Part shown: positions 1-64,000 of the stretch, piece by piece
Position numbering within the stretch: the first letter of the stretch is position 1
Layout of the letters: every line of letters begins with the position of its first letter
Source of the DNA: a virus
Reading direction: 5' to 3' (one strand)
Virus record (IMG/VR): IMGVR_UViG_3300005529_000001
Span: 272,882 to 336,881 of that record
DNA length: 64,000 nt
The notes under the pieces: model-generated
Told to the model about the DNA's origin: nothing
The model's input: the letters and a program-made list of their open reading frames with translations, nothing else
Databases searched by the model: none
Made by a program: the position numbers and the translations under genes

Positions 1-395
1 TGTGGGATACCCCTCGCTTGGCCTGCCCCGCCAGCGAGCTCAACAGCCGTTTGTCCTAGGCTACGATCACTGACGAGTTTGGGCAAGGTTGTTACTGCGG
101 TGTCGGCCAAGATCGATTCCATGATCGGGTTACCACCCGCGTTCGCTTTGATCCTGTCTTTTAGTTCTGCGGTCGCTTGGCGACCACCGGGCAAAGGAGT
201 ATCTAGTCGGGGATCAAAACCAGGCTGTCGTCGCCCGCCATTGGTCCTGGTCCTGTTTTCCCGCACTGAGCCTTGGGCCTGTGCGTGAGGGACCAGCCTA
301 GAAGCGCTTGCTTGCACGTTTCCAAGTCCTTCGCTAAGAACCTCGACGATCAGTTCTTTAACTAATGCTTTTAGCTCGCCCCGCGTCAACGGCAT
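1..395 (-). CDS. hypothetical protein, 5'-partial gene (start at 395, runs off window edge)
   Basis: Manual translation of minus strand from ATG at 395-393 is open to position 1 (MPLTRGELKALVKELIVEVLSEGLGNVQAS...); not in ORF track because incomplete. Confidence 0.4.
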   Translation of the reverse strand, partial: MPLTRGELKALVKELIVEVLSEGLGNVQASASRLVPHAQAQGSVRENRTRTNGGRRQPGFDPRLDTPLPGGRQATAELKDRIKANAGGNPIMESILADTAVTTLPKLVSDRSLGQTAVELAGGAGQARGIP

Positions 396-398
396 CTT

Positions 399-893
399 TC
401 ACCTGTTCTTACGTAGGTCTCTCAGAGCTAGTTGCCGTTGTAACGGCCCAACCCTGTCCAACATCAAGATACCGTTAAGATGATCGATCTCGTGTTGTAC
501 AATCCGTGCAGCCCAATCGACAAAAGCTTCTTTGTGAGGTTTGCCCTCAACATCAAGGTACTCCACAACGACCCAAGCATGCCTGGGAACAGCTAATTTG
601 ACCCCAGGTAACGACAAACAACCTTCATCATCTGTCGTCTTGTCGTGTGATGTATCAATGATTATCGGGTTGATTATTGCACGAAGTTCGTTTCCTTGTG
701 CACCTGCGGTCGGATCCATCACCAAGATCTGGATTGTTGAGTTCACTTGGGGTGCCGCGAGTCCCACGCCATCACCAGCGTACATTGCCAGCGTCATCTC
801 CTCAACGAGCTTCGCCAACGTAGCATCAAAACGCTCAACGGGAGCGCAGCTCCACTTGAGATCTGAGCTGGGATACTCAACGATGTTTAGCAT
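399..893 (-). CDS. def: peptide deformylase
   Basis: All three PDF motifs: GVGLAAPQV (motif I), EGCLSLPG (motif II), QHEIDHLNG (motif III). Confidence 0.9.
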   Translation of the reverse strand: MLNIVEYPSSDLKWSCAPVERFDATLAKLVEEMTLAMYAGDGVGLAAPQVNSTIQILVMDPTAGAQGNELRAIINPIIIDTSHDKTTDDEGCLSLPGVKLAVPRHAWVVVEYLDVEGKPHKEAFVDWAARIVQHEIDHLNGILMLDRVGPLQRQLALRDLRKNR

Positions 894-1654
894 CAGCCTG
901 GTCTCTTCTTCCGAGCAGCCAATCGTTCCTTAACATCAGGCTGCTGCATCGCTGCGCGAGTCCGCTCTTTGATCAGTTGCTTTCGCTCATCTGTCATGTT
1001 CGCACGAGCGGTTTGAGACTGCTTCTGACGGTACGCTGGATTGGTGTGGGCTGCTTTGATGTTGGCTCGTCCTTCTACGGACTGCAATCCCGCTAGTTGC
1101 TTCTCATGGACTTCAGGACGTTGCATTGCTTCCATGGTTCGTTCAGAGACCATCTTCCGACGTTCGTCAGATGACATCTGCTCGACAAATTTGGCGTAAC
1201 GCTCGGACTCGTACATTGCTTCAGACGTTCGTTTGGAGATCGTCTCGCGTACTTCGGGGCGTGACATTGCTTCACGTTGACGCTGCTTCCATGATGGATC
1301 AGCGAGGACCATGCCCTCACGGGTGCGCTGAGAGATGAGTTGACGGGTTGCTTCAGACTTAGGACCTGATCCGTTGCCACCCTTCGTCATGTTGTAGCCG
1401 TTTGGCTTCTGCGTGTTGAGTTCCTTGATGTAGTAACGTTCGAAAGACTTAGCCTCCTTGAGTGTTTCAATACCGTCAAGGATCACTTCATGTGTGAACG
1501 CGTCAGGACCGTGTTCACGAATTGCTTTCATGAAGTCTTGCTCACCACCCTTGAAAGCACACGAAACATGTCCATCCCAACGACGTGTCATCGTCTGTTT
1601 GGTATAGCCGATATAACGCATGTTTTCACGGGTGTGACAGTAGATCAGGTACAT
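893..1654 (-). CDS. GIY-YIG homing endonuclease (I-TevI-like) with C-terminal tandem DNA-binding repeats
   Basis: N-terminal YLIYCH..YIGYT..RW..H and YYIKELNTQKPNGYNMTKGG closely parallel I-TevI FWIKELNSKINGYN; C-terminal four repeats of ~SERTxEAMxRPEV. Confidence 0.85.
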   Translation of the reverse strand: MYLIYCHTRENMRYIGYTKQTMTRRWDGHVSCAFKGGEQDFMKAIREHGPDAFTHEVILDGIETLKEAKSFERYYIKELNTQKPNGYNMTKGGNGSGPKSEATRQLISQRTREGMVLADPSWKQRQREAMSRPEVRETISKRTSEAMYESERYAKFVEQMSSDERRKMVSERTMEAMQRPEVHEKQLAGLQSVEGRANIKAAHTNPAYRQKQSQTARANMTDERKQLIKERTRAAMQQPDVKERLAARKKRPG

Positions 1655-1691
1655 GTAATGATCTTACGTCATCTCAACACAAGTGTAACGA

Positions 1692-2108
1692 CTATCCTAC
1701 GCCCGGCCAGTTGGTACCATCGGGCGCCGAGCCCGTGATGTTGAAGAAGTTCTGGAGCGGGATCGTTGTCAAGCCTGCCGCAACAGAAAATGAGCACGGG
1801 CCCGAGGAGCTCTGCAAGAACAGCTGGGTGATCCTCCACTCAAGAGTCAATGTCTGACCCGGCAAGATCGTGGTGTAGTTGGTTGAGTGTGCAAGCCCGT
1901 TGTACGTCACCCCAACCTGAAGGTTGGGACCCTGGGCAATGGTGCCCGTCGAGAGGTTGGTGACACTGACGAACCGGGTCACCATCCCAAACTTGAGCGT
2001 CATCGGGGTGGGCGTTGCGGGCGCGATGGATGATGTCATCCATGGCAAAGCCGAAGACTGGAACTCTGCGGCGTACCCTGCTCCGCCGTATGGATTACCG
2101 AGGGGCAT
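1692..2108 (-). CDS. hypothetical protein (Thr/Gly/Ser-rich, likely virion-associated)
   Basis: 138 aa ORF immediately downstream of prohead protease in same orientation. Confidence 0.4.
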   Translation of the reverse strand: MPLGNPYGGAGYAAEFQSSALPWMTSSIAPATPTPMTLKFGMVTRFVSVTNLSTGTIAQGPNLQVGVTYNGLAHSTNYTTILPGQTLTLEWRITQLFLQSSSGPCSFSVAAGLTTIPLQNFFNITGSAPDGTNWPGVG

Positions 2109-2111
2109 CTG

Positions 2112-2771
2112 TCACCTCACCTTGCACGAAAGAATCTCATTGAGCACCCGGTCAATTCGATCACTACGCTTGAAGACTTCTCGCAGCTCTTCTTCGTCAA
2201 TGACCTTGCCTTCTGGGATCATGAAGGCACCGGGAGTTGAAGGCTCGGACACCATGTCCCAGCAGATCAGTTGGAAATCGTCTTGCACAACGTAGTACTC
2301 GCCCTGCTTCCGCGTAGACCCAACACCGCGAGAGCTGATGCCCAGCTTGATGCCAGACTCCACCAGTCCCTTCAGGATGGCACCAGAAGGCGTCTTGTCA
2401 AGCACTTCAATGGTTCCCACTACTGCACCATTGGCTTCCATGTACGCTTCCGTGACGACGTGTGACACGTTTTTCAGGTTCACCACGCTCGAGTCAGGAT
2501 GGTCCAGCTCGCCGACAGCACGGTGCTCGATGATAAACTTTTGGTAGTTTCTGACCTCACGATCAAGGACAGCTTTCGGATAGATGCGACCGTTCTGGTT
2601 CAACGTATCAGCTTTTTGCAGGATACCCTTCATCAAGATCTTGGGGGCTTGTGGGACCTCAACTGTCCTCCCATCAGCTTCTTTGATCAGCTTTGGGGGT
2701 TGTTCGACCCTCTCGATCTTGAAATCAAAGACATCATAGTTCTCTAGACGCCTTAGCTTAATGTCGCTCAT
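2112..2771 (-). CDS. prohead core protease (T4 gp21 / peptidase S77-like)
   Basis: NGRIYP, GELDHPD, GISSRGVGS and VVQDDF motifs typical of T4-type prohead proteases; positioned after portal/scaffold. Confidence 0.65.
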   Translation of the reverse strand: MSDIKLRRLENYDVFDFKIERVEQPPKLIKEADGRTVEVPQAPKILMKGILQKADTLNQNGRIYPKAVLDREVRNYQKFIIEHRAVGELDHPDSSVVNLKNVSHVVTEAYMEANGAVVGTIEVLDKTPSGAILKGLVESGIKLGISSRGVGSTRKQGEYYVVQDDFQLICWDMVSEPSTPGAFMIPEGKVIDEEELREVFKRSDRIDRVLNEILSCKVR

Positions 2772-3631
2772 GTTTCCTCCGATGTCAGTTCTGAACTGAG
2801 CTTAGTGTACAACATGAACCGAGTCACCGTTGCATCGTCTACGCTCTCAAGCGTCTCGCTCATGATGAGCTGTCGAGCTTCCATCAGCTTCTTGCTGACA
2901 TATTCTGTGTCATTGCTCTGACGAGCATAGTTGTCGATCTTGACCAACAAGTTGTCACGGATCTCTTCAAGCTTCAAATGAATTGACTTTGGATCGTCAT
3001 TGGCAGTTGAGAACGAATAAGCTCGCAGGAGTTGCTTCTGCTCAGAAGAGAGAACGCCAGCGTACTTCTCATTCAGCTTCTTCATCATCAGTTTCATCAA
3101 CAGACGCCCTGAGCCTGGCGTTTCGGCTTCCGTCAACTCCGCATCGGTGGGCTGAACCTTTTCGGACACAAGCCACTTGACAACCGCGTCTTCGTACTGA
3201 GCTAGCCGGCTTAAGTCAGCGCCGGGCGTGCGCCAATCGTTGATCAATGTCTGGATAGTTGCGATTATCTTGTACTCGTTGACGTGCGCATCATAGAAGT
3301 TCTCGTCATTGAGACCCTTGTTGATGGCGCCGATCAACAAAGACTTTTCTTTGTCAAGCAGCTTGACATCATGTGCACGAGCTGCGGACTTTGCTTCTTG
3401 TAGGATCGATGCAGCAACTGCCTCGCTCTTGACGGTCGTTTTCACCAATGAATTGATCAGACGATACTCTTTAAAGAGCTCAGAACCGGGCTTGAAGTGC
3501 CTGCGGATCAACCTCAAAGCCGCGTTAGAACGCCTGGAGTCATTACGAACCACCGCTTGTGAGATGCTGAGAACCAGAAACTCATAGAGGAGACCCGTGT
3601 TGCGCTTTTTGTTGTGACCCCTGCCGCTCAT
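2768..3631 (-). CDS. putative prohead scaffold protein
   Basis: 287 aa charged, predicted helical protein located between portal and prohead protease; no catalytic motifs. Confidence 0.35.
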   Translation of the reverse strand: MSGRGHNKKRNTGLLYEFLVLSISQAVVRNDSRRSNAALRLIRRHFKPGSELFKEYRLINSLVKTTVKSEAVAASILQEAKSAARAHDVKLLDKEKSLLIGAINKGLNDENFYDAHVNEYKIIATIQTLINDWRTPGADLSRLAQYEDAVVKWLVSEKVQPTDAELTEAETPGSGRLLMKLMMKKLNEKYAGVLSSEQKQLLRAYSFSTANDDPKSIHLKLEEIRDNLLVKIDNYARQSNDTEYVSKKLMEARQLIMSETLESVDDATVTRFMLYTKLSSELTSEET

Positions 3632-5778
3632 TCGTCTTCCCCGTCGTCGATGATAAATACATCGCTTTCATGAAGCTGGTGACCGCTCAACGATCCACTC
3701 TCAACAAGCTCTACATCAACTGATCCGTTATTGCCATCGATCTCATCCTGGACATCGCGACCCTCGGACAGGACCTGGTTTGTGTTGTTCCGGGCTGCTT
3801 CCCACGTCTTGGTCATCTTGCCCAGGATGCTAGCAACATCTGGGGGCAACCCCATCCTGTTACCGGCGCTAATGAACTGAGGCGTTTCGTTCAACGTCTG
3901 TTCAATCTGATCTTTGGCCTCAGCAAACGGGTTTGAGATAACGCTCTTCATCCAATCAGCGTCTGTTGGATCTTCCATGGCATGGTTGTCAATACCCGTC
4001 ATCTTGACGAAGTCTGGCAAGTGAGTCTTGCTGGCACCATGAGTCCTACGCCGTGAGCGGTTGTAAAGAGCACGTTGCAGCTGAGACTGTGGCTTGACGG
4101 GAGGATCTTTGCTGTTTCCCGCTACCTTCAATGCAAATGACTCGTTGTCATCACGGTCATCGCCACCCGTCAGGAGCTGATGGCTGGGGTTCTCTTCTTC
4201 TTCGGCTTCTTCCCCAGCGTTTTCTTCAGGCGGCGTTTCTCCGCCGGCTTCTTCTCCACCTGCTTCGCCTCCCTCAGGAGCAGCTCCGCCTCCACCACCT
4301 CCCCCAAAGATGTCGTCAGTGCCTCCGCCAGTGTCTTCACCACCCGCTCCGCCAGCGACTCCCTCGATCGTGTCATCGATTTGTTTCTCCGCCATCCGCT
4401 CTTCATCAAGCGCCTCGACCTGCTCATCGTTAAGGCCCATGATTTCTTTGCGGATGAATTTCTTGCTGACAACGCCCTCAGGGGCTGAGCCGCCGATCTC
4501 GAACTTAGCACGCCACAGCTCGAGCTTCTGCTGTTGAGCGACCGTTGACGGGTTGCTTAGCCGCAACGTAAAGTTCTGCAAATCCTCGCTGTCATAACCG
4601 TGCGCATACAGGTGGATGATCGCTAGCTTGTTCAGCTCAGCCATCATTGTCTTTTGGACAACGTTGATTGTCCGGCTGAAGCGGATGTCTTCCTGAGCAA
4701 GCGTTGCCTTGCTAGAGAGCATCTCATCGTATCCCAAGTAGGCTCTGGGGATCTTAAGAGCCGCAAAGAGCTTTTTCTGGATGTACGCTACGTCCTCGAC
4801 GGCGGCGGTGTTCTGCCCGCCGGCTAACGTGTCGATCTTGGTTCCCGACTCTCCACCACGGACTGGGATGAAGAAGTCCTCCTCGACCGACATTGGATTG
4901 TAACGTAGGTCAACTCGTCCCGTGTTCCGATCAACGACCGGGGTCGTCCTCATCTGTTGGCGTTGTTGCTCGATGTAGGTGTTGACTTCGTTGGCGGGGA
5001 TGTTTGCGACATCAATGTAAAAGACGCGGCGCTCGGGAGCACGAACGACACGGTAAACCAACATCGCGTCCTCGATCAAGATCAACTGGCGCCAGATGCG
5101 GCGCGCTGGCTCGATGATCGAAGAACCATAGGGCAGGAACATGTCGTTGCCCAACAACCGGAAGTGAGTGACTTCCCAGTTTTCAAGCGTTCGGTTACCG
5201 AGAGTCACCCACCGGTAACGGACAGCGAACGGATCGTCCCTATCATAGTTCTCTTCACGCTCAATCTCGTTGACCGGGATCGGGAAAGCATTGATGACAC
5301 CGTATTCAGGAGAAACGTCGTTGTAGAGGAAGAAATCACCATACTTGCAGAGGTTTCGAGCCCACGAACGGAGGTTGAACTCGACGTTCAGGACGTTGTA
5401 AAACAAGTCCTCAAGCAGCTCTTTGATCTTCTCGTTGTCCGAGTAGATGTGAAGGACACGGCCCTTCTCGTCTTGGGCACACGTCTCATCAGCATAGATG
5501 TCCATCGCTGCCGCGATCTCAGGAGTGTACTCCATCTCCTGGAAGTCTTGGTAGCGCATCAAGCGCTCGCTCAGGTTGTACGCATTGGACGTGATCGTCG
5601 CGTACGTTGGTGAGAGTGACTTCTGGAAGAGGAGGGTACCTGATGACTTTGTCTTGTCAGCGACGGCGATCGTCGTGTCAAGGGCGCGGATCTTTCGCTT
5701 GACGACAGGTCCTGAACGGAACAGCCGGGTCAGCCTGCGAAATAAGCTCTTTGGTTCTCTCCTTGCCATCTCGTTCAC
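3628..5778 (-). CDS. portal vertex protein (T4 gp20-like) with internal Gly/Glu low-complexity insertion
   Basis: 716 aa protein directly between large terminase and scaffold/protease; portal-sized, remembered gp20-like overall architecture; acidic G-rich insert ~aa 480-540. Confidence 0.6.
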   Translation of the reverse strand: MNEMARREPKSLFRRLTRLFRSGPVVKRKIRALDTTIAVADKTKSSGTLLFQKSLSPTYATITSNAYNLSERLMRYQDFQEMEYTPEIAAAMDIYADETCAQDEKGRVLHIYSDNEKIKELLEDLFYNVLNVEFNLRSWARNLCKYGDFFLYNDVSPEYGVINAFPIPVNEIEREENYDRDDPFAVRYRWVTLGNRTLENWEVTHFRLLGNDMFLPYGSSIIEPARRIWRQLILIEDAMLVYRVVRAPERRVFYIDVANIPANEVNTYIEQQRQQMRTTPVVDRNTGRVDLRYNPMSVEEDFFIPVRGGESGTKIDTLAGGQNTAAVEDVAYIQKKLFAALKIPRAYLGYDEMLSSKATLAQEDIRFSRTINVVQKTMMAELNKLAIIHLYAHGYDSEDLQNFTLRLSNPSTVAQQQKLELWRAKFEIGGSAPEGVVSKKFIRKEIMGLNDEQVEALDEERMAEKQIDDTIEGVAGGAGGEDTGGGTDDIFGGGGGGGAAPEGGEAGGEEAGGETPPEENAGEEAEEEENPSHQLLTGGDDRDDNESFALKVAGNSKDPPVKPQSQLQRALYNRSRRRTHGASKTHLPDFVKMTGIDNHAMEDPTDADWMKSVISNPFAEAKDQIEQTLNETPQFISAGNRMGLPPDVASILGKMTKTWEAARNNTNQVLSEGRDVQDEIDGNNGSVDVELVESGSLSGHQLHESDVFIIDDGEDE

Positions 5779-5824
5779 CCCTCCATTCTGTCGGGGCCTC
5801 TCTTACCGTATATCACCGGGAGTA

Positions 5825-6142
5825 TCAGGCGGCCTTTTTCTCACCCTTGGAACTGAGAGAAACCACCTTGGGTTCCTTCTTGACACGCGGAACGTAAGAA
5901 GCGGGGGTGCTCAGCATGTTCTCAAGAACCTTCTCAAGCTCACCGAGGTGAGGAGTACAGGCATTGATCGCTGCTGGAGGGGCTTTTTCCTTGAATGATT
6001 CGACGGCCGCCAGGAGCTTGCTAGCAACGCCGACGATGCTGTTGATCGTCTTGTGATCAACCTGCTCGTTCACCGTTCGAACCTCTTCGGCGATGATCTC
6101 CTTGAGCCTCTCGAGCGTCACCTTGGGGGTTTTAGTCGTCAT
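5825..6142 (-). CDS. hypothetical protein
   Basis: 105 aa ORF between terminase and portal, same strand. Confidence 0.4.
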   Translation of the reverse strand: MTTKTPKVTLERLKEIIAEEVRTVNEQVDHKTINSIVGVASKLLAAVESFKEKAPPAAINACTPHLGELEKVLENMLSTPASYVPRVKKEPKVVSLSSKGEKKAA

Positions 6143-6181
6143 CGTGTCATCCTTCTGTGGTTGTAAGTATCCACTCTCGGA

Positions 6182-7828
6182 TCACTTCCTGAGCCAGTCG
6201 AAGTCCGAGACAAAACGACCGTAGGGACTACGTTGCAATTCTTGTGGGTTTCGTGGCCGCATGACGCTGTACGCGTTGACGCCGGCGATGTTCGGGTCGA
6301 CAAGCGGTTGGGCTTCGTTGATGTTCCCGGGCATCTTGTTGATGTCTTTCCTGTCCACGTGGGTGGCAGCTAACATTGCGTATGCCATCTCGCGCGCTTG
6401 TTCGCTGACCTGACCACCACCTTCGATGAGCCATGTTCCGATCGCCAAGCTCAGGACCAGGTCATCCCACGAGTCCTTTCCCGCAAGAGCTTTGTTCCCT
6501 TCCCAGATGAACGACTGGAGCTGGTCAAACAGGCGTCGCGAATATGACCTCAGTTGCTTGTTCCTGATCAACTCTTCTAGCTTAGCCAAGATCTGTGTTC
6601 GGGTCTTCTGGTTTGTGTTTGGAAACCCAGGTAGCTCGTCCTTAGGATCGATGGGCATGTAGTTGAACGGGTCACCCGTGTGCTTGGGATAGTAGAGCTT
6701 TTTGTAGTTGATCTGGTCACGTAGTTTCACACAGACCAGGTATCCGAAGGTGTTTTGTTCTGGGATTATGAGGGCATCGCAGTACTTTTTGCCCCACTCC
6801 GCTAGCAAGTCTGCCAAGTGCTCTGGCGGGATCTTACCCATGTACTCAGCACACACCTCATTGTCAACGGTGTCAATGACATGGAACGCTGAGTAGTCAT
6901 GCGCATCACCACGGCTGACGTCCGCGCTCAACACATAACGGTGACCCGCGACAGGCGGGCTCCAAACCCAGACACCGCCCGCAGGCCCCTCTTTCGAGAT
7001 GGGTGGCATGATCATTTCACGCAGGTAATCGAGCTCTTCGGGCTGGAGGAATGTGTCACCTGATGCAATGAAGTCACACATGAACTCTTGCGCAATCTGA
7101 CGCTTGTTCATGCCCTTTGATTCGTTCTTGAACCATGCTTCATCGTGTTCAGGATGGACGGTCCAGTGAAGCCGGATGGGGTTGAAGCCGTTGAGTCCCG
7201 CTTCGGCTTCCGTCCACAAACGGTAATACTGCCCGCCGACGCCCTTGGGAGTCGATAGCACGATCGCCTTGCCACCCGTCGAGATCGTTGGTTTCAGACC
7301 CGTCCAGATCTCTTCAAAATCACGAATGATAGCAGCTTCATCAACTATCAGAAGCGACAATGCTTCTGATCGGCCCGCATCTTCAGATGTTGGGATGGCA
7401 ACAACCTGCGAGCCGTTGTCAAAAGTAATGGCTTGCTTGGTGGGCTCAAACTTGGGCAGCAACAACCACTTGGGCAAATTGTCAAGGATGACCTTGCACT
7501 TTTTGATCATGTTCATCGCGGTGGGAAGCTTGGTCGCGATGATGAGGATGTTCTGGTCCTTGTAAAAGATGGCGAGCCACGTTGCGTACGCTGCACATAA
7601 CGTAGACAGACCCAGCTGTCTTGACTTCAAGATGATGTTAAGACGGTGTTCTATGAACTGCCTGACGCAGTCATCCTGAAACGGGTACGTTTCAAATGGG
7701 AGCAAGCCTCGAGCGGGGTGCTGGATCTTGCAATACTTCTTCATGAAGTAGACAGGATCCTTGCCACACTTGATTATCTCCTCGATCTGCTCCTGCTTTG
7801 ACAGGGGTTTTGGAGCAGCTTTCGTCAT
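6182..7828 (-). CDS. terL: terminase large subunit (T4 gp17-like)
   Basis: Walker A-like KSRQLGLST (T4 SRQLGKT), Walker B LLIVDEAA, C-terminal RNaseH-like nuclease region (LSADVSRGDAHDYSAFHVID). Confidence 0.9.
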   Translation of the reverse strand: MTKAAPKPLSKQEQIEEIIKCGKDPVYFMKKYCKIQHPARGLLPFETYPFQDDCVRQFIEHRLNIILKSRQLGLSTLCAAYATWLAIFYKDQNILIIATKLPTAMNMIKKCKVILDNLPKWLLLPKFEPTKQAITFDNGSQVVAIPTSEDAGRSEALSLLIVDEAAIIRDFEEIWTGLKPTISTGGKAIVLSTPKGVGGQYYRLWTEAEAGLNGFNPIRLHWTVHPEHDEAWFKNESKGMNKRQIAQEFMCDFIASGDTFLQPEELDYLREMIMPPISKEGPAGGVWVWSPPVAGHRYVLSADVSRGDAHDYSAFHVIDTVDNEVCAEYMGKIPPEHLADLLAEWGKKYCDALIIPEQNTFGYLVCVKLRDQINYKKLYYPKHTGDPFNYMPIDPKDELPGFPNTNQKTRTQILAKLEELIRNKQLRSYSRRLFDQLQSFIWEGNKALAGKDSWDDLVLSLAIGTWLIEGGGQVSEQAREMAYAMLAATHVDRKDINKMPGNINEAQPLVDPNIAGVNAYSVMRPRNPQELQRSPYGRFVSDFDWLRK

Positions 7829-8208
7829 CAGCTGATCTCGAAGACAACCCTCCGGCGGTAGTAAGCAGTCCGCAGCGGGTTATGGACGTTCATGTTGATG
7901 ATCTCCAAGTTGTCTACGCTTGAAAGCTCGGAGACCTTGAGTGTCAACCCAGAGAGATCCTTGTAGCGTGATTTGATGCTTGCCACTTCAGCGTCCAAAA
8001 CCGACTCTGACTCTTGGACATGATCTCTTTTCGTCTGGATCATCTCTTTCTCAGTGACAAACTTTACGATGACAGCGTAAGAAGCCATCATCCGGTCGGG
8101 ACCCAACATGCTCCACTTGACAGAATACGCACAAGTTTTCGGAGTCGAAGACCGTCCCCAAGTCGTGTCTGTCGCCTGTCCGAGGGCGTTGTAATCGATG
8201 TCAGCCAT
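7828..8208 (-). CDS. hypothetical protein; positional candidate for small terminase subunit
   Basis: 126 aa ORF translationally coupled (ATGA overlap) to upstream side of terL; no recognisable motif. Confidence 0.3.
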   Translation of the reverse strand: MADIDYNALGQATDTTWGRSSTPKTCAYSVKWSMLGPDRMMASYAVIVKFVTEKEMIQTKRDHVQESESVLDAEVASIKSRYKDLSGLTLKVSELSSVDNLEIINMNVHNPLRTAYYRRRVVFEIS

Positions 8209-8241
8209 GTGGCGGTGCTCCCGCAGATAAGTATAACCTGC

Positions 8242-8544
8242 TCAGTCTACGTCAAAGGTGATTGCCAGAGGGGGTCTCTGGGCCTCCAGCTGGTTGACTT
8301 GCTCGGCGGTTGGTCTCCAGCCCTCTTTCCACTGCACGGACCTGGGCTGTGCCCAGAACAGAGCGCAACGTTCACAACAGCCCACAGCACGCCAGGAAGC
8401 CTCATCGTCACGCGTCCGCATCAAGCACTTGCAGACTGGACACGCTAGAGGAACGGGCGGCTCAGCGTCCGTTGGGACAATGACGACAAACCCCTCAGGT
8501 TGGTCTTCGATCAGACGGTCTCGGAGGTACGGTCTCCAGGCCAT
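8242..8544 (-). CDS. small Cys-rich (zinc-ribbon-like) protein
   Basis: CPVCKC...CCERC cysteine pairs in 100 aa ORF. Confidence 0.35.
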   Translation of the reverse strand: MAWRPYLRDRLIEDQPEGFVVIVPTDAEPPVPLACPVCKCLMRTRDDEASWRAVGCCERCALFWAQPRSVQWKEGWRPTAEQVNQLEAQRPPLAITFDVD

Positions 8545-11135
8545 GCTTCACTGTACACCACCCGTGCATCCTTCTCGACCTTGTTCACCTCGATGATGTG
8601 GTCAGCAACGTCCTTGACACCCTCGACATGAGTGATAACGATGATGGTCTTGAAGTACCTCTTCAGCGACATCAACAGCCGGTTGCACTGTTCGATCGAG
8701 GCTGGGTCCATCGGGCCAAACGCTTCGTCAATGATGAACATGTCTGTCTTGGGCAACGATGAGAGATTGATCAGGGCGACACGGAGGGCAATGGAGGCCA
8801 CTGTCTTCTCCATGCCCGAGCCTAGCTCGATCGGGCGGCGGCTGTCACCGTAGTTGATGTAAACTTCCATCGCATCGCTATCGTTGTCAACCTCAAGCTC
8901 GATGTTGAAATTGACAATGCCCGTGAGGATCTTGCTGATCTCCGCATTGATGACAGGTAACTGGCTGGTGATGATTAGGTTTGGTATTCCCTTCCGTGAG
9001 AAGGCTTGAGCGATCAACTCATGCGCTTTCATCAAGCCAAGCATCTTTTCACGTTGCTCGCGGTCCTGTTCCAGCTTATCATAGTTAGACTGTTCACGAC
9101 CCTTCTTTGAAGCCAAGTCAAGTCTCTCACTGTCAACCTGACGGAGACGGCGGAGTAGGTCATCTTTCCGGTGACGAAGCGCAACTGCTTCAGCGTTCTC
9201 CTCGTTCTTAAGCGCTTCCTCGAGCTCAATGAGCTTCTGGTTCGCTTCTTTCACCCGAGGATAGAGGACGCTGTTGAGCTCGAGCATCTTCTTGTCATAA
9301 TCACGTTGTTCGTCTGCTAACTTGGTCAACAGGTCACCACGCATGTTACGCAGCTGGAGCAGCTTCGTTACCCGGTTGGACAGGTCCTCGTGGCGTAGCT
9401 CCACGAGCGCGTCATCTGCTTTGTTCAGCTTCTCCAACGCTTTTTCGACACGTTCCTTCTGCGGTTCGACCTTGTCTTTGACTTTATGCGCGTCCTTAAT
9501 GAATCGGCAACCTGGGAACTGATCACCACAGGGCACATCATCCAAGATTTTAAGCGACCGTTGTTGTTGCTTCAACAGGGCAGCTTCCTTTTCATGAACA
9601 ACACGTAGCTGATCGACAGCGGCCTCAAGCGTCTTATAAGCCTCAAGCCTCTTCTTCAGTTCATCAACGTCATTGTCGCGGAGCAAAGCGTCAATGGTGC
9701 TGACCTTCTGTGACTTCTGGCTCATCGAGGTCACCAGGTCACTGATCTGTTCATTGACCTTGGCACCCTGGTCACGCAGTGACTGAAGATATGACCGTTG
9801 TTTCTCGACCTCCGTCGGGGTAACCATCACTACGTCCTTAAAGGACGATTCTTCTCGGGCAACATCGGTGAGCTGGACTTGGATGTCGTGCTTCTCGTGA
9901 TCCTTGATCCCGATCTGGGCATCGAGGCTCTCGAGCGTTTCTTCAAACTTCCGTTGCGCCTCGGGCCAATCACGATCGGGCAATGACTTCAAGGCGGTTT
10001 TGTTAACGTTGACGTCATCCTTGGCTAGGTCATACATCTTGTCAAAGATGTCGAGATCCAAGAATCGTGCCACGGTCTGGCGCCGTTTGGTCGAGCCTTG
10101 GTTGATGTACTGTTTGATGTCGTCCTGTGCAGCGATGCTCGTCAGCAAGGCATCCTCGCCGCTGCCAATCAGCTTCCTGATGACACGGTCAGTGTCCTTA
10201 CGTTCTTCACCACCCAAGTCTTCCAGTTCACCCCCATCGACAATTTTGAAGACATTAAGGTGAGTGTTAGCGTGCTGGCGGCCCCACTTGTCTTCGTGCT
10301 TAACGGTCTGGCGTTCGATGATGTAGTCGCTGCCGCCCGAGTTGATGATGGCTCGGGCGTAAGCGTAGTCGTGCCGCACGTTGACAACATGGAGGTTCTT
10401 GATGCTACCGCGGTCCGACGTGTTGAACAGGACGTACAGGATGGTACCCACCACTGACGACTTGCCCTGACGGTTGGGACCGAAGATGCCGACGATGCCA
10501 TTCAGAGCATCGAAGTTGATGATGTTCCCCTCACCGTACGCGAAACAGTTGTCCCACTTCAGGTTACGAAGTGTCCACTTGGTGTTCCGAGCCACCTCGT
10601 CGTTGCCCAGGACCTTGCCCAGGTAATGGATGATCTGATCACGAACAGCTTGCCATTCTGTCTCAGTAACGTGAGAAGACGTGTGATAGTCCTTCAGCAA
10701 CCGTAACAGGACGTCCGGGTTGCGCAAGTCGTCCTTTGCAAGCGTCGCGGTACCAGCGCTGATCAGCTCCCTATCGAGTTGGTGATCTGTCTTGAAAGTC
10801 ACCTCACTAGCTTTCAGCTGCTCTTGCAGCTGTGACATCAGCTTGGTCACTTCTTTTTGGGCCAGGATCTCTGTCTTGCTCCTGATGCGATACCGCGTAC
10901 CAGGCGGGTAGTTAGCTACCTTCTTCAGGGTCTTCTCAACGTCACCCGCCCAATCAACAGTCACAAACGGTTTCGGATTGGGCAGTTCTTCGAACTTGAC
11001 ATCAAACTTGTCCCTGTTCTCGATGTCCCACAACAGGTAACCGTGAACCAATGACTCGCCATAGTTTTGCTGGACCGGACTGCCGGGGTACGCGACCCAC
11101 GGCCGCTTGACGCGGATCTTGATACGCTTGCTCAA
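8511..11135 (-). CDS. Rad50/SbcC-like recombination ATPase (T4 gp46-like) carrying an N-terminal segment homologous to the C-terminal part of Mre11/SbcD; starts at TTG overlapping upstream TGA
   Basis: N-terminus VAYPGSPVQQNYGE resembles SbcD YxGSPxxxSF segment; then Walker A GPNRQGKSS, long coiled coil, signature LGSGMEKT (LSGGE), Walker B MFIIDEAFG, H-loop ITHVE; GAGGTG SD 5 nt upstream of TTG. Confidence 0.85.
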   Translation of the reverse strand: MSKRIKIRVKRPWVAYPGSPVQQNYGESLVHGYLLWDIENRDKFDVKFEELPNPKPFVTVDWAGDVEKTLKKVANYPPGTRYRIRSKTEILAQKEVTKLMSQLQEQLKASEVTFKTDHQLDRELISAGTATLAKDDLRNPDVLLRLLKDYHTSSHVTETEWQAVRDQIIHYLGKVLGNDEVARNTKWTLRNLKWDNCFAYGEGNIINFDALNGIVGIFGPNRQGKSSVVGTILYVLFNTSDRGSIKNLHVVNVRHDYAYARAIINSGGSDYIIERQTVKHEDKWGRQHANTHLNVFKIVDGGELEDLGGEERKDTDRVIRKLIGSGEDALLTSIAAQDDIKQYINQGSTKRRQTVARFLDLDIFDKMYDLAKDDVNVNKTALKSLPDRDWPEAQRKFEETLESLDAQIGIKDHEKHDIQVQLTDVAREESSFKDVVMVTPTEVEKQRSYLQSLRDQGAKVNEQISDLVTSMSQKSQKVSTIDALLRDNDVDELKKRLEAYKTLEAAVDQLRVVHEKEAALLKQQQRSLKILDDVPCGDQFPGCRFIKDAHKVKDKVEPQKERVEKALEKLNKADDALVELRHEDLSNRVTKLLQLRNMRGDLLTKLADEQRDYDKKMLELNSVLYPRVKEANQKLIELEEALKNEENAEAVALRHRKDDLLRRLRQVDSERLDLASKKGREQSNYDKLEQDREQREKMLGLMKAHELIAQAFSRKGIPNLIITSQLPVINAEISKILTGIVNFNIELEVDNDSDAMEVYINYGDSRRPIELGSGMEKTVASIALRVALINLSSLPKTDMFIIDEAFGPMDPASIEQCNRLLMSLKRYFKTIIVITHVEGVKDVADHIIEVNKVEKDARVVYSEAWPGDRTSETV

Positions 11136-11779
11136 GCAATCACCTCAGCTTCTGGGTATTTTGCGAGTTCGCTCTCGTCAATCTCGAGCTCAACGTCTCG
11201 ACCCGCTAGGAACTGCATCTTGTGAATGTCTCCAAGCAAGACAAAGTCCCAACCACGGAAGAACTCAACCGTGATGCCCTCTTCAACCAACCAGTCACTC
11301 TCGGTTGTTGCTCCCCACACGGGACCGTGATAACACGCGATGTTGATCTTGCCGGGTACGGGCTTTACGTTGTCCCAGTTCGGTTCATCGAACAAGCTGA
11401 AGATGCCCCAGATATATCCGGGCGAAAACTCATACGTACCACTTTCCTTGTAGACGTGAATACGTGGGTTCTTCAACGCTTTGACGATGGGCGTCACCGC
11501 ATCCAAACGTGACAGGTTGACAAGGTTACCGTCGTGGTTTCCGAGAGTAAGATGCAGTTCAGCTGTCTCTGACAACGTTTCAAGCCACCAAACCATCTGT
11601 TCGATATACTCAGGCGACAAGCCTGAGGTCTTGGTGTGAAAGATGTCGCCTCCTACAAAGACGTGGTCAACCTTCTGTTCTTTGACCTGACGTGCAAAAG
11701 CAGAAAACACCTCTCGGTATTCGTCGTGCCTCGATAGTCCTCGCCAGTGAACGTCGGCAGTGTGAGCGATCCTCAACAT
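11132..11779 (-). CDS. Mre11/SbcD nuclease, N-terminal phosphoesterase domain only (T4 gp47-like)
   Basis: Motifs I-V present: AHTADVHW, GGDIFH, GNHD, CYHGP, GDIH; ORF stops (TGA) right after motif V where homologues continue. Confidence 0.85.
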   Translation of the reverse strand: MLRIAHTADVHWRGLSRHDEYREVFSAFARQVKEQKVDHVFVGGDIFHTKTSGLSPEYIEQMVWWLETLSETAELHLTLGNHDGNLVNLSRLDAVTPIVKALKNPRIHVYKESGTYEFSPGYIWGIFSLFDEPNWDNVKPVPGKINIACYHGPVWGATTESDWLVEEGITVEFFRGWDFVLLGDIHKMQFLAGRDVELEIDESELAKYPEAEVIA

Positions 11780-11848
11780 CTGATCTACATCTGATCAGTA
11801 CCGTGCCACCGAAAGGCTGTACAAGATCAAACTCTAGCACGCAAGCGT

Positions 11849-12853
11849 TCAACGTGAAAGAACGGTTCTTGACACAAAATCGAGCTTATCTCGAAACGAT
11901 TCAAACCAAGAAAACGAAGGAGCGGAAGCAATCAGTTGCTTCATCTGTGCCTTCGTTAGGCTACCTGGATCGGCATCTTTGGGCAACCGAACAATTCTGA
12001 CGGGTACATCGTAATCTACTAGCTTCCTCGCAAGGACGGGTACCTTGGTGTACCTCATGTCATCATCCAGAGCTATCACGATGGGCGTGTTATGCGCAAC
12101 GATAGCGTTAAACAACGTGCTCTCTTCGTTAAGATCGCTGCCTAACAGTGGAACAGAATTGTCTGGACACTTCACCAGATCGAAAGGACCCTCACACAAG
12201 ACAAGCTCACGTGTCCAATCGATATTCAGTTCATTGAAGATGATGGGTAGCTTGTCTTCATCTGGGTTGTCATACCGCTGTTTGAACTTGTCGATCGCTC
12301 TCCCCACGAAATAGTTCAACTCCCCCTCGCCGTTGAAAGAGGGCATGATGACCCGTCGTTTCCACCTGGGATCATCGCTATATCCCAGCTTGAAATACCA
12401 GAGATCGCGTTCCGTCAAGCCACGACCCCTTGGCATCGGTTCCATCAAATACCGTCGCATCGCAAGGACATCAGGATCACGTAATGACGCAGTCGCCAGC
12501 AACTTGAAGTCCTTGGGTAAAGCCAGCTTTGGCTTCTCTTCCATGACGTCAATGATGAGACATCTCCGCCGGGGTCCCTCTTGGGCCGGCATGAACTTCT
12601 CAACGTACTCAAGCAGTTTGTCTCTGGTCGAGTATTTCTTCAGCAACGGTGCCAGGGTGTGAGCCTTGTACCCACACGACCAACAATGGCACCTGTCATC
12701 CTCGATCAGGATCGCTAGCTTCTTCTTGCTGTGATCTTTCGGAGCGCAGATGGGACAACGAACGTCAAAATTCTTGCCGTTCCTCGCTAGCTTTCCGCTG
12801 CCAAAACAGCTCTCGATGAACCGAACTTTGTCTGAGATTGTGATCAGACCCAC
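11849..12853 (-). CDS. DNA primase (DnaG/T4 gp61-like)
   Basis: Zinc finger CPICAPKDH...CHCWSCG and TOPRIM-like LCEGPFD. Confidence 0.8.
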   Translation of the reverse strand: MGLITISDKVRFIESCFGSGKLARNGKNFDVRCPICAPKDHSKKKLAILIEDDRCHCWSCGYKAHTLAPLLKKYSTRDKLLEYVEKFMPAQEGPRRRCLIIDVMEEKPKLALPKDFKLLATASLRDPDVLAMRRYLMEPMPRGRGLTERDLWYFKLGYSDDPRWKRRVIMPSFNGEGELNYFVGRAIDKFKQRYDNPDEDKLPIIFNELNIDWTRELVLCEGPFDLVKCPDNSVPLLGSDLNEESTLFNAIVAHNTPIVIALDDDMRYTKVPVLARKLVDYDVPVRIVRLPKDADPGSLTKAQMKQLIASAPSFSWFESFRDKLDFVSRTVLSR

Positions 12854-12868
12854 GCGTCAATCGTAACC

Positions 12869-13495
12869 CTAGTCGTCCTTCTTGGACTTCTTGGGCTTTT
12901 TGACTTGGATAATGGGACCATCGATCGCGGCCGCTCGAGCGATCACGTACGCATCCGTTGCATCACGTGACCAATCAACGATGAGACCGCTCTTCTTCAG
13001 AGGCCACTTAACTTCCTTGAGATCATGTTCCTGCATGTGCTTGAAGACCTGTTCCTTTTGCGACATGCCTGCCACAGAAGTTCGTTGGAGCTTGATCCCC
13101 ACGGCCTTGCGGGCATGGTTAGCACTGATGTATTCAGGAGTAACGTTGTAGATCTTCCGTGCCAAGTTGCTGACAATGCCGTTGAACCGAAGCAACATTG
13201 AGATCGTCTGCGCACTTGACATCCCGGGCCTAAAACCCATCAACGGCTCTTCCAAGACGACGCGGTCAATAACAACGTGATACTGCGCGTTCAGGGTTCC
13301 CTCGATCGCTTTAAGCGCGTGTTCAACCAGATCACACTTGTCCCAGAACGTTTTGCATTTCTTGAACTCGATCCTGTCTAACAGGTAGTGATCACCTGCA
13401 GGCCAATCGCTGTTAAGAACGCAGTACCCCGTACACGAGGTGCTGACGTCAAGGCCCAAGATGACTGCCATGCACAGATCGTGGCCCACAAACAC
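12869..13495 (-). CDS. RuvC-family Holliday junction resolvase-like protein
   Basis: N-terminal ILGLDVSTSCTGYCV resembles RuvC/YqgF catalytic start (IGIDPG..TG); basic C-terminal tail. Confidence 0.55.
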   Translation of the reverse strand: MFVGHDLCMAVILGLDVSTSCTGYCVLNSDWPAGDHYLLDRIEFKKCKTFWDKCDLVEHALKAIEGTLNAQYHVVIDRVVLEEPLMGFRPGMSSAQTISMLLRFNGIVSNLARKIYNVTPEYISANHARKAVGIKLQRTSVAGMSQKEQVFKHMQEHDLKEVKWPLKKSGLIVDWSRDATDAYVIARAAAIDGPIIQVKKPKKSKKDD

Positions 13496-13507
13496 TCACA
13501 GTAAACT

Positions 13508-13906
13508 TTACTTCAACAAGCCAAGGAGCTTCAGCTCCTTCTCGGTCATTATCACCAAAGTGACACCGTGGGCTTGACACCACCCTGCAGCCGCCTTCAG
13601 CTTCTTCTGGACCCGAGCTTGGTCCAACTTCCGTTGGGGCTTGATCTCGACCAAAAGTTGTTGGCCATCTCGTAGTTGGACAAGGAAGTCAGGCCAGTAT
13701 TGTCTGACTTTTCCCGTCTTTTTGTTCGAGATGTACTTGATCGACACATCTTCATACCGGTACCCCACGACGCTGTCATCAGCGTCTAGGTGTTGCATGT
13801 ACGCAAACTCCCATCCCGATCGGTAATGACACTCCTGGCCTGTCTTTGGAGACACATGGATGCCCGTGTGGTAACGCTTCTTCCGTTTTCGCTTTTTAGC
13901 TACCAT
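13508..13906 (-). CDS. PD-(D/E)xK nuclease, TnsA/endonuclease-like (possible freestanding homing endonuclease)
   Basis: YWPDF...LLVEIKP (D...E-x-K) core; same core as C-terminus of ORF 16791..17651. Confidence 0.5.
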   Translation of the reverse strand: MVAKKRKRKKRYHTGIHVSPKTGQECHYRSGWEFAYMQHLDADDSVVGYRYEDVSIKYISNKKTGKVRQYWPDFLVQLRDGQQLLVEIKPQRKLDQARVQKKLKAAAGWCQAHGVTLVIMTEKELKLLGLLK

Positions 13907-13913
13907 GATGTCA

Positions 13914-16772
13914 TCAAAAATCGTGCTTAATCTTGAACATCACACGATCACCCGTCCGTTTTTGGATCGGCTGCGCTAGTGTCGTCTTCATCACCACGTT
14001 CATATCGCTGTCGTGGAAGTTGATGTTGGTAACATAAGAAAAAGTGTTTTCAGGATCGTTTGGGTAACCTGTCGGTGGTACAGCCTTGAAGGCTGGGTTG
14101 CTCGATGAGTTCAGCTGGTTGTTGGGTGCGATGGCGTCAATCTTCATCACGTGGATGTGTTGCTCACCCCGCAAGTACATGCTGTACTGGTTGGCACCAT
14201 AGAAATAGAGGTGCGGGCTCTTGATGACGACCTCCCCCTCATCGTAATAGACATTACCCACGCTGTTCCACGTTGACTGGCTTGTCACGCAATCAGCGCG
14301 ATAGATGTTGCCACGACCATCATCAGCCAGGGTGATGCTGATGGGTCCTACAAAGCTGGCGGTGTTTGACAGAGCGCTAGCACCGTACAGGCTTGAAAAC
14401 AACAGATCAGGGTCGGTAAATGTCAATGTCGTGGGATTGATCCGAAACCCGTAAAACAAGTTGCTAACATCAAAGACAACAACTTCGTTTGATGATGGGT
14501 CTTGTGTCCGTTGGTAGACCGTCAGCGGAGCACCTGCCTCGACGTCCGAACCCGAGGGCACTGTGTTGATGAAGTTGAACATGGCTGGACCCGCCTTTTG
14601 GAAGGGGGTCTCAGGTGTAGCACCGATCTGTGTGTTAGCAAAAGCGTTAACCTGAACAGAGGGTTGCGTCCCATCATCAAATGCACCTGCTCCAAAGAGC
14701 AACGTGCTAGACATCACCATGTTATCAAGGTTGATGAAGCTAAGTTCATTAACACCCAAATCATCGACGGCGGTAACCAAGCTCTCCGATACCAACAACT
14801 GGAAACTGGGAACGAACAGCCCATCATCGCAGGGAAGGATTGTCAAGTTTCGTTTGATGACAAATGGCTGTGAATACAGGAAATCGTTACACGTTTCCGC
14901 GTTGGTTGATGTCTTGATCGCTACGCCAGTCAAATGATGAAGCAATGGGAAGTTTTCGCTAGCTAGGTCTTTGACAAAGTTCTCTAGGTTGATGTAATGA
15001 CCCGCTACTCCAAATGACAACGCAACGCTAAAGGGTTGGGTAGTTGAACCGTTGACCTCTTGGAAAGGTGTGACCAAGATACCACCGTGATCGATGACAA
15101 ACTGACGGTAGGGTGCCTGGTTTGCAAAGAAGGGTGGAACATAAAGGGCATACGTGTTGTCTAGGAATGTCGGACCCACGCTGGTGCTGGTTGCGATGTC
15201 AAGGTCTGACATGTAACACCGACGGATCGCAACGTCATGGAGCTCAGCATTCAACGGGTGATCAAATGCATAAGTTGCAGGTGTTTCAATGCCCGCAATG
15301 GGCCACATGTTGTTGAGGCCATCACGAAGGGCTGGCTGGTTTGCAAAGAACGCAGCCTGCGGGTTACTGCTGTTGTTTGGACCGTTGTAGTAGTTTCCCA
15401 AGACCAGCGTTGCAGGTTGGTCTTGGGTCACTCCCGGGATCTTTCCGTAAGAGTGTGAACCAAAGGTGACGATGTCCTGAAGAGATGGCGTGATCTGGTT
15501 TAGTGGCACCGTGAAAGTGCCAACATCTACGCCATCGACATTAAACGTTCCGACGCCGTTATTGGTGTATGTGGTCCCCCACCTGACGACAACGTGATGC
15601 CAGTGGTTTTGCCACAAGACGTTGTCGTTAGATTGGAAAACCAAGTATGCTGATGGGTGAGCGCTAGCTGACTGGTTTCCAAACGTTCCAGACGCAATGT
15701 ACCAGTCGCCTGACGATGGTTCTTGGTATAAGCTGCTGGGCGGTATGTCAGCAGATGATGATAGCTGCAATTGCAAGCGGAAACCAACAGGACGACCATT
15801 GGTGTCCTTGCTTGATCCAGTCACCAACGACAGACAGAACGTCGATGACAGGTGAAGGATGGTTCCTGCCTTGAACGTTCCGTTTGGGTTATCGGTGCTG
15901 TACCTGGGATTGATGTGGAAATCAAAACTGAACGAGCCCGACGGAGTGTAAGTGCCGCTACAGAAGCCATCGTGCCTGACCAGCAAGCCCTTTCCTCCAT
16001 CGATGTTGGGATACAAAATTGCGCTGTCGGATGGCACCACAGATGCTGTGAAGAAATTCAATGAGTTGTAGTTTGTGTAAGCCCAATGTGCGGTTGGGTA
16101 GACGCTGCGGTAGAAAGTGTTGAGTTGGTCTTTGATGACTAGCTTCCGCAGAGTGTTGCTGTTGAAATCGGGCGGGGGACTGAAGCGTTGTGGATCAAGA
16201 ACTTCTTTCAATCGTGCAGCTTGCGGTTGAGCTGCGCAAGCGTTCATGTATTGTTGCATGATCGCTGGAAAGCTAGCGACCAACTGAGCGTTAGAGATCG
16301 TTCCATGGATCAACGAGAGGTATGTCCCATCTCCTGGAAGCAACGTGCTTCCCGATTTCATGTAGATGGTCCCACTCACCGTCACAGAAGTTGGGTTTGA
16401 GAGAACGAAACTCGATGGCGTCAATGCAGGATCACCCGCGGAAGGAAACTGGATCCCAACGAGCTTTCCGTTCGCAAAGGTGCAATAAAAGTTGCCATTG
16501 AACGGAACCGAGACGGAGAAATACGGGTTCCGCAGGCTCTTTGCAACAAAGGTGACCTGGCGTAACAGCGATGATAAGTCAGCATCGTCATGAGCCGACT
16601 CAACAAACGAGGAATCAGGCTGGACGTCTTTCTGGATCAGCGAGTGTCTCGGAAAGAGGTAAACGGAACCCGTTGACCCGTGGAGCGATGAGGACGTGTA
16701 TGACCTGATCGGGTTAGTAACGACGGTGAATGTTTCAACGTCTGATGGGTCTACGGCGTAGATCGATGGCAT
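13914..16772 (-). CDS. large virion structural protein, paralog of ORF 17648..18892 at both termini (candidate contractile-sheath family member with insertion domains)
   Basis: N-terminal AVDPSDVETFTVV vs paralog EILPSDIKTA; C-terminal ENTFSYVTNINFHD...PIQK...DRVMFKIKHDF vs EQTFTYVTSVGMYD...PVQK...RDLTFRVRLDF; Ser/Thr/Asn-rich. Confidence 0.5.
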   Translation of the reverse strand: MPSIYAVDPSDVETFTVVTNPIRSYTSSSLHGSTGSVYLFPRHSLIQKDVQPDSSFVESAHDDADLSSLLRQVTFVAKSLRNPYFSVSVPFNGNFYCTFANGKLVGIQFPSAGDPALTPSSFVLSNPTSVTVSGTIYMKSGSTLLPGDGTYLSLIHGTISNAQLVASFPAIMQQYMNACAAQPQAARLKEVLDPQRFSPPPDFNSNTLRKLVIKDQLNTFYRSVYPTAHWAYTNYNSLNFFTASVVPSDSAILYPNIDGGKGLLVRHDGFCSGTYTPSGSFSFDFHINPRYSTDNPNGTFKAGTILHLSSTFCLSLVTGSSKDTNGRPVGFRLQLQLSSSADIPPSSLYQEPSSGDWYIASGTFGNQSASAHPSAYLVFQSNDNVLWQNHWHHVVVRWGTTYTNNGVGTFNVDGVDVGTFTVPLNQITPSLQDIVTFGSHSYGKIPGVTQDQPATLVLGNYYNGPNNSSNPQAAFFANQPALRDGLNNMWPIAGIETPATYAFDHPLNAELHDVAIRRCYMSDLDIATSTSVGPTFLDNTYALYVPPFFANQAPYRQFVIDHGGILVTPFQEVNGSTTQPFSVALSFGVAGHYINLENFVKDLASENFPLLHHLTGVAIKTSTNAETCNDFLYSQPFVIKRNLTILPCDDGLFVPSFQLLVSESLVTAVDDLGVNELSFINLDNMVMSSTLLFGAGAFDDGTQPSVQVNAFANTQIGATPETPFQKAGPAMFNFINTVPSGSDVEAGAPLTVYQRTQDPSSNEVVVFDVSNLFYGFRINPTTLTFTDPDLLFSSLYGASALSNTASFVGPISITLADDGRGNIYRADCVTSQSTWNSVGNVYYDEGEVVIKSPHLYFYGANQYSMYLRGEQHIHVMKIDAIAPNNQLNSSSNPAFKAVPPTGYPNDPENTFSYVTNINFHDSDMNVVMKTTLAQPIQKRTGDRVMFKIKHDF

Positions 16773-16790
16773 GATTCCTGTCTAACTACC

Positions 16791-17651
16791 CTACACCACG
16801 ATCCCAAGGTCCCTCATGACCTGTCGGGTGATGTGGCGGTAATCGTTGAACCCGTTGGCCCGACTGTACTCTCGACCCGCCGCAGCGGTGTTCATCACCC
16901 GCTCCGTCAGCAGGAACTCTTCTGGTTTGACCTCCCAGATCTCCTTTGAACCATCGGTAAAGTAGACGATGAAGTCGGGCACGTGCCATCGCTTGTTGTT
17001 GTTATAGTAGTATGGGATCTTCAGGCTCTCGTATTCCCAGCCCTCGACCGTCGGGCTGGCGTCAAGGAACTTCATCGCCGCTTCCTCCCAGCTCGACTTG
17101 AAGAAGTGTTCCTTGGTATTCTTCACCGACACGTAGGTTCCCTTCTTGTTCTGGGTGCCGTAGGACCGGAACCTGCCCTCAGTGATCGCCTGTGCCTTCT
17201 TCTCTGACATCTTGGCGCGCGTCTCTTCCGAGTGCTTGCGGCCGTACATGCCGTTGTTGGTGCCAGACCGCTTCTCACCCTTCGAGACCTCGCTCAGGTG
17301 GCGTTTCGTCTCCTCGGTGTGGCTCTTCCCCAGCCAGGGTCGCCATTCTCCTCGGGCTGCCTTTTCTTGGATCGTGGCTTTCGCTTTGGCGTGTGACGCA
17401 GGCGAGTTCAGTGCCTGGATCGACTTCTGCCACGTCTCCGGGTGATCGTGCTTGTACTTGCCACGACACTTGTTGTCGCAGAAGTGCATCACTCCGCGAT
17501 CCCTGGTCTTTGACCCTTCGATGATCGCTTCACAGGCATCACACTTGAAGCGATGGACAATGCTCTTGCGGTTGGTGACGAGAGATCGCCGCTCGATAAT
17601 CTCCAGGAGCATGGCAATAAGTACCACGCACACTGGCGTTAGCAACGTCAA
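16791..17651 (-). CDS. homing endonuclease-like protein: NUMOD3 DNA-binding repeats fused to PD-(D/E)xK nuclease domain
   Basis: Two GKSHTEETKRHLSEVSKG / GRKHSEETRAKMSEKK NUMOD3-type repeats; C-terminal WHVPDFIVYF..EIWEVKP nuclease core; sits between two paralogous structural genes. Confidence 0.65.
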   Translation of the reverse strand: MTLLTPVCVVLIAMLLEIIERRSLVTNRKSIVHRFKCDACEAIIEGSKTRDRGVMHFCDNKCRGKYKHDHPETWQKSIQALNSPASHAKAKATIQEKAARGEWRPWLGKSHTEETKRHLSEVSKGEKRSGTNNGMYGRKHSEETRAKMSEKKAQAITEGRFRSYGTQNKKGTYVSVKNTKEHFFKSSWEEAAMKFLDASPTVEGWEYESLKIPYYYNNNKRWHVPDFIVYFTDGSKEIWEVKPEEFLLTERVMNTAAAGREYSRANGFNDYRHITRQVMRDLGIVV

Positions 17652-18892
17652 AAATCGAGGCGAACCCTAAAGGTCAGATCCCTCTCAGGCGACTTCTGGA
17701 CGGGCCTGGACAACTTGGCGACCGCCAACAGGTTGTCGTTTGCGTCATACATGCCGACACTGGTGACGTACGTGAACGTCTGCTCGGTGTCTTCCTGACC
17801 CACATCGATGACAACGATGCGGTTTGTCGTGTCGGTGAACGTTGGGTTCGATGTGTAGTTGAACTCATCAGCTTCACACCTGCAGAAGATCAACGTTGAG
17901 TTGATGTTAGTGATGTTCTGAAACGTCAATGCTGTCTGTGATCCAGACCCCATGCGACAGGAAGCGATGTGATCAACGATGTTATCGATCGAGGCGCTGA
18001 CCATAAAGTCAGGGATGAACGCTGACTTGAACTGCGTCTGGGTACCCGAAGCTCCAAGGACTGTCGTTCCTGGCGGGGCCATCGCATCAATGGTTCCAGA
18101 AACGAATTGCGATCCTGACGTGATCTTTGACATGTCAAGGACCAGGACCCCGCGATCATAGAACATCAAGCCCACGTTACGGGCGGTGTTTGCGCTGTCA
18201 ACGACGTTGCCGACCTGCCCACCAAACGTCGACAGTTTGTTGGTCGCTGCTCCGATGTCAGTGTAGATAGCAGACCCTGACGTTGACGTGATAAATAGGT
18301 TGGGAACGCAGAGGTTGTTGGTCTCAGCTGGGTGAGTGCCGTCTCCAGTGCCAGCTGCTGATTCGTTGATCGACGCCGTCTGGAAGAAACGCATTGCGAA
18401 CGTTTCACGCTTGATGCTGTCACGTGCAAACAGACGCTTGAACGCAACGAACAACGTGACATCCATCTGATCAGCGGGGTTGCTCGAATCGATCGGTGAC
18501 GTGAACTTGCTTGTGGGTGAACCCAACAACGCGGTGGCAAACTGCCGGTAGACATCCATCTTCTCACGAACCATCAGCGATGAAGATGGGAACAGCTCCT
18601 TGCCAGCTGAGTCAACGCCAGTCTGGCTGGTCAGCTCAGTTGCTCCGCCCGGTTGCAAACCAACCGTCATGTCAAAGATGGAGTTGGCAGTTTGAAGGGT
18701 AAAATCCTGATCGTAAACAGTCTGGAACAGAGAGCTAGTGACTCCGGGACCGACGCCTCCCGTCACAAACACCTGGTACTTGCGACGAGAGACTGAACCG
18801 CTGATGTCCTGTTGAAGAACATCGATCAACTGGTTCAAGAACGATCTAGCGGTCTTGATATCGCTGGGAAGAATCTCTTTGAACGTTGCCAT
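17648..18892 (-). CDS. virion structural protein, shorter paralog of ORF 13914..16772 (candidate sheath-family)
   Basis: Shared N- and C-terminal motifs (see 13914..16772); 414 aa is minimal-sheath size. Confidence 0.5.
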   Translation of the reverse strand: MATFKEILPSDIKTARSFLNQLIDVLQQDISGSVSRRKYQVFVTGGVGPGVTSSLFQTVYDQDFTLQTANSIFDMTVGLQPGGATELTSQTGVDSAGKELFPSSSLMVREKMDVYRQFATALLGSPTSKFTSPIDSSNPADQMDVTLFVAFKRLFARDSIKRETFAMRFFQTASINESAAGTGDGTHPAETNNLCVPNLFITSTSGSAIYTDIGAATNKLSTFGGQVGNVVDSANTARNVGLMFYDRGVLVLDMSKITSGSQFVSGTIDAMAPPGTTVLGASGTQTQFKSAFIPDFMVSASIDNIVDHIASCRMGSGSQTALTFQNITNINSTLIFCRCEADEFNYTSNPTFTDTTNRIVVIDVGQEDTEQTFTYVTSVGMYDANDNLLAVAKLSRPVQKSPERDLTFRVRLDF

Positions 18893-18909
18893 GTATCAGG
18901 TCGCTCCGA

Positions 18910-19626
18910 TCACAGTTTCTGGTTGATGATGACAGCAATGTCTTGCACCGCGCCTGACTGGACGCCTGTCACCTTCATGTATGTCTTGATGAGCGTCTTA
19001 TCAGCGGTTGTCCCATAGACCTGAAACACTGCGTTAGACAGTGACTTGACGCTGATTGTGAACTGGACGCTGGATCCACCGAATGAGTTCTCAGCGGGTG
19101 ACCGGGTCAGGATGTACGTGGCACGCTGGTTACCGTCCACGTTCTCAGGAGTATTCTGCAAGATCTGAACGAACAGGTTGGGAACGTCGAGAATGAACGT
19201 CTGATCCCGAAGCTCAACATCGATCGTCGACTCATTCTGGATTGTCTGTTGGACGGTTACTGCAGCTGTCTTTTGGGTGTTGAGACCCAGGGTGATTGTC
19301 TCGTTGAGACCACTGACGTTGGCGTCGCCCGACAATGACAGCGCGGGCATGTATAGGAGGTTTGGGTTGCTGACACTGATCAACTTGTATTTTTGCGCGA
19401 TAGCCTGGTTCGTCAGAGCTTCAAAGATCGAGGTGTTCTTTTCGATCTTTTCTGCACCGACAGTGCGGCCGTACTTGGTGACGATGCCGTAGTTTACCTC
19501 GTCATCGCCGAGAGCAAACTTGTGAATCGAGAATGACCCGTCATTACGAGCCAAAAACTGTCGCCCGACGTCTGTCAGGACAGCGTCCAGAATGATGTTG
19601 TTGCTGCTGTTGTCGAGGAAGCCCAT
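18910..19626 (-). CDS. structural protein with tail-tube-like N-terminus; N-terminal paralog of ORF 28805..29827
   Basis: MGFLDNSSNNIILDAVLTDVGRQFLARNDGSFS vs MSGILDNKTRVLDTILTIEGRRQLSRGGVDISY; loosely resembles T4 gp19 FARPNLFQVEI start. Confidence 0.4.
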   Translation of the reverse strand: MGFLDNSSNNIILDAVLTDVGRQFLARNDGSFSIHKFALGDDEVNYGIVTKYGRTVGAEKIEKNTSIFEALTNQAIAQKYKLISVSNPNLLYMPALSLSGDANVSGLNETITLGLNTQKTAAVTVQQTIQNESTIDVELRDQTFILDVPNLFVQILQNTPENVDGNQRATYILTRSPAENSFGGSSVQFTISVKSLSNAVFQVYGTTADKTLIKTYMKVTGVQSGAVQDIAVIINQKL

Positions 19627-19637
19627 TTGCCTAGCCC

Positions 19638-20126
19638 TTACGTATTCCCCTCGTGAGCATCAACCGCCACATTCGGGGATGTCAAAAGCCTGACCTTCAA
19701 GTACTTGCGGTTTGGTGAACCATCGTGTAGTTCCACACTCTCGGGCACGATGGGCCAATACATGAACGTCGTCCGGACCCCGGGTTGATCGATGTGTCCC
19801 AGGAGCAATTCAACCGCTAGTTCGACTCGATCTTCGAATTTTCCTTCTGGTATGACGAGACGATACGTGTTGACCATCCCAGTCAGTCGGTTCCTGATCT
19901 TCCTGGGCCCATCATCATCTATGACTTCGTCCTCAACTTCATAAGCAAACGTAGGTGCAGATAGAGCTCGAACCTGGACGTGCTCGGGAACTCGTTTTTC
20001 AAGCTGTGCAAAGACAGCTTGGTTCAGCTCGTTGATCCATGGCATCTGGTCAACAAAGTCTTGCGAGATGTAAGGTCGTTCAGCCCAGTTTTTCCAGAGC
20101 TGCTGGAACAGGTTCATGCCATCCAT
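19638..20126 (-). CDS. hypothetical structural-module protein
   Basis: 162 aa ORF in structural operon. Confidence 0.4.
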   Translation of the reverse strand: MDGMNLFQQLWKNWAERPYISQDFVDQMPWINELNQAVFAQLEKRVPEHVQVRALSAPTFAYEVEDEVIDDDGPRKIRNRLTGMVNTYRLVIPEGKFEDRVELAVELLLGHIDQPGVRTTFMYWPIVPESVELHDGSPNRKYLKVRLLTSPNVAVDAHEGNT

Positions 20127-20178
20127 CCTACTCCCCCGACACGATCTTGAAACTTGAGCTTGCTACGTTGTGCTGTCT

Positions 20179-22155
20179 TTACCTGGGCTTCAACTCGAGC
20201 GCGGTGTTTGTCCGCCGCTGTCCAAAGAAGAATTGCGGGCTTGACAACGTTTTTGTCAAGCCCATCTTTAGCTGATCATCGATTGTGATGTCGATGTCTT
20301 GGCTCTTCCCGTTGTCAAGGTTGATGAACTGCAACTTGTAGGAGCCACCCTTTTGTTTGGTGGCGATCACGTGTTCCATGCGGTTTTGATCATCATACAA
20401 GTAGTAGTACTCGGGATTGAAATAGAGCTTGCACGTCGTTGACTGTTGGCCTTGCACTTTGATCGTGTTGGTAAACACATCCCCGTCAAGATACAAGTTC
20501 GGGTAAGGTTTGGGAGCTCCCAAGTGAGAGACATGTTCTTTTTGCAACACGTTTTTGAATGGGTCCCACCACACCCGGTACTGGGCGCCTAGTGCTGATG
20601 TCTGTCCGTGAGCATCAATGCACGCTACGGTGTAGATGAAACCCTTTTCTTTGGTAATCTGTGTTTGCCAGTTGAAATCATCATCTGTGTAAAACTGACA
20701 GGGTGATGTCAGGTATTCAATCAGGTGTGGGTCAGGGTTTTCGTTGTCTGGGAATTTGACATCGCTATCATCGAAATTGTACTGCTTTTGCAACTGGAAC
20801 GGGTGATTTACCGTGTTTCGCCTGAAGACCTGGAACTGTTTGACATCGCGTTGAGACCAGACCGGGAACGCCCACACGACAGTCAACTTGTTCGTTTCGT
20901 AGTTCCAGATGAAATCTACGTCGGGTGGAGGAGGAGGGGGATCAAGAACTGTCGTGCTAACATAGACCTTGTTGGATGGCTTGCTTGACACAAGAACCTT
21001 GACAGTTGCGATATCACCGCTAACATCATCCACTGCGGGTAACGTTAGCTGAGCAATAGTGCGGATCTGGTAGCTGTAACGAGTGTGAAACTTGACCTTG
21101 AAGTCAGCTGACGTGCTAACGTGAGAAGACTCGATGATGATCGGATCACACTTGACTGATGTTCCATCTGCTTTGATCTCAACCTTGTCTATGATGAAAC
21201 CCACAAGCTCAGCTGAGTATTTCTCATGATGTGCTGCCGTTGAACGGCGCTTGACTTCAATGAAAGGAACGAACGTCTTGTAGTCTTGTTCAGACACCGC
21301 TGGGTTAAACCGTTGGTTCACAGCGTGTTTTACTTGCTTGGCATATGTGTGCATGTTTGACACATCAGCAGCTGACGTTGAAGTGGGATCGCTGATTGTC
21401 TTTTGCACCAGATCTTGCATCAGCTTGCTGTTGATCTGAGCGTTTATGCCCACTCTCTTCAAACGCTCAAAGTAGTTGTTGATGACTCGTGATTGAACCT
21501 TGGGTCGAGCTAACGGCGCCGCAGCACGAGAAGTTGCTTGTTTTGACGTCTTGGGCGGCGTGTAAAACGTCGCACCGTATGCCTGATTTGGTTGTGCCAG
21601 CGCCCTTGATATGAAATGAGGTTGGATCGTCTTGGGTAACGTTACCGTCATCTGTTGCGCAGCTTTGTAATGACTGGTGTTCTGTGCTGACTCGTTTTCT
21701 AGAGTCGCTGTCGCAAGAGTTCCTGACACGAGATAGTGAACCTTGTTGTCGATCTCACCATCATGGAAGCTAACTGCAACGAACCCATCAATTGAGAAGT
21801 AATCTTCATCAACGATCTTGTTGATGTTGTCTTGGATCAACGTCCCATATTGAGCACCTGTGGTTCGATTCTTGTTGTTTCGTTGTTCTAGGTCACTAAC
21901 CGCGTTTCCAACCGTGGCCAGTTTTGGGAGAGAGAACGCGAAGTTGACCTCACGAGGCACACGAGTCAATGACCACTGGATGAACTGGGCATCAATCGTA
22001 GCCGCTGGACGAGCAAGCGCCTCGGAAGGGACTCCTCCGCTGTCATTGACGCACTCATCCGTGGTGAAGAAGTTGTACTTGTAATCAGCCGTCAGGTTTT
22101 TGACCCGAGGTACCTCTACAACGTAGACAAGTTTAGAAGGTTGACTTATGCTCAT
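20179..22155 (-). CDS. virion structural protein (baseplate/tail-associated, function unknown)
   Basis: 658 aa ORF, poly-Pro linker PPPPPP, in structural operon. Confidence 0.5.
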   Translation of the reverse strand: MSISQPSKLVYVVEVPRVKNLTADYKYNFFTTDECVNDSGGVPSEALARPAATIDAQFIQWSLTRVPREVNFAFSLPKLATVGNAVSDLEQRNNKNRTTGAQYGTLIQDNINKIVDEDYFSIDGFVAVSFHDGEIDNKVHYLVSGTLATATLENESAQNTSHYKAAQQMTVTLPKTIQPHFISRALAQPNQAYGATFYTPPKTSKQATSRAAAPLARPKVQSRVINNYFERLKRVGINAQINSKLMQDLVQKTISDPTSTSAADVSNMHTYAKQVKHAVNQRFNPAVSEQDYKTFVPFIEVKRRSTAAHHEKYSAELVGFIIDKVEIKADGTSVKCDPIIIESSHVSTSADFKVKFHTRYSYQIRTIAQLTLPAVDDVSGDIATVKVLVSSKPSNKVYVSTTVLDPPPPPPDVDFIWNYETNKLTVVWAFPVWSQRDVKQFQVFRRNTVNHPFQLQKQYNFDDSDVKFPDNENPDPHLIEYLTSPCQFYTDDDFNWQTQITKEKGFIYTVACIDAHGQTSALGAQYRVWWDPFKNVLQKEHVSHLGAPKPYPNLYLDGDVFTNTIKVQGQQSTTCKLYFNPEYYYLYDDQNRMEHVIATKQKGGSYKLQFINLDNGKSQDIDITIDDQLKMGLTKTLSSPQFFFGQRRTNTALELKPR

Positions 22156-25100
22156 GTCCCCTCATCAAATGTTTCGATCGTGATAAAGTACTTGTCAGCG
22201 ATCAGATCGCCCTCTGAAATATCACGATCTCGGTAACGGAACCTGTTGACGTTGGATGCTGCGCGGCCTTGGGTAAAGGGACGAGAACCCGGGGTTATGG
22301 TGCGATCAGCGATGGGATTAGCGTTGAACGCTGCGTCATCATTTTCAGTCATTGAAATGATCTCTCCGTTCCCAACCATCAGGCTCAACGCTTCACGTCC
22401 ATATGGTGTCTGGGTTGTTTGCTCAACATCCACTTCAAAATCAGCTGGATCTACGATCAAATTGAAGACCCTATCAAACTGTTTCGGAACGACAACTTTT
22501 TGATTCAAAGCACTTGGATCAGATGCTGACGTCAATGTATATGAGAGCCCGCTGATCGTTCGCATGTTTTCTAGAACGAGCGGCACGTTTCGAGGAGTAA
22601 TGGTTGCTAAGTTTGTCTCTAGGTTACCAACAACTGCTGATTGTGCAAGCGTTTTGATTGTGGTGGTTGCCGGTTGTATTGATCTGACTTGTGATGACAA
22701 GCTACTAAAGCCTGCAACGCCAGCCGGGTTACTTAGTTTTGGTTGTGAAATAGCCAGGGGTGCAACGCTGCCCTTTGGGGCGACAGACGAAGCAAGAGCA
22801 GTCGTAGAAAACAAGAGACCACCCACGGGAGCCGTTGGGTGCGTTGAGTTGGTCGCGGGAACGACTGCTTTAGCTTGCACCATGTCCGCGATGTGCGCAA
22901 CAACGTGTTCCGTCAGGGTCTTGACAAAGCTCGCGTCCAGAGGACGTGGGATGTTTGCCATGTCAAAATTGTACTCGGCGACGTTGATTCCCGTCATCAG
23001 CTTGATGTAAGCCTCAAGGATCTGGCTCACAACATGGTTCTGAAGCAACTCTGCTTTCTGTTGTGTCGTCATGAATGAATATGAGTCATCGTTCAGAGCA
23101 ACGCTGACATTCTTCAAACCATCATTTTGTGCAACAACTGCCGATGCATACTCAACGCCCTTGACAATTGATTGGGAGGTACTGGTATTGGCGTTCTGAC
23201 TGAAATCCATCGTAGGAATTGAGTTGACAATGTCATGCAATGAGGGCCTGTCAGGCAAGGGCAACCAGTTGCCAGTCGCTGACCTAACAGAAAACCTTGA
23301 CATCTCAAACAGAAAACGTTGCGGCTTGTAGATGATGTCGCCATTCACCATGTCTACCTTATAGACACAGACTTGTACGATGTCATTCCGCCTGTTCGTA
23401 AATGATGCTCGGTTTTGTTGTTGGATGTTTACTTTCTGCTTGATTCTTTGGGTGAAGCCTTGCGGGATACCGACGGTCAATATCCGTTTGTTTTGACCCC
23501 TCGCTGAGGAAAACTCAGCCGTTCCAAGGTATCCGTAAATGGCGCTGCGCATGGCTGGTGGCACATCAGACTCATCCAAGATCTTTAGCTCATGTGTGCT
23601 ATCCACGTCAGCCTGTGCAATTCTTTGCAGGGGTGGAATGTCTTGTGTTGCAGCCCGAATCAGGTTTGTCGTGGTCGCAGCCAACATCATGATCTGCTGC
23701 TCGCTAAGGAGCATGCTCAACAACTGTTTACGATCGCCCAAAATACCTGCTACTTGTTGCAATGTTTGGGTTGCAACCGGCGTCTTCAAGTAGTTGCTGA
23801 TTCCCTTTAGGCTTCCGCTAAGCGTCTGCATGATGTTAAGAATGCACATTACCAGACGTTGAATCCGAACGTTCTCCTGCGATGCTCGACTCATCAATTC
23901 ATTGACTGAATCTAGGTGATCGATCGACGTTTGTGAAACAACATAGCTTGTTGAATCCTGAAAGAAAAGATTGAATCCCGAATATGTGACACCAGTCAAG
24001 CTAAGGTTGCCGTAACGAGCAATGGCAGAAATGACAAGATCAAAAGCAACCATCGCAACGACCGTGTCGAGGTAACCCCCGTACACAGAAACCCCACCGT
24101 TAAATGCTTGCGTTGATCTAAACCTGTCAATGATCTCACCCATGATTGTGATGACGTAATTTGTCAAGGGTGTTCCAGCCTTAAGAGCCGTGGCTATGCC
24201 CGATGGGTTAAGAGCGCTGGAGTTGTTTACACGAAACGGATCAAACCCAGGTTCGCTAAGAGACTGGACGTTGGTACGACTCCTAGGCAATGCGTTCTGA
24301 AGTGCAATATTGATCTGTATGACTAGTGCATCGACCAAGGGTGTATTATCTGCGGTCACTGGTGAGCTAAAGAACGGCACCAGCATGTTATAGGACCGCG
24401 AGATCTTTGATATGACATACAAGAACAGCGCTGATTTTACGTTGTTGTCTTGTCGAGCAAGTGAAAAGACAGACGCCAGTCTATCGTCTTGGAGCATTTT
24501 TGACGTCTGCCCACTTGCATCAACCAGGGGTGACTTGATTGAGTTCAATAGATCGACGGTTGTGTTGAGAATACTGCCCTCGACAAGCTTTGCAGCGTCA
24601 GCTGAAACGACATCTACATAGGGCTTTTGCAACAGATTCATTGCATCGCTAACGATATTAAAGGAACTGAATGCGTTATCAAGAACACCGACCAGCTGAT
24701 CAATGTTGCCCGTGTTAAAAGCCTGTCCATCAGTCTGCAGCAACTGATCAAAGTAGAAATCACCGCCAGGTGTCAACGTTCCCGTATCACCTTCCACATA
24801 CTTGGACTCAAACGTCAAGACTCCAGTTGAACCTGCTACCTGTTGAGCGACAGACGTCAGAGCCGAATTGGCTTGTGACGGGAAATCAGTGATGTTGTTT
24901 CCAAACTGTCCCAAGACGCTATCAAACAACGTCGTGTTTGCTTGACCAGAAGTCACAGTGTAGTTGTAAACGCCCTGAAGCATCCTCTTCAAGGGAAGCC
25001 CCGTCAACCCAAAAGAGTACCTAAACTCCATTGACAACAGGTTGGCTAGAGCGGCGATCCGGGCTTCCTCATCCTTGAACAGGACATTCTGGTAGATGGA

Positions 25101-26318
25101 CGTAAAGGCTGGATTTATGGCATTGATCGTTTGCGCAATCAGGCTAGGTTGCAAGGCAACCAGCTCCGACAATGGTGGAAGATTGGGAAGGTTCGTTGAC
25201 AGAGCAAACCTAGTCACGTTAGGGTTGAGAATCGTTGTCGGGTTGGTATCATTTCTTTGGTATGATGGATCGATGTCAAGAAATGGCAATGTATGAAACT
25301 TCAAAGCATACGAAAGCTCCAGAACCAACTGCATCCAAATTTTAGAAGAAGAGTAGATGTTCCGCAAGTTTTCAGCTTTGTAACCTAACTCAGACAACGA
25401 ATCAACCGCGTTGAATTGCAATGGATGAAAGTTGGATAGGTGAAGTGGAATCACCTTCTTCATCTTAGATGTGGTCGGTTTGGCTGACACTGTTGCTTGT
25501 GTGTAGTTCGCTTGCAACAAGCTGCCGACCTGGCTGGGATCGACCGTATAGATGTCATGTCGAAGATCGAGTTGTGATTTTTGGGCCTCGATTATCCTAA
25601 CAAGGTTCAACAAAAACGAGGAGTTCTCTGATAGGCTGTTCAGCGCATTTTGAAGCGTGTTTGTACGACTGGAAAACTCTTGTTCGATCTTAGCGTAACG
25701 ACTCTTGAGCGTTTTTACCAGAGCTTGGCTGTTGTGTGATCGCAGATTACGCATCTGCATCTGAGCGTCAAGGAACCTGCCCGCGTCAGTCATGTAGGGA
25801 TCGAGCCCAGCAGCATCAAATGCTGTGATGTAATGCGGGGCGGTGTGAATGACATCGCGGTTAAACAGAGGTTCAAAATTGGTCATCATGATGACCTCTG
25901 GTCGTTCTTGCGCAATGCCAGTCAGCTGTTCATACGGCTGGAATTTAGCGGTGGTAGTCGTAAACCCACTGTTGAGTCTAGGATCATACGCTTTCCCAGC
26001 GTCCAGTTGCAACTGGTATGTTGGTAGAACGGTGTTGAAACGAGTCAACAACGGAAGAACGATCGGATTCCCACTGATCAGGTGTTGGCCTATTTCCAAC
26101 AAACTTGGCGTTGAAAACCGTTCGATGTTGTTCAGGCTGGGCAACAGGATCGGGTGTAACAGGCTGACTTCGTGCGTTGGCAGAACGCCTAGTGAAGACG
26201 GGTGGGTCGTCGTTGTTTGGTTTGTTGCTTGGGTTACAACAGATTGCACTAGGGGTTGAACGTGAACGCTTCCCAGGTTTGCAAATGAACTGTTGTTGAC
26301 ACGTAAGGTCGCAATCAT
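22152..26318 (-). CDS. very large virion structural protein (1388 aa; baseplate/tape-measure-like candidate)
   Basis: Uninterrupted 4.2 kb ORF, helical N-terminal region, Ser/Thr/Asn-rich. Confidence 0.5.
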   Translation of the reverse strand: MIATLRVNNSSFANLGSVHVQPLVQSVVTQATNQTTTTHPSSLGVLPTHEVSLLHPILLPSLNNIERFSTPSLLEIGQHLISGNPIVLPLLTRFNTVLPTYQLQLDAGKAYDPRLNSGFTTTTAKFQPYEQLTGIAQERPEVIMMTNFEPLFNRDVIHTAPHYITAFDAAGLDPYMTDAGRFLDAQMQMRNLRSHNSQALVKTLKSRYAKIEQEFSSRTNTLQNALNSLSENSSFLLNLVRIIEAQKSQLDLRHDIYTVDPSQVGSLLQANYTQATVSAKPTTSKMKKVIPLHLSNFHPLQFNAVDSLSELGYKAENLRNIYSSSKIWMQLVLELSYALKFHTLPFLDIDPSYQRNDTNPTTILNPNVTRFALSTNLPNLPPLSELVALQPSLIAQTINAINPAFTSIYQNVLFKDEEARIAALANLLSMEFRYSFGLTGLPLKRMLQGVYNYTVTSGQANTTLFDSVLGQFGNNITDFPSQANSALTSVAQQVAGSTGVLTFESKYVEGDTGTLTPGGDFYFDQLLQTDGQAFNTGNIDQLVGVLDNAFSSFNIVSDAMNLLQKPYVDVVSADAAKLVEGSILNTTVDLLNSIKSPLVDASGQTSKMLQDDRLASVFSLARQDNNVKSALFLYVISKISRSYNMLVPFFSSPVTADNTPLVDALVIQINIALQNALPRSRTNVQSLSEPGFDPFRVNNSSALNPSGIATALKAGTPLTNYVITIMGEIIDRFRSTQAFNGGVSVYGGYLDTVVAMVAFDLVISAIARYGNLSLTGVTYSGFNLFFQDSTSYVVSQTSIDHLDSVNELMSRASQENVRIQRLVMCILNIMQTLSGSLKGISNYLKTPVATQTLQQVAGILGDRKQLLSMLLSEQQIMMLAATTTNLIRAATQDIPPLQRIAQADVDSTHELKILDESDVPPAMRSAIYGYLGTAEFSSARGQNKRILTVGIPQGFTQRIKQKVNIQQQNRASFTNRRNDIVQVCVYKVDMVNGDIIYKPQRFLFEMSRFSVRSATGNWLPLPDRPSLHDIVNSIPTMDFSQNANTSTSQSIVKGVEYASAVVAQNDGLKNVSVALNDDSYSFMTTQQKAELLQNHVVSQILEAYIKLMTGINVAEYNFDMANIPRPLDASFVKTLTEHVVAHIADMVQAKAVVPATNSTHPTAPVGGLLFSTTALASSVAPKGSVAPLAISQPKLSNPAGVAGFSSLSSQVRSIQPATTTIKTLAQSAVVGNLETNLATITPRNVPLVLENMRTISGLSYTLTSASDPSALNQKVVVPKQFDRVFNLIVDPADFEVDVEQTTQTPYGREALSLMVGNGEIISMTENDDAAFNANPIADRTITPGSRPFTQGRAASNVNRFRYRDRDISEGDLIADKYFITIETFDEGT

Positions 26319-28795
26319 GGTGCATCTACAATTACGGTGTTGGTCGTCACCGCGGTACCTACTTTGTAGTCATTCATCACAGGAATGATGACATAACTAA
26401 TGGGACCATTGTCCAGGTGTGAGATGGTGTGGAAAAACTGACATGCACCATACGGAAAATCAGAGTGCGCTTTGCCCAAAACGGAGCGCACTCCATTCAC
26501 GATCTTCAAGATGATGAAATGATCAACTTGAGTGATGTCACCCTGGACTTGCCAGGTCAATATGTTAAGAGCTCGATTGAATGGCGTAGCGGTTTGCTTT
26601 ACGATTTTTGCAGCATCATTGTCGAATGACACATCAACCGTTGTTACCGCGCCCACGATCCCGAATGACATCGGGTCTTTTGCATAACGTTTTGCTGCGC
26701 CAGTGGATGAAACGATCACTCCACGCGTTAGAGTCAATGGGTGCAGGAACTTTGCTGGACTCCATGCATATGATTTTCTCGTGATTGGATCGGTTGAGAT
26801 TTTGGTGAAGTTATCAAACAACGTTTCAGCCGCTCTCAGAAGCGGATAGATTTCATATCTGTAGACGTGACCGTATTGTAACGCTGACACAGCTTGCGCT
26901 TTCCTGAGAAGGCTATCACTAAAATTGGGTGTTGTCACAGTACCAAAGCTCTCACGGATGCCTGTCGTTAGATCAACACGTTGGATTTGGTATGCTATCA
27001 GATTGGATAACTGGTCACGTTGGTTGGCGATATCTCCGCTGAAGAACTGAGATAGGTCCTGGTTCGATAACATCTGTTTGATGTTATCCATGTTTGTGTT
27101 TACCGTCGATGTGTTGATGACGAAGGACACGTCGGGTGTGGTGTCATGCTGAACCAGCAGGTCAGTTACCGACGTATCAACTTGCCCCGGAGCGGGTTTG
27201 ATGAACTCAATTGTCACATCACCAAAATCCTCAATGTCACCGTCCAGATAGATCAAACGAGCAACGTATCGGTAAACGTTTCTCTCCTTGACATCAGTGT
27301 CCAACGTTATCACGAGGTTTGCTTGCCTTGCTGCATCATCAACAAACCCGACATCACCATTGACAATGTCATACTGTCCGGCTGGTTGGTGGGTGGTCAG
27401 GTTCCACTTGAGAAATTGAATCGCAATGCAACGAGTTGGAATGCTTCGAGCCTCGAGTTGGATACCCTTGTCAACCTGAAGACCTGTTAGAGCAACGCTT
27501 CGGAGCGGAGTATAGCGCGGTGGACGGAGAACGACGTTAGAATAATCGAAACCCTGAGCATTCTGTGCACCAACAGAAATTGCACGATAAATTGCTGCTG
27601 ACGAGAGCGGTACGTCAACTTTGACCTGAAGGGCTTTTTGCTTTGATGTTAGAGAATACGTTCCGATCAACGAATAGTTGTCAACGTCTTGTGCCGCAGC
27701 AAAGATAGTCTTCTTGTAGATCTGAACTGACGTTGCCCCCGGATCAGTCTGGTTTATCTGGAGCGTACCGTATGTTGAGTTGGGTGCAAGAGACGCCTTC
27801 AAGATGGGTGGCGTTTTGGGAGTGTTGTAAATTTGCAACTCTCTTGAGATGTTTAGTGTTTTTACGACTGAGTTCACTGGTTCATTGCTATCAGCATTGA
27901 TCAGGTCAAACTGAACAAATGCATTGGTTAGATCAGCATTTTCTAGCCTGAGCAACGCCGCTGGGACGACAATGTATTCAGTGATTTCTTGGATCGTTTG
28001 GGTGACGTTTTGGATCACCCGAACTAAGTCTTGATCAGCAAGATCATCAGTCGTTGTGGGAGGTATGTTTGTCGTCGGCGGGAACAAGTAAAAATTCAGC
28101 AGCTGAGAAACAGGATCGGTGATTGACTCAAGAGCACGTTGGGTGTTAGAGAAGCCCTGTCTTGTTGCAGTCGAAGACTGGCTCCTCGGTGTCAAGTCCA
28201 TGATGTACGAAGGATCAATTCCCTGTCTGACAACCATGTCCTGCATCACTTGTTGCGGGCTCAGAGCGGCGCTGCCCGACAGCGCGACCGACACATCAGG
28301 AACAAGTAATGAGTTAGCGACCCGTTGTAGGATTGGCTGTGGGTTCGCGCTTTGCTTGACATCACTAGCTAACACAGTCTGGAGTTGTGGACCATTCAGT
28401 TGTGGGATTGTGGTCGGATCAACCTGAGCTAGCAACTGTTGGATCACTTCGTTGTTTACGTACGATAGGATGTTGCTGTTGGTCTGAGCGACAACATATC
28501 CCAAACGTTGTTGAGCTGCTTGTTTAGCGTTCAACAACAAACCGCGGATGTTATCAACCAGAGCTTGGGTGTCAACAATTCCACGTTGGGTCAACCCTAA
28601 CAATGGCAATCGTGGGATGAATCTGCTGATGACCTGAATGTTCACGACTCGGGCGTGATTGTTCATCGCCTGGCTTGGGTTTACAGAATACGTGAAAGCA
28701 AACTCGAGATCGCCGTTCGCATGGACGTTCACAAGCTGAGCATAATCATCAGCTACAGTCACCAGATTTGCTGTCTGTTGGTACCTGAAGAACAT
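26315..28795 (-). CDS. large virion structural protein (826 aa)
   Basis: Long ORF overlapping neighbours by 4 nt in structural operon. Confidence 0.5.
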   Translation of the reverse strand: MFFRYQQTANLVTVADDYAQLVNVHANGDLEFAFTYSVNPSQAMNNHARVVNIQVISRFIPRLPLLGLTQRGIVDTQALVDNIRGLLLNAKQAAQQRLGYVVAQTNSNILSYVNNEVIQQLLAQVDPTTIPQLNGPQLQTVLASDVKQSANPQPILQRVANSLLVPDVSVALSGSAALSPQQVMQDMVVRQGIDPSYIMDLTPRSQSSTATRQGFSNTQRALESITDPVSQLLNFYLFPPTTNIPPTTTDDLADQDLVRVIQNVTQTIQEITEYIVVPAALLRLENADLTNAFVQFDLINADSNEPVNSVVKTLNISRELQIYNTPKTPPILKASLAPNSTYGTLQINQTDPGATSVQIYKKTIFAAAQDVDNYSLIGTYSLTSKQKALQVKVDVPLSSAAIYRAISVGAQNAQGFDYSNVVLRPPRYTPLRSVALTGLQVDKGIQLEARSIPTRCIAIQFLKWNLTTHQPAGQYDIVNGDVGFVDDAARQANLVITLDTDVKERNVYRYVARLIYLDGDIEDFGDVTIEFIKPAPGQVDTSVTDLLVQHDTTPDVSFVINTSTVNTNMDNIKQMLSNQDLSQFFSGDIANQRDQLSNLIAYQIQRVDLTTGIRESFGTVTTPNFSDSLLRKAQAVSALQYGHVYRYEIYPLLRAAETLFDNFTKISTDPITRKSYAWSPAKFLHPLTLTRGVIVSSTGAAKRYAKDPMSFGIVGAVTTVDVSFDNDAAKIVKQTATPFNRALNILTWQVQGDITQVDHFIILKIVNGVRSVLGKAHSDFPYGACQFFHTISHLDNGPISYVIIPVMNDYKVGTAVTTNTVIVDAP

Positions 28796-28804
28796 CTGAT
28801 TACC

Positions 28805-29827
28805 TCACTGAAAGACCAAAGTGAACAGGTGAATGAACGTGTCAGTTCCTTTTTCATCAACAGTCACTTTGCCAACGAAATAGATGTGTGCAGTTGAGTG
28901 TTCGGGATCTCCTGTCCGGTGCCTACCGTAGTCAACGATGTCGAGCTTTTTGAGAGTGTCATAGTTCTGTTCAAAGAACTGTCCGACTAGGTTGTTTGTT
29001 GTTGACGTGGGGTCAAAATTGATCTGCTTCATGTAACCCCAAGCTTCGTAACACCGAAGCTCAAAAGCGATTTGCTCATATCGCAATGCAGAAAACCAGA
29101 ACCAAGTGTAGATGCCCCAGGGAACATACGATCCCAAAAAGCTAACCTTGTTGACGTCCTGGATGCCCCAATCACCCAATGATGATTCGTCAATAACCTT
29201 GTTGATTGGTGGCAAGTACTTGAAGTTGGGCAAGTGACTGAACCGAGGATCGCTAAAAATGCTGTCTAACGTGTTGACATGCGTTGTGTATTGAGCTGGG
29301 TTCCTGATGGGTCTTTGATCGTTGATTTGGAACGTGATCGATGATGGACCTGCCAAAAACTGATCGTCTTCAAAGAATGAATCGACAGTCGACAAGACAC
29401 GCAACTTAGAGAAGTTGTCTGCTGAAGCTCCCAACAAGTCATTGGCCGCGGCGATGAAGGCTGTACCTTTGACCGCAGACGTTCCCTCACCGACCCCACC
29501 AATGAGCGAGCTCGTTACGCCCGTGTACGTGTAATCGATGATCTTTCCAAAACCCGTGTTGACCCCTGATGAATTCCTAAATGGCAAGACATTGCCCGAG
29601 TCATCAGCCTGGAACGTGATGTCATCCTGGGGCAGTTGACAAGACTCGAGGTAGATCCTTTGGGTCGCGTCCTGGCTACCGCTCGCAACATCAGCTGCGT
29701 AGTGCGTCAAGCCATCGGAAAATGACACGTACGAGATGTCAACACCGCCTCGTGACAGCTGTCGCCTGCCCTCGATCGTCAGGATGGTGTCAAGGACACG
29801 TGTCTTGTTGTCTAGGATTCCCGACAT
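28805..29827 (-). CDS. structural protein, N-terminal paralog of ORF 18910..19626 (tube/baseplate-tube-like candidate)
   Basis: Shared N-terminal LDN..LD..LT..GRRQL motif; first gene of structural operon with purine-rich RBS. Confidence 0.45.
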   Translation of the reverse strand: MSGILDNKTRVLDTILTIEGRRQLSRGGVDISYVSFSDGLTHYAADVASGSQDATQRIYLESCQLPQDDITFQADDSGNVLPFRNSSGVNTGFGKIIDYTYTGVTSSLIGGVGEGTSAVKGTAFIAAANDLLGASADNFSKLRVLSTVDSFFEDDQFLAGPSSITFQINDQRPIRNPAQYTTHVNTLDSIFSDPRFSHLPNFKYLPPINKVIDESSLGDWGIQDVNKVSFLGSYVPWGIYTWFWFSALRYEQIAFELRCYEAWGYMKQINFDPTSTTNNLVGQFFEQNYDTLKKLDIVDYGRHRTGDPEHSTAHIYFVGKVTVDEKGTDTFIHLFTLVFQ

Positions 29828-29853
29828 CTTTCTCTACGACAAATATACCCCGA

Positions 29854-29868
29854 GCCCCATCCAGGGGC
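29854..29868 (-). terminator. GC-rich hairpin (GCCCC-ATCCA-GGGGC) between phoH-like gene and structural operon
   Basis: Perfect 5-bp GC stem with 5-nt loop, followed on minus strand by TATATTT; 27 nt upstream of structural operon start. Confidence 0.3.
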
Positions 29869-29916
29869 CGACTCGAGGCTTCACGAGATCAGATGTTGAG
29901 CATCATTTGGTTGCCG

Positions 29917-31377
29917 TCAGAGGATCTTAGACGCAAGAGTGGCAAGCTCCGATCTCTCGCCCTTGATGAGGGTGACATGGCCGGCGATAGGGTAATCTTT
30001 GAACCGCTCGACGGCGTAAGTCAACCCGTTAGTGAAAACATCCACATGAACGTTGTCAATCTGCTCAATATCACCCGTCAAGATGATTTTGGTGCCATCT
30101 CCCACACGAGTAATGATCGTCTTCAGCTCGTGCATCGACAGGTTCTGGGCTTCGTCGATGACAATGAAGGCGTTCGGGATCGACCTTCCCCTGATGAAAG
30201 TGATCGCTTCAATCTCAATGAGACCACGCTCCTGCATCAGGTTCAGGTACATGTTATCGTCAAACGCTTGCTTTTCGTTGCCTGCACGCCGCTGTCTCTT
30301 GGGACGGTTCCTCTTGGTGTCCATCAGGAAGTTGAGGTTGTCACGGACGGGAGCGATCCACGGTTCCATCTTCTCCTCAAGGGTCCCTGGCAAAAAGCCA
30401 ATGTCCTTACCAACGGGCTGGACTGGACGGGTGACGATCAGCTTGTCATACCGTGCAACAGCTGGGTTTCCTAACGTCTTCAGTTGCTCGAGACCTGCCG
30501 CAAGCGCGAGCAGCGTCTTGCCCGTGCCAGACGGGCCCACCAGCGTCAACAGCTTGATCTTTTCATCAAACAACAAATCAAGCGAGAACTGCTGTTCTTT
30601 GTTCCTGGGAGTCAAGCCAAACGCTTGTTCGATTTTCTCGACGGGAACAAGTGGCTTCTTGGGATCAATGCACTTCGCCAGGGCTGACTTGGTAGGTCGG
30701 CCATCGTCAAAAGCGTGCTTGATGACAACGATCTGGTTTGGGTACAGCTGATGATTACTTGTCAGGTCAAGCTCACCATGCTTGTAGAAGTGATCAATTC
30801 GTTCTTCTTCGAGCTCAATCACTTCAACGCCACGGTAAAATTTCTGCGGGCTGTCAACAGCCACACGCATCTTTTTGTAGTCTTCACACTTGACACCGAT
30901 GCTGTCACACTTGATCCTGACGTTGATGTCCTTTGACACCAAGATAGAACCATCGACGTGTTTGGCATAAGCGATGATCATGTTGTCAGGCTTGCCCAGT
31001 TCTAGCCCAGGCAACTGGACGTCTTTGATGGCGTCCATTCGCCCTACCTTTAGGGTCCCACCCTCGTGCAGCTGGACACCTGCGTAGAGACCGCCTCGTT
31101 CTCGAAGAGTGTCGAGCGATCGGGTCACTTGACGCGCATTACGTCCGACTTCATCGGGTCGGCTCTTGTGACGATCTAGCTCTTCTAAGACAATCATCGG
31201 GATGATGACGTCATTTTCTTCAAATGAAAAGATCGAGTTCGGATCGCTTAGAAGGACGTTGGTATCAAGGACGTACGTCTTCTTCTGGCTCATGAGATTT
31301 ATTGTTCTTTCTGTTGGTGCGTTGTGCACTGTTGGTTCTTTCCCTTTGGTTTCTTGAACATAGAAAGGGCCAACCAT
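29917..31377 (-). CDS. phoH: PIN-domain PhoH-like ATPase (PhoH2/YlaK-type)
   Basis: N-terminal PIN (YVLDTNVLL..D..E), C-terminal P-loop GPSGTGKT and PhoH-like DEAQN box (VIDEAQNLS). Confidence 0.85.
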   Translation of the reverse strand: MVGPFYVQETKGKEPTVHNAPTERTINLMSQKKTYVLDTNVLLSDPNSIFSFEENDVIIPMIVLEELDRHKSRPDEVGRNARQVTRSLDTLRERGGLYAGVQLHEGGTLKVGRMDAIKDVQLPGLELGKPDNMIIAYAKHVDGSILVSKDINVRIKCDSIGVKCEDYKKMRVAVDSPQKFYRGVEVIELEEERIDHFYKHGELDLTSNHQLYPNQIVVIKHAFDDGRPTKSALAKCIDPKKPLVPVEKIEQAFGLTPRNKEQQFSLDLLFDEKIKLLTLVGPSGTGKTLLALAAGLEQLKTLGNPAVARYDKLIVTRPVQPVGKDIGFLPGTLEEKMEPWIAPVRDNLNFLMDTKRNRPKRQRRAGNEKQAFDDNMYLNLMQERGLIEIEAITFIRGRSIPNAFIVIDEAQNLSMHELKTIITRVGDGTKIILTGDIEQIDNVHVDVFTNGLTYAVERFKDYPIAGHVTLIKGERSELATLASKIL

Positions 31378-31405
31378 TACATTCTAATCATCTGGTGGGT
31401 TATCC

Positions 31406-31693
31406 ATGCAAGAAGGCAAGAAACGTCTGAAGATCATTCAGCCCAACGTTACGGGCAACCGCGTCGTTGATGGGACAACGTGTTTTGCAGTACAAGCCAA
31501 GGCCGGGATAGACTGCCAGCGAAAACGATGTCCGCATTGGATCCAGTTCAAGGAGGGTCACAATTGCGTTCACATCGCTTCTCAAAACGGCCCACACACT
31601 CTTCAACGAATCGGACAGATCTATGGGCTAACTCGCATGCGTATCTGTCAGATCGAGAAGGCCATTTTTGAAAAGATCCGCCGCGTCAGCTGA
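31406..31693 (+). CDS. small protein with sigma-70 region 4.2-like HTH and N-terminal Cys/His cluster
   Basis: TLQRIGQIYGLTRMRICQIEKAIFEKIRR parallels sigma70 TLEEVGxxFxVTRERIRQIEAKALRKLR; upstream C..C..C.H...H.C.H. Confidence 0.55.
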   Translation: MQEGKKRLKIIQPNVTGNRVVDGTTCFAVQAKAGIDCQRKRCPHWIQFKEGHNCVHIASQNGPHTLQRIGQIYGLTRMRICQIEKAIFEKIRRVS

Positions 31694-32219
31694 CGGGCTC
31701 TTCTTTTTCACCAGGCTTCTCTTCGACTTTCGGCTCGTTCTTGGCCGCTTCGACAACGGGTGCCAGTTTTACTTCGTCAGTTGGTTTCTCAACTGGCTTG
31801 GAAGCTTCGACTGTTGGAACAGGCTTCGCTTCAAGCTTGACAACATCAACGGACTTAGCGGTTTCTTTGTTGCTCTCAGAGACGACAGGAGCCGGCTTAG
31901 AAATTACGACTTTCTTGGGTAGCTCGACCTTCTTTGTGGGCATCGAAACAACTGGAGCTACCGTTGTTGGGGTCTCGACAGCCTCCAGAGAGGCCGCCTG
32001 ATGGAAACCCATGTGATATTGGTTACCTGCCGGCTTGGCTCCCGCCTTGGGATTTGGGGTGATGCGCCCAGCCTTGTCGGTGATGGACCAAGCTTTGGTT
32101 GGGTCAAGGTTGAGATCGTGAATGTCGGCTAGGACTGCGCGAGGTGCGGGCATCTGTTGTCTCCGCCTGTAAATAGGCTTCAGAGACGACGAAGCCCCAG
32201 CGATCACCGCCAGGGCCAA
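31686..32219 (-). CDS. low-complexity KPV/PVV-repeat protein
   Basis: 177 aa, C-terminal repeats of K-P-V/E-x motifs; lysine-rich. Confidence 0.4.
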   Translation of the reverse strand: MALAVIAGASSSLKPIYRRRQQMPAPRAVLADIHDLNLDPTKAWSITDKAGRITPNPKAGAKPAGNQYHMGFHQAASLEAVETPTTVAPVVSMPTKKVELPKKVVISKPAPVVSESNKETAKSVDVVKLEAKPVPTVEASKPVEKPTDEVKLAPVVEAAKNEPKVEEKPGEKEEPVS

Positions 32220-32251
32220 GCCACAGTAGGTATCCGAGAGATCGAAGCTGT

Positions 32252-32482
32252 TTAAGCAGCCTTCTTGTCCTTCTTCGGTTTCGAAGCCTTCGAAGCCTTG
32301 TCTGTCTCGACCGTCATCTTGACAAGCGAAGCCGCAAGGCTCTTCAGCTCACGCAGGCCCTTACGAGCACGGACGCCTGCAGCAGCTGTGCCCCGAGCGT
32401 TCTTGACCACGTCAAGCTCAAGCTCTTCAACGAGCTTCTTCAGTTCAGTCCACTTCTCGAGAACGAGATTGGTGCCTTCCAT
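32252..32482 (-). CDS. histone H1-like (Hc1-family) DNA-binding protein
   Basis: NARGTAAAGVRARKGLRELKSL matches Hc1 core NKAAAQRVRTESIKLEK; Lys-rich tail KASKASKPKKDKKAA. Confidence 0.6.
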   Translation of the reverse strand: MEGTNLVLEKWTELKKLVEELELDVVKNARGTAAAGVRARKGLRELKSLAASLVKMTVETDKASKASKPKKDKKAA

Positions 32483-32528
32483 TGGTAGTGTCCTCCAGCC
32501 ATAAGTATACAGCCTGACGACTAGCCGT

Positions 32529-32572
32529 AAAACAAATGGCGGCTTCAGCGCGCGCGAGAGCCCTACTGAAGC
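32529..32572 (-). terminator. putative intrinsic terminator downstream of helicase gene
   Basis: Inverted repeat GCTTCAG...CTGAAGC (minus-sense) followed by ATTTGTTTT. Confidence 0.35.
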
Positions 32573-34248
32573 GCTGAGGAAAACTCCGCCGGAAACATCT
32601 TAGCGTTGGTCCGGAAGAACCGCTCCCAATCACTGTCAAGGATGTATGACGTGGCATGGTCGGTGTCATTGCGGATCGATCTCCCAAAGGCTTGGATGAC
32701 TGCTCGGGCCGTCATCATCGCGTACCAGTTGGAGTTCTTGGCTTTTCGCAACTGGATGACTCGGTCACCCAAGTATGGGAACGGAACCTTGCAGAGGATC
32801 TGGAACCTGCTTGCGTCATCGGCGAGGTCAACGCCCTCAGTCATCGACGGGCTGATGAGGACAGTGGGCTCATCGCTAGCCATGTGTCGTTCAATGGTTT
32901 CATCGCGGTTCTCGCTGTTGTGTAACAACAACCGTTTGTTCTTCAGTTTCTCGACCAGGTACTGAGCGATCCGGTAGTTGACACAGTGGATGATGCCTTT
33001 TTCCTTGGCATGGAGGTCGAGCAAGTCCTTCACAGTCGACGCCAATACGGGCAATGTCGCATCGATCTGGTTCATCGACATGCTACCAACACCAAGGTAG
33101 TGGATGGGACGGTTCTCTTTCGGGAACGGTGAGGGTAGTTGTAAGTACGCCGCGTCGTTTGGGTCAATGCCCACCGACTTGCAGAAAGTGTCCTTGTCAA
33201 CAACGGTCGCTGACATCAGGAGAGTTCGAGTCCCATAGTGATACAGGTGACTCTCACCGAAAGCGGCGACGTCGACAGGCTTGAATTCAAACTTGCGGCC
33301 GCCACGAGTCCCCTCAGGGGCCTTCACGAAATTCATGACCCAACTGTCTGGGGAATACGACTCAATGAAGCGATTGACTTTACAGATGTGCTTGTCAAGC
33401 ATCTCGTACCGCTTGCTCATCTCGCCAAGGCCTGACGTGACGTTACCGCTAAAGTGTTTGGAGAGCTCTTTCTCGAGCCCCTTCATCTGCCTTGCGACGG
33501 TGTTCTTGTATGGTCCTTTCACCCACTCGAAGACCCGTTCAGGCGAGTCGAGCCTGGGGACTTTGCAACCCAGGGCCTTGGCGAACTTCTCAGAAAAGGT
33601 GACCTCGACGAACTTACCAAGCTCGCTTTCGATATTGTGACACTCGTCAATGACCAGCAATGCACGTGGTTGGAGCTGCTTGGCATACATCGTCTCAGCC
33701 AAAAAGTACGAGTTGTTGGTGATTCCGATCGGGTGCTCAAGGAACTCTGACTTGTCGATCATGTATGGGCACGAACCCCGGCAACACTTGTGGAAGTCGG
33801 TCCCCTCCAGCTGCTTACCCAGCTGCTTGAGCAGGCGTCGGCTCTCGGCACACGATTGGTCGCTGTAGAATCTGCACTCGTAGTTAGAAGCCGACTTCAG
33901 AGACCGCATTAGGTTCCGGCCGCTGCTCGGGCCAAAGTCCTTCATGTATTGCTCTTGCAAAATCTTCTGGGTCGTCAGGACGTATGCACCCGACGTCTCA
34001 ACATCGTCCCCATCTTCAAAACCCGGGAGAGGAGGCGCGAATGTGCGTTCGCCCTGTGCTTCAAGAACACGAGCTAACGTGATGCCGATGGCACTCTTTC
34101 CGCAGCCGGTACCCAGCTCTAAAATAACAAACCGCTTCTTCTGGTTCAAGAAGGCATCCAGGGCGAACTCGATCGCTTGGTGTTGCTCTTGCCTTACCGA
34201 TGAGAAGGGAAAGTATGGGCGGTAATCGGGCACTGGCATGTCAGCCAC
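32563..34248 (-). CDS. DinG/XPD (Rad3)-family Fe-S helicase
   Basis: Walker A GTGCGKS, DEAH-type VIDECHN, four Cys (CRFY..QSC..KCCRGSCPY) at Fe-S position. Confidence 0.8.
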   Translation of the reverse strand: MADMPVPDYRPYFPFSSVRQEQHQAIEFALDAFLNQKKRFVILELGTGCGKSAIGITLARVLEAQGERTFAPPLPGFEDGDDVETSGAYVLTTQKILQEQYMKDFGPSSGRNLMRSLKSASNYECRFYSDQSCAESRRLLKQLGKQLEGTDFHKCCRGSCPYMIDKSEFLEHPIGITNNSYFLAETMYAKQLQPRALLVIDECHNIESELGKFVEVTFSEKFAKALGCKVPRLDSPERVFEWVKGPYKNTVARQMKGLEKELSKHFSGNVTSGLGEMSKRYEMLDKHICKVNRFIESYSPDSWVMNFVKAPEGTRGGRKFEFKPVDVAAFGESHLYHYGTRTLLMSATVVDKDTFCKSVGIDPNDAAYLQLPSPFPKENRPIHYLGVGSMSMNQIDATLPVLASTVKDLLDLHAKEKGIIHCVNYRIAQYLVEKLKNKRLLLHNSENRDETIERHMASDEPTVLISPSMTEGVDLADDASRFQILCKVPFPYLGDRVIQLRKAKNSNWYAMMTARAVIQAFGRSIRNDTDHATSYILDSDWERFFRTNAKMFPAEFSSALQ

Positions 34249-34279
34249 ACCATACCCAACGCTGTGTGGTTTCTACAAC

Positions 34280-34885
34280 TCAGGCACCGATGATCTTGTC
34301 AACAATGCCTAGCTTGATCGCGTCTTCGGGTGTCAAAAAGTAGTCAAGCATCGGGCGCATAAAGTCCTTCTCTACTTTCTCCTTTGACATCTTTGTCTCT
34401 TTCACGAGAGCGCTGACCATCAGCTCCTGGAGCCGGCGCGCTTCTTTTGTCTCGTTTTCCATCTCAAAGATGTTTCCCATGACGCCTCCTGAGATCGGGT
34501 GGATCATGATGCGTGCAGATGCACCGATCAACCGCTTGCCCTTGACTCCAGATGCCAGCAAGAGCACGCCTGCCGACATCACCTTTCCCAAACCCACCGT
34601 GTGAACGGGACACGGCAAAAACTTGAGGATGTCATAGAGAGAAAACATCTCGTCAACGCTGCCACCGTAGGTTGACACAACAAGATAGATCGGGTTCCGA
34701 TTCAGGTTAGCGAGGTGTAGTAATTGCGCGATAACATTCGCAATCGAGTGTTCGCTGACCTCGCTATGCAAGTACACGATCCGAGTGTTGTCTACTTGCG
34801 ACGCTAGAGCACGAGTGAGATGCTCGATCTGATCTTCTTCTTCCGCAGTGACACGGTTCCGGTTTTCAAGCGTCGCTCGACCCAT
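34280..34885 (-). CDS. clpP: ClpP-family serine protease
   Basis: GKVMSAG (Ser), IMIHP (His), downstream Asp region; ClpP-sized (201 aa). Confidence 0.8.
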   Translation of the reverse strand: MGRATLENRNRVTAEEEDQIEHLTRALASQVDNTRIVYLHSEVSEHSIANVIAQLLHLANLNRNPIYLVVSTYGGSVDEMFSLYDILKFLPCPVHTVGLGKVMSAGVLLLASGVKGKRLIGASARIMIHPISGGVMGNIFEMENETKEARRLQELMVSALVKETKMSKEKVEKDFMRPMLDYFLTPEDAIKLGIVDKIIGA

Positions 34886-35120
34886 CTGGACCTCCCATTA
34901 CAAACAGATCTTCGCCACCCAACTCACGAACGAGCTTGGTGATCGCCTTCATCTGTTCAACATTCTCGAGTTCTGAGCTCAACAGGTAGACAAGAAACAA
35001 CGTCTGACGTTGTGTCAAGCCTCCTTGCAAGTTGATTTCACGCACAATCTGGCGACAGTGCTCGTTTTCTTCGGCACGTTTTTCAGATTGCATCTGCCCA
35101 TAGCGCACCGCGTCAGTCAC
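34866..35120 (-). CDS. hypothetical protein
   Basis: 84 aa ORF coupled to clpP. Confidence 0.35.
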   Translation of the reverse strand: MTDAVRYGQMQSEKRAEENEHCRQIVREINLQGGLTQRQTLFLVYLLSSELENVEQMKAITKLVRELGGEDLFVMGGPDGSSDA

Positions 35121-35587
35121 TTGACGACCTCTTCTTCACGTTCAAACCCGGCAACATCAAACATGTTTTCACCCAAGATACGAACGTACTTACCGGAACG
35201 GGTTCCAGCATCAGTGTCAGATGCCAAAACCACGAACTCTCCCCACTTCTTGTTGTCATAGATGTGTTTAGCCATCTCCCACGTTGGAAGGTCACAATCA
35301 CTGCCCTCCAAGATGTCAGCCAACCTGGGTGCAAGCGATGCTTTGATATCAGCGATCGTCACAATTGAGTTCATCGATTCCTTGCCGCTGATGATCTCTG
35401 AACGGTTGATCTCCACCACACGGTGGACGATGCCACAGTTATTGCACTGAGCATACTTTGGGATCACAGTATCATCGTCAGCAACGACAGAAAACACGGT
35501 GAACTGGTGCAAGGGTGGCGAGGCTGCCCGTTTGAACTGCGGCAACGTGCAACGACACGTCACCAGGTGCTTCAAGCCCATTGACAT
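35117..35587 (-). CDS. hypothetical zinc-ribbon-containing protein
   Basis: CRC...CNNC cysteine pairs; 156 aa. Confidence 0.4.
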   Translation of the reverse strand: MSMGLKHLVTCRCTLPQFKRAASPPLHQFTVFSVVADDDTVIPKYAQCNNCGIVHRVVEINRSEIISGKESMNSIVTIADIKASLAPRLADILEGSDCDLPTWEMAKHIYDNKKWGEFVVLASDTDAGTRSGKYVRILGENMFDVAGFEREEEVVK

Positions 35588-35616
35588 CAGTTCACCCTCT
35601 CAGGGCGTGCCATGCT

Positions 35617-35656
35617 GCCGCCAGCCTGGTTTTCAGGGGCGGCCTGCGTTTTTTTT
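35617..35656 (+). terminator. strong intrinsic-terminator-like hairpin + T8 tract on plus strand
   Basis: GCCGCC..CCTG-GTTTT-CAGG..GGCGGC 10-bp GC-rich stem with 2-nt bulge then CTGCG + TTTTTTTT (35649-35656). Confidence 0.45.
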
Positions 35657-35923
35657 CGCTGTTGACTGTTCACGAGCAAGGGCGGCGGGAGCCGCAACGA
35701 CGGCCTGGTCAACAACCTTGCAGTATGACCGGAACCCACGATGGTAGCCTTCCTCAAGGGAGGCGTTGATGATCGCCATCAACTTTGTGACTTCCTCGGG
35801 CTTGATGTCAAGCTGCGAAGCTCGCAATGCTTGCGTCACGTTCGTTGACACGGCGTCTTTCATGCCCTCCATCAACGTCCAAGAGGCTTTGCTCAGCATG
35901 TCGCGCGGGTTCTTCTCTCCCAT
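35633..35923 (-). CDS. hypothetical protein
   Basis: 96 aa ORF; 3' end overlaps plus-strand terminator-like hairpin. Confidence 0.35.
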   Translation of the reverse strand: MGEKNPRDMLSKASWTLMEGMKDAVSTNVTQALRASQLDIKPEEVTKLMAIINASLEEGYHRGFRSYCKVVDQAVVAAPAALAREQSTAKKNAGRP

Positions 35924-35985
35924 GGTGCACCTTCCAACATTCTAGCTGCCTACTTAGAGCCAGTAAACCAGCAGAGGGGATCTCG

Positions 35986-37416
35986 ATGGCACCATCGCTC
36001 AAAGAACGGTACGACCAACGCCAGCTGCAACTGCTCCAGGAACACACCAGAGCAGCTGACGCGCAACTGTTGCAAGAACAACAAACCGCTGAGTTGTTGC
36101 TCGAAGCGATGGATCCTGAAGACTTGCAAAAAGTCACCGCGATCGTTCAGAAACTAGACACGATCAAATCTCCAGAGCTTCCTCACCTGTCACAAGCGAT
36201 CGAACAAGCCCAGGCTGAACTAAACAAGTACACGGGTGGTGGGCCCATTGCTGCGGCTTGGTCCAAGCTAAAGACCAAGGTCGGTATCGATAACCCGGTC
36301 GTCAAGGTCACCACGTTTGCCGACGCTCTCGAGCGTGGGTTTTCACAGATCCCAACGATCTTGAAAAACAATGGGGTTGACCTCGCAAAAACGGATCTCA
36401 ACAAGAGCTTGTCGACCACGTTACAAACACAACAGCCCACTGGTGCTGGTGATGGTGAAGGCGGGACCAAGTCAAACGTTACAGGCAAAGCGAATGACAA
36501 GGAAGACCTTGAATACAAGCCCACGCCCAAGAAGATCGGGGCCAAGAGCGATGAAGAGCTGGGCAAAGCTCGCTTTGGTGACAACAGGAAGAACGACGAG
36601 ACCCACTACGACATTCCAGGTCCATCTGGGACCCAACCCGGGACCAAGCCAGGAACTGCCCCTGCAACGGCAAAGAAACCGCCGCCAGCACAGCGCACAG
36701 GAGGCCAGGACCAGCCACCAAAACCCGCTCCTGGGGTGAAAAAACCGCTAGCAGCTAGCAGGAAGATCTCATCGGCTGACGAGGGACACAACCTTGATGA
36801 GGCAGGGCCGAGCGCGAGCGTTTCGGGTGATCAAAAGCTGAAGAACATTGTCGCTCAAATACGCAAAGCCCTAGCGCCGGGAGGCTTGTTTGGGGCATTC
36901 AAACGAATCCCATACATCGATAGCGCTGCGCTTGCTCAAGAGCTTGTCCAAGCGCCAATCAAGGTCTTTTCGAACGTTGCAAAACGCATCCAAGCAGGAG
37001 CAAAAGCATCTGAGATCGCGCCTGACATGCGTAACCAGATCCAGGGCCAGGGTGACCAACAGACAAAGCACGCGAACACAGCGACTCCCACCAAACAAGC
37101 TGGGCAATCGCAACCCGGACAGCCAGCCAAGCCGACCACGGCTACGACTGACACGACGAGCACCGGACAGCAGCCTCCCAAGGGTCCGGGTGAAAAACGT
37201 GGTGGTGGAGCCGAAGCGAAAAGCCCGAGCGAAGCGGGCGGAACATCTCCCTCTCAAAAAGCCCAGCAGTTTCGTTCGGGTCTTGACAAGATCTACAAGG
37301 GAGCCGGCGTTGATGCCAACATGGGCCAGAAGCTCTTGAAGTACCTCATCAACAACAAACTCCTGGACCGCGGTGCCGTTGAAACACACGGTGCTGGTGA
37401 ACCAAAAGCAGCCTAG
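35986..37416 (+). CDS. intrinsically disordered Pro/Lys/Thr/Gly/Gln-rich protein with N-terminal coiled coil
   Basis: ATG 35986 with AGAGGGGA RBS; 1.4 kb stop-free frame in ~52% GC DNA; opposing-strand ORFs fragmented. Confidence 0.5.
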   Translation: MAPSLKERYDQRQLQLLQEHTRAADAQLLQEQQTAELLLEAMDPEDLQKVTAIVQKLDTIKSPELPHLSQAIEQAQAELNKYTGGGPIAAAWSKLKTKVGIDNPVVKVTTFADALERGFSQIPTILKNNGVDLAKTDLNKSLSTTLQTQQPTGAGDGEGGTKSNVTGKANDKEDLEYKPTPKKIGAKSDEELGKARFGDNRKNDETHYDIPGPSGTQPGTKPGTAPATAKKPPPAQRTGGQDQPPKPAPGVKKPLAASRKISSADEGHNLDEAGPSASVSGDQKLKNIVAQIRKALAPGGLFGAFKRIPYIDSAALAQELVQAPIKVFSNVAKRIQAGAKASEIAPDMRNQIQGQGDQQTKHANTATPTKQAGQSQPGQPAKPTTATTDTTSTGQQPPKGPGEKRGGGAEAKSPSEAGGTSPSQKAQQFRSGLDKIYKGAGVDANMGQKLLKYLINNKLLDRGAVETHGAGEPKAA

Positions 37417-38609
37417 GACAGGTAAGCACCGAGCTGAGACAGGGTCTTGATGCACCTGTCGGCATGCACGCGCGCTGACATCTCAGTCGCCACAAGCTCA
37501 CCTGTTTCAGTCACGCCAAAATCTACGGCAGACTTGATGGCACGAAGCGCGTTGTCGATGGCTTGCGAACAGACAACATAGTCTCTGTCATCAGGCAACC
37601 TGATGATGACATGGTTTGGGCTCAATGACTTGATCCGCTTGTCAAGGAGCTTTCCCTTGTCATCGACTTGTTCGTCTTCACGGCGCTTACGTAAGTTAGC
37701 GACATGTACAGCGACCTGGGCATGGGTGGAGGTGTTTGCAACGATCGTCCGGCCCTTGAAAACAGTGACCTGTTCAACGTAAGGTGCATCATGAAACTTG
37801 ATCGAACTGATCAGATCACCCTTGAGGCTTGACACTAGGTCAGCCCCACAAACAACCGAGAGATCGACCAAAGAGTTCATCCCGTCAAGATCAAACGGGG
37901 CGCTGATGGGCAACATCCTCAAGCTACCACGGTCATAGTTGACCTTCAAGGTGTGCTTGACATCATTGCTCATCCCACGAAGGAAAACAACGACGGGTTC
38001 TTTTGCTGTAGCAGCAGCTTCAAGCAAGTGATGGATCTCGGACACTTCTTCAACATACCCGTCGATGCAAACCACTCGCGGATGGACAAAGCTGGCGTCG
38101 ATGGGCAAGATCGGGACCAAATCAAACGTGTAACCCCTCACAAGCTCAACGGAAGGAGTGAGGGAGTGTGTCTTCTCGATGATGATGCGGCCGCCGTAAC
38201 CAGCTAGCTCGAGAGCACGTTCTAACATCTTTGTGGTACGAACTCCCGCTCGAGAAGCATGGGCGTTGACGAGGCTTCTCACGTCAGCGGCAGTGGCTGA
38301 CCTGGGTTCCAATTGGGTGGGACGCGGGGGTACTTCAAGTGCACCCAATTTTTCAAGAACGAGGTCAACGGTGCGGTCAAAGCCCCCGGGACCCAATTTT
38401 TCTGCATGGAGGGCGTGGGTCATGATAGTTTCATGGACCGACCTGTCAAACTCAGAAGACATCTTCGAGTTGAAAACGACCTGCATGTGAGAGTGGACCA
38501 GCAAGCGGTCTTTCTCACGGACCAACGCCGCCCTGACATCCTTCATGGCAACAAGCCGAGCACGCACTCTCCTGAGCGTTGCTGCTGAATCAATGTTGAC
38601 GTCTCCCAC
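37413..38609 (-). CDS. GroEL-like chaperonin homolog, truncated (no C-terminal equatorial segment) with degenerate ATP-binding motif
   Basis: Apical region KEPVVVFLRGMSNDVKHTLKVNYDRGSLRMLPISAPFDLDGMNSLVDLSVVCGADLVS aligns to GroEL [59 protein letters not shown]; intermediate-domain match; DGTTT position reads AADVRS; ends near GroEL ~415. Confidence 0.65.
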   Translation of the reverse strand: MGDVNIDSAATLRRVRARLVAMKDVRAALVREKDRLLVHSHMQVVFNSKMSSEFDRSVHETIMTHALHAEKLGPGGFDRTVDLVLEKLGALEVPPRPTQLEPRSATAADVRSLVNAHASRAGVRTTKMLERALELAGYGGRIIIEKTHSLTPSVELVRGYTFDLVPILPIDASFVHPRVVCIDGYVEEVSEIHHLLEAAATAKEPVVVFLRGMSNDVKHTLKVNYDRGSLRMLPISAPFDLDGMNSLVDLSVVCGADLVSSLKGDLISSIKFHDAPYVEQVTVFKGRTIVANTSTHAQVAVHVANLRKRREDEQVDDKGKLLDKRIKSLSPNHVIIRLPDDRDYVVCSQAIDNALRAIKSAVDFGVTETGELVATEMSARVHADRCIKTLSQLGAYLS

Positions 38610-38626
38610 CTGGAGACTCTACACCC

Positions 38627-39058
38627 TTACTGTGTGTAGTGGATAAGAAGGTGACCGGTGAGGATATCAAAAACGAGCTTCCCAGCTCCCGTAAGAGCAG
38701 CCGTTCCCGCGAGACCCAAGAGCCCCTTGATGACCCAGTTTGCGGTGTTGATCCAGTTCAACGCACCCTTGACCTTCTGGTAAAGGCCCTCGTCCTTGTC
38801 ATAGATCGCTTTGTGAACCTCATCCAGCTTTTTCACCTGGGTGTCCTGGCCCATCTTGACGTCTTTGAGATCGGTCTCAATCGTGTCGATCTTGCTGATT
38901 TTTTCCATGAGGTGATCGAAACCACCGTTCAGGACATGGGCGTCTTCGAGCTTCCTGTCAAGCTTGGCCAGGACATCATCCTGTGCCGCAAGACGCTCAA
39001 CGATCTCCGACGTTGTTGGCTTTCTACCCGGGACTAGTGCAGCTTTCTTGGTGGCCAT
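38627..39058 (-). CDS. coiled-coil protein with C-terminal transmembrane anchor
   Basis: C-terminal hydrophobic NWVIKGLLGLAGTAALTGAGKLVFDIL. Confidence 0.45.
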   Translation of the reverse strand: MATKKAALVPGRKPTTSEIVERLAAQDDVLAKLDRKLEDAHVLNGGFDHLMEKISKIDTIETDLKDVKMGQDTQVKKLDEVHKAIYDKDEGLYQKVKGALNWINTANWVIKGLLGLAGTAALTGAGKLVFDILTGHLLIHYTQ

Positions 39059-39286
39059 GCTCTCTCGCGACGCGCGTTAAAGACCCTGATCCCTAGAGAT
39101 CTTTACCACTCTGACCACTTAATCCTCTGATCCGCTTTCCGCTAAGATCCTCAGATCTACATGGAGGAGTGACAGTTGGACACCGAACCGCGGGGTCCTA
39201 CGCTAAGTATTGCAACATATTGAAGATCTGTAGAGACTACTGACAACCTGAACAGACACGCATGGGAGAGCTACAATCTGCTCACC
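39059..39286. promoter_or_regulatory. divergent intergenic region with repeated AGATCT/GATCC motifs
   Basis: 228 bp non-coding gap between divergently oriented genes; AGATCT x3, GATCC x3. Confidence 0.3.
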
Positions 39287-41197
39287 GTGTTTGATTTCAA
39301 CCAAAGCATCTTCGGGTCCGAAATAACCATCCCACATACTGCAAGGGTGATCTTTGTCTCTGACATGTTCGTAGAAGACTATGTCGGGGGTGCAGAGCTG
39401 ACAAGCCAAGCCTTGCTTGACGCAGCGCCTTTCGAGGTTTTCAAGCTGCATTCCAAAGATGTCAGCATGCAACTGTTGCAAGCGGGTGCTGACAAGTTCT
39501 GGATCTTTGGAAATTTCTCACAGATGAACCCGCAACTGATCCCAACCATCGTTGGGAACCTGAGATATTCCATCCTCGAGTACGACTTCAAGTACTGCCG
39601 CGCTAGGTCACCCGAAAAGCACTTCGCTGAGCATGGCATGCCCTGTGATTGCCACGATCAGATAAATGGGAAGATCATCAGCGCCTTCTACTACGGTAGC
39701 ATGGGACTCTGGTGGATGTCTCAAAAGCAGAAAGAGCGATACCTCCAGCTGTTCCCATTCCTTGCAGAGCGAAGCAACACCGTCCTGTCCAGCGTCTTCG
39801 ACGCCAAGACGCTTGGCATGCTCAAGGCATTGCGGGTCCAGCGTGAAAAGTGTGGAGACAAAAACGGGTGGGTCGTCCTGGGCAGCGAGTCATGGATCAA
39901 GGGCGCTGATGACGCAAAAGCTTGGTGCGAAGCAAACGGGAAAGACTACCAAGTCCTGTGGGGCGAGCCTTACGCCCTTGTTCTCAAGAAGTTGTCGATG
40001 GCCGAGGGCTTCGTCTACCTGCCCAAGGGAGGCGATACCTGTCCCCGGATGGTCATCGAAGCAAAGCTGCTCGGTTGCAAGCTGCAGCTGAATGACAACG
40101 TGATGCACAAGGATGAAGAGTGGTTTGACACTGATGATCTTGACAGCATCAGCGACTACCTTTTCGTCTCTCCCCAGACGTTTTGGAACGGCATCCGTGA
40201 GATGATGAACTACCAGCCCAAGATCTCGGGCTACACCACGACATACAACTGCATCAAGCAAGCGTACCCGTTCGAGCAGTGCATCCAATCGATGCTCGCT
40301 TTCTGTAACGAGGTCTGCGTCATGGACGGTGGTTCAAGCGATGGAACGTACGAGAAACTCAGCGAGATGGCTGAGAAAGAACCTCGTTTGAAGATCAAGA
40401 CCCGCCAGCTTGACTGGTCTACCAAACGTCACCCGGTCTTCGATGGCATACAAAAAGCTGAAGCTCGTAAGATGTGTACGGGTGAGTTCTGTTGGCAGAT
40501 GGACAGCGATGAGGTTGTTCACGAGAGCGACGGAAAGAAGATCAGCGACCTGTGCCGGATGTTGCCCAAGGGTGTTGACGTCATGTGCTTGCCCGTCATT
40601 GAATATTGGGGTGGCTATGACAAGGTTCGCATGGACATCCAACCCTGGAAGTGGCGTTTGAGCCGTAACCTTCCTCACATCACCCACGGCATCCCGGTAG
40701 AACTGAGAGCCACAGACGCCGAAGGCCAGCTCTATGCCAAGCCGGGTACCGACGGTTGTGACATGATTGACCAGGATGGCAACAGATTGCCCGTTCTCAA
40801 CTTCTATACTCCTGACGTCGAACAGGTTCGCCAGGTTGGCATGCTGGGAAATGCAGAAGCCCAACGCCAGTACGAAGCTTGGCTGAACAACGTTGCGCTC
40901 AACCTTCCATGCGTTTACCACTACTCTTGGTTCGATCTGCCCCGGAAGATCCGGCTTTACCGTGACTACTGGCAGAACCACTGGAACGCCCTGTGGGACC
41001 GCGACACTTCAGACACCGCAGCGAACAACATGATGTTTGGCAAGCCCTGGAGCGAAGTTACCGATGAAGACATTGCCCAACGTGCCGCTGAGATGAAAGA
41101 GAAGCTGGGCGGTTGGATCTGGCACAAGCCGTGGGATGGGAAAGCGATGACGCCCCACGTGACCATTCACAAGACACCACCTAGGATCATGCAATGA
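39287..41197 (+). CDS. two-domain glycosyltransferase (N-terminal GT4/GT-B, C-terminal GT2/GT-A)
   Basis: N-term RVIFVSD...GGAE and GGDTCPRMVIEAKLLGC; C-term MDGGSSDGT and DSDE (DxD); start uncertain (GTG 39287 vs TTG 39176 with GGAGGA RBS). Confidence 0.7.
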   Translation: MFDFNQSIFGSEITIPHTARVIFVSDMFVEDYVGGAELTSQALLDAAPFEVFKLHSKDVSMQLLQAGADKFWIFGNFSQMNPQLIPTIVGNLRYSILEYDFKYCRARSPEKHFAEHGMPCDCHDQINGKIISAFYYGSMGLWWMSQKQKERYLQLFPFLAERSNTVLSSVFDAKTLGMLKALRVQREKCGDKNGWVVLGSESWIKGADDAKAWCEANGKDYQVLWGEPYALVLKKLSMAEGFVYLPKGGDTCPRMVIEAKLLGCKLQLNDNVMHKDEEWFDTDDLDSISDYLFVSPQTFWNGIREMMNYQPKISGYTTTYNCIKQAYPFEQCIQSMLAFCNEVCVMDGGSSDGTYEKLSEMAEKEPRLKIKTRQLDWSTKRHPVFDGIQKAEARKMCTGEFCWQMDSDEVVHESDGKKISDLCRMLPKGVDVMCLPVIEYWGGYDKVRMDIQPWKWRLSRNLPHITHGIPVELRATDAEGQLYAKPGTDGCDMIDQDGNRLPVLNFYTPDVEQVRQVGMLGNAEAQRQYEAWLNNVALNLPCVYHYSWFDLPRKIRLYRDYWQNHWNALWDRDTSDTAANNMMFGKPWSEVTDEDIAQRAAEMKEKLGGWIWHKPWDGKAMTPHVTIHKTPPRIMQ

Positions 41198-41538
41198 GAG
41201 AAATGACCCCTGTTGTCGTCGAGTCCCCGTACGCAGGTGACATCGAAAAGAACATGCGCTATCTACGTGCATGCATGCGTGACTGCCTGGTCAACCACCA
41301 GGAAGCTCCTTATGCCAGCCACGCTCTGTACACCCAGCCAGGAGTGCTGCGTGATGAGGTGCCAGAAGAGCGCCAGCACGGCATTGAAGCGGGTTTCGCT
41401 TTCCGACCGCTGATGAAAAAGACCGTCGTCTACACCGACCTTGGGTACAGCTCTGGCATGAAGTATGGCATCAAGCATGCTGAAGAGATCGGTCATCCAA
41501 TCGAGTATCGCACCCTGGGTGGCGAGTGGGCACAATGA
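41194..41538 (+). CDS. DUF4406-like / nucleoside 2-deoxyribosyltransferase-fold protein
   Basis: VVVESPYAGD...N...VVYTDLGYSSGMKYGIKHAEEIGHPIEY. Confidence 0.4.
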   Translation: MREMTPVVVESPYAGDIEKNMRYLRACMRDCLVNHQEAPYASHALYTQPGVLRDEVPEERQHGIEAGFAFRPLMKKTVVYTDLGYSSGMKYGIKHAEEIGHPIEYRTLGGEWAQ

Positions 41539-41747
41539 ACTCATCGCTCTCTTATGAGAAGCTGGTCATGTTCTTGTATCTGCTGATGCGTGACGTAGCA
41601 CCAACAGGCTTTGTCGTCAGCGCTCTCAGGGAAACGGTGAAAGCTGTCGCAGAGACTGAAGTCACGCCCGAGAGCCCAAATACATACTCCAGCAAGGAGT
41701 TACAAGCATATGCTGAGAGGTTGGCAACGGAAATGGTGACGGGATGA
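41526..41747 (+). CDS. hypothetical protein
   Basis: 73 aa ORF in plus-strand operon. Confidence 0.35.
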   Translation: MGTMNSSLSYEKLVMFLYLLMRDVAPTGFVVSALRETVKAVAETEVTPESPNTYSSKELQAYAERLATEMVTG

Positions 41748-41956
41748 CGATCCGTCAACGTGTCATCCATGTGTTGCTCGACTCAAGCACGCCACGAACT
41801 GCATCAGACATCTACCACGTCCTGAACAACAGCGGGTATGTCAAGCTGTCATCCTTGTCCGGCATCTTGAAGAGGATGTATGATGCTGGAGAGCTACGAC
41901 GAGTTGATGAATACGGCCCCCGCGGTGGGTACGGCTACTTGGTGAATCACTCATGA
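41744..41956 (+). CDS. small winged-helix DNA-binding protein
   Basis: 70 aa; TASDIYHVL..SSLSGILKRMYDAGEL helix-turn-helix-like. Confidence 0.4.
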   Translation: MTIRQRVIHVLLDSSTPRTASDIYHVLNNSGYVKLSSLSGILKRMYDAGELRRVDEYGPRGGYGYLVNHS

Positions 41957-42681
41957 GACACGTCAACATCAAACAAAAGCTTGAGGAAATCGGCGTCTCG
42001 CTTGATTCGATCATGATGGGTGACTTCGATTACATCGGAGAATACACTGCCAAACGTGATAGGAAGCCGAACGATGCCAACTACAAGAAGTACGGCGCGT
42101 ATTACCGCTCCAACTATGAACGGGGGATTCTAATCTACTACCTAATCCGCCAGTTCAACCTAAGGTCATTCCTTGAGGTTGGTTTTGGTCGCGGTTATGG
42201 GACGTTTTGTGCTGCACGAGCTTTCCATGACGCAGGAATCGAGGGAAAAGTCCTAACCATCGACCCCGCTCTTGACGAGAAATACCTGACTGCACTCCAA
42301 CAGGTCTTTCCCAAAGAGTGGTTCAAGTGCATCCAGTTTGCCAAGGGCACGTCACAAGCGATACTTCCTCAGGTCAAAGATCACTATGATCTTGTCTATG
42401 TTGATGGCGACCATTCGTATGACGGCACCAAACATGACTGGGAGAAGACCAAAGACTTGTGGGACAAGTTCTTGCTGTTTGACGATTACCACCTCCCCAC
42501 GAAAGACGACCCAGGCATCCAGTGCTCACGACTGATCGATGAGATCGACGATCCATCAAAGGAACTCATCATCATGGACCGCCGGATGTTTTTCGATGAC
42601 CGCCGCTTCACCGATGATCAGATCGATTACGGTCAGGTGTTATTGAGCAAACCAGGAACGGGCCGTGATGATTGGGAATGA
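41953..42681 (+). CDS. class I SAM-dependent methyltransferase (O-methyltransferase/Methyltransf_24-like)
   Basis: Motif I LEVGFGRGYGT; LVYVDGDHSYD. Confidence 0.65.
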   Translation: MRHVNIKQKLEEIGVSLDSIMMGDFDYIGEYTAKRDRKPNDANYKKYGAYYRSNYERGILIYYLIRQFNLRSFLEVGFGRGYGTFCAARAFHDAGIEGKVLTIDPALDEKYLTALQQVFPKEWFKCIQFAKGTSQAILPQVKDHYDLVYVDGDHSYDGTKHDWEKTKDLWDKFLLFDDYHLPTKDDPGIQCSRLIDEIDDPSKELIIMDRRMFFDDRRFTDDQIDYGQVLLSKPGTGRDDWE

Positions 42682-43033
42682 TAAATGCGTAGTCCCACCT
42701 GATGGGTGGTATTGCACTCGCAAAGCGGGTCATGACGGTCCCTGCGCTGCGTTGCCTGTCGTTGACGTTGAGAAACCTAATGATGTTGCGTTCTCGTATT
42801 CGGTCACCAAAAAGCAAGTCGCGCAAGCCAAGGTGTGGGTGGAGAAACATGACCTTGAGAAGCACGCAAAGGCAATGAAACCCTACGGCGAGGGTGGCAA
42901 GCTGATCCGTTACAGCGGAGCTATCGGCGGGGCATATACGTGGGAGTTCACTCCAACCAGCTTGGGAATCGCCGTAAACCTTCGATGTTCATGCGGAGAG
43001 AAGTTTGATGTCACGGACTATGATCTCTGGTGA
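42665..43033 (+). CDS. hypothetical Cys-rich protein
   Basis: 122 aa. Confidence 0.35.
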   Translation: MMIGNDKCVVPPDGWYCTRKAGHDGPCAALPVVDVEKPNDVAFSYSVTKKQVAQAKVWVEKHDLEKHAKAMKPYGEGGKLIRYSGAIGGAYTWEFTPTSLGIAVNLRCSCGEKFDVTDYDLW

Positions 43034-43760
43034 GAATCGCTTTGTCTTTGTTGCGCCGATGTACAATGCATCGGCAACACTAGACCAGTGTCTCGCTAGC
43101 TTGGTGGGCCAGTCTTACAAGAACTGGAAGATCATTCTTATTGATGACGTGTCTGACCAACACGAGGTGATGAAAGAAGCTGAGATCATCCGTCGGTGGC
43201 GACCCATGTGTTATAGCGGTGGCATGCAGATCGTGGATGTCTGGAACGATGAGAAGAAATGGGAGGTTGCCAACGTCCTACATGGCATCAGCATGTGTGA
43301 ACCCAATGACATCGTCTGTCGCATGGACGCCGATGACTGGTTGACGGAGCTTGATGCGCTGTGCATGCTTAACGCAGCATACACCCAGATGAAGTGTGAC
43401 TGCTTATGGACTGCACACAGGTGGGGTTTTAGCGACAAGAACATCAGCGGGCCCATGTCAGACGGCACCGATCCCTACAAACACCCTTGGGTATCAAGCC
43501 ACCTGAAAACGTTCCGAAAGAGCCTCATCGATGGTGTCAATGACCAGAACTTTAGGGGTGAGGACGGGAGTTACATCCGACGTGCTGGTGACCAGGCAAT
43601 CTACTTGCCGGTCTTGCAACATGCCCAAAAGAGACTGTTTGTCCCCAGGGTCATGTACCACTACACGATAGACGATGTTCCAGAAACGTACCAGACTGAT
43701 GATGCACGCTTCCAGCGTGATGAAGCATTGTTTCTTCGAGCGAGGGGCTATGTACAGTGA
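43005..43760 (+). CDS. GT2-family glycosyltransferase
   Basis: FVFVAPMYNASATLDQCLASLVGQSYKNWKIILIDDVSD. Confidence 0.7.
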   Translation: MMSRTMISGENRFVFVAPMYNASATLDQCLASLVGQSYKNWKIILIDDVSDQHEVMKEAEIIRRWRPMCYSGGMQIVDVWNDEKKWEVANVLHGISMCEPNDIVCRMDADDWLTELDALCMLNAAYTQMKCDCLWTAHRWGFSDKNISGPMSDGTDPYKHPWVSSHLKTFRKSLIDGVNDQNFRGEDGSYIRRAGDQAIYLPVLQHAQKRLFVPRVMYHYTIDDVPETYQTDDARFQRDEALFLRARGYVQ

Positions 43761-44334
43761 TGATTTCTTCAAGGCTTATGCGGATTACCTGAAAGAGCCC
43801 ATTGTCCGTAAGAACCACGACCGCATCTTCCGTGATTGGTTCGAAGAGACGTGCCCATGTCAGCTCAAGGTCGTCGACATTGGTTGTGGTTTAGGTGAGT
43901 TCCACCAACATGGTTTCAAGTTGCAGTATGTAGGACTTGATCTCAACCCACGTGTCAACGCTGATACTTTGAAGGTCGACTACACTAAGCGTGAATGGGT
44001 GAAGGACCTGCCCTTCCTACCCAATGCATTCGTCAGCTTGTTCTCGTTGGAGCCCATGCTCGATGTAAGCGAACGGTATTCCTACTACGACTGGCTTTTT
44101 GATGCCATTCCAACGCTTCAATTCGGTCTGTCAGCCGGTTTCTACTACGCCAGCAAGGCCGATCACTTCATGGTCGGTGAGGCAGGCGATATCACCAGCT
44201 ACCAGACTATTGAGAAGCTCGGCGAGCACGGCAAGGGCTCATACCACGAGGAATGGACGGTCATGCACACGCCATCTGTCATGTTCGGACAAGATGTGGT
44301 CGAGATCTGGAAAAAATTCACGAGGAAAGTATGA
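43750..44334 (+). CDS. SAM-dependent methyltransferase
   Basis: Motif I VVDIGCGLGEF; start re-set to ATG 43750. Confidence 0.6.
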   Translation: MYSDDFFKAYADYLKEPIVRKNHDRIFRDWFEETCPCQLKVVDIGCGLGEFHQHGFKLQYVGLDLNPRVNADTLKVDYTKREWVKDLPFLPNAFVSLFSLEPMLDVSERYSYYDWLFDAIPTLQFGLSAGFYYASKADHFMVGEAGDITSYQTIEKLGEHGKGSYHEEWTVMHTPSVMFGQDVVEIWKKFTRKV

Positions 44335-44567
44335 GAAGGTTCTACCTACAACGCAACCAGGACGCCTCGGGCGTCTCGGGCCTGGGTAAGGTCGCTGAGG
44401 GTTGCCAGTTTGACACGGGTTGGTGTGCGTTGATCTGGCTGACGGGTAAGTCAGCGATGAGTTACTATCCAGACATCGAAACAATCATCATGATCCACGG
44501 TCATAATGGGATGACACAGGTCACTTGGGTCGATGACGAAAGCTCGAACGTTGTCATTGAACGTTGA
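44331..44567 (+). CDS. hypothetical protein
   Basis: ATGA-coupled 78 aa ORF. Confidence 0.3.
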   Translation: MRRFYLQRNQDASGVSGLGKVAEGCQFDTGWCALIWLTGKSAMSYYPDIETIIMIHGHNGMTQVTWVDDESSNVVIER

Positions 44568-44797
44568 ATGGTCCAGTGAAAATGAATCTAAAAGTGATCT
44601 TCGAAGCAGCAAACGGTGAACGTGTAGAACGTGAGCTCAAGACGGCGTGGTCTACCGAAGTGATGCGTGACCTAAAGTCGTACAAGGGGATCACGGTGGG
44701 GGAGGACATGAAACAGATCCTCGCAAATACGATCGCAGAATGTATCAACCCTGAGTTCGTCATGAGCGTGCTGACTGAGTTTGAAAACAAGACGTAG
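44564..44797 (+). CDS. hypothetical protein
   Basis: 77 aa. Confidence 0.3.
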   Translation: MNGPVKMNLKVIFEAANGERVERELKTAWSTEVMRDLKSYKGITVGEDMKQILANTIAECINPEFVMSVLTEFENKT

Positions 44798-44835
44798 TGA
44801 ACCCATCCACTTTAGAGTGGTATGGTAAGGGAAAC

Positions 44836-45060
44836 ATGCTACGAATCGTTGTGACGGGACACCCAGCTGAGGGCAAGACGACGATCGCGATGATCATCGA
44901 GAAAGCTCTCAAAGACCACGGTATCTTGGTCAAGAACCTAGACCCCGACGTCGTCTACGGGTCAAGCAATCCCGACCTCCAGTCCAACCGAATCGAAACA
45001 CTTCGAGTTCGTTCTAGGGCTGAAAACGTTCACATCGAGACCGACCAGGTTCACAAATGA
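44836..45060 (+). CDS. small P-loop NTPase-like protein
   Basis: VVTGHPAEGKTT Walker A; start at ATG 44836 with AAGGGA RBS. Confidence 0.4.
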   Translation: MLRIVVTGHPAEGKTTIAMIIEKALKDHGILVKNLDPDVVYGSSNPDLQSNRIETLRVRSRAENVHIETDQVHK

Positions 45061-46013
45061 GAATGTATATCAACCGTTTGCCTGTCAGCGGGCCCTGGGG
45101 AGGTGGCAACCTTTTTGTCAGCGCGTTTCACAAGCGTGCTCCTGCCCTGGGCGAGAACAGGGACATTGAGCTGGTCATGGACGAAACTGGGCGCACGCCC
45201 ATTGACGTCATCCTGCTCGCGGGCTTGGATAACGACGGCACGGGCATCAGCGTTGACCAAGCGGTGATGTACCAGATGTACGTGAAACCCGACTGCAAAA
45301 TCGTCCTCCGCGTCAACGAAAATGACGCTCGGAAGGGCACCACGCACATGGATGACATGTTGGTCAGGGTGTCAGAGCACCTGGATGGGACAGTCTTTGT
45401 CTCTCATTACTTGCAAGACTACTTCAACGAACGTGGGTGGAAGTGTCCAAACCAGGCTGTCATCTACAACGGCGTTGCTCACGATGTCTTTTCGCCACAA
45501 CCCAAGTTTGACGACAACAAGCTCCACATCGTGGCACATCACTGGAGCGATAACCGGATGAAGGGTGCCGACATCTACGAGCAGCTCGACGTTTTCGTGG
45601 GAGAGCGGCCTGACAAGTTTGCTTTCACCTACATCGGTCGGCACCAGTGTGACTTCAAGAACACCACCGTGGTGAAGCCGCTTGCGGGCAAGGCTCTTGG
45701 CCAGGAGTTGGGAAAGCATGACGTGTACGTCAGCGCTAGCCGGTTTGATCCGGGCCCGAATCACATCCTCGAGGCGTTGTCATGTGGTTTGCCCACCTGG
45801 GTCCATCGTGACGGTGGTGGATGCGTTGAGTTCGCTGGTGATGACCATGCCTATGAAAACTGGGATCGGTTGCAGGAGATCTTGCGAGCTCCAAACCCAG
45901 TGGCGCCCAACTCAAACGCGGTGAAGCTTCGAACGTGGCAGGAGTGCGTCCAGGAGTATATTGACTACCTGGAGACCACATGGAAGGCCACATCAGGTTC
46001 GCAGAGCTCCTAG
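45057..46013 (+). CDS. GT-B (GT1/GT4-like) glycosyltransferase
   Basis: C-terminal DPGPNHILEALSCGLP resembling E-x7-E donor-binding motif. Confidence 0.55.
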   Translation: MRMYINRLPVSGPWGGGNLFVSAFHKRAPALGENRDIELVMDETGRTPIDVILLAGLDNDGTGISVDQAVMYQMYVKPDCKIVLRVNENDARKGTTHMDDMLVRVSEHLDGTVFVSHYLQDYFNERGWKCPNQAVIYNGVAHDVFSPQPKFDDNKLHIVAHHWSDNRMKGADIYEQLDVFVGERPDKFAFTYIGRHQCDFKNTTVVKPLAGKALGQELGKHDVYVSASRFDPGPNHILEALSCGLPTWVHRDGGGCVEFAGDDHAYENWDRLQEILRAPNPVAPNSNAVKLRTWQECVQEYIDYLETTWKATSGSQSS

Positions 46014-46378
46014 AGCTCCACATCACCAACCAGATCAACAAGAAGTTCGTTAATGCAACCGCTGATAACAAGACGCTGCACGAGATGCGAGACGTGGTCA
46101 AGGACCAGGTCTTCACCGTGTTTGGCAAGTCATCACACAAAGTGACTGAAGCGGGTCTCAACTGGCTTGTCAACCAGATCTTCAAGAACTTGCAACTCAG
46201 CAGCAAAGACGCTGATGGCAAGACAACCAAGACAGCCGTCTATGAGCTCGTCATCTTCAACGAGTACAACCTGGCTGATCTGCCGTACAGTGACATCCAA
46301 CTCTTGCGAAACCTCTTCAGCCAAGCTCCGTACGGGCAGCAACTTGAAGAAGAATACAAGAGCCGGAGCGCAGCATGA
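45980..46378 (+). CDS. hypothetical protein (possible tandem paralog of next ORF)
   Basis: 132 aa; shares SKD..GK-containing segment with 46375..46767. Confidence 0.3.
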   Translation: MEGHIRFAELLELHITNQINKKFVNATADNKTLHEMRDVVKDQVFTVFGKSSHKVTEAGLNWLVNQIFKNLQLSSKDADGKTTKTAVYELVIFNEYNLADLPYSDIQLLRNLFSQAPYGQQLEEEYKSRSAA

Positions 46379-46767
46379 GCGAGTCAAAGATCAAGCCCGG
46401 CCAGTTTCACCAGGTGTTTTCCCAGCTCTTGGGCCAAAAGCTGAAACGCTTTGAGTCCAAAGATGGCGCGAAGGTTGACCTCAACCTTGTCACTTGTGTT
46501 GAGATCTACACAGAGATTTTCGAGACCTGTGTTGAAGTCATCACCACATCAGAGATCGAGCTGACCAATGAGGGGATGAACTACCTCGCACAACAGTACT
46601 ATGACGGCGTCCTGATCAACGGTCACCAAGAGCTCGATCCTGAGATCTTTAGCCAACGGGCAAAGGTCGAGAACATGGAGACAGAAGAGCTGACATTGTT
46701 GGCCGTCTTGCTGTCTGCTACTGACTTTGCTCTGCCCGTCCTTGAGGAGATCAGGAAGCGACAATGA
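46375..46767 (+). CDS. hypothetical protein
   Basis: 130 aa. Confidence 0.3.
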   Translation: MSESKIKPGQFHQVFSQLLGQKLKRFESKDGAKVDLNLVTCVEIYTEIFETCVEVITTSEIELTNEGMNYLAQQYYDGVLINGHQELDPEIFSQRAKVENMETEELTLLAVLLSATDFALPVLEEIRKRQ

Positions 46768-47066
46768 ACGATCACTTGCCCGGCATCCATTACGCGTGTC
46801 CTGTGTCGAGCTCGACAGACGTCGATCGGGTCTATAACTCCATCGATGACATGCTCCTGACTGGACATGCTAACAAGGTGGACGAACTGCTGACACAGGT
46901 TGACGTCACCAAGTGTTCGATCACCATCATGCTGTCTTACCTGACCATCACTCTTGTGTGGAAAGACGCACTAAAGAACCGTGCAGCTCTCTATGATCGG
47001 ATCTATGACCGCATCGGATTGGTTGACCTTACACGACGGGAGAGCTTGCTACAGGGACTCAAGTGA
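46764..47066 (+). CDS. hypothetical protein
   Basis: 100 aa. Confidence 0.3.
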   Translation: MNDHLPGIHYACPVSSSTDVDRVYNSIDDMLLTGHANKVDELLTQVDVTKCSITIMLSYLTITLVWKDALKNRAALYDRIYDRIGLVDLTRRESLLQGLK

Positions 47067-47998
47067 AGATACACTTCGATAACGTCAACTTAGACGCTCG
47101 AACAGGCCCGAACACGTTTGCTAGTCGACTAGCAAGAAAACTGTTCGAGATGGGACATTCTTGCCAGTTTGATGCCAAAGATGCCGACCTGAGCCTTGTT
47201 TTCATCGAACCCTCAGGAGCTTCCTTAGCAGCCAAAGTCGTCCAGCGGTTAGATGGTCTGTGGTTCAAGCCTTGGGAATTTGAGACAAAGAATGCTCGCA
47301 TCAAAGAGCTGTACCAAAAAGCCGACGCCATAGTCTTCCAGTCGGAGTTTGACCGTCAGTTCACCGAAAAACACTGGGGTTTGCAAGCGGCAACAGTCAT
47401 TCACAACGGCATTGAGCTAAACCCAGTCAAGCAGCTAACGATCCCGAAGCTAGTCGAGATGCGAGAAGCTTACGACCAGATCTATGTCTGTTCCAGCAAC
47501 TGGCACGCTCAAAAACGCCTTGAGACCAACGTCAGGCTGTTCAATCACCTGCGTAGCAAACACCCGAACTCGTGTCTCATCATTATGGGTGACCATCCTG
47601 ACTATCGAGCAACGGGCCCCCATACCTTCTACACCGGTCCGGTGGGCCCCGAAGTCTACAACCAGATCTACTCAGCAGCAAACTGGATGCTTCACCTAGC
47701 CTGGGCTGATCACTGTCCAAACGTGGTAGTTGAAGCTTTGGCCCAGGGCACGCCCGTTGTTTGCAGCAACGTGGGTGGAACCCAAGAACTGGTTGGCAAG
47801 TATGGCAAGGTTCTCGTAGACCAACCTTATGATTACGAGCTTTCTGATTATGATAACCCGCCGACCATCAACATTGAACAGGTCGATGACCTCCCCGACC
47901 GACAGAAGCTGGATTACACGGGCGTCGCCAACCTGATCGACATCAACACGGTGGCGAGGCAGTACGAGCTGATGTTTGAGGAGGTGGTTTCTCGCTGA
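47063..47998 (+). CDS. GT4-family glycosyltransferase
   Basis: HCPNVVVEALAQGTPVVCSNVGGTQELV (EX7E-type motif). Confidence 0.7.
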   Translation: MKIHFDNVNLDARTGPNTFASRLARKLFEMGHSCQFDAKDADLSLVFIEPSGASLAAKVVQRLDGLWFKPWEFETKNARIKELYQKADAIVFQSEFDRQFTEKHWGLQAATVIHNGIELNPVKQLTIPKLVEMREAYDQIYVCSSNWHAQKRLETNVRLFNHLRSKHPNSCLIIMGDHPDYRATGPHTFYTGPVGPEVYNQIYSAANWMLHLAWADHCPNVVVEALAQGTPVVCSNVGGTQELVGKYGKVLVDQPYDYELSDYDNPPTINIEQVDDLPDRQKLDYTGVANLIDINTVARQYELMFEEVVSR

Positions 47999-48601
47999 TT
48001 GGTGTACATTTGTTCTATGGGCAAGACGCGAAACGGCTTTGCGACGTGTACAGATTGCGGAGACGTTCGCTTCATGAAACGTCTAAGCTCGTCTGGATTT
48101 CGACTCTGTCGTAAGTGTGCTGCCAAACTGACAAATGCTCGAAGCAACTCTGCCTCGAAAGGCGGAAAAGTAGGCGGGAAACGAACGGCTGATCTGGGAA
48201 AATTGCAGGTTGCTGGACAGTTTGCTCACACTCCAGAAGCGGAGCGTAAGCGACACGAAACGTTGAAACGCATGGGCAAACTCTTTTCTTCCAAACCAGA
48301 AGAACATCTTCATAAATTGCTCATTGATCGGTTCGGTCCAGAAGATGTCGACCACCACATAATCGTGGCAGGGTTTCGGATCGACTTTTACGTCAAAAGT
48401 ATCAATACTTACATCCAGTTGGATGGCGCTTACTGGCACGGACTTCAACAACCCTACGATCAGTTGAAAGGTACACCCAAAGCGAAGTACGATCGAGACA
48501 GACGATGTGATGCCTACTTCACCGAAGTTGGAGTCCGTCTCGTCAGGATCATTGATACTGAGCTAGCGAAGGACGCTCAACATGCCCTCCAACGGATCTG
48601 A
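47999..48601 (+). CDS. DUF559/Vsr-like endonuclease domain protein with N-terminal zinc ribbon (homing endonuclease-like insertion)
   Basis: CTDCG...CRKC plus FRIDFYV...IQLDGAYWHG core. Confidence 0.5.
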   Translation: MVYICSMGKTRNGFATCTDCGDVRFMKRLSSSGFRLCRKCAAKLTNARSNSASKGGKVGGKRTADLGKLQVAGQFAHTPEAERKRHETLKRMGKLFSSKPEEHLHKLLIDRFGPEDVDHHIIVAGFRIDFYVKSINTYIQLDGAYWHGLQQPYDQLKGTPKAKYDRDRRCDAYFTEVGVRLVRIIDTELAKDAQHALQRI

Positions 48602-49637
48602 AAAAATTTACGTTCTCCCGCCCCAAGAGGACTGGATTGTGGATCGTATGACTGATGAGTGGTATACACACAACGCTGACATCAGCACCAGGAGTCCCCA
48701 AAAAGCTGATGTCATTTGGTTGATGGCAGATTGGGCTTGGCAGGCGTTGTGGCACGTCGGTCTTCTCAAAAACAAGAAGGTGTTGACGACTGTCCATCAC
48801 ATTGTGCCCGAGAAGTTCGGTCCTATGGAACGGGCTGACTTCGAACTTCGCGACACTGTTACTACTGCCTACCATGTCTTCAACCAGTACACCCACGATT
48901 TCATCCGGCCTCTGACCCTGAAACCCATCCACCTCATCAAGTACTGGGCAAATCAGGATCTGTGGAGACCTACTGGGACGAAGGAAGAATTCAGGAAAAA
49001 GTACAAACTTCCGCTAGATGTCTTTCTAGTAGGATCGTTCCAGAGAGATACTGAGGGTTCAAGTTTGGTGCTACTTGATCCAAAGCCTAAACTTGAAAAG
49101 GGCCCTGACAAATTTGTCGATTACGTGAAGATGCTTTCACAATATCGTGCTCAACACCAGATGTCGCCCGTTGCTGTCTTGTTGGGTGGATGGAGACGGC
49201 AATACATCACGACTCGTCTGCGCACGGAAGCTCCACACATCATGGTGTTTTCAACGGCTCCTGAAGATCGTATGCAGAAATGGTTTGAATACCCACAACC
49301 CGTTCCAGTTGTATGGACCTCGGCGAAATTGGTGCAGTCTCAACCTGTACCTCTGAAAGATTTTTTGCCCCCTCTCGAAACCATCAACGAGCTGTACCAG
49401 TGTCTTGACCAGTACGCGGTGACCGCGCGCCAAGAGGGCGGTCCCCAAGCCTTGATCGAGTGTGGCTTGCTGGGAGTGCCCACCGTGTCCACGCCAGTGG
49501 GCATTGCGGAGCAGGTGTTGCCACCATCAGCGATCTGTGAAAACGTTTTCTCCGCCTCACCTGCGGTCCCCAACGTCGAGAACTGGAAGCTACCGGGCGG
49601 GTTTGAACTATATAGGGAGTTGTTGCAGTCGTTATGA
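48582..49637 (+). CDS. GT-B (GT4-like) glycosyltransferase
   Basis: EGGPQALIECGLLGVPTVSTPVG. Confidence 0.55.
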   Translation: MPSNGSEKIYVLPPQEDWIVDRMTDEWYTHNADISTRSPQKADVIWLMADWAWQALWHVGLLKNKKVLTTVHHIVPEKFGPMERADFELRDTVTTAYHVFNQYTHDFIRPLTLKPIHLIKYWANQDLWRPTGTKEEFRKKYKLPLDVFLVGSFQRDTEGSSLVLLDPKPKLEKGPDKFVDYVKMLSQYRAQHQMSPVAVLLGGWRRQYITTRLRTEAPHIMVFSTAPEDRMQKWFEYPQPVPVVWTSAKLVQSQPVPLKDFLPPLETINELYQCLDQYAVTARQEGGPQALIECGLLGVPTVSTPVGIAEQVLPPSAICENVFSASPAVPNVENWKLPGGFELYRELLQSL

Positions 49638-50449
49638 GCGTAGCTTTTTTGCTTGTCACCTGCTGTCTTGAGCAGTCTCGTGCCGATCTCCTCGACAGGG
49701 TGGTCGAGAACCTGTGCGAACAAGCGCCTGAACTGCGAGAGACGATGCTTGTTTTTGACAACGCATCGACTGTCCCTGGCGTCAGGACCTTGCTGACATC
49801 AAACTTCCGTCATGTCCGTCAAGCTGACAGGAACGTCGGCTACTGGTCTGCGGTCGACTGGTGGCTCACGGTGCTCGATTCGGCACCCAAGAAGCCCGAC
49901 TTCACGTACATCATTGAGAGCGACATGATCCACTACAACTTCAATAAGCTGTGGGAATGTGCCGTCTACCTCGAACGAAACCCAGATGTGGGTTCGTGCC
50001 GGCTGCACCAGTACTCAGTCGTAGACAGGCACCTCTACAACAAAGACAGACCCCTGCCTGACAGCAAGCGCAATCTGTGGCAATCGCATCAAAACAAAGT
50101 GACGGGCGAGCAAGTCATCTTTTCACAATCAGAGGGTGACATCTGGACATCAACGTTCTTGACACAGCTCCCGGCACTGAACCGTTTTGAGACGATGAAA
50201 GAAGTCTTCCAAACGCTCCGAAGCTCTCCGATGTTTTCTGAGCTCGATTTCCAGATGAATTACTGGAAACGTTACCATCGAACAGCTATCCTCGACGGCG
50301 GGATCTTTCACTGTGATCTGAACCCACATGATGCTGGGACGCTAACTGGTTCGTGGTCATCGCCTGAACAACTAAAGCAGATCGGGTACAAGACCACGAG
50401 GATCGCAACAATCACTCCGCAAGACCAGTACACCGTTTGCTCGCTGTGA
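49634..50449 (+). CDS. putative GT-A (GT2-like) glycosyltransferase
   Basis: MLVFDNAST and ESDM acidic motif. Confidence 0.4.
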   Translation: MSVAFLLVTCCLEQSRADLLDRVVENLCEQAPELRETMLVFDNASTVPGVRTLLTSNFRHVRQADRNVGYWSAVDWWLTVLDSAPKKPDFTYIIESDMIHYNFNKLWECAVYLERNPDVGSCRLHQYSVVDRHLYNKDRPLPDSKRNLWQSHQNKVTGEQVIFSQSEGDIWTSTFLTQLPALNRFETMKEVFQTLRSSPMFSELDFQMNYWKRYHRTAILDGGIFHCDLNPHDAGTLTGSWSSPEQLKQIGYKTTRIATITPQDQYTVCSL

Positions 50450-50462
50450 TACAGTTCACAGG

Positions 50463-51503
50463 ATGTCTGGGACCCTTATCTTTGGCGGCACTGGTTCGCT
50501 CGGTCGCAAGCTGATTGAACGTCTCCTTCCCAAGGGAGACGTTGCTGTCTACTCACGTGATGAAGCGAAACACTGGACTATTCGAAATGAACTTTCGGGG
50601 TTCATTGAGAAAAGCTTGCCCTGGAAGCTTCAGTTCTTTGTGGGTGACGTCAGGGACAAAACTCGAGTCGAAGACGTCATTCGTCAGTACAACCCTGATA
50701 CGATCATCATTGCTGCGGCGCTGAAACAAGTAGACACTTGTGAGCTCAGCCCCAACGAAAGCGTGTTGACAAACCTGATTGGGACTCAGAACGTCATCGA
50801 CGCAGTCAACAAGTCACGGTTCTCCCCTGGTGTCTCAGTCATGTTCGTCAGCACCGACAAAGCTTGCGCACCTGTCAACGTCTATGGAATGTGCAAAGCA
50901 ATCTCAGAACGCGTCGTGACAAGCCAGGCTCGTACGGGGCTATCAAACGTCAGGTACCTAGCGGTCCGTTATGGCAACGTTCTCGAGTCTAGAGGTAGCA
51001 TCATACCGTTGTTCAAACACCAGTGTGAGAAAGGCGAGTTCTTGACGGTCACCGATCCCGAGATGACGCGGTACGTGATGACGCTAGATGACAGCGTGGA
51101 TCTTATCCAAAAAGCAATAGAGTTTGGAATCTCAGGTGAGACGTGGATCCCGTGTCTTCCAGCAATGAAGATCGGTGACCTTGCTGACATTTTTTCTCAA
51201 CGATATAACAAACCCGTCAAGGTCATTGGTTTACGGCCGGGAGAGAAGAAACACGAAGACCTGGTCAACGAGTCGGAGTCAGTTAGGACGCGTAAAATCA
51301 ATCCACCCGTGGGATTTAACTACGTCATCGACCCCGCGTTTCGTTCCGGCAATGGTCAACGGTTCACTTACTCTAGCTCGGACCTGGTCATGAATCGTGA
51401 AGATCTAGAGGTGTACCTCAACAAGCTTGGCATCTTTGACAAGCCGTTAGACCAGTTCAAGGGCCTTGCCATCGAAGAGATCGTCACCAACCGAAAGGAA
51501 TGA
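50463..51503 (+). CDS. UDP-GlcNAc 4,6-dehydratase-like protein (PseB/FlaA1/PglF/CapD family)
   Basis: GGTGSLGRKL Rossmann motif, YSRDEAK, YxxxK region. Confidence 0.7.
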   Translation: MSGTLIFGGTGSLGRKLIERLLPKGDVAVYSRDEAKHWTIRNELSGFIEKSLPWKLQFFVGDVRDKTRVEDVIRQYNPDTIIIAAALKQVDTCELSPNESVLTNLIGTQNVIDAVNKSRFSPGVSVMFVSTDKACAPVNVYGMCKAISERVVTSQARTGLSNVRYLAVRYGNVLESRGSIIPLFKHQCEKGEFLTVTDPEMTRYVMTLDDSVDLIQKAIEFGISGETWIPCLPAMKIGDLADIFSQRYNKPVKVIGLRPGEKKHEDLVNESESVRTRKINPPVGFNYVIDPAFRSGNGQRFTYSSSDLVMNREDLEVYLNKLGIFDKPLDQFKGLAIEEIVTNRKE

Positions 51504-52650
51504 CATGAAGACGTACCCGCTGTTCAAAGTCCACGTTCCCAAAGAGGAAGCTTTGGCCCAGTTGGGTCAGGTCTTCGACTCGGGTTTCATCAACGAAGGT
51601 ACGCAGGTCACCGCCCTGACCAGCCAGCTGTCTGAGTACCTAGAAAGCAATCACCTCATCCTGGTGAACAGCTGCACTAGCGCCTTGTTCATGGCGCTAA
51701 AACTCGCTGGGGTCGGTCCTGGAGACGAGGTCATCAGCACGGCGATGACGTGTGTGGCAACCAACGCTGCCATCGCAATGACAGGCGCTAAGATTGTCTG
51801 GGCTGACGTAGATCCTGAGAGCGGGATGCTTGATCCTTACAGCATCATGGAGAAGATCACTCCTCACACCAAAGCAGTCATGGCGGTGGCTTGGGCGGGA
51901 ACCCCACCTCACATGTTCATGTTGAAAAACACGTGCAAGGCATTTCATGTCAAGCTGATCTTGGATGCTGCACACGCGTTCGGCGCCTATTACAAAAATG
52001 CTCCCGTTCACGAGTGGGCTGACTACACTTGTTACTCATTCCAGGCTATCAAACACTTCACTACGGGGGACGGCGGCGCTCTTATCTGTACCGACAAGGC
52101 TGATTACCAGCGATCTAAGTCGATGAAATGGTTCGGGCTTGACCGTGACAAAACCAAGGATGCTGCGGGCAACTGGAAAGGCCAGCAGTGGGACACCGAC
52201 ATCGAGGAGATCGGCTACAAGTTTAACATGAACAACGTTTGTGCAGCCATCGGTCTGTCGCAGATGAAGCACGTTGACATGATCGTGGACGGCCACGTCA
52301 GGAACGGGGGCCGATATGACATGCTGTTCCTCGACTACGAGCCCGTTAGGCCAATCACGCGGCCAGACGGTAGCATCTCGGCACACTGGGTCTACACCAT
52401 GAAGGTGAACCCCGACAAGTGCAAGCTGTCACGTGACGATCTGTTGAAAGCTCTCAACGCTGAGAAGATCATGGCGGGAGTGGTACACGTTCCGAACGAC
52501 GATTACACCTGCTTTCAGGACATCAAAGACCATAACCTGAAGGGTCTCAAGCAGTTTGCACCCCACCAGTTCTCATTACCGTGTGGGTGGTGGCTTGAAG
52601 AGGAAGACATCCGTCACATCGCCAAGCGTGTCAAGGAACTCACACAATGA
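51504..52650 (+). CDS. DegT/DnrJ/EryC1-family PLP-dependent sugar aminotransferase (PseC/PglE-like)
   Basis: SFQAIKHFTTGDGGALI with conserved Lys; start re-set to ATG 51504. Confidence 0.7.
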
Positions 52651-53171
52651 GAGTTGATGTCCCGGACCAATATTACTTGCGTCCCGTTGAAAACGATGAT
52701 CACCCATTTCTTGTTGACTTGCACAATGATGAGCTGGTCCTCAGGAACTTGACACATCCAGAAGCCATCACTATGGAACAACACATGAAGTGGTGGGAGA
52801 AAACCAAAGCCGATCGGAAACAGCTTAGGTTGATCTTTGTGACAGACGGTCACCGGACGGGTGTTGCCAAGTTCTATGATTATGATGCCATCAACCGGAC
52901 GATTGTCCTGGGAGGCGACATCCACAAAGCACACAGGGGTCATGGGCTCGCTAAGTACATGTGGACGTTGATGCTTGAACGTTGTTTCGAGAGCTTCCAC
53001 GTTCACCGCGTTGGCCTGACGACCGCCGAATACAACGTGATCGGTCAAAGCGTCTACAAAAACTTGGGCTTCATGGAAGAGGGCCGGATCAAAGAATCGT
53101 TGTACCGTGATGGAAAGTTCTATGATCAGATCTGCATGTACCTAACAGAACACGATTGGGCGCTTCAGTGA
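52647..53171 (+). CDS. GNAT-family N-acetyltransferase (PseH-like candidate)
   Basis: GNAT motif A RGHGLAKYMW; follows dehydratase + aminotransferase. Confidence 0.6.
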   Translation: MRVDVPDQYYLRPVENDDHPFLVDLHNDELVLRNLTHPEAITMEQHMKWWEKTKADRKQLRLIFVTDGHRTGVAKFYDYDAINRTIVLGGDIHKAHRGHGLAKYMWTLMLERCFESFHVHRVGLTTAEYNVIGQSVYKNLGFMEEGRIKESLYRDGKFYDQICMYLTEHDWALQ

Positions 53172-53902
53172 ACGAACTGCCTCGTATCTTTGTGGGTACC
53201 ATGTACACCCAAGAGGGTGAGTTTGAGGGCTGTCTCAAACAGATCCGTGCGCAACAGGACGTCGTTGTTGCGCATGTCATCATTGCTAACATGCGTGAGA
53301 AAGAGGCACACAACGCTCTGTGGCACGCCTGGCGTCACCAGGGCTCAAGCCACGATCTCTTTGTTAAGGTCGATGCTGACACCATCCTAGCTTCACCACA
53401 CACGCTAAGGCTGATCTGGGAACAGTTCAATAACAACCCACGAGTCACGGGTCTCCAGGCACCGTTACATGATTACATGACTGATGGCCTGATCAACGGG
53501 CTCAATGCATTCTCAACCAAGGTCGTCTTCAATGATACCCAAGACGAACTGTACTGCGACAGGCAAGTGGACACGAACCATGATGTCGTCCTACGAGAGA
53601 AAGACCTACCATCAACGTTGATCCCGGCAGGTTTTCACTGTTGGAACTCGACTGACTCACAAGCTTTTCATTATGGCCTCCATCGGATGTTGAAGGGGCA
53701 ACGAACAACCATCGACAAAGTCAGAATGGCTTGGAACCGTGACCATGACAGACCAAGAGCTTGGGCTCTGATCGGCGCAAAGATGGCGGACCAGTTTACC
53801 ATCAATCGTCAGTTCAACTACAACGATCCGACGTTCAAAACAGCATTCGCTGAGGCAAATACACGTTATGATGAGCTCACCCAGAATCTTGCAGTTGGTT
53901 GA
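53156..53902 (+). CDS. hypothetical protein, possible GT-A-like glycosyltransferase
   Basis: VKVDADT acidic motif. Confidence 0.3.
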   Translation: MGASVNELPRIFVGTMYTQEGEFEGCLKQIRAQQDVVVAHVIIANMREKEAHNALWHAWRHQGSSHDLFVKVDADTILASPHTLRLIWEQFNNNPRVTGLQAPLHDYMTDGLINGLNAFSTKVVFNDTQDELYCDRQVDTNHDVVLREKDLPSTLIPAGFHCWNSTDSQAFHYGLHRMLKGQRTTIDKVRMAWNRDHDRPRAWALIGAKMADQFTINRQFNYNDPTFKTAFAEANTRYDELTQNLAVG

Positions 53903-54809
53903 CACCCTCGAGTACGCCAAGACCAACTGCTTCCAACACCAGTTGCTAAAGAGCCTACGAGGCATTGCACAAACAGAAACGTGTGCCTTGCCAGCGCTGG
54001 AACGTGCCCTGGACATGGATGACCGTCCTGTCATCGTTTGCCTGAAACAACGAACCCTGGCACAAAATCTGGACGTGCTCAAAGATCATTTAGGAGACAC
54101 GCCCATTGTCATATACGATCAGGACCCGTGGCAAGCCTACATGGATGATCCTGGTTATGTTGGCAAGGGAGTCTATGAACGCGCTGTCGAGCAACTAAAT
54201 GTCAAAGCGATCTGCGTTACCACCCAATGGTGGGCTGATTTCTTAGCGCACCGCGGTTTACCTGGCATTTTCGTCAACATGTGGATGTTACCCGAGTATT
54301 GCACCGAAACGCCAACATACGAAGACAGATCAATATCTGTAGGTTTCGTCGGCAGCCTGCATCCGCACCGTCAAAAGCTGTTTGACCAGCTCGAAGACAT
54401 GGGCATCATCGTCAACGTCCAAGGGGGAGGTCTGTCTTACCAGAGCTATTTGAACGAGCTATCAAAGATCCGTGTCTTCATCCATAGCGAAGATTGCCCA
54501 ATCATGTGTGAAAAGCAAGAACTCAACCTGAAAGACGCCCTGTGGATCAAAGACATTGAAGCCGCGGCTCGGGGTTGTTTCACCATTCGTAATGCGGGCG
54601 CGGGTTTCTTATCGTATTATGATGGGTGTTTGACGTCGTTTCTCTACGAAAACGTCGAAGACATCCCAAACATCCTGAGTGACATCCAGAAAATGGATCC
54701 CACGTCAAGGCAGTTGCTAATCAACAGCGCCGTCAGGTACATCCGTGAGTCAAACAAGTGGGAAGAAACGGCACGCACGTTGGTTACTTTGGCAACAGAG
54801 GGAACATGA
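53868..54809 (+). CDS. hypothetical GT-B-fold-like protein
   Basis: 313 aa; size/position compatible with PseG-type UDP-sugar hydrolase. Confidence 0.3.
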   Translation: MMSSPRILQLVDTLEYAKTNCFQHQLLKSLRGIAQTETCALPALERALDMDDRPVIVCLKQRTLAQNLDVLKDHLGDTPIVIYDQDPWQAYMDDPGYVGKGVYERAVEQLNVKAICVTTQWWADFLAHRGLPGIFVNMWMLPEYCTETPTYEDRSISVGFVGSLHPHRQKLFDQLEDMGIIVNVQGGGLSYQSYLNELSKIRVFIHSEDCPIMCEKQELNLKDALWIKDIEAAARGCFTIRNAGAGFLSYYDGCLTSFLYENVEDIPNILSDIQKMDPTSRQLLINSAVRYIRESNKWEETARTLVTLATEGT

Positions 54810-56083
54810 AAATAGGGTTCATGGGTCTGGGCAAGCTCGGGTTACCCGTTGCCCTGGCGGTGGAAGCCGCGGGCCACGAGGTGATGGGTTATGATCCTGG
54901 CGCTCAAGTTGTTGACATCATATCGACAAAGAAGCTACCGTATGTCGAAGAGAACGCCCAACCGTTGCTCGACAACACCAAGCTCCGGCTAGTAGGTCCC
55001 GGTGACCTGGTCGAACAGTGCGACTTGATCTTCGTAGCTGTCCAGACGCCCCACCACCCACGTTATGAGGGAGTCAGTCGCCTTCCGACCAAGCGAGTCG
55101 ATTTTGATTACACCTGGCTAAAGCAGTCGATCACCCAGCTCGCTGATGCTGCGGCCCAGAAAGCGAAGACGACCCGTGTTGTTGTCATCTCAACGGTGCT
55201 TCCCGGGACGATCGAACGTGAGATCTTCCCAATCATGCATGCGTACGGAAACTTCATCAAGCTGTGTTACAACCCGTTTTTCATCGCGATGGGAACCACG
55301 ATCCGTGACTTCACCAACCCAGAATTTGTTCTCTTTGGGGTAGACGATCACGAAACAGCAACCCTTGCTGAAACGTTTTACAAGACCATCCACGCTCGTC
55401 CCTTCTACAAGACGGGAATCAAGGAAGCTGAGCTGATCAAGGTTGCTTACAACACATTCATCAGCACAAAGATCGGGTTTGTCAACACGTTGATGGAGAT
55501 CTGTCACAAGACGGGTGTCAATGTCGATGCGGTCACAGACGGCTTGAAGCTAGCTAACGAACGTCTGATCAGCACCCGCTACATGACGGCTGGCATGGGC
55601 GATGGTGGCGGGTGTCACCCTCGCGATAACATCGCGTTGTCTTGGCTCGCTCGTAAGCTTGAATTGGGCTTTGATTTCTTTGAAGCGATCATGCTTTCCA
55701 GAGAACGACAGACGGATTGGTTTGCTGATGTGCTTGAAGAGCAGATCGAACAATGCCGGAAGATGGGCTGGAACCCGCCCGTTGTCATCCTCGGTCTATC
55801 TTTCAAACCGGAGACAAACCTGGTCACGGGCAGCCCGGCAATCTTGCTTGCAAACGTCATAGCGGAGCGTGGCATCACTCCCATGTTCTATGATCCCATT
55901 GTCAACCCCAATGACCGGACCCGGACGCTTCCCCCACCACCTGCTCTGTTTTTTGTGGGTACCAAGCACGCTGAGTTTGCAAACATAAAGTTTAGCGTAG
56001 GATCGATCGTTATCGACCCACACCGGTACATCCCCGATCAGCAAGGCGTCACTGTCATCAGGTTGGGTGATGGGACCAAGTGA
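54806..56083 (+). CDS. UDP-sugar 6-dehydrogenase family protein
   Basis: KIGFMGLGKLGLPVA NAD-binding motif; catalytic Cys GGGCHPRDN. Confidence 0.7.
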   Translation: MKIGFMGLGKLGLPVALAVEAAGHEVMGYDPGAQVVDIISTKKLPYVEENAQPLLDNTKLRLVGPGDLVEQCDLIFVAVQTPHHPRYEGVSRLPTKRVDFDYTWLKQSITQLADAAAQKAKTTRVVVISTVLPGTIEREIFPIMHAYGNFIKLCYNPFFIAMGTTIRDFTNPEFVLFGVDDHETATLAETFYKTIHARPFYKTGIKEAELIKVAYNTFISTKIGFVNTLMEICHKTGVNVDAVTDGLKLANERLISTRYMTAGMGDGGGCHPRDNIALSWLARKLELGFDFFEAIMLSRERQTDWFADVLEEQIEQCRKMGWNPPVVILGLSFKPETNLVTGSPAILLANVIAERGITPMFYDPIVNPNDRTRTLPPPPALFFVGTKHAEFANIKFSVGSIVIDPHRYIPDQQGVTVIRLGDGTK

Positions 56084-56774
56084 GTTTTTGGTCTCAGTCC
56101 TTGTCCCAACTCGAAACAGGGTCAAGTTGTTAGAGAAATCGTTGCGTTCGTTAAAAGACAACGCTCGGCTTGATTTCAAGCAGAAAATTGAGATCATCAT
56201 AAAGCTCGATGAAGATGATGTAGCGACCCAAAACTGGGTGATACAAAACAACGCCGAGCTGTGGACAACGCTGTTACCTGGGCCGCGCGGGCGCGGTTAC
56301 GCTGACCTCCACGTCTACTACAATGACATGTGTCGTTTGGCTCGGGGCGAGTTCTTGTTCCTCTGGAACGATGATGCTGAGATGTTGACGCCGGGCTGGG
56401 ACCTGGAGATCAACCGACAACTTGATGGCAAGCCGTGTTACTTGCAATCTGAAGTCAGCGACATTCGTGGACGTGACGCTTTCTTGTTTCCTATCGTTCA
56501 CAGGTCATGGTACGACAGCTGCGGTCACTTCTCGATGTCACCGCACAATGACACGTACGTGTTTAACGCATTCATCAAGTACCCGCAGCTGTTCCGTAAA
56601 ACGGCGATCGTGGTGCGACACGCCGCGTTACAAAATTTGCATGACATCACCAGCTTAGAAGCACGAGGGTGGTGGCCGACAACCAAGAGAGGTTGGGGCA
56701 GCCCGGAAGTCCAGGACTCGCTAGCGTCTGACATCAAACGCTTGGGAGAGCTGGTGAAACAGTATAAGCTGTAA
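56067..56774 (+). CDS. GT2-family glycosyltransferase
   Basis: VLVPTRNR and NDDAEM (DxD). Confidence 0.6.
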   Translation: MMGPSEFLVSVLVPTRNRVKLLEKSLRSLKDNARLDFKQKIEIIIKLDEDDVATQNWVIQNNAELWTTLLPGPRGRGYADLHVYYNDMCRLARGEFLFLWNDDAEMLTPGWDLEINRQLDGKPCYLQSEVSDIRGRDAFLFPIVHRSWYDSCGHFSMSPHNDTYVFNAFIKYPQLFRKTAIVVRHAALQNLHDITSLEARGWWPTTKRGWGSPEVQDSLASDIKRLGELVKQYKL

Positions 56775-56790
56775 AGATTACATTCTACGC

Positions 56791-57771
56791 ATGAAGAGCA
56801 TCGCCGTCGTGGGCCAGGGTTTCGTTGGTGGATCGCTAACGACAGTTTTTGCAGAGCGTGGCTTTGACGTGTATGCTTATGACAAAGCGGGCAAGATCGC
56901 TACGGGTGCTAAGGTTCCTCGCTTCCATGGCCACGGAACTGGGCCTGATGGAATCGAAGCTACATCTGTCAAGGGCTTGGTCTTTGCGATGGATGAATTG
57001 GGTAAGGCTTTCAGCAACGTCTACTTCGTGTGCTTGCCGACCCCCATGTTCGAGGACGGCGAGGCTGACCTGTCGATCGTTGAGGGCGTCCTCGCTGAGC
57101 TCGCCGAAGCGCACAAGGTCCTGGAGCGTTGGGGGATCGCGGTCGTCAAATCGACGGTCCCGCCGGGCTCAGTCGAGCGATGGAACAAGGCTTTCAACTC
57201 ACAGGGTCTCTACATCGTCTTCAATCCAGAATTCCTGACAGAGGCCAACGCCCTGGACGACATGCGCAACCAGGATCGGATCATCCTGGGCGGGCCCCGC
57301 CCCTACATCAACATTGTCAAGCTGCTGTTTCAGACGGCGTTCAAGGGCGTCCCCGTCATCAAGACCTCATCGACGACGGCGGAGATGGTGAAGTACACCA
57401 TCAACTGCTTCCTGGCGACCAAGGTCGCCTTCGCCAACGAGATCGCGCAGATCACTGAAGCGCTGGACGCTGACGGTCTTAACGTCGACTATGACAAAGT
57501 GGTTGAGTACGCCAAGCTCGACAAGAGGTTGGGCAACAGCCATTGGGCAGTACCAGGGCCCGTGCCCACGCACGATGGGCGATACGTGCGCGGTTTCGGA
57601 GGGCACTGTTTCCCCAAAGACTTGAATGCGCTTGTTTTCGTTGCGAAACAACTCGGGGTTGACCCGAAAGTCCTCACCAGTGTCTGGGCCAAGAACCTTG
57701 AGGTCCGCGGGCCCGAAGACCGCGACTGGGAACACATGCAAGGCCGAGCTGTCAGCAAGAAAAAGAAGTGA
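56791..57771 (+). CDS. UDP-glucose/GDP-mannose dehydrogenase family protein (second copy, shorter)
   Basis: VVGQGFVGG and catalytic Cys GGHCFPKD. Confidence 0.65.
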   Translation: MKSIAVVGQGFVGGSLTTVFAERGFDVYAYDKAGKIATGAKVPRFHGHGTGPDGIEATSVKGLVFAMDELGKAFSNVYFVCLPTPMFEDGEADLSIVEGVLAELAEAHKVLERWGIAVVKSTVPPGSVERWNKAFNSQGLYIVFNPEFLTEANALDDMRNQDRIILGGPRPYINIVKLLFQTAFKGVPVIKTSSTTAEMVKYTINCFLATKVAFANEIAQITEALDADGLNVDYDKVVEYAKLDKRLGNSHWAVPGPVPTHDGRYVRGFGGHCFPKDLNALVFVAKQLGVDPKVLTSVWAKNLEVRGPEDRDWEHMQGRAVSKKKK

Positions 57772-57877
57772 AACATTCAGTTTGGGCTGAATAGGGTATG
57801 CTCAAGACGGGAATCCCACCGTCGCCTTGACGTTGAAGCCAGTGAGGCTGAGTCAGGGACTCAACACGGAGAGTGTC

Positions 57878-58885
57878 ATGAGCGAGTTTGGAATTGTCAT
57901 CATGCGGGCACAGCCCTTTCACAATGCGCACCTGGAATTGGTGCGTTTTGCGCTTAAGGAAGCGCAAAAAGTAGTCATCATCCTGGGAAGTGCCAACGCG
58001 CCCCGGGACACAATGAACCCCTTCACCGCCGACCAACGGCGTGACATGGTCAGGAGTTGCCTGACTGCCGACGAGCTCTCTCGTGTCGAGATCATCTCCG
58101 CGAAAGACTACCTCTCAAACAACATGTGGATCGCAGCGGTCCAAAACTCGGTCGATGCTGTCACGGGCGGGTCCAGTGATATCAAGCTGATCGGTCACAA
58201 GAAAGACGCCTCAAGCTTCTACTTGAAGCTGTTTCCACAGTGGAGCTTCCATGAGACGGGAGCTTTCTCTGAGCTCAATGCGACGAGCGTCAGGGAGAAC
58301 CTGTTCCGACAGGATAAGATCACCATCAAGACGCAGGTGCCGAAGCCGGTCTACGACTACCTGTGCTCTTGGATGGAGAGCGCTGAGTACAAGCGCCTCC
58401 ATGGTGAGTACAAGAACGTACAAGAAGAACATGCCGCTTGGGAGGAGAGCCCTTACGTCCCCACCTTCGTGACGACAGACGCCATCGTCATCTGCAGCGG
58501 TCACATCCTCATCGGCCGCCGGGGTGGAGCTTACGGCAAGGACCTGCTGGCTTGGCCAGGTGGGTACCTAGAGCAAGACAAGTCAATCCTGGACTCTTGC
58601 ATCCGTGAGCTCCGGGAGGAGACGAAGCTCAAGGTCTCGACCGAAGACCTGAAGAAGGCGGTCATCGATAAGGACGTTTTCGATGACCCCCGGCGCGACC
58701 AACGCGGGCGTGTCATCACCCATGCCTTCTGTTTCAAGCTGCCCGATGGGCGGCTACCTGAGGTCCAGGGTGCGGACGACATGGCCAAGGCATGGTGGAT
58801 GACCATCAACGAGTTCTACACCCGAGAGCTCGAGTTCTTCGCAGACCATTTCAAGATGGGCTGCCGTTTCATCAATCGATTTTAA
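57878..58885 (+). CDS. nadM: bifunctional NMN adenylyltransferase / Nudix hydrolase (NadM-Nudix)
   Basis: H-x-G-H type PFHNAHL; Nudix box PGGYLEQDKSILDSCIRELREETKL. Confidence 0.85.
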   Translation: MSEFGIVIMRAQPFHNAHLELVRFALKEAQKVVIILGSANAPRDTMNPFTADQRRDMVRSCLTADELSRVEIISAKDYLSNNMWIAAVQNSVDAVTGGSSDIKLIGHKKDASSFYLKLFPQWSFHETGAFSELNATSVRENLFRQDKITIKTQVPKPVYDYLCSWMESAEYKRLHGEYKNVQEEHAAWEESPYVPTFVTTDAIVICSGHILIGRRGGAYGKDLLAWPGGYLEQDKSILDSCIRELREETKLKVSTEDLKKAVIDKDVFDDPRRDQRGRVITHAFCFKLPDGRLPEVQGADDMAKAWWMTINEFYTRELEFFADHFKMGCRFINRF

Positions 58886-58941
58886 AAAGTTCCGCCCGAT
58901 CGAGCCAGAGAGGCCCGCGAGGCGCATCACGGAGAGTGAAT

Positions 58942-60393
58942 ATGAGAACCACATACATCAGGACGTACCTTAGAAAACCCGACCTCGAGCTCAGCGCGAT
59001 CGAGGACACTGACTCGTATAAATTCAGCCACTTCCCCATGTACCCGGGCATGTCGTACATGGAGAGTTATCTCGAGGCTCGGGGCGGCGAGTTCGACACC
59101 TGTACCCTGTTTGGGTTGCAGTACGTCATCCACAAGTACATCGCCAAGCGTGTGACAGCAGCTGATGTCGAACGTGCTGAAGCCTTCGCCCTGGCACACG
59201 GTGAGCCGTTCAACCGCAAAGGTTGGATGCACATCGTCACGAAGTACCACGGTTACCTTCCCATCACCATCCGCGCCATCCCAGAGGGCATGGTGGTGCC
59301 CGTCAAGAACGCCGTGATGATTGTCAGGAGCCCGGTCGATCCCGAGTGTGCCTGGATCACTAACTGGTTGGAGACGTTGCTGTCCAGGGTCTGGTACCCG
59401 TCGACGGTCGCCATCGCGAGTCGCGAGATCAAGAAGGTCTGGAAGCATTACCTCGACCTGACCAGCGACACCCCCGAGGAGATCAGCTTTAAACACCATG
59501 ACTTCGGTTCGCGTGGCGTCACCAGCCAGGAGCAGGCGATGCTCGGCGGCGCGGCCCACCTGCTTAACTTCCTCGGTAGCGATACCATCGCGGGCATCCG
59601 CATGGCGAATCACTATTACGACGAAGCCATGGCGGGTTTCAGCATCCCAGCCACCGAGCACTCGACGATCACCATCTTCGGTCGTGACCACGAACGTGAT
59701 GCCCTCAAGCTCTGGATCCAGAAGATGCTGGTCGAGCGTCAGGTCCCCGAAGGGCTGCCCAAGCTCGCTGCTTGCGTTGGCGACTCTTACGACATTTACC
59801 GTTTCACGGAGATGGTTTGCGAACCCGAGATCTACGCCATGATTAAGGGTTCGGGCGGCACCCTGGTCGAGCGCCCCGATTCGGGCGACCCGATCGAGGT
59901 GCTTCTCAGGATCCTCGGCATCATGGAGGATCGCCTCCCAAAGGGTGAGATCACTGTCAACTCTAAGGGTTTCAAGGTGTTGCCTGCGTGCCTCCGTCTC
60001 ATCTGGGGCGATGGCATCAACCGTCGCAGCATGAAGACGATCCTGAAGGCAATCACAGACGCAGGATGGAGCGCCTCAAACCTGGCTTTCGGTTCGGGCG
60101 GTGGCCTGCTGATGGATTTCAACCGCGACACCCAGAAATGGGCGTTCAAGCTGTGCTACGCCATCGTGGACGGCACACCGCGCAAGGTGTCGAAGGACCC
60201 GATCACCGACCCGGGCAAGCGCTCGAAAGAGGGTCACCTCGATTTGATCGTCACCCCAAATGGCGTCGAAACGGTCACTATTCCAGACAATGTTGCAGCT
60301 CATCACAACAGCGTCATGGTGACCTACTACGATGGTGGTGACATCACATTCCACACCGACATGACCGCCTGCCGGACAAGGATGGCGATCTGA
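58942..60393 (+). CDS. nadV: nicotinamide phosphoribosyltransferase (NadV/NAMPT)
   Basis: NAMPT-like regions GSDTIAG, HSTITIFG, GSGGGLLMD; ATG 58942 with GGAGAG RBS. Confidence 0.8.
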   Translation: MRTTYIRTYLRKPDLELSAIEDTDSYKFSHFPMYPGMSYMESYLEARGGEFDTCTLFGLQYVIHKYIAKRVTAADVERAEAFALAHGEPFNRKGWMHIVTKYHGYLPITIRAIPEGMVVPVKNAVMIVRSPVDPECAWITNWLETLLSRVWYPSTVAIASREIKKVWKHYLDLTSDTPEEISFKHHDFGSRGVTSQEQAMLGGAAHLLNFLGSDTIAGIRMANHYYDEAMAGFSIPATEHSTITIFGRDHERDALKLWIQKMLVERQVPEGLPKLAACVGDSYDIYRFTEMVCEPEIYAMIKGSGGTLVERPDSGDPIEVLLRILGIMEDRLPKGEITVNSKGFKVLPACLRLIWGDGINRRSMKTILKAITDAGWSASNLAFGSGGGLLMDFNRDTQKWAFKLCYAIVDGTPRKVSKDPITDPGKRSKEGHLDLIVTPNGVETVTIPDNVAAHHNSVMVTYYDGGDITFHTDMTACRTRMAI

Positions 60394-60412
60394 GGTGTTG
60401 TAGAATCTATGG

Positions 60413-60847
60413 ATGGATTACACCGCAAGCAAGATCGCCGATCACCTGTTCCAAGGCGGACGACCACCCCCGGGTGACGGCCTGAAAAACGCCGGGGTAG
60501 ACGTCCTAGTCCTCTGTGCCAGAGAGTGGCAAGAGAGCGCGCTCTACCCCGGACTCATCGTCATCAAAGCTCCTGGTGATGATGATCGACGTGAACATCG
60601 GTTAATGCAGTCCATCGACAAGTGGAAGCTCGCCGCAGAACTCTCAGCCGAACATGTCATGGCAGGTCGCAACGTCTTGATCACTTGCATGCAGGGACTC
60701 AATCGTTCAGGACTAGTCATGGCTATGACGTTACGGATTCTGACGGGATGGTCGGGAAAGAAGATCGTCGAGCACATCCAGAATCACCGCGAGCATGCCT
60801 TGTTCAACGATACGTTCGTTCGTTACATTGAGACCAACTACCCATGA
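60413..60847 (+). CDS. dual-specificity/tyrosine protein phosphatase
   Basis: CX5R catalytic loop CMQGLNRSG. Confidence 0.7.
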   Translation: MDYTASKIADHLFQGGRPPPGDGLKNAGVDVLVLCAREWQESALYPGLIVIKAPGDDDRREHRLMQSIDKWKLAAELSAEHVMAGRNVLITCMQGLNRSGLVMAMTLRILTGWSGKKIVEHIQNHREHALFNDTFVRYIETNYP

Positions 60848-61350
60848 TCAACTACCTTGTCGGAGACGCAACTGATCCACGGGTTACGGGCAACAAGATC
60901 ATCGCTCATGTCTGCAATGACATTGGTGGCTGGGGCAGAGGGTTCGTCTTGTCGGTGTCCAAGAAGTGGTCCGAGCCCGAAGCGGTTTACCGTCAAGGGA
61001 AAGACCTGACCTTGGGATCTGTCATGTTTGTCCCGGTATCCCACACCGATACAACCATCCAGGAGACGATCTACGTCGCAAACATGATTGGCCAGCGCGG
61101 TGTCATTGCAGCCGAAGACGGCACCCCACCCATCCGTTACGAAGCCATCGAAACGTGCTTGGGACGCGTCAGAGCGTTTGCGTTGCAGCTCGGTGGAGCA
61201 AGCGTCCACATGCCCCGGATCGGTTGCGGCCTGGCAGGAGGTAAATGGAGCAAGATGGAACCCATCATCGAGCGAGCGCTTGATGGCATCGACACATACG
61301 TGTATGATTTTGACACGAAAGACTCCCGGACTGTTTCCTGGAACAAGTGA
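60844..61350 (+). CDS. macro domain protein (ADP-ribose binding / mono-ADP-ribosylhydrolase-like)
   Basis: IIAHVCNDIGGWGRGFV and VHMPRIGCGLAGG. Confidence 0.75.
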   Translation: MINYLVGDATDPRVTGNKIIAHVCNDIGGWGRGFVLSVSKKWSEPEAVYRQGKDLTLGSVMFVPVSHTDTTIQETIYVANMIGQRGVIAAEDGTPPIRYEAIETCLGRVRAFALQLGGASVHMPRIGCGLAGGKWSKMEPIIERALDGIDTYVYDFDTKDSRTVSWNK

Positions 61351-61503
61351 CACGGGATGAATAGAGTATGACCATGAGCACCGAGAAACTCGTCCGAGTC
61401 CTCTGAATGCAAGGCGGTTGAACCGCGGACACGAGGACCTCCTCTGTTGAAACAACTCCGAATTTTCGTTGAGAGTTTCGACATTGTCAAGTAGAGGTTC
61501 ATC

Positions 61504-61986
61504 ATGTCATATCACATCGGCCTGCGGGTGCTGCGGGCAAAAATCAGGGGCTTTCAGGCCGCTGGTAGCACCATCGCGTCACGCATCTCGAAGTCCGAGA
61601 AGGACCGCAAGAACCGTCTCTGGAACGAGAAGCGGCTCCTCGGCGTTCACTGTCGTGCTCACCTGGTTGCATATGGGCTGCTCCGTGGGGTACCGTATGA
61701 CCAGATCGAGAAATGCGCACCAAACAACAAGCTAAACCCACAGCTCGTCCTCGACATCATGCTGGCTCACAACGGCTGGGACGCAAAACGAGGGTACGTC
61801 AAGTACGACCTAGCGGTGGTCGAAAAGCTGCTGGCTCCTGCTTCAAACGAGACTGGGAGCGTGCAGGAAAGCCCAACGGTTGTTGCTGCCCCAGCTGCCT
61901 CGCCGAACTCGGGCGTAGTCCACGTGGTCAAGAGCTTGCTAGGCTTGTCCGCGAGGTCTCAAACCGCCCCAAGAAGCGCCCAGTGA
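61504..61986 (+). CDS. hypothetical protein
   Basis: 160 aa. Confidence 0.35.
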   Translation: MSYHIGLRVLRAKIRGFQAAGSTIASRISKSEKDRKNRLWNEKRLLGVHCRAHLVAYGLLRGVPYDQIEKCAPNNKLNPQLVLDIMLAHNGWDAKRGYVKYDLAVVEKLLAPASNETGSVQESPTVVAAPAASPNSGVVHVVKSLLGLSARSQTAPRSAQ

Positions 61987-61994
61987 GACAGGCC

Positions 61995-62351
61995 ATGGCC
62001 ACCATCAAAGAGGGTGACAAGCTTTACGTGGTGACCCGGAGAGACATCTCTCCAGGCTATCAGGGCGTCCAATCACAACATGCAGCCATCCAGTTTGCGT
62101 TTGACCATCCCGAACGTGGGACGGAGTGGTTCAAGAACTCGAACTACTTGGCATGGCTGTCGGTCGAGAATGAGGTTGAGCTGATGAAGCTCATCACTGA
62201 TGCTGCGGACGTCGGGCTCAAATGGTCAGCGTTCAGGGAGCCCGACGTGGGTGGCCAGATCACTGCGATCGCGCTCGAGCCCCACCCACGGACTGCCGCG
62301 CTGTGCAAAGCATTGCCGCTTGCGCTTAGAGAACTGGAACAGGTGAAGTGA
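61995..62351 (+). CDS. peptidyl-tRNA hydrolase, PTH2 family
   Basis: KLYVVTRRDISPGYQGVQSQHAAIQFA parallels PTH2 [25 protein letters not shown]. Confidence 0.6.
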   Translation: MATIKEGDKLYVVTRRDISPGYQGVQSQHAAIQFAFDHPERGTEWFKNSNYLAWLSVENEVELMKLITDAADVGLKWSAFREPDVGGQITAIALEPHPRTAALCKALPLALRELEQVK

Positions 62352-62352
62352 C

Positions 62353-62712
62353 ATGGACCAAGCACTTAATACCATCGTCTATGACGATTTCGCCAGAGTT
62401 GACATGCGTGCGGGCCTCATCACAGCCGCAGAGGCTTTGCCAAAGTCAGAGTTGCTGAAGCTCCAGGTTGACTTCGGTGAGCTAGGAACTCGGCAGGTCC
62501 TTGCTCGTCTCGGCAAGAGCTACGAGCCAGCAACTCTTGTCAACCTCACCGCAGCGTTCGTCGTCAACTTGCCCCCACGTACCATGAAGGATCTTGAGAG
62601 TAACGGCATGATCCTTGCGGCAGAAGTCAAGGATTCTGATGTTCCTGCTCCACACCGCGTTGCCGTGGTGTTGCTCCCCGGGACAGTCCGACCAGGAACG
62701 AGGTTGGGATGA
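62353..62712 (+). CDS. tRNA-binding domain protein (Trbp111/CsaA/MetRS C-terminal 'Myf' domain)
   Basis: VDMRAGLITAAE...LKLQVDFGELGTRQVLARLGKSY...NLPPRTMKDLESNGMILAAE. Confidence 0.75.
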   Translation: MDQALNTIVYDDFARVDMRAGLITAAEALPKSELLKLQVDFGELGTRQVLARLGKSYEPATLVNLTAAFVVNLPPRTMKDLESNGMILAAEVKDSDVPAPHRVAVVLLPGTVRPGTRLG

Positions 62713-63335
62713 CAGAGAACCGCGCGACGTTCTTCGCTAGGTTGGAACCTGTGTTGGCTCCGAGCGACCTGCTCGATGTCCAACTCGCTTACACCCTGGC
62801 GAAATTCGGCCATCGGGCTCAGGCTCGCAAGGAGCTGGGGCCTGCAGGCAAAGCAGTGCGTTATTTCGAGCACTGCCGTCGTGTCGCGCTCATCCTCATT
62901 GATGAGGTCAAGATCGTCGAACCTGGGCTTGTCATCACCGCCCTTCTACATGATTGTCCGGAAGACACTAAGGATGTCAATCCCGCCATCATTGAGCACT
63001 GCTTTGGGCACAAGGTCGTCACCAGTGTCAAGGTCCTGAGCAAGACGCCCAAGGAAGGCTACAACGAGCGATTTTGGGCTTGTTCGCTTTGGCAGCCCTA
63101 CATCATCAAGGGATGTGATAGGCTTGACAACCTGAGGTCACTGTACTGCTGCCCGGATGACTTCCGAGCCAAACAGGTGGCTGAGACACGGGAGAAGTAC
63201 TTCCCGCTGTTCGACCGGATGATGCACCTGGTCCCCATCAAACACCGCGAACGAGCGGCATGGCTTCGCGACGCGGTGCGTCGCGAGACCGAACGCCAAG
63301 CAACGTTACTGGAGGCGTCACATGAAGAAGTCTGA
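62709..63335 (+). CDS. HD-domain small alarmone hydrolase (SpoT/Mesh1-like (p)ppGpp hydrolase)
   Basis: HCRRVALIL...LLHDCPEDT and CDRLDNLRS (cf. ADRLHNMRT). Confidence 0.7.
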   Translation: MTENRATFFARLEPVLAPSDLLDVQLAYTLAKFGHRAQARKELGPAGKAVRYFEHCRRVALILIDEVKIVEPGLVITALLHDCPEDTKDVNPAIIEHCFGHKVVTSVKVLSKTPKEGYNERFWACSLWQPYIIKGCDRLDNLRSLYCCPDDFRAKQVAETREKYFPLFDRMMHLVPIKHRERAAWLRDAVRRETERQATLLEASHEEV

Positions 63336-63750
63336 GCTGGAACACTTCATCACCCTGACCCTGGGTGACTGGTCACATGACGGTCACAGCCAGACTGACG
63401 TCATCACCGTCAGGTGTAACGTCGACAAGAAGGACCTCGAGAAAGCATATAAAAAGGGCACCAAGAAATTAGGTTTCGATCTCACCGAAGATGTCTGCGC
63501 CGACTACGAAGACATGTCGGCATCAGCCGACGTCATCGAAAAGCTCAAAACTGCTGGTATCAAGCCCGAAGATTTCATCGAGAACGAAGATGAAGATGAC
63601 GAGGGATGGTCATTCGCCTACAATGTCGAAGCCTTCGCCAGTCTCTGGCTGCGTATCGCTCAGTTGGGCGATCCCGATCTCAAGTACGAGCTCGTCGAAA
63701 CCAACCCGAACAATATTAACATCGGAGGTTACGGCCTATTTGGATCTTGA
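63322..63750 (+). CDS. hypothetical acidic protein
   Basis: 142 aa. Confidence 0.35.
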   Translation: MKKSELEHFITLTLGDWSHDGHSQTDVITVRCNVDKKDLEKAYKKGTKKLGFDLTEDVCADYEDMSASADVIEKLKTAGIKPEDFIENEDEDDEGWSFAYNVEAFASLWLRIAQLGDPDLKYELVETNPNNINIGGYGLFGS

Positions 63751-63757
63751 ACATAAC

Positions 63758-63830
63758 GGGTCCGTAGCTCAATGGCAGAGCAGCTCGATTTCAACCGAGT
63801 GTGTTGCGGGTTCAAGTCCCGTCGGGCCCC
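63758..63830 (+). tRNA. tRNA-like gene, 73 nt, 8-nt anticodon loop AUUUCAAC; anticodon ambiguous (UUC/Glu or UCA register)
   Basis: Acceptor GGGUCCG/CGGGCCC, D-arm GCUC-AAUGGCA-GAGC, T-arm GCGGG-UUCAAGU-CCCGU; only good anticodon stem GCUCG/CGAGU forces 8-nt loop. Confidence 0.6.
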
Positions 63831-63836
63831 CAAAAA

Positions 63837-63910
63837 GCTCCCGTAGCTCAGAGGCAGAGCAGCCGGATTTCAACCCGATGCGGTCGTGGGTTCGATCCCC
63901 ACCAGGAGCG
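63837..63910 (+). tRNA. tRNA-like gene, 74 nt, same AUUUCAAC anticodon-loop, weaker stems
   Basis: D-arm GCUC-AGAGGCA-GAGC, T-arm GUGGG-UUCGAUC-CCCAC, acceptor with one C-A mismatch; anticodon stem imperfect. Confidence 0.45.
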
Positions 63911-63913
63911 CAA

Positions 63914-64000
63914 ATGAGGATCAGGGGACCACAACCCGGAAAACAAGTCATTCGCTGTAGCGGTTGTGATCGTGAATGTGATGCAGTTGATCTCATCGTG
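63914..64000 (+). CDS. 3'-partial ORF (MRIRGPQPGKQVIRCSGCDRECD...), zinc-ribbon-like start
   Basis: ATG at 63914 open to window end. Confidence 0.25.
   Translation, partial: MRIRGPQPGKQVIRCSGCDRECDAVDLIV

What the first reader, a model, noticed from the sequence alone, without database searches (positions are those of the whole stretch)
57878..60393. Phage-encoded two-step NAD+ salvage/reconstitution (NadV + NadM-Nudix)
Adjacent genes encode NAMPT/NadV and a bifunctional NMNAT-Nudix, which is the complete nicotinamide-to-NAD+ route and can also recycle ADP-ribose. In a virulent-phage context this pair is the signature of a counter-measure to NAD+-depleting immunity (Thoeris, DSR/SIR2, TIR effectors).
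Basis: partly seen in the sequence, partly recalled or inferred. Interest (0 to 1): 0.7.

Follow-up and report, generated by a model that had tools for sequence, protein, structure and literature searches.

The report
Phage NAD+ salvage gene pair (NARP2)
An uncultured giant phage carries two adjacent, intact-looking genes that together rebuild NAD+ from nicotinamide; this is a pathway (NARP2) already shown in other phages to defeat NAD+-depleting bacterial immunity, so the finding is correct but ordinary.

Summary
57878-58885 (+) encodes a bifunctional NadM-type NMN adenylyltransferase / Nudix ADP-ribose pyrophosphatase. It aligns full length to Synechocystis slr0787 (PDB 2qjo, E 2e-95, 42.8% identity). 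58942-60393 (+) encodes a NadV/NAMPT nicotinamide phosphoribosyltransferase. It scores 499 bits on NCBIfam PRK09198 against a cutoff of 405, and all NAMPT catalytic residues checked are conserved. The contig is a 369.5 kb T4-like jumbo phage from a metagenome.

The pair matches NARP2, defined and tested with Vibrio phage KVP40 genes (Osterman et al. 2024). The same NadM-then-NadV order occurs in 67 of 80 related viral contigs and is already annotated in cultured phages such as RcXuper and LucasX.

Three deviations were found:
- The H-x-G-H motif is H-N-A-H, which is the norm in this clade.
- The G-x-F-x-P signature reads M-R-A-Q-P, a co-varying swap.
- The first Nudix-box glutamate is lysine, while the REUxEE core is intact.

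The anti-defence role is inferred by homology and was not shown here.

Verdict: a new member of a known kind, of low interest.

Side observations are a conserved downstream block and two tRNAs with 8-nt anticodon loops. The block comprises a Cys-phosphatase, a macrodomain, PTH2-like and tRNA-binding proteins, and an HD_4 hydrolase.

The parts
57865..57875 (+). Shine-Dalgarno-like 11-mer CACGGAGAGTG, 2 nt upstream of the NadM-Nudix start codon
   Evidence: Exact copy of the 11-mer in front of nadV. It occurs only twice in the window, at these two sites.
57878..58885 (+). NadM-Nudix (NatV-like): N-terminal NMN adenylyltransferase (about residues 1-190) fused to a C-terminal Nudix ADP-ribose pyrophosphatase (about residues 195-335)
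   Evidence: Pfam PF01467 (E 7.8e-10) and PF00293 (E 1.2e-11). NCBIfam NF003791 E 5e-113, but 377.6 bits is below the 409 cutoff. PHROG 395 E 4e-68. PDB 2qjo E 2e-95 over residues 3-334, 42.8% identity. Motifs: H15-N-A-H18, N134-A-T-S-V-R139, Nudix box G229...K235...R243-E-L-R-E-E248, D323-H324-F.
58928..58938 (+). Second copy of CACGGAGAGTG, 3 nt upstream of the nadV start codon
58942..60393 (+). NadV / NAMPT, nicotinamide phosphoribosyltransferase
   Evidence: Pfam NAMPT_N (E 3.9e-22) + NAPRTase (E 6.3e-40). NCBIfam PRK09198 499.4 bits against a cutoff of 405. PHROG 448 E 2e-131. PDB Xanthomonas NAMPT 7yqo E 1.2e-114 and human NAMPT E about 1e-105; all 32 PDB hits are NAMPTs. Residues equivalent to human D16/Y18/F193/R196/D219/H247/R311/D313/D354/GSGGG/R392 are D24, Y26, F188, R191, D214, H240, R311, D313, D357, G384-G388 and R395.
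60413..60847 (+). Possibly associated: small dual-specificity-type Cys phosphatase (CX5R = C-M-Q-G-L-N-R-S), starting 20 nt after nadV
   Evidence: Pfam DSPc E 9e-6, below the gathering score. PHROG 10650 E 3e-10. Only weak PDB hits, E >= 0.017. Follows NadV in 10 related loci. Its membership in the pathway is not shown.
60844..61350 (+). Possibly associated: ALC1-like macrodomain (ADP-ribose-binding/processing), with its start overlapping the phosphatase stop (ATGA)
   Evidence: PDB BT1257 2afc E 6e-46, Streptomyces SCO6735 5e3b E 1e-44, CHD1L macrodomain E 5e-15. Poa1p matches only over 50 N-terminal residues, E 7e-5 to 6e-3. NCBIfam DarG macro E 3e-7. PHROG 335. Present in 16 of 80 related loci. 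Its membership in the pathway is not shown.

Best explanation
Two co-directional genes, 56 nt apart, of an uncultured jumbo phage encode a complete two-enzyme nicotinamide salvage route. NadV (58942-60393) condenses nicotinamide with PRPP to give NMN. The N-terminal NadM domain of the upstream protein (57878-58885) adenylylates NMN with ATP to give NAD+. The C-terminal Nudix domain of that protein hydrolyses ADP-ribose to AMP and ribose-5-phosphate. This removes the other product of NADase effectors and returns a PRPP precursor to the host pool. Expressed during infection, the pair keeps or overfills the NAD+ pool, so that NAD+-depleting defences (TIR/Thoeris, SIR2/DSR, SEFIR, RES) no longer starve the phage. 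This makes it a NARP2 system. Shown here: family membership, intact catalytic residues, phage context, and conserved pairing and order. Inferred from the families and from the KVP40 experiments: the enzyme activities and the counter-defence role.
For: NadV: scores above NCBIfam's curated cutoff. All solved relatives are NAMPTs. Every catalytic or substrate residue checked is conserved, including the autophosphorylated His (H240) and the Asp that sets nicotinamide rather than nicotinate specificity (D214). It is 38-46% identical to the homologues of phages that also carry NadM-Nudix. It is only 28-31% identical to those of Staphylococcus, Bacillus, Listeria, Mycobacterium and ICP1 phages, which are the likely Namat/NARP1 clade.

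NadM-Nudix: colinear over its full length with the structurally solved bifunctional enzymes of Synechocystis (2qjo) and Francisella (2qjt). H15, H18, R139, R243, E244, E247, E248, D323 and H324 are invariant or nearly so in 56 homologues.

Phage context: portal, TerL, SbcC-like protein, PhoH, helicase and T4-type prohead protease in the window. The identical protein sits on a 369,506-bp contig.

Linkage: in 67 of 80 IMG/VR loci that encode a NadM-Nudix relative, a NadV gene lies downstream on the same strand within 8 kb. Cultured phages RcXuper and LucasX have the same annotated order. Both genes carry the same 11-nt ribosome-binding region.

No PRPP-synthetase-like Adps gene, the NARP1 partner, was found in the window or in the 8 kb downstream.

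Function of the kind: KVP40 Nampt + Nmnat rebuild NAD+ and overcome Thoeris, DSR, SIR2-HerA and aRES (papers read).
Against: No experiment exists for this phage. Identity to KVP40-type proteins is modest: about 41% for NadV with Vibrio phage D479, and 32-33% for NatV with ValKK3 and D479.

The NadM signature deviates. G-R-F-Q-P-F-H-x-G-H reads M-R-A-Q-P-F-H-N-A-H, and the NCBIfam equivalog score (377.6) is under its cutoff (409). The first Nudix-box Glu is Lys, the only such case among 56 homologues. ADP-ribose hydrolysis could therefore be weakened.

The genes directly follow a large NAD(P)-dependent sugar-nucleotide pathway, and this synteny is conserved in 21 loci. A plain metabolic-supply role fits equally well.

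NADase defence systems in the unknown host cannot be examined.
Confidence: 0.78

Rival explanations
1. This is an auxiliary metabolic module rather than a counter-defence. The pair raises NAD+ to feed the phage's own NAD-consuming or NAD-dependent enzymes and its large replication demand, independent of host immunity. It is not mutually exclusive with the best explanation.
For: The pair lies immediately downstream of a roughly 18 kb co-directional sugar-nucleotide island. That island holds two UDP-glucose/GDP-mannose dehydrogenase-family proteins, a PseB-like NAD(P)-dependent dehydratase and a DegT aminotransferase. The dehydrogenase-then-NadM order is kept in 21 related loci. NARP2 overproduces NAD+ even without a defence system (paper). 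NadV/NatV pairs were noted as typical of jumbo phages before any defence link was known (PMC7139368).
Against: Dehydrogenases cycle NAD+/NADH and do not consume the pool. The synteny can be explained by shared descent within one phage lineage. The only experimentally tested phenotype of this gene pair is counter-defence. The Nudix ADPR-ase domain and the neighbouring macrodomain point to handling of NAD+ breakdown products.
Confidence: 0.17
2. The adenylyltransferase half is degenerate. The upstream protein acts mainly as a Nudix hydrolase (ADP-ribose, NADH or NAD-cap), NadV only supplies NMN, and the last step is left to host NadD/NadR.
For: Three substitutions sit inside the nucleotidyltransferase signature (G9M, F11A, and G17A relative to the solved enzymes). 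The score is below the NCBIfam equivalog cutoff.
Against: Both motif histidines and the SxxxxR arginine are invariant. Ala at the HxGH glycine position is the majority state (47 of 54) in a clade under clear purifying selection. G9M and F11A occur together in four relatives, as a small-for-large / large-for-small swap that suggests compensation. From my own knowledge, ATP sulfurylases of the same superfamily use H-x-x-H with Ala at this position.
Confidence: 0.04
3. The phosphoribosyltransferase is a Namat-type enzyme, as in NARP1. It would join nicotinamide to ADPR-pyrophosphate rather than to PRPP.
For: Namat and Nampt are homologous and are annotated alike in databases (paper).
Against: No Adps/PRPP-synthetase-like gene is in the window or in the 8 kb downstream. 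The protein is adjacent to an Nmnat, which is the marker of the Nampt clade in the defining study. It is closer to cellular NAMPTs (E 1e-105 to 1e-114) and to the NadV of NadM-carrying phages (38-46%) than to the homologues of Staphylococcus, Bacillus and Listeria phages (28-31%).
Confidence: 0.01

Closest known systems
NARP2 of Vibrio phage KVP40 (NadV/Nampt + NatV/Nmnat-Nudix; Lee et al. 2017; Osterman et al. 2024)
   Same: It has the same two protein families and the same domain architecture: NAMPT_N+NAPRTase, and a NadM-type NMNAT fused to Nudix. It is phage-encoded with no Adps partner, and it predicts the same chemistry (Nam + PRPP -> NMN -> NAD+).
   Different: Sequence identity is modest: about 41% for NadV and 32-33% for NatV against KVP40-type Vibrio phages D479 and ValKK3. 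KVP40 itself could not be compared directly. Here the genes are adjacent with matching ribosome-binding sites. In ValKK3 no NadV lies within 5 kb of NatV, and in D479 the two genes are about 3.8 kb apart. The motifs are variants (HNAH, MRAQP, Nudix K235). The host phage is an unrelated uncultured jumbo phage whose TerL is at most 40% identical to any isolate.
Adjacent NadM-Nudix/NadV pairs annotated in cultured phages (Rhodobacter phage RcXuper, Xanthomonas phage LucasX, roseophages DSS3P8/MD18)
   Same: The gene order and strand are the same, and the spacing is similar. These are the best phage matches: 39-43% for NadM and 43-48% for NadV.
   Different: There is no DNA-level similarity. Those phages lack the phosphatase/macrodomain/PTH2/HD_4 block that follows the pair here.
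Cellular NadM-Nudix (Synechocystis slr0787, PDB 2qjo; Francisella FTT0672, PDB 2qjt) and NadV/NAMPT (Xanthomonas 7yqo; human NAMPT)
   Same: It is colinear over the full length and its catalytic residues are conserved. It is 42.8% identical to slr0787.
   Different: The cellular enzymes carry the canonical G-R-F-Q-P-F-H-x-G-H motif and a Glu at the Gx5E position. They act in housekeeping salvage, not during viral infection.
NARP1 / NARP1-AP (Adps + Namat, with or without the Adpp macrodomain phosphatase)
   Same: The goal of rebuilding NAD+ is the same. Namat is a homologue of NadV. A macrodomain gene sits next to the pathway genes, as in NARP1-AP.
   Different: There is no Adps. The substrate is expected to be PRPP, not ADPR-PP. 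The macrodomain here is of the ALC1/BT1257/SCO6735 type and matches Poa1p only weakly over 50 residues.

Membership tests
NARP2 (phage NAD+ reconstitution pathway 2) | Nampt-clade nicotinamide phosphoribosyltransferase | tested here: met
   It scores above the curated cutoff and its catalytic residues are intact. It groups by identity with the NadV of Nmnat-carrying phages.
NARP2 (phage NAD+ reconstitution pathway 2) | Nmnat encoded by the same phage | tested here: met
   The NadM-Nudix gene ends 56 nt upstream of nadV on the same strand.
NARP2 (phage NAD+ reconstitution pathway 2) | Located on a phage genome | tested here: met
   Portal, TerL and prohead protease are present. The contig is 369.5 kb and its relatives are in IMG/VR.
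NARP2 (phage NAD+ reconstitution pathway 2) | No Adps (NARP1) partner in the same phage | tested here: inconclusive
   None was found among all ORFs >= 120 aa of the 64 kb window or in the 8 kb downstream. About 297 kb of the contig could not be read.
NARP2 (phage NAD+ reconstitution pathway 2) | Rebuilds NAD+ in infected cells and overcomes NAD+-depleting defence | not testable with these tools
   This needs co-expression and infection assays with NAD+ measurement.
NadV / NAMPT (type II PRTase, PF18127 + PF04095) | Autophosphorylated His, nicotinamide-specifying Asp, ring-stacking Tyr/Phe, and PRPP-binding Arg/Asp/Gly-rich loop | tested here: met
   H240, D214, Y26/F188, R191, R311, D313, D357, G384-G388 and R395 align to human H247, D219, Y18/F193, R196, R311, D313, D354, GSGGG and R392. 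The human numbering comes from my own knowledge of the NAMPT literature.
NadM-Nudix bifunctional NMNAT/ADPR pyrophosphatase | Two-domain architecture colinear with the solved enzymes | tested here: met
   Residues 3-334 align to 8-340 of 2qjo, E 2e-95.
NadM-Nudix bifunctional NMNAT/ADPR pyrophosphatase | Nucleotidyltransferase signature GxFxPxHxGH: the two histidines | tested here: met
   H15 and H18 are present in all 54 homologues that have residues at these columns.
NadM-Nudix bifunctional NMNAT/ADPR pyrophosphatase | Nucleotidyltransferase signature GxFxPxHxGH: the glycines and Phe | tested here: not met
   The sequence is M9-R-A11-Q-P-F-H-N-A17-H. A17 is the clade norm (47 of 54). M9/A11 are shared with three relatives.
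NadM-Nudix bifunctional NMNAT/ADPR pyrophosphatase | Second ATP-binding motif (S/N)xTxxR | tested here: met
   N134-A-T-S-V-R139 is present. R139 is invariant and A135 is nearly so. Francisella has the same N-A-T.
NadM-Nudix bifunctional NMNAT/ADPR pyrophosphatase | Nudix box Gx5Ex7REUxEExGU | tested here: inconclusive
   G229 and R243-E-L-R-E247-E248 are present. The Gx5E glutamate is K235, unique among 56 homologues at a position that varies (E43/Q5/L5/K1/F1/D1). The final G is K250; it is R in the active Synechocystis enzyme.
NadM-Nudix bifunctional NMNAT/ADPR pyrophosphatase | NCBIfam equivalog score above the curated cutoff | tested here: not met
   The best model, NF003791, gives 377.6 bits against a cutoff of 409. 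This reflects divergence and not a different family.
Adpp (NARP1-AP ADPR-1''-phosphate phosphatase, Poa1p-like macrodomain), considered for 60844-61350 | Closest characterised homologue is Poa1p, and the gene sits inside a NARP operon | tested here: not met
   The closest solved relatives are ALC1-like macrodomains (BT1257 E 6e-46, SCO6735 E 1e-44). Poa1p matches only residues 2-50, with E 7e-5 to 6e-3. The gene does lie two genes after nadV.

The most novel reading that the evidence does not exclude
The NARP2 pair may be the head of a larger conserved module: NadM-Nudix, NadV, a Cys phosphatase and an ALC1-type macrodomain. This would be a NARP2 counterpart of NARP1-AP. The macrodomain and phosphatase would convert non-canonical NAD+ breakdown or signalling products into plain ADP-ribose; candidates are ADPR-1''-phosphate from RES NADases, other phosphorylated or esterified ADPR species, and ADP-ribosylated targets. 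The Nudix domain would then split ADP-ribose into AMP + ribose-5-P for PRPP resynthesis. More broadly, 57.9-63.9 kb could be an anti-defence island that also targets tRNA-directed immunity, through PTH2-like, tRNA-binding and SpoT-type HD_4 hydrolase genes and unusual tRNAs.
Probability: 0.15. Interest if true: 0.55.

Novelty: new member of a known kind. Interest (0 to 1): 0.2.

Why it matters
This adds a divergent, uncultured jumbo-phage lineage to the known hosts of NARP2. About 20 related viral contigs share the arrangement. It shows that the NadM-type adenylyltransferase tolerates H-x-A-H and M-R-A-Q-P variants of its signature, which matters for profile-based annotation because the NCBIfam equivalog misses it. 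It does not change the current understanding of phage counter-defence. Any added value would come from the neighbouring phosphatase/macrodomain genes and the odd tRNAs, which remain untested leads.

Tried and rejected
(1) A DNA-level search of 57878-60393 against 50,697 phage records found no match, so the phage has no close sequenced isolate.

(2) I tried to compare directly with the experimentally tested KVP40 genes. Three stretches of NC_005083 (28-46 kb and 150-245 kb) were fetched and do not contain nadV or natV. I stopped there and used the Schizotequatrovirus ValKK3 and Vibrio phage D479 as proxies.

(3) Promoter and terminator consensus scans around the pair gave nothing that delimits an operon. 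The whole 39.3-63.8 kb stretch is co-directional.

(4) I considered whether the macrodomain is the Adpp phosphatase of NARP1-AP. I rejected membership because its close relatives are ALC1-like macrodomains and Poa1p matches only weakly. It is also widespread in phages without NARP2: 813 records, including Streptomyces phages where it sits next to Sir2/ART genes.

(5) I considered whether the phosphatase and macrodomain are obligate partners of NARP2. Within the related lineage they come and go independently: the phosphatase is in 10 loci, the macrodomain in 16, and NadV is missing from some loci that keep the macrodomain. Outside the lineage only 1 of about 60 loci has a macrodomain nearby. 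Cultured NARP2 phages lack both.

(6) I looked for other NAD-related genes (PRPP synthetase/Adps, SIR2, ART, PnuC, NadR) in the remaining 39 larger ORFs and found none.

(7) The long antisense and overlapping ORFs in 57.7-60.4 kb have no family support. I treat them as by-products of the high G+C content.

(8) No structure prediction was run. Full-length alignments to solved structures already fix the folds.
Full report
**Observation**

The ATG at 57878 opens a 335-codon frame closed by TAA at 58885. The ATG at 58942 opens a 483-codon frame closed by TGA at 60393.

The mechanical ORF list extends both frames upstream, to TTG 57827 and ATG 58792.
- Homologues of the first protein begin at the same position (MxEFGV...).
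- Alignments of the second protein to solved structures begin at residues 15-21.
- Each ATG is preceded 2-3 nt upstream by the same exact 11-mer, CACGGAGAGTG. It contains a GGAG Shine-Dalgarno core and occurs only at these two places in the window.

**The phosphoribosyltransferase (58942-60393)**

- Pfam finds NAMPT_N (E 3.9e-22) followed by NAPRTase (E 6.3e-40).
- NCBIfam PRK09198 scores 499.4 bits against a curated cutoff of 405.
- PHROG 448, 'nicotinamide phosphoribosyl transferase', gives E 1.9e-131.
- All 32 solved relatives are nicotinamide phosphoribosyltransferases. The best are Xanthomonas NAMPT 7yqo (E 1.2e-114) and human NAMPT (E about 1e-105); no PncB-type enzyme appears.

In the residue-by-residue alignment with human NAMPT (positions located), the functional residues are all conserved; the human numbering is from my own knowledge of the NAMPT literature.

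| Role | Residue here | Human NAMPT |
|---|---|---|
| Ring-stacking / active site | D24, Y26 | D16, Y18 |
| Ring-stacking / active site | F188, R191 | F193, R196 |
| Nicotinamide-specifying Asp | D214 | D219 |
| Autophosphorylated His | H240 | H247 |
| PRPP binding | R311, D313 | R311, D313 |
| PRPP binding | D357 | D354 |
| Gly-rich loop | G-S-G-G-G 384-388 | GSGGG |
| PRPP binding | R395 | R392 |

**The adenylyltransferase-Nudix fusion (57878-58885)**

- Pfam finds CTP_transf_like at residues 12-71 and NUDIX at residues 202-322, both above gathering scores.
- Seven NCBIfam 'bifunctional NMN adenylyltransferase/Nudix hydrolase' models match end to end. The best gives E 5.3e-113, but its 377.6 bits is below the cutoff of 409.
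- The protein aligns over residues 3-334 with Synechocystis slr0787 (PDB 2qjo, E 2e-95, 42.8% identity). It also aligns with the Francisella enzyme (2qjt, E 1.3e-53).

On proper alignment the motifs are present but not canonical.

- *HxGH motif.* The solved enzymes read G-R-F-Q-P-F-H-x-G-H; this protein reads M-R-A-Q-P-F-H-N-A-H. In an alignment of 56 homologues the two histidines are present wherever there is sequence (54 of 54). Ala at the 'G' position is the majority state (47 of 54), so H-x-A-H is the norm of this clade and not a lesion.
- *G9M and F11A.* These two changes occur together in this protein and three relatives, as M/L-R-A. A small-to-large change next to a large-to-small change looks like a compensated swap; this is inference.
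- *Second ATP motif.* It is N134-A-T-S-V-R139, with R139 invariant.
- *Nudix box.* It reads G229-x5-K235-x7-R243-E-L-R-E247-E248-T-K-L. The metal-binding R-E-U-x-E-E core is invariant. The first Glu is Lys, which is unique here, but the position is variable in the family (E43, Q5, L5, K1, F1, D1).
- *Family-specific motif.* The C-terminal F-F-x-D-H motif is invariant.

That is not met.

**Phage context**

The window encodes the following:
- a portal (PHROG 213, E 4e-71)
- a large terminase (PHROG 2, E 5.5e-51)
- an SbcC-like nuclease subunit
- PhoH
- a helicase
- a T4-type prohead protease, ClpP and peptide deformylase

A protein identical to the NadM-Nudix protein is recorded on a single metagenomic contig of 369,506 bp (ENA ERZ27279688, k141_1055159). 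No phage record resembles the region at the DNA level. The terminase is at most about 40% identical to any isolate. This is therefore an uncultured jumbo phage with T4-like morphogenesis genes. Its host and lifestyle are unknown.

**Distribution and gene order**

By tblastn, 474 phage records carry a NadM-Nudix relative and about 2,000 carry a NadV/Namat relative. The best identities are 39-43% and 43-48% respectively.

NadV identities fall into two groups:
- 38-46% to phages that also carry NadM-Nudix: RB43-like, Vibrio, Xanthomonas, Stenotrophomonas and roseophages.
- 28-31% to Staphylococcus, Bacillus, Listeria, Mycobacterium and ICP1 phages. These probably represent the NARP1 Namat clade.

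In 80 IMG/VR loci retrieved with the NadM-Nudix alignment, 67 have a NadV gene downstream on the same strand within 8 kb. The cultured phages RcXuper and LucasX have the same adjacent order, already annotated as such.

**Mechanism**

From established knowledge of the two families, the chemistry is:
- NadV: nicotinamide + PRPP -> NMN + PPi
- NadM domain: NMN + ATP -> NAD+ + PPi
- Nudix domain: ADP-ribose -> AMP + ribose-5-P

Osterman et al. named this phage-borne combination NARP2. With the KVP40 genes they showed that it raises NAD+ and overcomes type I Thoeris and other NAD+-depleting systems. They also found that 94% of phages with a KVP40-type Nampt also encode Nmnat, and that about 1% of phages carry it (bioRxiv 10.1101/2024.02.11.579819). 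It also overcomes the RES-type NADase system aRES, which defeats NARP1 (10.64898/2026.01.28.702374). The pathway is summarised again in PMC13464706.

What is shown here is family membership, intact catalytic residues, phage location and conserved pairing. The enzymatic activities and the counter-defence role are inferred.

'Recycling' of ADP-ribose would yield only ribose-5-P. Conversion back to PRPP needs a PRPP synthetase, and none is encoded in the window.

**Rival explanations**

- *Metabolic supply (confidence 0.17, not exclusive with the best explanation).* The pair directly follows a long co-directional sugar-nucleotide island. That island holds glycosyltransferases, a PseB-like dehydratase, a DegT aminotransferase, an acetyltransferase and two UDP-glucose/GDP-mannose dehydrogenase-family proteins. 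The dehydrogenase-NadM order is kept in 21 related loci. However, dehydrogenases do not consume the NAD pool, and the synteny may be simple descent.
- *Degenerate adenylyltransferase (0.04).* This is unlikely given the conservation pattern described above.
- *Namat-type enzyme using ADPR-PP (0.01).* This is unlikely because there is no Adps, an Nmnat is adjacent, and the protein is closer to bona fide NAMPTs.

**Neighbourhood**

Directly downstream, on the same strand, lie these genes:

| Coordinates | Gene | Evidence |
|---|---|---|
| 60413-60847 | Small dual-specificity-type Cys phosphatase, CX5R intact | |
| 60844-61350 | ALC1-like macrodomain; start overlaps the preceding stop; BT1257 E 6e-46, SCO6735 E 1e-44 | |
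| 61504-61986 | Unknown ORF | |
| 61995-62351 | PTH2-like hydrolase | |
| 62353-62712 | tRNA-binding-domain protein | |
| 62709-63335 | SpoT-type HD_4 hydrolase | |

Parts of this block recur in 10-19 related loci. The members come and go independently, and the block is essentially confined to one phage lineage.

A Poa1p-like macrodomain phosphatase (Adpp) extends NARP1 in some phages. The macrodomain here is of a different subfamily, matching Poa1p only over 50 residues. It is also common in phages without NARP2. An extended NARP2 module or an anti-defence island is therefore a lead, not a finding; I put it at about 0.15.

**Side observation: tRNAs**

Two tandem tRNA genes lie at 63758-63831 and 63837-63911 (Rfam tRNA, 52.2 and 46.9 bits). 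Both have the anticodon loop A-U-U-U-C-A-A-C. In the first, a perfect 5-bp stem forms only if the loop has 8 nucleotides.

Syntenic tRNAs in 17 related loci carry 8-nt loops of the form N-N-U-U-C-A-A-N. In three loci they carry CUA anticodons instead. Across 24 sequences the 8-nt register is supported by covariation: 77.8% of cells are paired with 19 double changes, against 53% and 6 for the 7-nt register.

UCA and CUA both read stop codons. Yet TGA ends 46 of 59 genes in the window, and the structural genes are intact in the standard code. I found no description of such phage tRNAs in two literature searches. This remains unexplained and lies outside the finding.

**Verdict**

The system is a divergent new member of an already described and experimentally tested kind (NARP2). 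The same gene order is already annotated in cultured phages. Interest is low (0.2).

Noticed in passing
window 63758-63831 and 63837-63911 (+); also L003, L006, L010, L013-L016, L018, L020, L035 (coordinates): Two tandem tRNA genes have an 8-nt anticodon loop, AUUUCAAC, which ARAGORN calls a 4-base anticodon UUCA. Syntenic tRNAs in related phages have loops NNU-UCA-AN, or CUA (amber-type) anticodons in L004, L008 and L017. Covariation supports the 8-nt register: 77.8% paired against 53% for the 7-nt register. TGA is nevertheless the main stop codon here. Their function is unknown; they could be suppressors, frameshifters, nuclease-resistant tRNAs or decoys.
   Followed up: partly
window 60413-60847 and 60844-61350 (+): A small Cys phosphatase (CX5R intact, DSPc-like) and an ALC1/BT1257/SCO6735-type macrodomain directly follow nadV. 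The two have overlapping stop and start codons. They are conserved in 10 and 16 related loci, but vary independently and are absent from cultured NARP2 phages. They may process ADP-ribose derivatives or reverse ADP-ribosylation.
   Followed up: partly
window 61995-62351, 62353-62712, 62709-63335 (+): A PTH2-like peptidyl-tRNA hydrolase, a tRNA-binding-domain protein and a RelA/SpoT-type HD_4 hydrolase lie in a row, just upstream of the odd tRNAs. The row is conserved in 10-19 related loci. This suggests a tRNA-directed function, for example countering toxins that modify or cleave tRNA. That reading is inference only.
   Followed up: no
window 39287-57771 (+): This is a large co-directional sugar-nucleotide/glycan island. 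It holds GT2 and GT4 glycosyltransferases, a PseB-like dehydratase (Polysacc_synt_2), a DegT aminotransferase, a GNAT acetyltransferase and two UDP-glucose/GDP-mannose dehydrogenase-family proteins. More GT4 genes lie beyond the window end (L001 17195-19671). It may glycosylate the virion or modify DNA.
   Followed up: no
window 57865-57875 and 58928-58938 (+): The identical 11-mer CACGGAGAGTG sits 2-3 nt upstream of both start codons and occurs nowhere else in the window. This suggests matched translation initiation of the two enzymes.
   Followed up: yes
window 57902-57931 (codons 9-18 of NadM-Nudix): The signature G-R-F-Q-P-F-H-x-G-H reads M-R-A-Q-P-F-H-N-A-H. G9M and F11A co-occur in four related proteins, which looks like a volume-compensating swap. 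H-x-A-H is the majority form in this clade. As a result the NCBIfam equivalog models score below their cutoff.
   Followed up: partly
whole window (59 gene calls): Stop-codon usage is strongly skewed: TGA 46, TAG 7, TAA 6. G+C content is highest (0.55-0.58) across 56-64 kb, against about 0.47-0.53 elsewhere in the window.
   Followed up: partly
window 399-893 (-) and other ORFs scanned: The phage encodes a peptide deformylase (399-893). Among the ORFs scanned together, not mapped individually, are a ClpP-type protease, TnsA-like endonuclease N-terminal domains (2 ORFs), a GIY-YIG/NUMOD3 homing-endonuclease-like protein and methyltransferases.
   Followed up: no

What the first reader, a model, noticed from the sequence alone, without database searches (positions are those of the whole stretch)
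61995..62712. PTH2 peptidyl-tRNA hydrolase and Trbp111/CsaA-type tRNA-binding protein as a translation-rescue pair
A PTH2-family hydrolase is rare in phages. It is immediately followed by a free-standing tRNA-binding 'Myf' domain (normally the C-terminus of MetRS/PheRS or the CsaA chaperone). Sitting next to tRNA genes and a ppGpp hydrolase, this suggests a module that protects or recycles tRNA pools against anticodon nucleases or toxins that stall ribosomes (PrrC, VapC, retron/PARIS effectors).
Basis: inference. Interest (0 to 1): 0.6.

Follow-up and report, generated by a model that had tools for sequence, protein, structure and literature searches.

The report
Phage PTH2-like hydrolase–suppressor tRNA cassette
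A jumbo phage carries a tight operon of a PTH2-like tRNA-ester hydrolase, a free-standing tRNA-binding protein, an alarmone-type hydrolase and two odd stop-codon-reading tRNAs; the pairing that recurs across many large phages is the hydrolase with a stop-codon-reading tRNA, a link found in no paper in the searched library.

Summary
Both ORFs are real. Window 61995-62351 encodes a PTH2-fold protein: Pfam 26.3 bits against a cut-off of 23, AF2 pLDDT 94.8, and solved Pth2 structures as the only significant fold hits. Window 62353-62712 encodes a Trbp111/MetRS-C-type tRNA_bind protein (Pfam 58 bits). They lie in a packed operon: unknown 160-aa protein, PTH2-like, tRNA_bind, Mesh1/SpoT-type HD hydrolase, unknown protein, then two tRNAs.

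"Rare in phages" is wrong. The family is in 251 phage records and 2,564 representative clusters, and it was already described in jumbo phages and cluster C mycobacteriophage tRNA arrays.

The PTH2/tRNA_bind pair is not the conserved unit. tRNA_bind accompanies PTH2-like in only 12 of 80 related viral loci.

What is conserved is PTH2-like next to a stop-codon-reading tRNA. That holds in 58 of 66 distinct loci, and the suppressor-type tRNA is usually the nearest tRNA, downstream on the same strand. It also holds in Myrna, HyRo, Lak and huge phages.

Here the tRNAs have a covariation-supported 8-nt anticodon loop (N-Y-U-U-C-A-A-N), although TGA ends 76% of the window's genes.

The archaeal catalytic Lys is not conserved.

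Best reading: a tRNA 3'-end servicing module tied to suppressor tRNAs. An anticodon-nuclease countermeasure is unsupported.

The parts
61504..61986 (+). 160-aa protein of unknown function ('unk160'), the gene immediately upstream of PTH2-like. Its N-terminal ~110 aa are conserved and carry an AYGLLRG motif. The predicted fold is a long antiparallel helical hairpin.
   Evidence: No Pfam, PHROG or NCBIfam hit. 105 metagenomic homologues. Adjacent to PTH2-like in all 13 syntenic loci and detected in 29 of 80 loci. Distant homologues lie between PTH2-like and the CUA tRNA in L077 and L090. AF2 pLDDT 79.7 with helices 5-30 and 33-60, and no PDB fold match.
61995..62351 (+). PTH2-like hydrolase, 118 aa. 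It is a divergent phage branch of the peptidyl-tRNA hydrolase 2 fold.
   Evidence: Pfam PF01981 26.3 bits against cut-off 23. NCBIfam Pth2 equivalog only 22.7 bits against cut-off 126. Profile A1 against PDB: 2zv3 at 5.1e-6. AF2 pLDDT 94.8. Foldseek finds only Pth2 structures, TM 0.67-0.76. Family invariants are Q26, H29, E82, P83, D84 and T90. Tyr22 occupies the archaeal catalytic Lys position and is variable.
62353..62712 (+). Free-standing tRNA_bind (OB-fold) protein, 119 aa. It is closest to the MetRS C-terminal domain and Trbp111.
   Evidence: Pfam PF01588 58 bits. PDB matches: MetRS 6wq6 at 1.6e-14, CsaA 2nzh at 3.4e-13, Trbp111 1pyb at 1.4e-11. NCBIfam: MetRS 80 bits, metG_C_term 76 (cut-off 116.65), CsaA 56 (cut-off 171). 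The start codon is 1 nt after the PTH2 stop, and its stop overlaps the next start as ATGA. Present in 12 of 80 PTH2-like loci.
62709..63335 (+). Small alarmone hydrolase-type HD protein (Mesh1/SpoT hydrolase domain), 208 aa.
   Evidence: Pfam HD_4 32.6 bits against cut-off 27.2. PDB matches: Drosophila Mesh1 3nqw at 2.6e-8, with Rel/SpoT hydrolase domains between 1e-7 and 1e-5. The HD and DRLDNLR motifs align. NCBIfam spoT_relA at 5.5e-11. Present in 13 of 80 loci.
63322..63750 (+). 142-aa acidic protein of unknown function (phrog_20092). It overlaps the HD gene's end by 14 nt.
   Evidence: phrog_20092 at 1.1e-21, with no Pfam hit above threshold. Present in 5 of 80 loci.
63758..63831 (+). tRNA 'a'. 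It has an 8-nt anticodon loop, AUUUCAAC, with U33-UCA-A37 embedded. ARAGORN calls a 4-base anticodon, 'ttca'.
   Evidence: Rfam tRNA 52.2 bits; ARAGORN. The stem GCUCG/CGAGU has 5 of 5 pairs only in the 8-nt-loop register. It starts 7 nt after the preceding stop codon.
63837..63911 (+). tRNA 'b'. It has the same AUUUCAAC loop. Its acceptor stem is shared with a canonical 7-nt-loop UCA tRNA in locus L098.
   Evidence: Rfam 46.9 bits. 4 of 5 stem pairs in the 8-nt register, against 3 and 1 in the 7-nt registers. Homology to L098_8197 (loop CUUCAAA) is shown.

Best explanation
The two ORFs belong to a co-directional, tightly packed operon of a ~370-kb jumbo phage: unk160, PTH2-like hydrolase, Trbp111/MetRS-C-type tRNA-binding protein, Mesh1/SpoT-type HD hydrolase, phrog_20092 protein, then two tRNAs.

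I read it as a module that services tRNA 3' ends, built around the phage's own stop-codon-reading tRNAs.

Shown:
- The folds and families.
- The gene packing.
- The PTH2-like gene is linked across very divergent large phages to a suppressor-type tRNA (anticodon CUA, UUA or UCA).
- The same gene sits with tmRNA genes in several lineages.

Inferred:
- The PTH2-like enzyme hydrolyses the ester bond of peptidyl- or N-blocked aminoacyl-tRNA.
- This frees tRNA that falls off ribosomes when suppression and termination compete, or when read-through creates stalled ribosomes. The single-copy suppressor tRNA and the general tRNA pool are then not trapped.
- In this clade two accessory proteins were added. 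The dimeric OB-fold tRNA_bind protein would hold the tRNA elbow and act as a chaperone or cofactor for the non-canonical 8-nt-loop tRNAs. The alarmone-type hydrolase would remove (p)ppGpp/(p)ppApp or the 3'-pyrophosphate that toxSAS defence toxins put on the CCA end.
- The conserved unit is therefore PTH2-like plus suppressor tRNA. PTH2/tRNA_bind is a lineage-specific elaboration.
For: Families and fold.

Packing: a 1-nt spacer, an ATGA overlap, a 14-nt overlap, and tRNAs starting 7 nt after the last stop. No terminator-like site lies in the stretch.

Synteny in 13 close viral loci. PTH2-like is always followed by 1-2 tRNAs within 1.6 kb, even where tRNA_bind and HD are absent.

Broad sample: 80 IMG/VR loci, 66 of them distinct.
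- 58 have a suppressor-type tRNA within 5 kb: 38 CUA, 17 with the 8-nt UUCAA loop, 2 UCA, 1 UUA.
- It is the nearest tRNA in 51 of the 62 loci that have tRNAs.
- It is downstream in 50 of 58 and on the same strand in 56 of 58, at a median of 0.8 kb.
- In the 28 loci with 3 or more tRNAs it is the nearest in 21, against 7.8 expected.
- In arrays of 26 and 11 tRNAs (L096, L101) the CUA tRNA is the one abutting PTH2-like, at -17 and -53 bp.

The tRNA calls are confirmed by Rfam at 43.7-67.4 bits.

The same holds in reference phages: Myrna (CUA at +130 bp), LR756500, LR756501, Tenacibaculum pT24 (annotated tRNA-Sup), Lak-B8 (UUA) and HyRo.

tmRNA genes lie 1.3-3 kb upstream in at least 8 loci and in the HyRo array. 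A physiological link between Pth and tmRNA is established (Singh & Varshney 2004, cited in PMC5966550).

In CUA-bearing loci TAG is almost never used as a stop, 0-2 of about 15 genes. This is as expected if the suppressor is active.

SAH enzymes are shown to remove CCA pyrophosphate (bioRxiv 10.1101/2021.04.30.441581).

The Q-x-x-H and acidic motifs shared with Pth2 are invariant across the phage family.
Against: - No enzymology exists for any member of this phage family.
- The Pfam hit is marginal, and the protein scores far below the NCBIfam Pth2 equivalog cut-off.
- The position of the archaeal catalytic Lys is Tyr here and is Y/F/L/Q/A across the family. Chemistry or substrate may therefore differ.
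- In this phage TGA ends 48 of 63 genes. TGA-A is not avoided, and no gene needs read-through. An efficient UGA suppressor would be harmful, so the 8-nt-loop tRNAs may not act as ordinary suppressors.
- The cluster C mycobacteriophage CUA tRNA-likes score below the Rfam threshold, at 26.1 bits.
- The loci are metagenomic and partly related by descent, so the counts overstate independent events.
- The host Pth1 should already perform the proposed reaction.
Confidence: 0.45

Rival explanations
1. One reading: a counter-defence pair that protects or recycles tRNA pools against anticodon nucleases or ribosome-stalling toxins such as PrrC, VapC, retron effectors and PARIS. PTH2 would clear peptidyl-tRNA fragments from jammed ribosomes, and tRNA_bind would shield tRNAs.
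For: - The operon lies directly downstream of a NARP2-type NAD+ reconstitution pair (NMNAT/Nudix and NAMPT) plus DSPc-like and Macro-like genes. This is an anti-defence neighbourhood.
- The adjacent SAH-type hydrolase could reverse the tRNA CCA pyrophosphorylation made by CapRel/FaRel2-type defence toxins.
- Iyer et al. proposed the same role for jumbo-phage PTH2.
Against: - No RNA ligase, PNK, RtcB, Hen1 or CCA-adding enzyme was found among the ORFs scanned.
- The pair is confined to one clade, 12 of 80 loci.
- The model does not explain why the conserved neighbour is specifically a stop-codon-reading tRNA, rather than the tRNAs that known anticodon nucleases target.
Confidence: 0.2
2. A two-part, release-factor-independent termination or gatekeeping device. 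Either the stop-codon-reading tRNA accepts the nascent chain, leaves the ribosome because of its non-canonical anticodon arm, and the PTH2-like enzyme frees the protein. Or the enzyme deacylates the suppressor tRNA to time code switching.
For: - The linkage is very tight and oriented, often 15-140 bp, same strand.
- The tRNAs are non-canonical: 8-nt loops here, and 31-39 is unpaired in 25 of 51 suppressor tRNAs against 31 of 143 other tRNAs.
- This model would resolve the paradox of UGA-reading tRNAs in a phage whose main stop codon is TGA.
- Loss of the canonical catalytic Lys hints at altered specificity.
Against: - It is purely inferential and there is no precedent.
- Genuinely TAG-recoded phages, such as LR756501 (in-frame TAG inside its own PTH2-like gene) and Lak, also carry the gene. 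There the suppressor must stay on the ribosome.
- Phages with CUA tRNAs avoid TAG stops. That fits suppression and does not fit assisted termination.
Confidence: 0.12
3. The PTH2-like protein is not tRNA-directed here. It would be a ribose-ester hydrolase of the NAD+/ADP-ribose island, for example an O-acyl-ADP-ribose deacylase. The HD protein would act as a Mesh1-like NADPH phosphatase.
For: - In the window's clade the gene is syntenic with NMNAT/Nudix, NAMPT, DSPc-like and Macro-like genes.
- Mesh1 has NADPH phosphatase activity (cited).
- The catalytic Lys is lost.
Against: Outside this clade the NAD+ genes are absent, with homologues in at most 18 of 80 loci, while the tRNA linkage persists. 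In mycobacteriophages the gene sits inside tRNA arrays.
Confidence: 0.07
4. The tRNA_bind protein is a CsaA-like protein chaperone, or a cofactor captured from host MetRS, and is functionally unrelated to the PTH2-like gene. Their adjacency would be incidental.
For: - The CsaA and YgjH families are significant hits.
- The gene is dispensable in close relatives and evolves fast.
- In the huge phages LR745206 and LR756504 the two genes are 7 kb to 300 kb apart.
Against: - It scores higher to MetRS C-domains and Trbp111 than to CsaA.
- When present it always lies between PTH2-like and the tRNAs, with coupled start and stop codons.
- It occurs only in loci from the window's clade, where the adjacent tRNAs are the non-canonical type.
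Confidence: 0.08

Closest known systems
Archaeal/eukaryotic peptidyl-tRNA hydrolase 2 (Pth2; PDB 2zv3, 1wn2, 3erj, 1xty, human PTRH2/Bit1 1q7s)
   Same: Same alpha/beta fold at TM 0.67-0.76. Same size, about 115 aa. It shares the helix-1 Q-x-x-H motif and an acidic motif before the last strands.
   Different: - Only 21-28% identity.
- Far below the NCBIfam equivalog cut-off.
- A two-residue deletion in the loop that carries the catalytic Lys, with Tyr or variable residues at that position.
- 'E-P-D' in place of 'D-A-G-x-T'.
- A shorter loop before the last strand.
- Activity is untested.
PTH2-like genes of cluster C mycobacteriophages (Myrna gp84, HyRo gp147, Bxz1 group) and of jumbo phages (Iyer et al. 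2021; Morgado & Vicente 2018)
   Same: Same phage-specific family at 42-48% identity, embedded among tRNA genes. Already annotated as 'peptidyl tRNA hydrolase' and discussed as a ribosome-rescue factor.
   Different: Those reports did not note that the adjacent tRNA is a stop-codon reader. Those phages lack the tRNA_bind and SAH neighbours. Their CUA tRNA-likes are weak by Rfam, at 26.1 bits.
Trbp111 / MetRS C-terminal domain / CsaA / YgjH (Pfam tRNA_bind)
   Same: A free-standing ~110-120-aa OB-fold domain with 32-41% identity to MetRS C-domains. The alignment to 38li spans residues 5-117 and includes the C-terminal part.
   Different: It is phage-encoded, below every NCBIfam equivalog cut-off, and placed in an operon with a PTH2-like gene and tRNAs. 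I found no described phage counterpart with this context. Only 24 phage records match at all, and most of those are MetRS genes or doubtful contigs.
'Code-change module' of stop-codon-recoded phages (suppressor tRNA + aaRS + release factor; Borges et al., bioRxiv 10.1101/2021.08.26.457843)
   Same: A phage-encoded suppressor tRNA clustered with protein factors that act on translation termination or tRNA.
   Different: - No aaRS or RF is present here.
- The protein partner is a PTH2-like hydrolase, which that paper does not mention (0 occurrences).
- This window uses the standard code, with TGA as its main stop.
- The tRNAs have 8-nt loops.
Small alarmone hydrolases (Mesh1, ATfaRel, PaSpo) that detoxify toxSAS
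   Same: The neighbouring HD protein aligns with Mesh1/SpoT hydrolase domains, including the HD and DxLxN motifs. SAHs restore pyrophosphorylated tRNA.
   Different: There is no toxSAS partner. It is phage-encoded, its substrate is untested, and it is present in only 13 of 80 loci.

Membership tests
PTH2 (Pfam PF01981; archaeal/eukaryotic peptidyl-tRNA hydrolase 2) | Profile match above the curated family threshold | tested here: met
   Pfam 26.3 bits against cut-off 23, which is marginal. The family profile A1 against PDB finds Pth2 chains at 5e-6 to 3e-3.
PTH2 (Pfam PF01981; archaeal/eukaryotic peptidyl-tRNA hydrolase 2) | Equivalog-level similarity to bona fide Pth2 (NCBIfam NF003314 / TIGR00283) | tested here: not met
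   22.7 bits against cut-off 126, and 16.8 against 82.
PTH2 (Pfam PF01981; archaeal/eukaryotic peptidyl-tRNA hydrolase 2) | Pth2 alpha/beta fold (four-stranded sheet with flanking helices) | tested here: met
   AF2 pLDDT 94.8. The top 13 Foldseek PDB hits are all Pth2 structures, at probability 1.0 and TM 0.67-0.76.
PTH2 (Pfam PF01981; archaeal/eukaryotic peptidyl-tRNA hydrolase 2) | Catalytic Lys at the start of helix 1 (S. solfataricus Lys18; residue identity from my memory of Fromant et al. 2005, not verified in the library) | tested here: not met
   HMMER aligns Tyr22 with the G-K Lys in 3 of 4 alignments. Across the phage family the position is Y/F/L/Q/A.
PTH2 (Pfam PF01981; archaeal/eukaryotic peptidyl-tRNA hydrolase 2) | Catalytic acidic residue (S. 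solfataricus Asp86, from memory) and the conserved Q-x-x-H of helix 1 | tested here: inconclusive
   Q26, H29 and E82-P83-D84 are invariant. HMMER puts E82 opposite the Pth2 Asp. The motif differs, EPD against DAG, and the geometry was not examined.
PTH2 (Pfam PF01981; archaeal/eukaryotic peptidyl-tRNA hydrolase 2) | Hydrolysis of peptidyl-tRNA / N-acyl-aminoacyl-tRNA | not testable with these tools
   No biochemical data for any member of the phage branch turned up in the literature searches.
tRNA_bind (Pfam PF01588: Trbp111, CsaA, YgjH, MetRS/PheRS appended domain) | Profile match above the curated threshold over the whole domain | tested here: met
   58 bits against cut-off 27, covering profile positions 1-95 of 96. 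26 PDB sequences match at E 1e-3 or better.
tRNA_bind (Pfam PF01588: Trbp111, CsaA, YgjH, MetRS/PheRS appended domain) | Free-standing ~110-aa protein (the Trbp111/CsaA architecture), not an aaRS appendage | tested here: met
   119-aa ORF with its own start and stop. Orthologues are 109-122 aa.
tRNA_bind (Pfam PF01588: Trbp111, CsaA, YgjH, MetRS/PheRS appended domain) | Assignment to a specific subfamily (CsaA chaperone, YgjH tRNA-binding protein, MetRS beta) | tested here: not met
   All NCBIfam equivalog cut-offs are missed: metG_C_term 76 against 116.65, YgjH-type 60 against 117, CsaA 56 against 171. MetRS-type models give the best scores.
tRNA_bind (Pfam PF01588: Trbp111, CsaA, YgjH, MetRS/PheRS appended domain) | Homodimer that binds the outer corner of tRNA | not testable with these tools
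Small alarmone hydrolase (RelA/SpoT-homologue hydrolase domain, Mesh1-like) | HD_4 profile match and alignment of the HD / DxLxN motifs | tested here: met
   HD_4 32.6 bits against cut-off 27.2. Mesh1 3nqw at 2.6e-8 with 'LLHDcpEDT' and 'DRLDNLR' aligned.
Phage 'code-change module' (suppressor tRNA + aaRS + RF in recoded phages) | Suppressor tRNA present | tested here: inconclusive
   Two tRNAs carry U33-UCA-A37, but in an 8-nt loop. A homologous canonical UCA tRNA occurs in L098.
Phage 'code-change module' (suppressor tRNA + aaRS + RF in recoded phages) | In-frame reassigned stop codons in phage genes; aaRS and release factor in the module | tested here: not met
   The standard code gives 95% coverage. 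TGA ends 48 of 63 genes. There is no excess of read-through ORFs. No aaRS or RF was found among the scanned ORFs.
Phage tRNA repair against anticodon nucleases (T4 Pnkp + Rnl1 type) | RNA ligase and polynucleotide kinase/phosphatase genes | tested here: not met
   None among the ORFs scanned in the window and in L001. Small ORFs and the rest of the 369-kb contig were not examined.

The most novel reading that the evidence does not exclude
The PTH2-like protein and a stop-codon-reading tRNA form a dedicated two-component device conserved across jumbo and huge phages. It could work in either of two ways.

1. A release-factor-independent 'accept-and-drop' termination route. The tRNA decodes the stop codon and takes the peptide. 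Its non-canonical anticodon arm promotes dissociation, and the hydrolase frees the protein.
2. A gatekeeper hydrolase that controls when the suppressor tRNA is usable and so times genetic-code switching.

In this clade the cassette recruited a Trbp111-like tRNA holder and tRNAs with a natural 8-nt anticodon loop, possibly quadruplet UGAA decoders.
Probability: 0.15. Interest if true: 0.9.

Novelty: new variant of a known kind. Interest (0 to 1): 0.6.

Why it matters
Phage PTH2-like genes have so far been filed as generic translation helpers.

If their real partner is the suppressor tRNA, they become a missing protein component of how large phages tolerate or control stop-codon suppression. That bears on how alternative genetic codes arise and are switched on during infection.

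The link is testable in cultured systems, the cluster C mycobacteriophages on M. smegmatis.

The naturally occurring, covariation-supported 8-nt anticodon loops reading UGA(A) would interest work on frameshift and quadruplet decoding and on genetic-code expansion.

The Trbp111-like protein and the SAH-type hydrolase suggest further phage tools aimed at the tRNA 3' end. These may counter toxSAS (CapRel/FaRel2) immunity.

Tried and rejected
- **Near-identical DNA in the phage collection:** none found.
- **Diverse 19-sequence alignment (A2) for locus finding:** A narrower alignment, A3, was used in its place.
- **Opal recoding (code 4):** rejected. The standard code covers 95% of the window and TGA is the main stop.
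- **Quadruplet UGAA decoding predicts avoidance of TGA-A at phage stops:** not seen, at 8 of 45 in the window and 40 of 153 in the clade. There is no excess of downstream ORFs in the 0 or +1 frame after TGA.
- **7-nt-loop readings of the tRNAs (anticodon UUC = Glu, or UCA):** rejected by stem pairing. The means are 2.8 and 1.7 pairs, against 4.1 of 5 for the 8-nt loop.
- **Whether the HD-like domain fused to PTH2-like in XacN1 and pT24 is the window's SAH:** it is not. BLASTP gives E 5.7, and that domain has no PDB or NCBIfam match.
- **Function of unk160:** no family hit and no fold match.
- **Literature on Pth2 catalytic residues:** the primary papers (Fromant 2005; Powers 2005) are not held, so the residue identities rest on memory.
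- **tRNA repair genes:** none found among the ORFs scanned.
Full report
**1. The observation**

The window's right end carries a run of + strand genes.

- The first ORF matches Pfam PTH2 (PF01981) at E 8.9e-6 and 26.3 bits. That is just above the 23-bit cut-off.
- The second matches tRNA_bind (PF01588) at E 1.1e-15 and 58 bits.
- Both have many full-length homologues: 153 and 40 proteins.
- The exact proteins are encoded on a 369,506-bp metagenomic contig, ENA ERZ27279688 k141_1055159.
- The window encodes portal, large terminase, PhoH and an SbcC-like protein, so it comes from a jumbo phage.
- No close DNA relative exists among deposited phages.

**2. The PTH2-like protein**

An alignment of 33 homologues (A1) gave an AlphaFold2 model with mean pLDDT 94.8. 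Its only significant matches among solved structures are Pth2 enzymes: M. jannaschii 2zv3, P. horikoshii 1wn2, A. fulgidus 3erj, S. solfataricus 1xty, T. acidophilum 1rlk and human Bit1 1q7s. These score TM 0.67-0.76 at probability 1.0. The A1 profile finds the same chains by sequence, from 5e-6 to 3e-3. Membership of the fold is therefore secure.

Membership of the enzyme family in the strict sense is not secure.

- NCBIfam's Pth2 equivalog model gives 22.7 bits against a cut-off of 126.
- In three of the four HMMER alignments, Tyr22 aligns with the Lys of the archaeal 'G-K' motif. From memory of Fromant et al. 2005, that Lys is catalytic Lys18 of S. solfataricus Pth2.
- Across a wider phage sample the position is Y, F, L, Q or A.
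- The residues invariant across the phage family are Q26, H29, E82, P83, D84 and T90. Pth2 shares the Q-x-x-H of helix 1 and has an acidic residue opposite E82.
His20, with Asn10 and Asp93, belongs to Pth1 (PMC4929431).

**3. 'Rare in phages' is wrong**

- tblastn finds the family in 251 phage records. 207 are Mycobacterium phages, routinely annotated 'peptidyl tRNA hydrolase'. The rest include Lak megaphages, Aeromonas T4-like phages, Xanthomonas XacN1, Tenacibaculum pT24 and the 460-735-kb 'huge phages'.
- Against 1.84 billion cluster representatives, profile A1 finds 2,564 clusters at E 1e-3 or better and 1,106 at 1e-10 or better.
- Iyer et al. [quoted passage not shown] They proposed ribosome rescue after tRNA cleavage (PMC7824862).
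- Morgado & Vicente 2018 found a PTH2-like gene in about 96% of cluster C mycobacteriophage tRNA arrays (PMC5966550).

**4. The tRNA_bind protein**

It is a clear member of the Trbp111/CsaA/MetRS-C superfamily. PDB matches are MetRS 6wq6 at 1.6e-14, the 130-aa MetRS C-domain 38li at 3.5e-14 over residues 5-117, CsaA 2nzh at 3.4e-13 and Trbp111 1pyb at 1.4e-11.

It scores best with MetRS models but misses every NCBIfam equivalog cut-off, so it is a divergent free-standing member. Among deposited phages it is uncommon. Only 24 records match, mostly MetRS genes or doubtful short contigs.

**5. The operon**

The spacing, read directly from the sequence, is as follows.

- The unk160 stop lies 8 nt before the PTH2 start.
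- The PTH2 stop is separated from the tRNA_bind start by 1 nt.
- The tRNA_bind stop overlaps the HD start as ATGA.
- The HD gene overlaps the next ORF by 14 nt.
- The first tRNA begins 7 nt after that ORF's stop.
- No terminator-like site lies in the stretch.

The HD protein is a Mesh1/SpoT-type small alarmone hydrolase. It matches Mesh1 3nqw at 2.6e-8, with the HD and DRLDNLR motifs aligned, and several Rel/SpoT hydrolase domains. Such enzymes hydrolyse (p)ppGpp. They can also remove the pyrophosphate that toxSAS toxins (FaRel2, CapRel) add to the tRNA CCA end (bioRxiv 10.1101/2021.04.30.441581).

**6. Is the pair conserved?**

Thirteen IMG/VR loci with PTH2-like proteins of 67-85% identity share this synteny: NMNAT/Nudix, NAMPT, DSPc-like, Macro-like, unk160, PTH2-like, [tRNA_bind], [HD], tRNA(s).

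- tRNA_bind is missing in four of them.
- Where present, it is only 39-75% identical.
- In a wider set of 80 loci (PTH2-like identity 40-85%), a tRNA_bind homologue is detectable in 12, the SAH in 13 and unk160 in 29. All are in or near the window's clade.

The PTH2/tRNA_bind pair is therefore a lineage-specific arrangement, not a conserved two-gene system.

**7. What is conserved**

In all 13 close loci the PTH2-like gene is followed within 1.6 kb by one or two tRNAs, even where the intervening genes are gone.

In the 80-locus set (66 distinct PTH2-like sequences), ARAGORN gives the following.

- 58 loci have a suppressor-type tRNA within 5 kb: 38 CUA, 17 of the window's UUCAA type, 2 UCA and 1 UUA.
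- It is the nearest tRNA in 51 of the 62 loci that have tRNAs.
- It is downstream in 50 of 58 and on the same strand in 56 of 58, at a median of 0.8 kb.
- In the 28 loci with three or more tRNAs it is the nearest in 21, against 7.8 expected from its share of the tRNAs.
- In arrays of 26 (L096) and 11 (L101) tRNAs, the CUA tRNA is the one abutting the PTH2-like gene, at -17 and -53 bp.

Rfam confirms these tRNAs at 43.7-67.4 bits.

The same arrangement appears in reference genomes.

- Myrna has a CUA tRNA 130 bp downstream of gp84.
- LR756500 has CUA at +0.8 kb, and LR756501 has two CUA tRNAs at +2.1 kb.
- Tenacibaculum pT24 has an annotated tRNA-Sup 2.6 kb upstream.
- Lak-B8 has UUA 0.6 kb upstream.
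- HyRo has an unannotated CUA tRNA-like 250 bp downstream of gp147. It is the first tRNA after the gene in a 24-tRNA array, but it scores only 26.1 bits in Rfam.

Exceptions exist: XacN1, Aeromonas CC2, LR756504, and about 8 of the 66 loci.

I found no paper containing 'PTH2', 'suppressor tRNA' and 'phage' together. The description of phage 'code-change modules' (suppressor tRNA + aaRS + RF) does not mention a peptidyl-tRNA hydrolase. Within the searched library the linkage appears unreported.

**8. Further context for a rescue or recycling role**

- tmRNA genes lie 1.3-3 kb upstream of the PTH2-like gene in at least eight loci and at the end of the HyRo array.
- In the CUA-bearing loci TAG is almost never a stop codon, 0-2 of about 15 genes.
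- LR756501 has an in-frame TAG inside its own PTH2-like gene. At least some of these phages therefore really do suppress TAG.
- A second recurrent protein partner is an HD-like domain with the motif HDxGKP...RHFPNH. It is encoded immediately upstream of PTH2-like in one clade (L055-L061). It is fused to PTH2-like in XacN1 ORF364 and pT24 gp293. It is unrelated to the window's SAH and has no known relatives.

**9. The window's tRNAs**

ARAGORN reports 'anticodon ttca'. Infernal aligns them with an insertion in the anticodon loop.

- Over 29 unique tRNAs of this type, a 5-bp stem enclosing 8 unpaired nucleotides gives 4.1 of 5 pairs on average, with clear covariation. Examples are GCUCG/CGAGU, GCCAG/CUGGU, GUCCG/CGGAU and AUCGA/UCGAU. 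The two 7-nt registers give 2.8 and 1.7 pairs.
- The loop consensus is N-Y-U-U-C-A-A-N. It keeps Y32-U33, UCA and A37.
- Locus L098 has a canonical 7-nt CUUCAAA (UCA) tRNA with the same acceptor stem as window tRNA b. The likeliest reading is therefore a UGA-reading tRNA with one extra loop nucleotide. A four-base UUCA anticodon reading UGAA remains possible.

The phage nevertheless uses the standard code. Greedy ORFs cover 95% of the window, and 48 of 63 genes end in TGA. TGA-A is not avoided. There is no excess of ORFs continuing in the 0 or +1 frame after TGA. How a UGA-reading tRNA is tolerated, and what it is for, remains unexplained.

**10. Interpretation**

The best-supported reading (confidence about 0.45) is a module that services tRNA 3' ends, centred on the phage's stop-codon-reading tRNA.

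- The PTH2-like enzyme would free tRNA from peptidyl or N-blocked esters. These arise when suppression, termination and ribosome rescue compete.
- tRNA_bind would be a clade-specific tRNA holder or cofactor for the odd tRNAs.
- The SAH would clear alarmones or CCA-end pyrophosphate.

The families, the packing and the genomic linkage are shown. All activities are inferred.

This is because of the anti-defence neighbourhood: NARP2-type NAMPT and NMNAT (bioRxiv 10.1101/2024.02.11.579819), and Macro-type phosphatases in NARP operons (10.64898/2026.01.28.702374). The SAH adds to that weight. Against it, no RNA repair genes were found, and the model does not explain the suppressor link.

A more radical reading has the hydrolase and tRNA working as one device, for release-factor-independent termination or for timing of code switching. 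It is not excluded (about 0.12-0.15).

**11. Verdict**

- The gene families themselves are known in phages.
- The conserved PTH2-like/suppressor-tRNA cassette and the natural 8-nt-loop tRNAs are what make this locus worth follow-up.

Noticed in passing
window 63758-63831 and 63837-63911; also 27 further unique tRNAs in L026-L063: These tRNAs have a conserved 8-nt anticodon loop, N-Y-U-U-C-A-A-N, closed by a covarying 5-bp stem. They read UGA, or possibly UGAA as a quadruplet, in a phage whose main stop codon is TGA.
   Followed up: yes
window 57827-61350 (NMNAT/Nudix 57827-58885, NAMPT 58942-60393, DSPc-like 60413-60847, Macro-like 60844-61350): A NARP2-type NAD+ reconstitution pair is followed by a dual-specificity-phosphatase-like gene and a Macro-like gene (both below Pfam thresholds; phrog_335 at 1.3e-27). 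The arrangement resembles the recently described extended NAD+ counter-defence operons with an ADPR-1''-phosphate phosphatase. It is syntenic in the close relatives.
   Followed up: partly
window 41953-57771 and L001 12720-15196: A large sugar-nucleotide and glycan biosynthesis cluster. It includes several GT1/GT2/GT4 glycosyltransferases, a Polysacc_synt_2 dehydratase, a DegT aminotransferase, an acetyltransferase, two UDP-glucose/GDP-mannose dehydrogenase-like genes and a methyltransferase. That is unusual in extent for a phage.
   Followed up: no
L055-L061 ~4442-5005; L023 4461-5300 (XacN1 ORF364); L021 5097-5915 (pT24 gp293): An uncharacterised ~180-aa HD-like domain (HDxGKP...RHFPNH...HSNAxMFGG). 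It is encoded immediately upstream of PTH2-like in one clade and fused to PTH2-like, in either order, in XacN1 and pT24. It has no PDB or NCBIfam match.
   Followed up: partly
L016 5605-5678 (Mycobacterium phage HyRo, record 92250-92323): ARAGORN calls an unannotated CUA tRNA-like gene 250 bp downstream of the PTH2-like gp147. Rfam gives 26.1 bits, below the 29-bit threshold. It has a C·C mismatch at 31-39 and the same acceptor stem as Myrna's gene 86.
   Followed up: partly
L047 2051-2404, L055 3299-3653 (Rfam); L050, L052, L056, L057, L059, L066 (ARAGORN): Phage tmRNA genes lie 1.3-3 kb upstream of the PTH2-like gene. They are flanked by arrays of three to five tRNA-Thr genes and by a tRNA-Arg(CCU).
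   Followed up: partly
L019 6094-6096 (LR756501, 735-kb huge phage): There is an in-frame TAG inside the PTH2-like gene itself, with two CUA tRNAs 2.1 kb downstream. This indicates TAG reassignment in that phage.
   Followed up: partly
suppressor tRNAs in L026-L105: Position 31-39 of the anticodon stem is paired in only 26 of 51 suppressor-type tRNAs, against 112 of 143 other tRNAs in the same loci. Many suppressors therefore have effectively enlarged loops.
   Followed up: partly
window 893-1654, 16791-17651, 34280-34885, 29917-31377: Three further features: a GIY-YIG homing endonuclease; a NUMOD3/TnsA-like endonuclease inserted among large unknown, probably structural, genes; and a ClpP-family protease next to PhoH and a helicase.
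   Followed up: no
window 28805-29827 / 26315-28795 (- strand); 47063-47998 / 47999-48601 (+ strand): Adjacent genes lie in the same frame, separated only by TGA plus 0-2 codons. Read-through would fuse them. The number of such cases (10 of 48) is no more than expected by chance.
   Followed up: partly

What the first reader, a model, noticed from the sequence alone, without database searches (positions are those of the whole stretch)
62709..63335. Phage-encoded Mesh1/SpoT-like small alarmone hydrolase
The HD motifs (H..H, HD, ED, DRLDN) match the (p)ppGpp hydrolase fold with no synthetase domain. A phage SAH would blunt the stringent response or degrade (p)ppApp-type toxic alarmones during infection. 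Its placement within the tRNA/PTH2/NAD island suggests coordinated takeover of host stress signalling.
Basis: partly seen in the sequence, partly recalled or inferred. Interest (0 to 1): 0.55.

Follow-up and report, generated by a model that had tools for sequence, protein, structure and literature searches.

The report
Huge-phage small alarmone hydrolase gene
A 369 kb phage carries an intact, hydrolase-only relative of the bacterial SpoT/Mesh1 enzymes that most likely removes 3'-pyrophosphates from alarmone nucleotides and/or modified tRNA ends to defeat host growth-arrest defences; this kind of phage gene is already known, so the finding is sound but fairly ordinary.

Summary
ORF 62709-63335 (+, 208 aa) is a standalone RelA/SpoT-homologue hydrolase domain, i.e. 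a small alarmone hydrolase (SAH). Evidence: Pfam HD_4 above its gathering score; family profile vs PDB gives Mesh1 1.2e-15 and Rel 1.1e-13; an AlphaFold model (pLDDT 92) matches only Rel, SpoT, Mesh1 and SAH structures. H55, H81-D82, E85-D86, K134, D137 and N141 are invariant in 197/197 homologues. dN/dS is about 0.1. There is no synthetase domain and no adjacent toxSAS.

The window is part of a 369.5 kb phage contig. The gene sits in a tightly packed same-strand block: NMNAT-Nudix, NAMPT (NARP2-like), DSP phosphatase, macro, orf160, PTH2-like, tRNA-binding OB protein (4-nt overlap with the SAH start), SAH, unknown, two tRNAs. The block is syntenic in 12 other distinct contigs, and four more related contigs keep it but lack the SAH, so the SAH is a variable accessory cassette.

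Phage SAHs are already known. PVP-SE1 and SSU5 enzymes neutralise all tested toxSAS toxins, PaSpo removes tRNA 3'-pyrophosphate, and jumbo-phage "HD-alarmone PDease" genes are catalogued. Verdict: new, sequence-divergent member of a known kind. The substrate ((p)ppGpp/(p)ppApp, tRNA-3'PP or NADPH) is unresolved.

Side observation: the adjacent tRNAs have conserved 8-nt UCA-type anticodon loops, although 80% of the window's genes end in TGA.

The parts
62709..63335 (+). Small alarmone hydrolase (standalone RSH hydrolase domain, 208 aa). Motifs: H35/R36/Q38/R40/K41, H55, H81-D82, E85-D86, K134, D137-R-L-D140-N141.
   Evidence: ORF; Pfam HD_4; PDB sequence and profile matches to Mesh1, Rel and SpoT; AF2 model pLDDT 92.1 matching only RSH hydrolase folds; residue invariance in 197 sequences; dN/dS about 0.1.
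62353..62712 (+). tRNA-binding OB-fold protein (MetRS C-terminal / CsaA / Trbp111-like, 119 aa). Its TGA stop overlaps the SAH ATG (ATGA).
   Evidence: Pfam tRNA_bind E=1.1e-15; NCBIfam metG_C_term 2e-21 and tRNA-binding protein models; overlap seen in the sequence. Present in 10 of 12 distinct SAH-bearing syntenic contigs, on either side of the SAH.
61995..62351 (+). PTH2-like (archaeo-eukaryotic-type peptidyl-tRNA hydrolase-like) protein.
   Evidence: Pfam PTH2 E=9.4e-6, 26.3 bits against a gathering score of 23; phrog_1866 1.3e-17. Within 2.5 kb of the SAH in at least 9 of 40 SAH clusters.
61504..61986 (+). Conserved unknown protein (orf160). It travels with PTH2 in every syntenic contig, with or without the SAH.
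   Evidence: No Pfam, NCBIfam or PHROG hit; synteny.
60844..61350 (+). Macro-domain-like protein (168 aa); its start overlaps the DSP stop by 4 nt.
   Evidence: Weak Pfam Macro hit (E=0.0081, below gathering); NCBIfam DarG macro region 2.9e-7; phrog_335 1.3e-27.
60413..60847 (+). Dual-specificity-phosphatase-like protein.
   Evidence: Pfam DSPc E=9.2e-6, below gathering; phrog_10650. DSPc also lies directly upstream of the SAH in the unrelated locus L032.
58942..60393 (+). Nicotinamide phosphoribosyltransferase (NAMPT).
   Evidence: Pfam NAPRTase 8e-40 and NAMPT_N 4.6e-22; gene call on the source contig.
57878..58885 (+). NMNAT (CTP_transf_like) + Nudix protein. Together with NAMPT it forms an NARP2-like NAD+ reconstitution pair.
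   Evidence: Precomputed Pfam on the source contig; coordinates mapped; NARP2 definition from bioRxiv 10.1101/2024.02.11.579819.
63322..63750 (+). Unknown 142-aa protein; its start overlaps the SAH 3' end by 14 nt.
   Evidence: phrog_20092 1.1e-21, function unknown; no Pfam hit. Found in only a few relatives.
63758..63830 (+). tRNA with an 8-nt anticodon loop AUUUCAAC (UCA-type / 'UUCA').
   Evidence: ARAGORN; Rfam tRNA 52.2 bits; arm parsing; alignment and covariation.
63837..63910 (+). Second tRNA with the same 8-nt anticodon loop AUUUCAAC.
   Evidence: ARAGORN; Rfam tRNA 46.9 bits.

Best explanation
The gene encodes a catalytically competent, Mn2+-dependent RSH-family 3'-pyrophosphohydrolase (an 'orphan' small alarmone hydrolase) of a 369.5 kb phage. 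It is probably co-transcribed and translationally coupled with its neighbours in a block of accessory genes. During infection it most likely strips the 3'-pyrophosphate that RelA/SpoT-type synthetases install, on (p)ppGpp and (p)ppApp and very possibly on the A76 3'-OH of tRNA. That would cancel alarmone- or toxSAS/CapRel-type growth arrest and abortive infection and keep translation running. Shown here: gene, fold, intact active site, purifying selection, phage origin, conserved operon context. Inferred from characterised homologues: the chemistry and the counter-defence role. Not resolved: which substrate matters in vivo.
For: Family and fold: Pfam HD_4; PDB phmmer and profile hits only to Mesh1, Rel, SpoT and SAHs; AF2 pLDDT 92.1, pTM 0.89; Foldseek top 49 PDB hits are all RSH hydrolase-type HD proteins, including PaSAH with TM 0.80. 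Active site: H55, H81, D82, E85, D86, K134, D137 and N141 invariant in 197/197 homologues down to about 29% identity; H35, R36, Q38 and R40 invariant in at least 97%. Selection: dN/dS 0.09-0.12. Phage: TerL, SbcC-like, PhoH, helicase; 369,506-bp contig; relatives on viral contigs up to 480 kb. Operon: gaps of -14 to +19 nt around the gene, ATGA overlap with the tRNA_bind gene, no + strand terminator-like site downstream of the NAMPT start. Counter-defence neighbourhood: NARP2-like NAMPT+NMNAT, macro, PTH2. Variable presence inside a conserved island, which is typical of accessory or counter-defence genes. Precedent: phage SAHs of PVP-SE1 and SSU5 neutralise all five toxSAS classes (PMC7229694); MESH1 and ATfaRel restore aminoacylation of FaRel2-pyrophosphorylated tRNA; PaSpo removes the FaRel2 tRNA mark (PMC11245113).
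Against: No biochemical or infection data exist for this family. It is at most 33% identical to any SAH-like sequence in deposited phage genomes apart from one unannotated 485 kb phage, so substrate range cannot be transferred safely. The host is unknown, so it is not known whether the host carries toxSAS/CapRel or (p)ppApp toxins. The gene is absent from four otherwise syntenic relatives, so it is not essential. More distant family members sit among bacterial housekeeping genes in MAGs, so the family is not inherently a counter-defence factor.
Confidence: 0.6

Rival explanations
1. Pure stringent-response blunting. The enzyme's selected function is simply to hydrolyse host (p)ppGpp, so that rRNA/tRNA transcription, translation and nucleotide synthesis stay high during the long infection cycle of a huge phage. 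There would be no link to immune systems or to tRNA.
For: All RSH hydrolase motifs are intact. The best sequence matches are (p)ppGpp hydrolases (Mesh1, Rel). The jumbo-phage 'HD-alarmone PDease' has been read this way (PMC7824862).
Against: The gene is a presence/absence-variable cassette among close relatives and sits among counter-defence-type genes (NARP2-like, macro), not among core replication or transcription genes. The phage SAHs that were tested act on toxSAS products, including tRNA. Nothing here excludes this rival; it overlaps with the best explanation.
Confidence: 0.2
2. Dedicated tRNA 3'-end repair enzyme. The SAH works with the translationally coupled tRNA-binding OB-fold protein, and in the same module as the PTH2-like hydrolase, to remove 3'-pyrophosphate from tRNA CCA ends. 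That would protect host and phage tRNAs from CapRel/FaRel2/PhRel-type toxins.
For: ATGA overlap with a tRNA_bind gene. tRNA_bind is found in 10/12 SAH-bearing versus 1/4 SAH-lacking syntenic contigs. PTH2-like lies within 2.5 kb in at least 9 of 40 SAH clusters and unusual tRNAs within 600 bp in 7. In a different phage lineage the SAH neighbours a monomeric PheRS-like synthetase (11 genes), Thg1 (4), class II aaRS (3), RNA ligase (2) and Tpt1 (1). In L076 it neighbours tRNA-synt_1b and PTH2. SAHs are proven to depyrophosphorylate tRNA.
Against: The associations are not phylogenetically independent and the tRNA_bind co-occurrence is not significant (one-sided Fisher about 0.06, my calculation). 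orf160-PTH2-tRNA persists without the SAH, so the tRNA module does not need it. No SAH-tRNA_bind fusion was found among the longer homologues. In the PheRS lineage the coupled downstream gene is an HslV-like peptidase and the next is LigA, neither tRNA-related. Huge phages cluster translation genes anyway.
Confidence: 0.15
3. NADP(H) 2'-phosphatase feeding the NAD pool. Like MESH1 and XccSAH, the enzyme converts NADP(H) to NAD(H), complementing the adjacent NAMPT + NMNAT-Nudix (NARP2-like) genes against NAD+-depleting defences.
For: The SAH stays within 5 kb of NMNAT-Nudix and NAMPT across the clade. In L076 a CTP_transf_like gene overlaps its 3' end. NAD-dependent LigA lies nearby in 16 loci of another lineage. 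Mesh1 and a bacterial SAH do hydrolyse NADPH (PMC9765508).
Against: NADPH activity of the bacterial SAH is about 1000-fold less efficient than its alarmone hydrolysis. The NAD genes are separated from the SAH by five other genes here. The apparent 'NMNAT' neighbour in L054 is only a Nudix protein. The Mesh1 nicotinamide-riboside motif could not be tested because the residues are not given in the accessible text.
Confidence: 0.07
4. Not an alarmone-type enzyme at all: a generic HD phosphohydrolase (e.g. a nucleotidase) or an inactive pseudo-enzyme.
For: The Pfam generic HD model also matches weakly (E=0.0026, below gathering). PHROG annotation is only 'metal-dependent phosphohydrolase'.
Against: RSH-specific motifs beyond HD (R-x-Q-x-RK, ED, K..D-x-x-x-N) are all present and invariant. 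All top sequence and structure matches are RSH hydrolases, with no dNTPases, HD-GYP or 5'-nucleotidases above them. Strong purifying selection.
Confidence: 0.03

Closest known systems
Phage-encoded standalone SAHs: Salmonella phage SSU5 PaSpo and PVP-SE1 SAH (PbcSpo subfamily) (Jimmy et al. 2020, PMC7229694)
   Same: Hydrolase-only RSH protein of about 200 aa, encoded by a phage with no adjacent toxSAS. Same predicted chemistry. The expected role is neutralising toxSAS products, both alarmone and tRNA-3'PP.
   Different: No detectable BLAST-level similarity: neither phage appears even at E<=10 in tblastn. This family is essentially confined to huge-phage metagenomic contigs and some uncultivated bacteria. 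It has a 4-residue longer beta-hairpin loop after the RK motif and a long extra C-terminal helix at residues 177-206. It sits next to tRNA_bind, PTH2 and odd tRNAs. It is untested experimentally.
Metazoan Mesh1 / human MESH1 (HDDC3) and bacterial Mesh1-L SAHs (XccSAH, PaSAH)
   Same: Best sequence match (Drosophila Mesh1 3nqw, profile E=1.2e-15). Same fold (PaSAH 6yvc TM 0.80, MESH1 TM 0.69). Same metal and catalytic residues.
   Different: Only about 24-27% identity in the Foldseek alignments. About 30 residues longer. Viral rather than cellular. Whether it shares their NADPH phosphatase activity is unknown.
Hydrolase (HD) domain of long RSH enzymes Rel/SpoT (T. thermophilus Rel 6s2t, B. subtilis Rel 6yxa, RelSeq 1vj7)
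   Same: Aligns from residue 9 to residue 171, covering the whole HD domain including the N-terminal helix and the helices after the D-x-x-x-N motif. Foldseek E about 1e-7.
   Different: No synthetase, TGS or ACT domains. No ribosome-sensing apparatus. Standalone.
'HD-alarmone PDease' of group 2/3 jumbo phages (Iyer et al. 2021, PMC7824862)
   Same: Same category: a jumbo/huge-phage HD-superfamily alarmone hydrolase read as a counter-measure to alarmone-based immunity. The same paper also notes PTH2 in jumbo phages.
   Different: Membership in the same sequence family was not tested, because the example accession BBI90576.1 could not be retrieved with these tools. BFVD jumbo-phage hits are at most 24% identical.

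Membership tests
RSH superfamily hydrolase domain (Pfam HD_4, PF13328) | Significant match to the family profile above the curated threshold | tested here: met
   HD_4 E=7.7e-8, 32.6 bits against a gathering score of 27.2. NCBIfam spoT_relA N-terminal 148 positions, E=5.5e-11. Family profile vs PDB: Mesh1 1.2e-15, Rel 1.1e-13.
RSH superfamily hydrolase domain (Pfam HD_4, PF13328) | All-helical HD fold superimposable on Rel/SpoT/Mesh1 hydrolase domains | tested here: met
   AF2 model pLDDT 92.1. Foldseek vs PDB: 41 hits at E<=1e-3, all Rel, SpoT, Mesh1, SAH or Aph1. TM (target-normalised) up to 0.80 for PaSAH.
RSH superfamily hydrolase domain (Pfam HD_4, PF13328) | Metal-binding H...HD...D tetrad (hMESH1 H35, H61, D62, D122; numbering from my own knowledge) | tested here: met
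   H55, H81, D82 and D137 align with the corresponding Mesh1 and Rel residues and are invariant in 197/197 homologues. Metal occupancy itself is not testable here.
RSH superfamily hydrolase domain (Pfam HD_4, PF13328) | Catalytic ED dyad, N-terminal R-x-Q-x-RK motif and D-x-x-x-N motif (HD1-HD5 motifs) | tested here: met
   E85-D86 and N141 invariant 197/197. R40 194/197, Q38 195/197, H35 195/197, K134 197/197.
Small alarmone hydrolase (SAH: single-domain, hydrolase-only RSH) | No synthetase (RelA_SpoT/SYNTH), TGS or ACT domain in the protein | tested here: met
   208 aa. Only HD_4/HD domains detected. Homologues are almost all 200-220 aa. Longer ones carry only unrelated short extensions.
Small alarmone hydrolase (SAH: single-domain, hydrolase-only RSH) | Mn2+-dependent hydrolysis of the 3'-pyrophosphate of (p)ppGpp and/or (p)ppApp | not testable with these tools
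   Needs an enzyme assay. Inferred only from conserved residues.
Specific SAH subfamily of Jimmy et al. 2020 (PaSpo, PbcSpo, Mesh1, Mesh1-L, ...; 11 subfamilies) | Match to that subfamily's HMM or placement in its clade | not tested
   The subfamily HMMs and trees are not available in these tools. Indirectly, there is no tblastn similarity to PVP-SE1 or SSU5 at E<=10, and Mesh1 is the best PDB hit. It may be an unnamed subfamily.
Type IV antitoxin SAH of a toxSAS toxin-antitoxin operon (e.g. ATfaRel) | Adjacent toxSAS (RelA_SpoT synthetase) gene in a conserved two- or three-gene operon | tested here: not met
   No RelA_SpoT synthetase domain among the genes within +/-10 kb in the source contig or within +/-7 kb in L076-L078. 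It does not appear in the listed neighbour families of 220 flanking genes, though only the top 25 families per scan are shown. It is therefore an orphan SAH.
Anti-defence protein (counter-toxSAS / counter-alarmone immunity) | Restores phage plating or cell growth in the presence of a toxSAS/CapRel-type system | not testable with these tools
   Needs toxicity-neutralisation and infection assays. Supported only by analogy and by accessory-gene behaviour.

The most novel reading that the evidence does not exclude
This huge-phage SAH family is specialised for tRNA rather than for free alarmones. Together with the translationally coupled tRNA-binding OB-fold protein, the PTH2-like hydrolase and the neighbouring non-canonical (8-nt-loop, UCA/CUA-type) tRNAs, it would form a phage 'tRNA 3'-end maintenance' module. 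That module would erase CCA-end modifications (3'-pyrophosphate, blocked aminoacyl groups) installed by host abortive-infection toxins.
Probability: 0.15. Interest if true: 0.6.

Novelty: new member of a known kind. Interest (0 to 1): 0.3.

Why it matters
If active as predicted, the gene adds a large, sequence-divergent family to the known phage small alarmone hydrolases. More than 1000 clusters were found, mostly on huge-phage contigs. That would suggest RSH-based immunity (toxSAS/CapRel, (p)ppApp toxins) or stringent-response arrest exerts pressure on huge phages in environmental communities. Its position gives a concrete candidate for asking whether phage SAHs are tuned to tRNA or to nucleotides: it is coupled to a tRNA-binding protein and lies next to PTH2, NARP2-like genes and unusual tRNAs. 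Conceptually it does not change the picture, because phage SAHs, their anti-toxSAS activity and their presence in jumbo phages are already published.

Tried and rejected
1. Nucleotide search of the 6 kb region against 50,697 deposited phages gave no match. The protein-level search gave only one unannotated 485 kb phage.
2. Looked for SAH-tRNA_bind fusion proteins among the longer homologues (P0060, P0114, P0048, P0070). Their extensions are unrelated Cys-rich or short N/C-terminal tails.
3. First read the 26 GTDB hits as all mis-binned phage. Rejected after Pfam showed housekeeping neighbours (H+-PPase, MraW, TsaD, GAPDH, DnaJ) for several of them, so distant family members also occur in uncultivated bacteria.
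4. Tried to obtain organism names for NCBI-derived homologues; none are recorded.
5. Tried to test the Mesh1 nicotinamide-riboside motif to weigh the NADPH rival. The residues are not given in the accessible text.
6. My local 'NMNAT' profile suggested NMNAT directly adjacent to the SAH in L054 and L059. PHROG shows the L054 neighbour is only a Nudix protein, and the L059 neighbour has no PHROG match, so that support for the NAD rival was downgraded.
7. Single-sequence reciprocal scans with PTH2 and tRNA_bind reached only close relatives. A profile-based reciprocal scan was not run.
8. The gene coupled to the SAH in the PheRS/LigA lineage turned out to be an HslV-like peptidase, which is uninformative for substrate.
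9. The promoter/terminator scan gave only weak consensus matches and no clear operon boundaries.
10. A literature search for 8-nt-loop suppressor tRNAs in phages found no precedent.
Full report
OBSERVATION. The window contains an ORF at exactly the reported coordinates: ATG 62709 to TGA 63335, + strand, 208 aa. It matches Pfam HD_4 (PF13328), the RelA/SpoT-type hydrolase domain, at E=7.7e-8 and 32.6 bits, above the 27.2-bit gathering score. No other domain is detected. NCBIfam's spoT_relA model matches only over its first 148 of 687 positions, i.e. the hydrolase domain alone. Against PDB sequences the best hit is Drosophila Mesh1 (3nqw, E=2.6e-8), followed by the hydrolase domains of Rel and SpoT enzymes, human MESH1 and bacterial SAHs. 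With a 20-sequence family profile these improve to 1.2e-15 (Mesh1) and 1.1e-13 (T. thermophilus Rel).

FOLD, CONSERVATION, SELECTION. An AlphaFold2 model built from the family alignment is confident (mean pLDDT 92.1, pTM 0.89). Foldseek against the PDB returns 41 hits at E<=1e-3, and all of them are RSH hydrolases (Rel, SpoT, Mesh1, P. aeruginosa SAH, RelH, Aph1). The target-normalised TM-score reaches 0.80 for PaSAH. In an alignment of 197 family members reaching down to about 29% identity, H55, H81, D82, E85, D86, K134, D137 and N141 are invariant (197/197). H35, R36, Q38 and R40 are at least 97% conserved. dN/dS against the three closest loci is 0.09-0.12, with synonymous sites near saturation. 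The gene is therefore real, coding, under purifying selection, and has a complete RSH hydrolase active site. Compared with Mesh1 it has a loop about 4 residues longer after the RK motif (a modelled beta-hairpin with lower confidence) and an extra long C-terminal helix at residues 177-206.

WHAT CARRIES IT. The window encodes a large terminase, an SbcC-like nuclease, PhoH and a helicase, together with a sugar-biosynthesis and glycosyltransferase cluster. An exact-sequence look-up places the gene on a 369,506-bp metagenomic contig. Homologues number more than 1000 clusters, nearly all 200-220 aa and standalone, on contigs up to 620 kb. Forty-eight loci were recovered from IMG/VR, many on 150-480 kb contigs. 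Among 50,697 deposited phages, only one unannotated 485 kb 'uncultured phage' carries a close relative (48.5% identity). The next hits are at most 33% identical, and the experimentally tested PVP-SE1 and SSU5 phages do not appear even at E<=10. A scan of GTDB representative genomes found 26 hits, all in MAGs. Some are on 350-650 kb contigs that look like huge phages. Others have clearly cellular neighbours (H+-PPase, MraW, TsaD, GAPDH, DnaJ), so distant members of the family also exist in uncultivated bacteria.

CONTEXT. All of the following genes are on the + strand:
- NMNAT(CTP_transf_like)-Nudix, 57878-58885
- NAMPT, 58942-60393
- DSP-like phosphatase, 60413-60847
- macro-like protein, 60844-61350
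- conserved unknown orf160, 61504-61986
- PTH2-like, 61995-62351
- tRNA_bind OB-fold protein, 62353-62712
- SAH, 62709-63335
- unknown 142-aa protein, 63322-63750
- two tRNAs, 63758-63830 and 63837-63910

Spacing is tight. The tRNA_bind stop overlaps the SAH start (ATGA), the SAH 3' end overlaps the next gene by 14 nt, and there is no + strand terminator-like site downstream of the NAMPT start. NAMPT plus NMNAT is the composition of the phage NAD+ reconstitution pathway NARP2, which counters NAD+-depleting defences (bioRxiv 10.1101/2024.02.11.579819). The block is syntenic in the closer relatives: 12 other distinct contigs (L001-L007, L009-L011, L013 and L077) share it at 61-83% SAH identity.

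I clustered the SAHs of 77 loci at 70% identity, which gave 40 clusters. A PTH2-like gene lies within 2.5 kb in at least 9 clusters, and an unusual tRNA lies within 600 bp in 7. In a separate, large lineage the arrangement is PheRS-like synthetase, small variable gene, SAH, HslV-like peptidase, NAD-dependent DNA ligase. Other neighbours there include Thg1, class II aaRS, RNA ligase, Tpt1 and DSPc. A reciprocal scan starting from PTH2 found four further syntenic contigs (L087, L089, L090, L091). They retain macro-orf160-PTH2-(tRNA_bind)-tRNA but have no SAH and no SAH remnant. The SAH is therefore a presence/absence-variable cassette inside a conserved accessory island. The PTH2-tRNA core does not depend on it.

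MECHANISM. Established knowledge of the family: RSH hydrolase domains use a Mn2+ ion held by H...HD...D, together with the ED dyad, to remove the 3'-pyrophosphate from (p)ppGpp. SAHs additionally hydrolyse (p)ppApp, some hydrolyse NADPH (PMC9765508), and MESH1, ATfaRel and the phage enzyme PaSpo remove the 3'-pyrophosphate that toxSAS toxins place on tRNA CCA ends. Phage SAHs from PVP-SE1 and SSU5 neutralise all five toxSAS classes (PMC7229694). No toxSAS gene lies nearby, so this is an orphan SAH and not an antitoxin of a local TA pair.

My best-supported explanation (confidence about 0.6) is a broad 3'-pyrophosphohydrolase used by the phage to cancel alarmone- or toxSAS-type growth arrest. 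What is shown here is the gene, the fold, the active site, the selection and the context. The chemistry and the role are inferred.

There are three substrate-level rivals:
- (p)ppGpp only, i.e. stringent-response blunting (about 0.2).
- Dedicated tRNA-3'PP repair together with the coupled tRNA-binding protein (about 0.15). The tRNA-rich neighbourhoods and tRNA_bind co-occurrence support this (10/12 SAH-bearing versus 1/4 SAH-lacking contigs; one-sided Fisher about 0.06, not phylogenetically independent). Non-independence, the SAH-less islands and the non-tRNA neighbours weaken it.
- NADP(H) phosphatase complementing NARP2 (about 0.07).

A generic or inactive HD protein is very unlikely (about 0.03).

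COMPARISON AND NOVELTY. It works like, and by every testable criterion is, an SAH (see the membership table). It could not be assigned to one of the 11 named SAH subfamilies because their models are not available here. By sequence it is far from PaSpo and PbcSpo phage enzymes and closest to Mesh1 and Rel hydrolase domains. Phage SAHs as counter-measures were proposed and tested in 2020. An 'HD-alarmone PDease' and PTH2 in jumbo phages were catalogued in 2021 (PMC7824862). A phage SAH is again annotated in a 2025 Pakpunavirus paper. BFVD holds at least 16 viral proteins with this fold. The finding is therefore a new, divergent member of a known kind, with modest interest (0.3). The most novel reading that remains open is a tRNA 3'-end maintenance module (probability about 0.15).

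SIDE OBSERVATION. The tRNAs next to the SAH are unusual. Both window tRNAs have the 8-nt anticodon loop AUUUCAAC. Twenty-one related tRNAs from the syntenic contigs all have N-Y-U-U-C-A-A-N loops whose stems pair only in the 8-nt register. The family folds as a cloverleaf with compensatory changes in 18 of 19 pairs. tRNAs in the same position downstream of the SAH or PTH2 in other contigs carry CUA instead, and in L005 one shares the type-B acceptor stem. That argues for stop-codon-reading tRNAs rather than tRNA-Glu. Yet 52 of 65 genes in the window end in TGA, so an efficient UGA suppressor would be costly. This remains unexplained.

Noticed in passing
window 63758-63830 and 63837-63910 (+); relatives L001-L013, L087, L090, L091: Two tRNAs directly after the SAH operon share an 8-nt anticodon loop AUUUCAAC (U-UCA-A core, or a 4-base 'UUCA' anticodon). 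Twenty-one related tRNAs in syntenic contigs all have N-Y-U-U-C-A-A-N 8-nt loops. The family shows a cloverleaf with compensatory changes in 18/19 pairs. tRNAs in the same position in L005, L089, L035 and L037 carry CUA (amber-type) anticodons instead. No literature precedent was found.
   Followed up: partly
whole window (65 ORFs): TGA is the stop codon of 52 of 65 genes (TAG 8, TAA 5), with no enrichment of A after TGA. This is hard to reconcile with two UCA-type suppressor-like tRNAs encoded by the same phage. They may be weak or conditional suppressors, quadruplet decoders, decoys or non-decoding RNAs.
   Followed up: partly
window 57878-60393 (+): NMNAT(CTP_transf_like)-Nudix plus NAMPT form an NARP2-like NAD+ reconstitution pair, a known anti-defence pathway. 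They are conserved upstream of the SAH block in relatives.
   Followed up: partly
window 61504-62351 (+); L087, L089, L090, L091: A conserved unknown gene (orf160, no hit in any library) is always paired with the PTH2-like gene. This pair plus the odd tRNA(s) persists even in contigs that lack the SAH. In L087 and L089 the tRNA starts 8-15 nt after the PTH2 stop.
   Followed up: partly
window 60413-61350 (+): A dual-specificity-phosphatase-like gene and a macro-domain-like gene (DarG-macro-like, phrog_335) overlap by 4 nt between the NAD genes and the PTH2 block. DSPc is also directly upstream of the SAH in the unrelated locus L032.
   Followed up: no
loci L016-L028, L036, L049 (e.g. L018:4386-5531): In a different huge-phage lineage the SAH lies next to a monomeric, mitochondrial-type PheRS-like protein (tRNA-synt_2d + FDX-ACB, about 355-390 aa), an HslV-like peptidase and an NAD-dependent DNA ligase.
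   Followed up: partly
window 45057-57771 (+): The phage carries a sugar-modification cluster: PseB-like Polysacc_synt_2 dehydratase, DegT/PseC-like aminotransferase, two UDP-glucose/GDP-mannose dehydrogenase-family genes and several GT4 glycosyltransferases. More glycosyltransferases lie beyond the window end.
   Followed up: no
window 13914-28795 (-): Four very large ORFs (952, 658, 1388 and 826 aa) have no PHROG match at E<=1e-5. They may be structural or other huge-phage-specific proteins.
   Followed up: no
window 63799-63863 (+): A weak Rfam YrlA (Y RNA-like) match (30.8 bits against a gathering score of 69) spans the junction of the two tRNAs. It is most likely a by-product of the tandem tRNA-like structure.
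   Followed up: no
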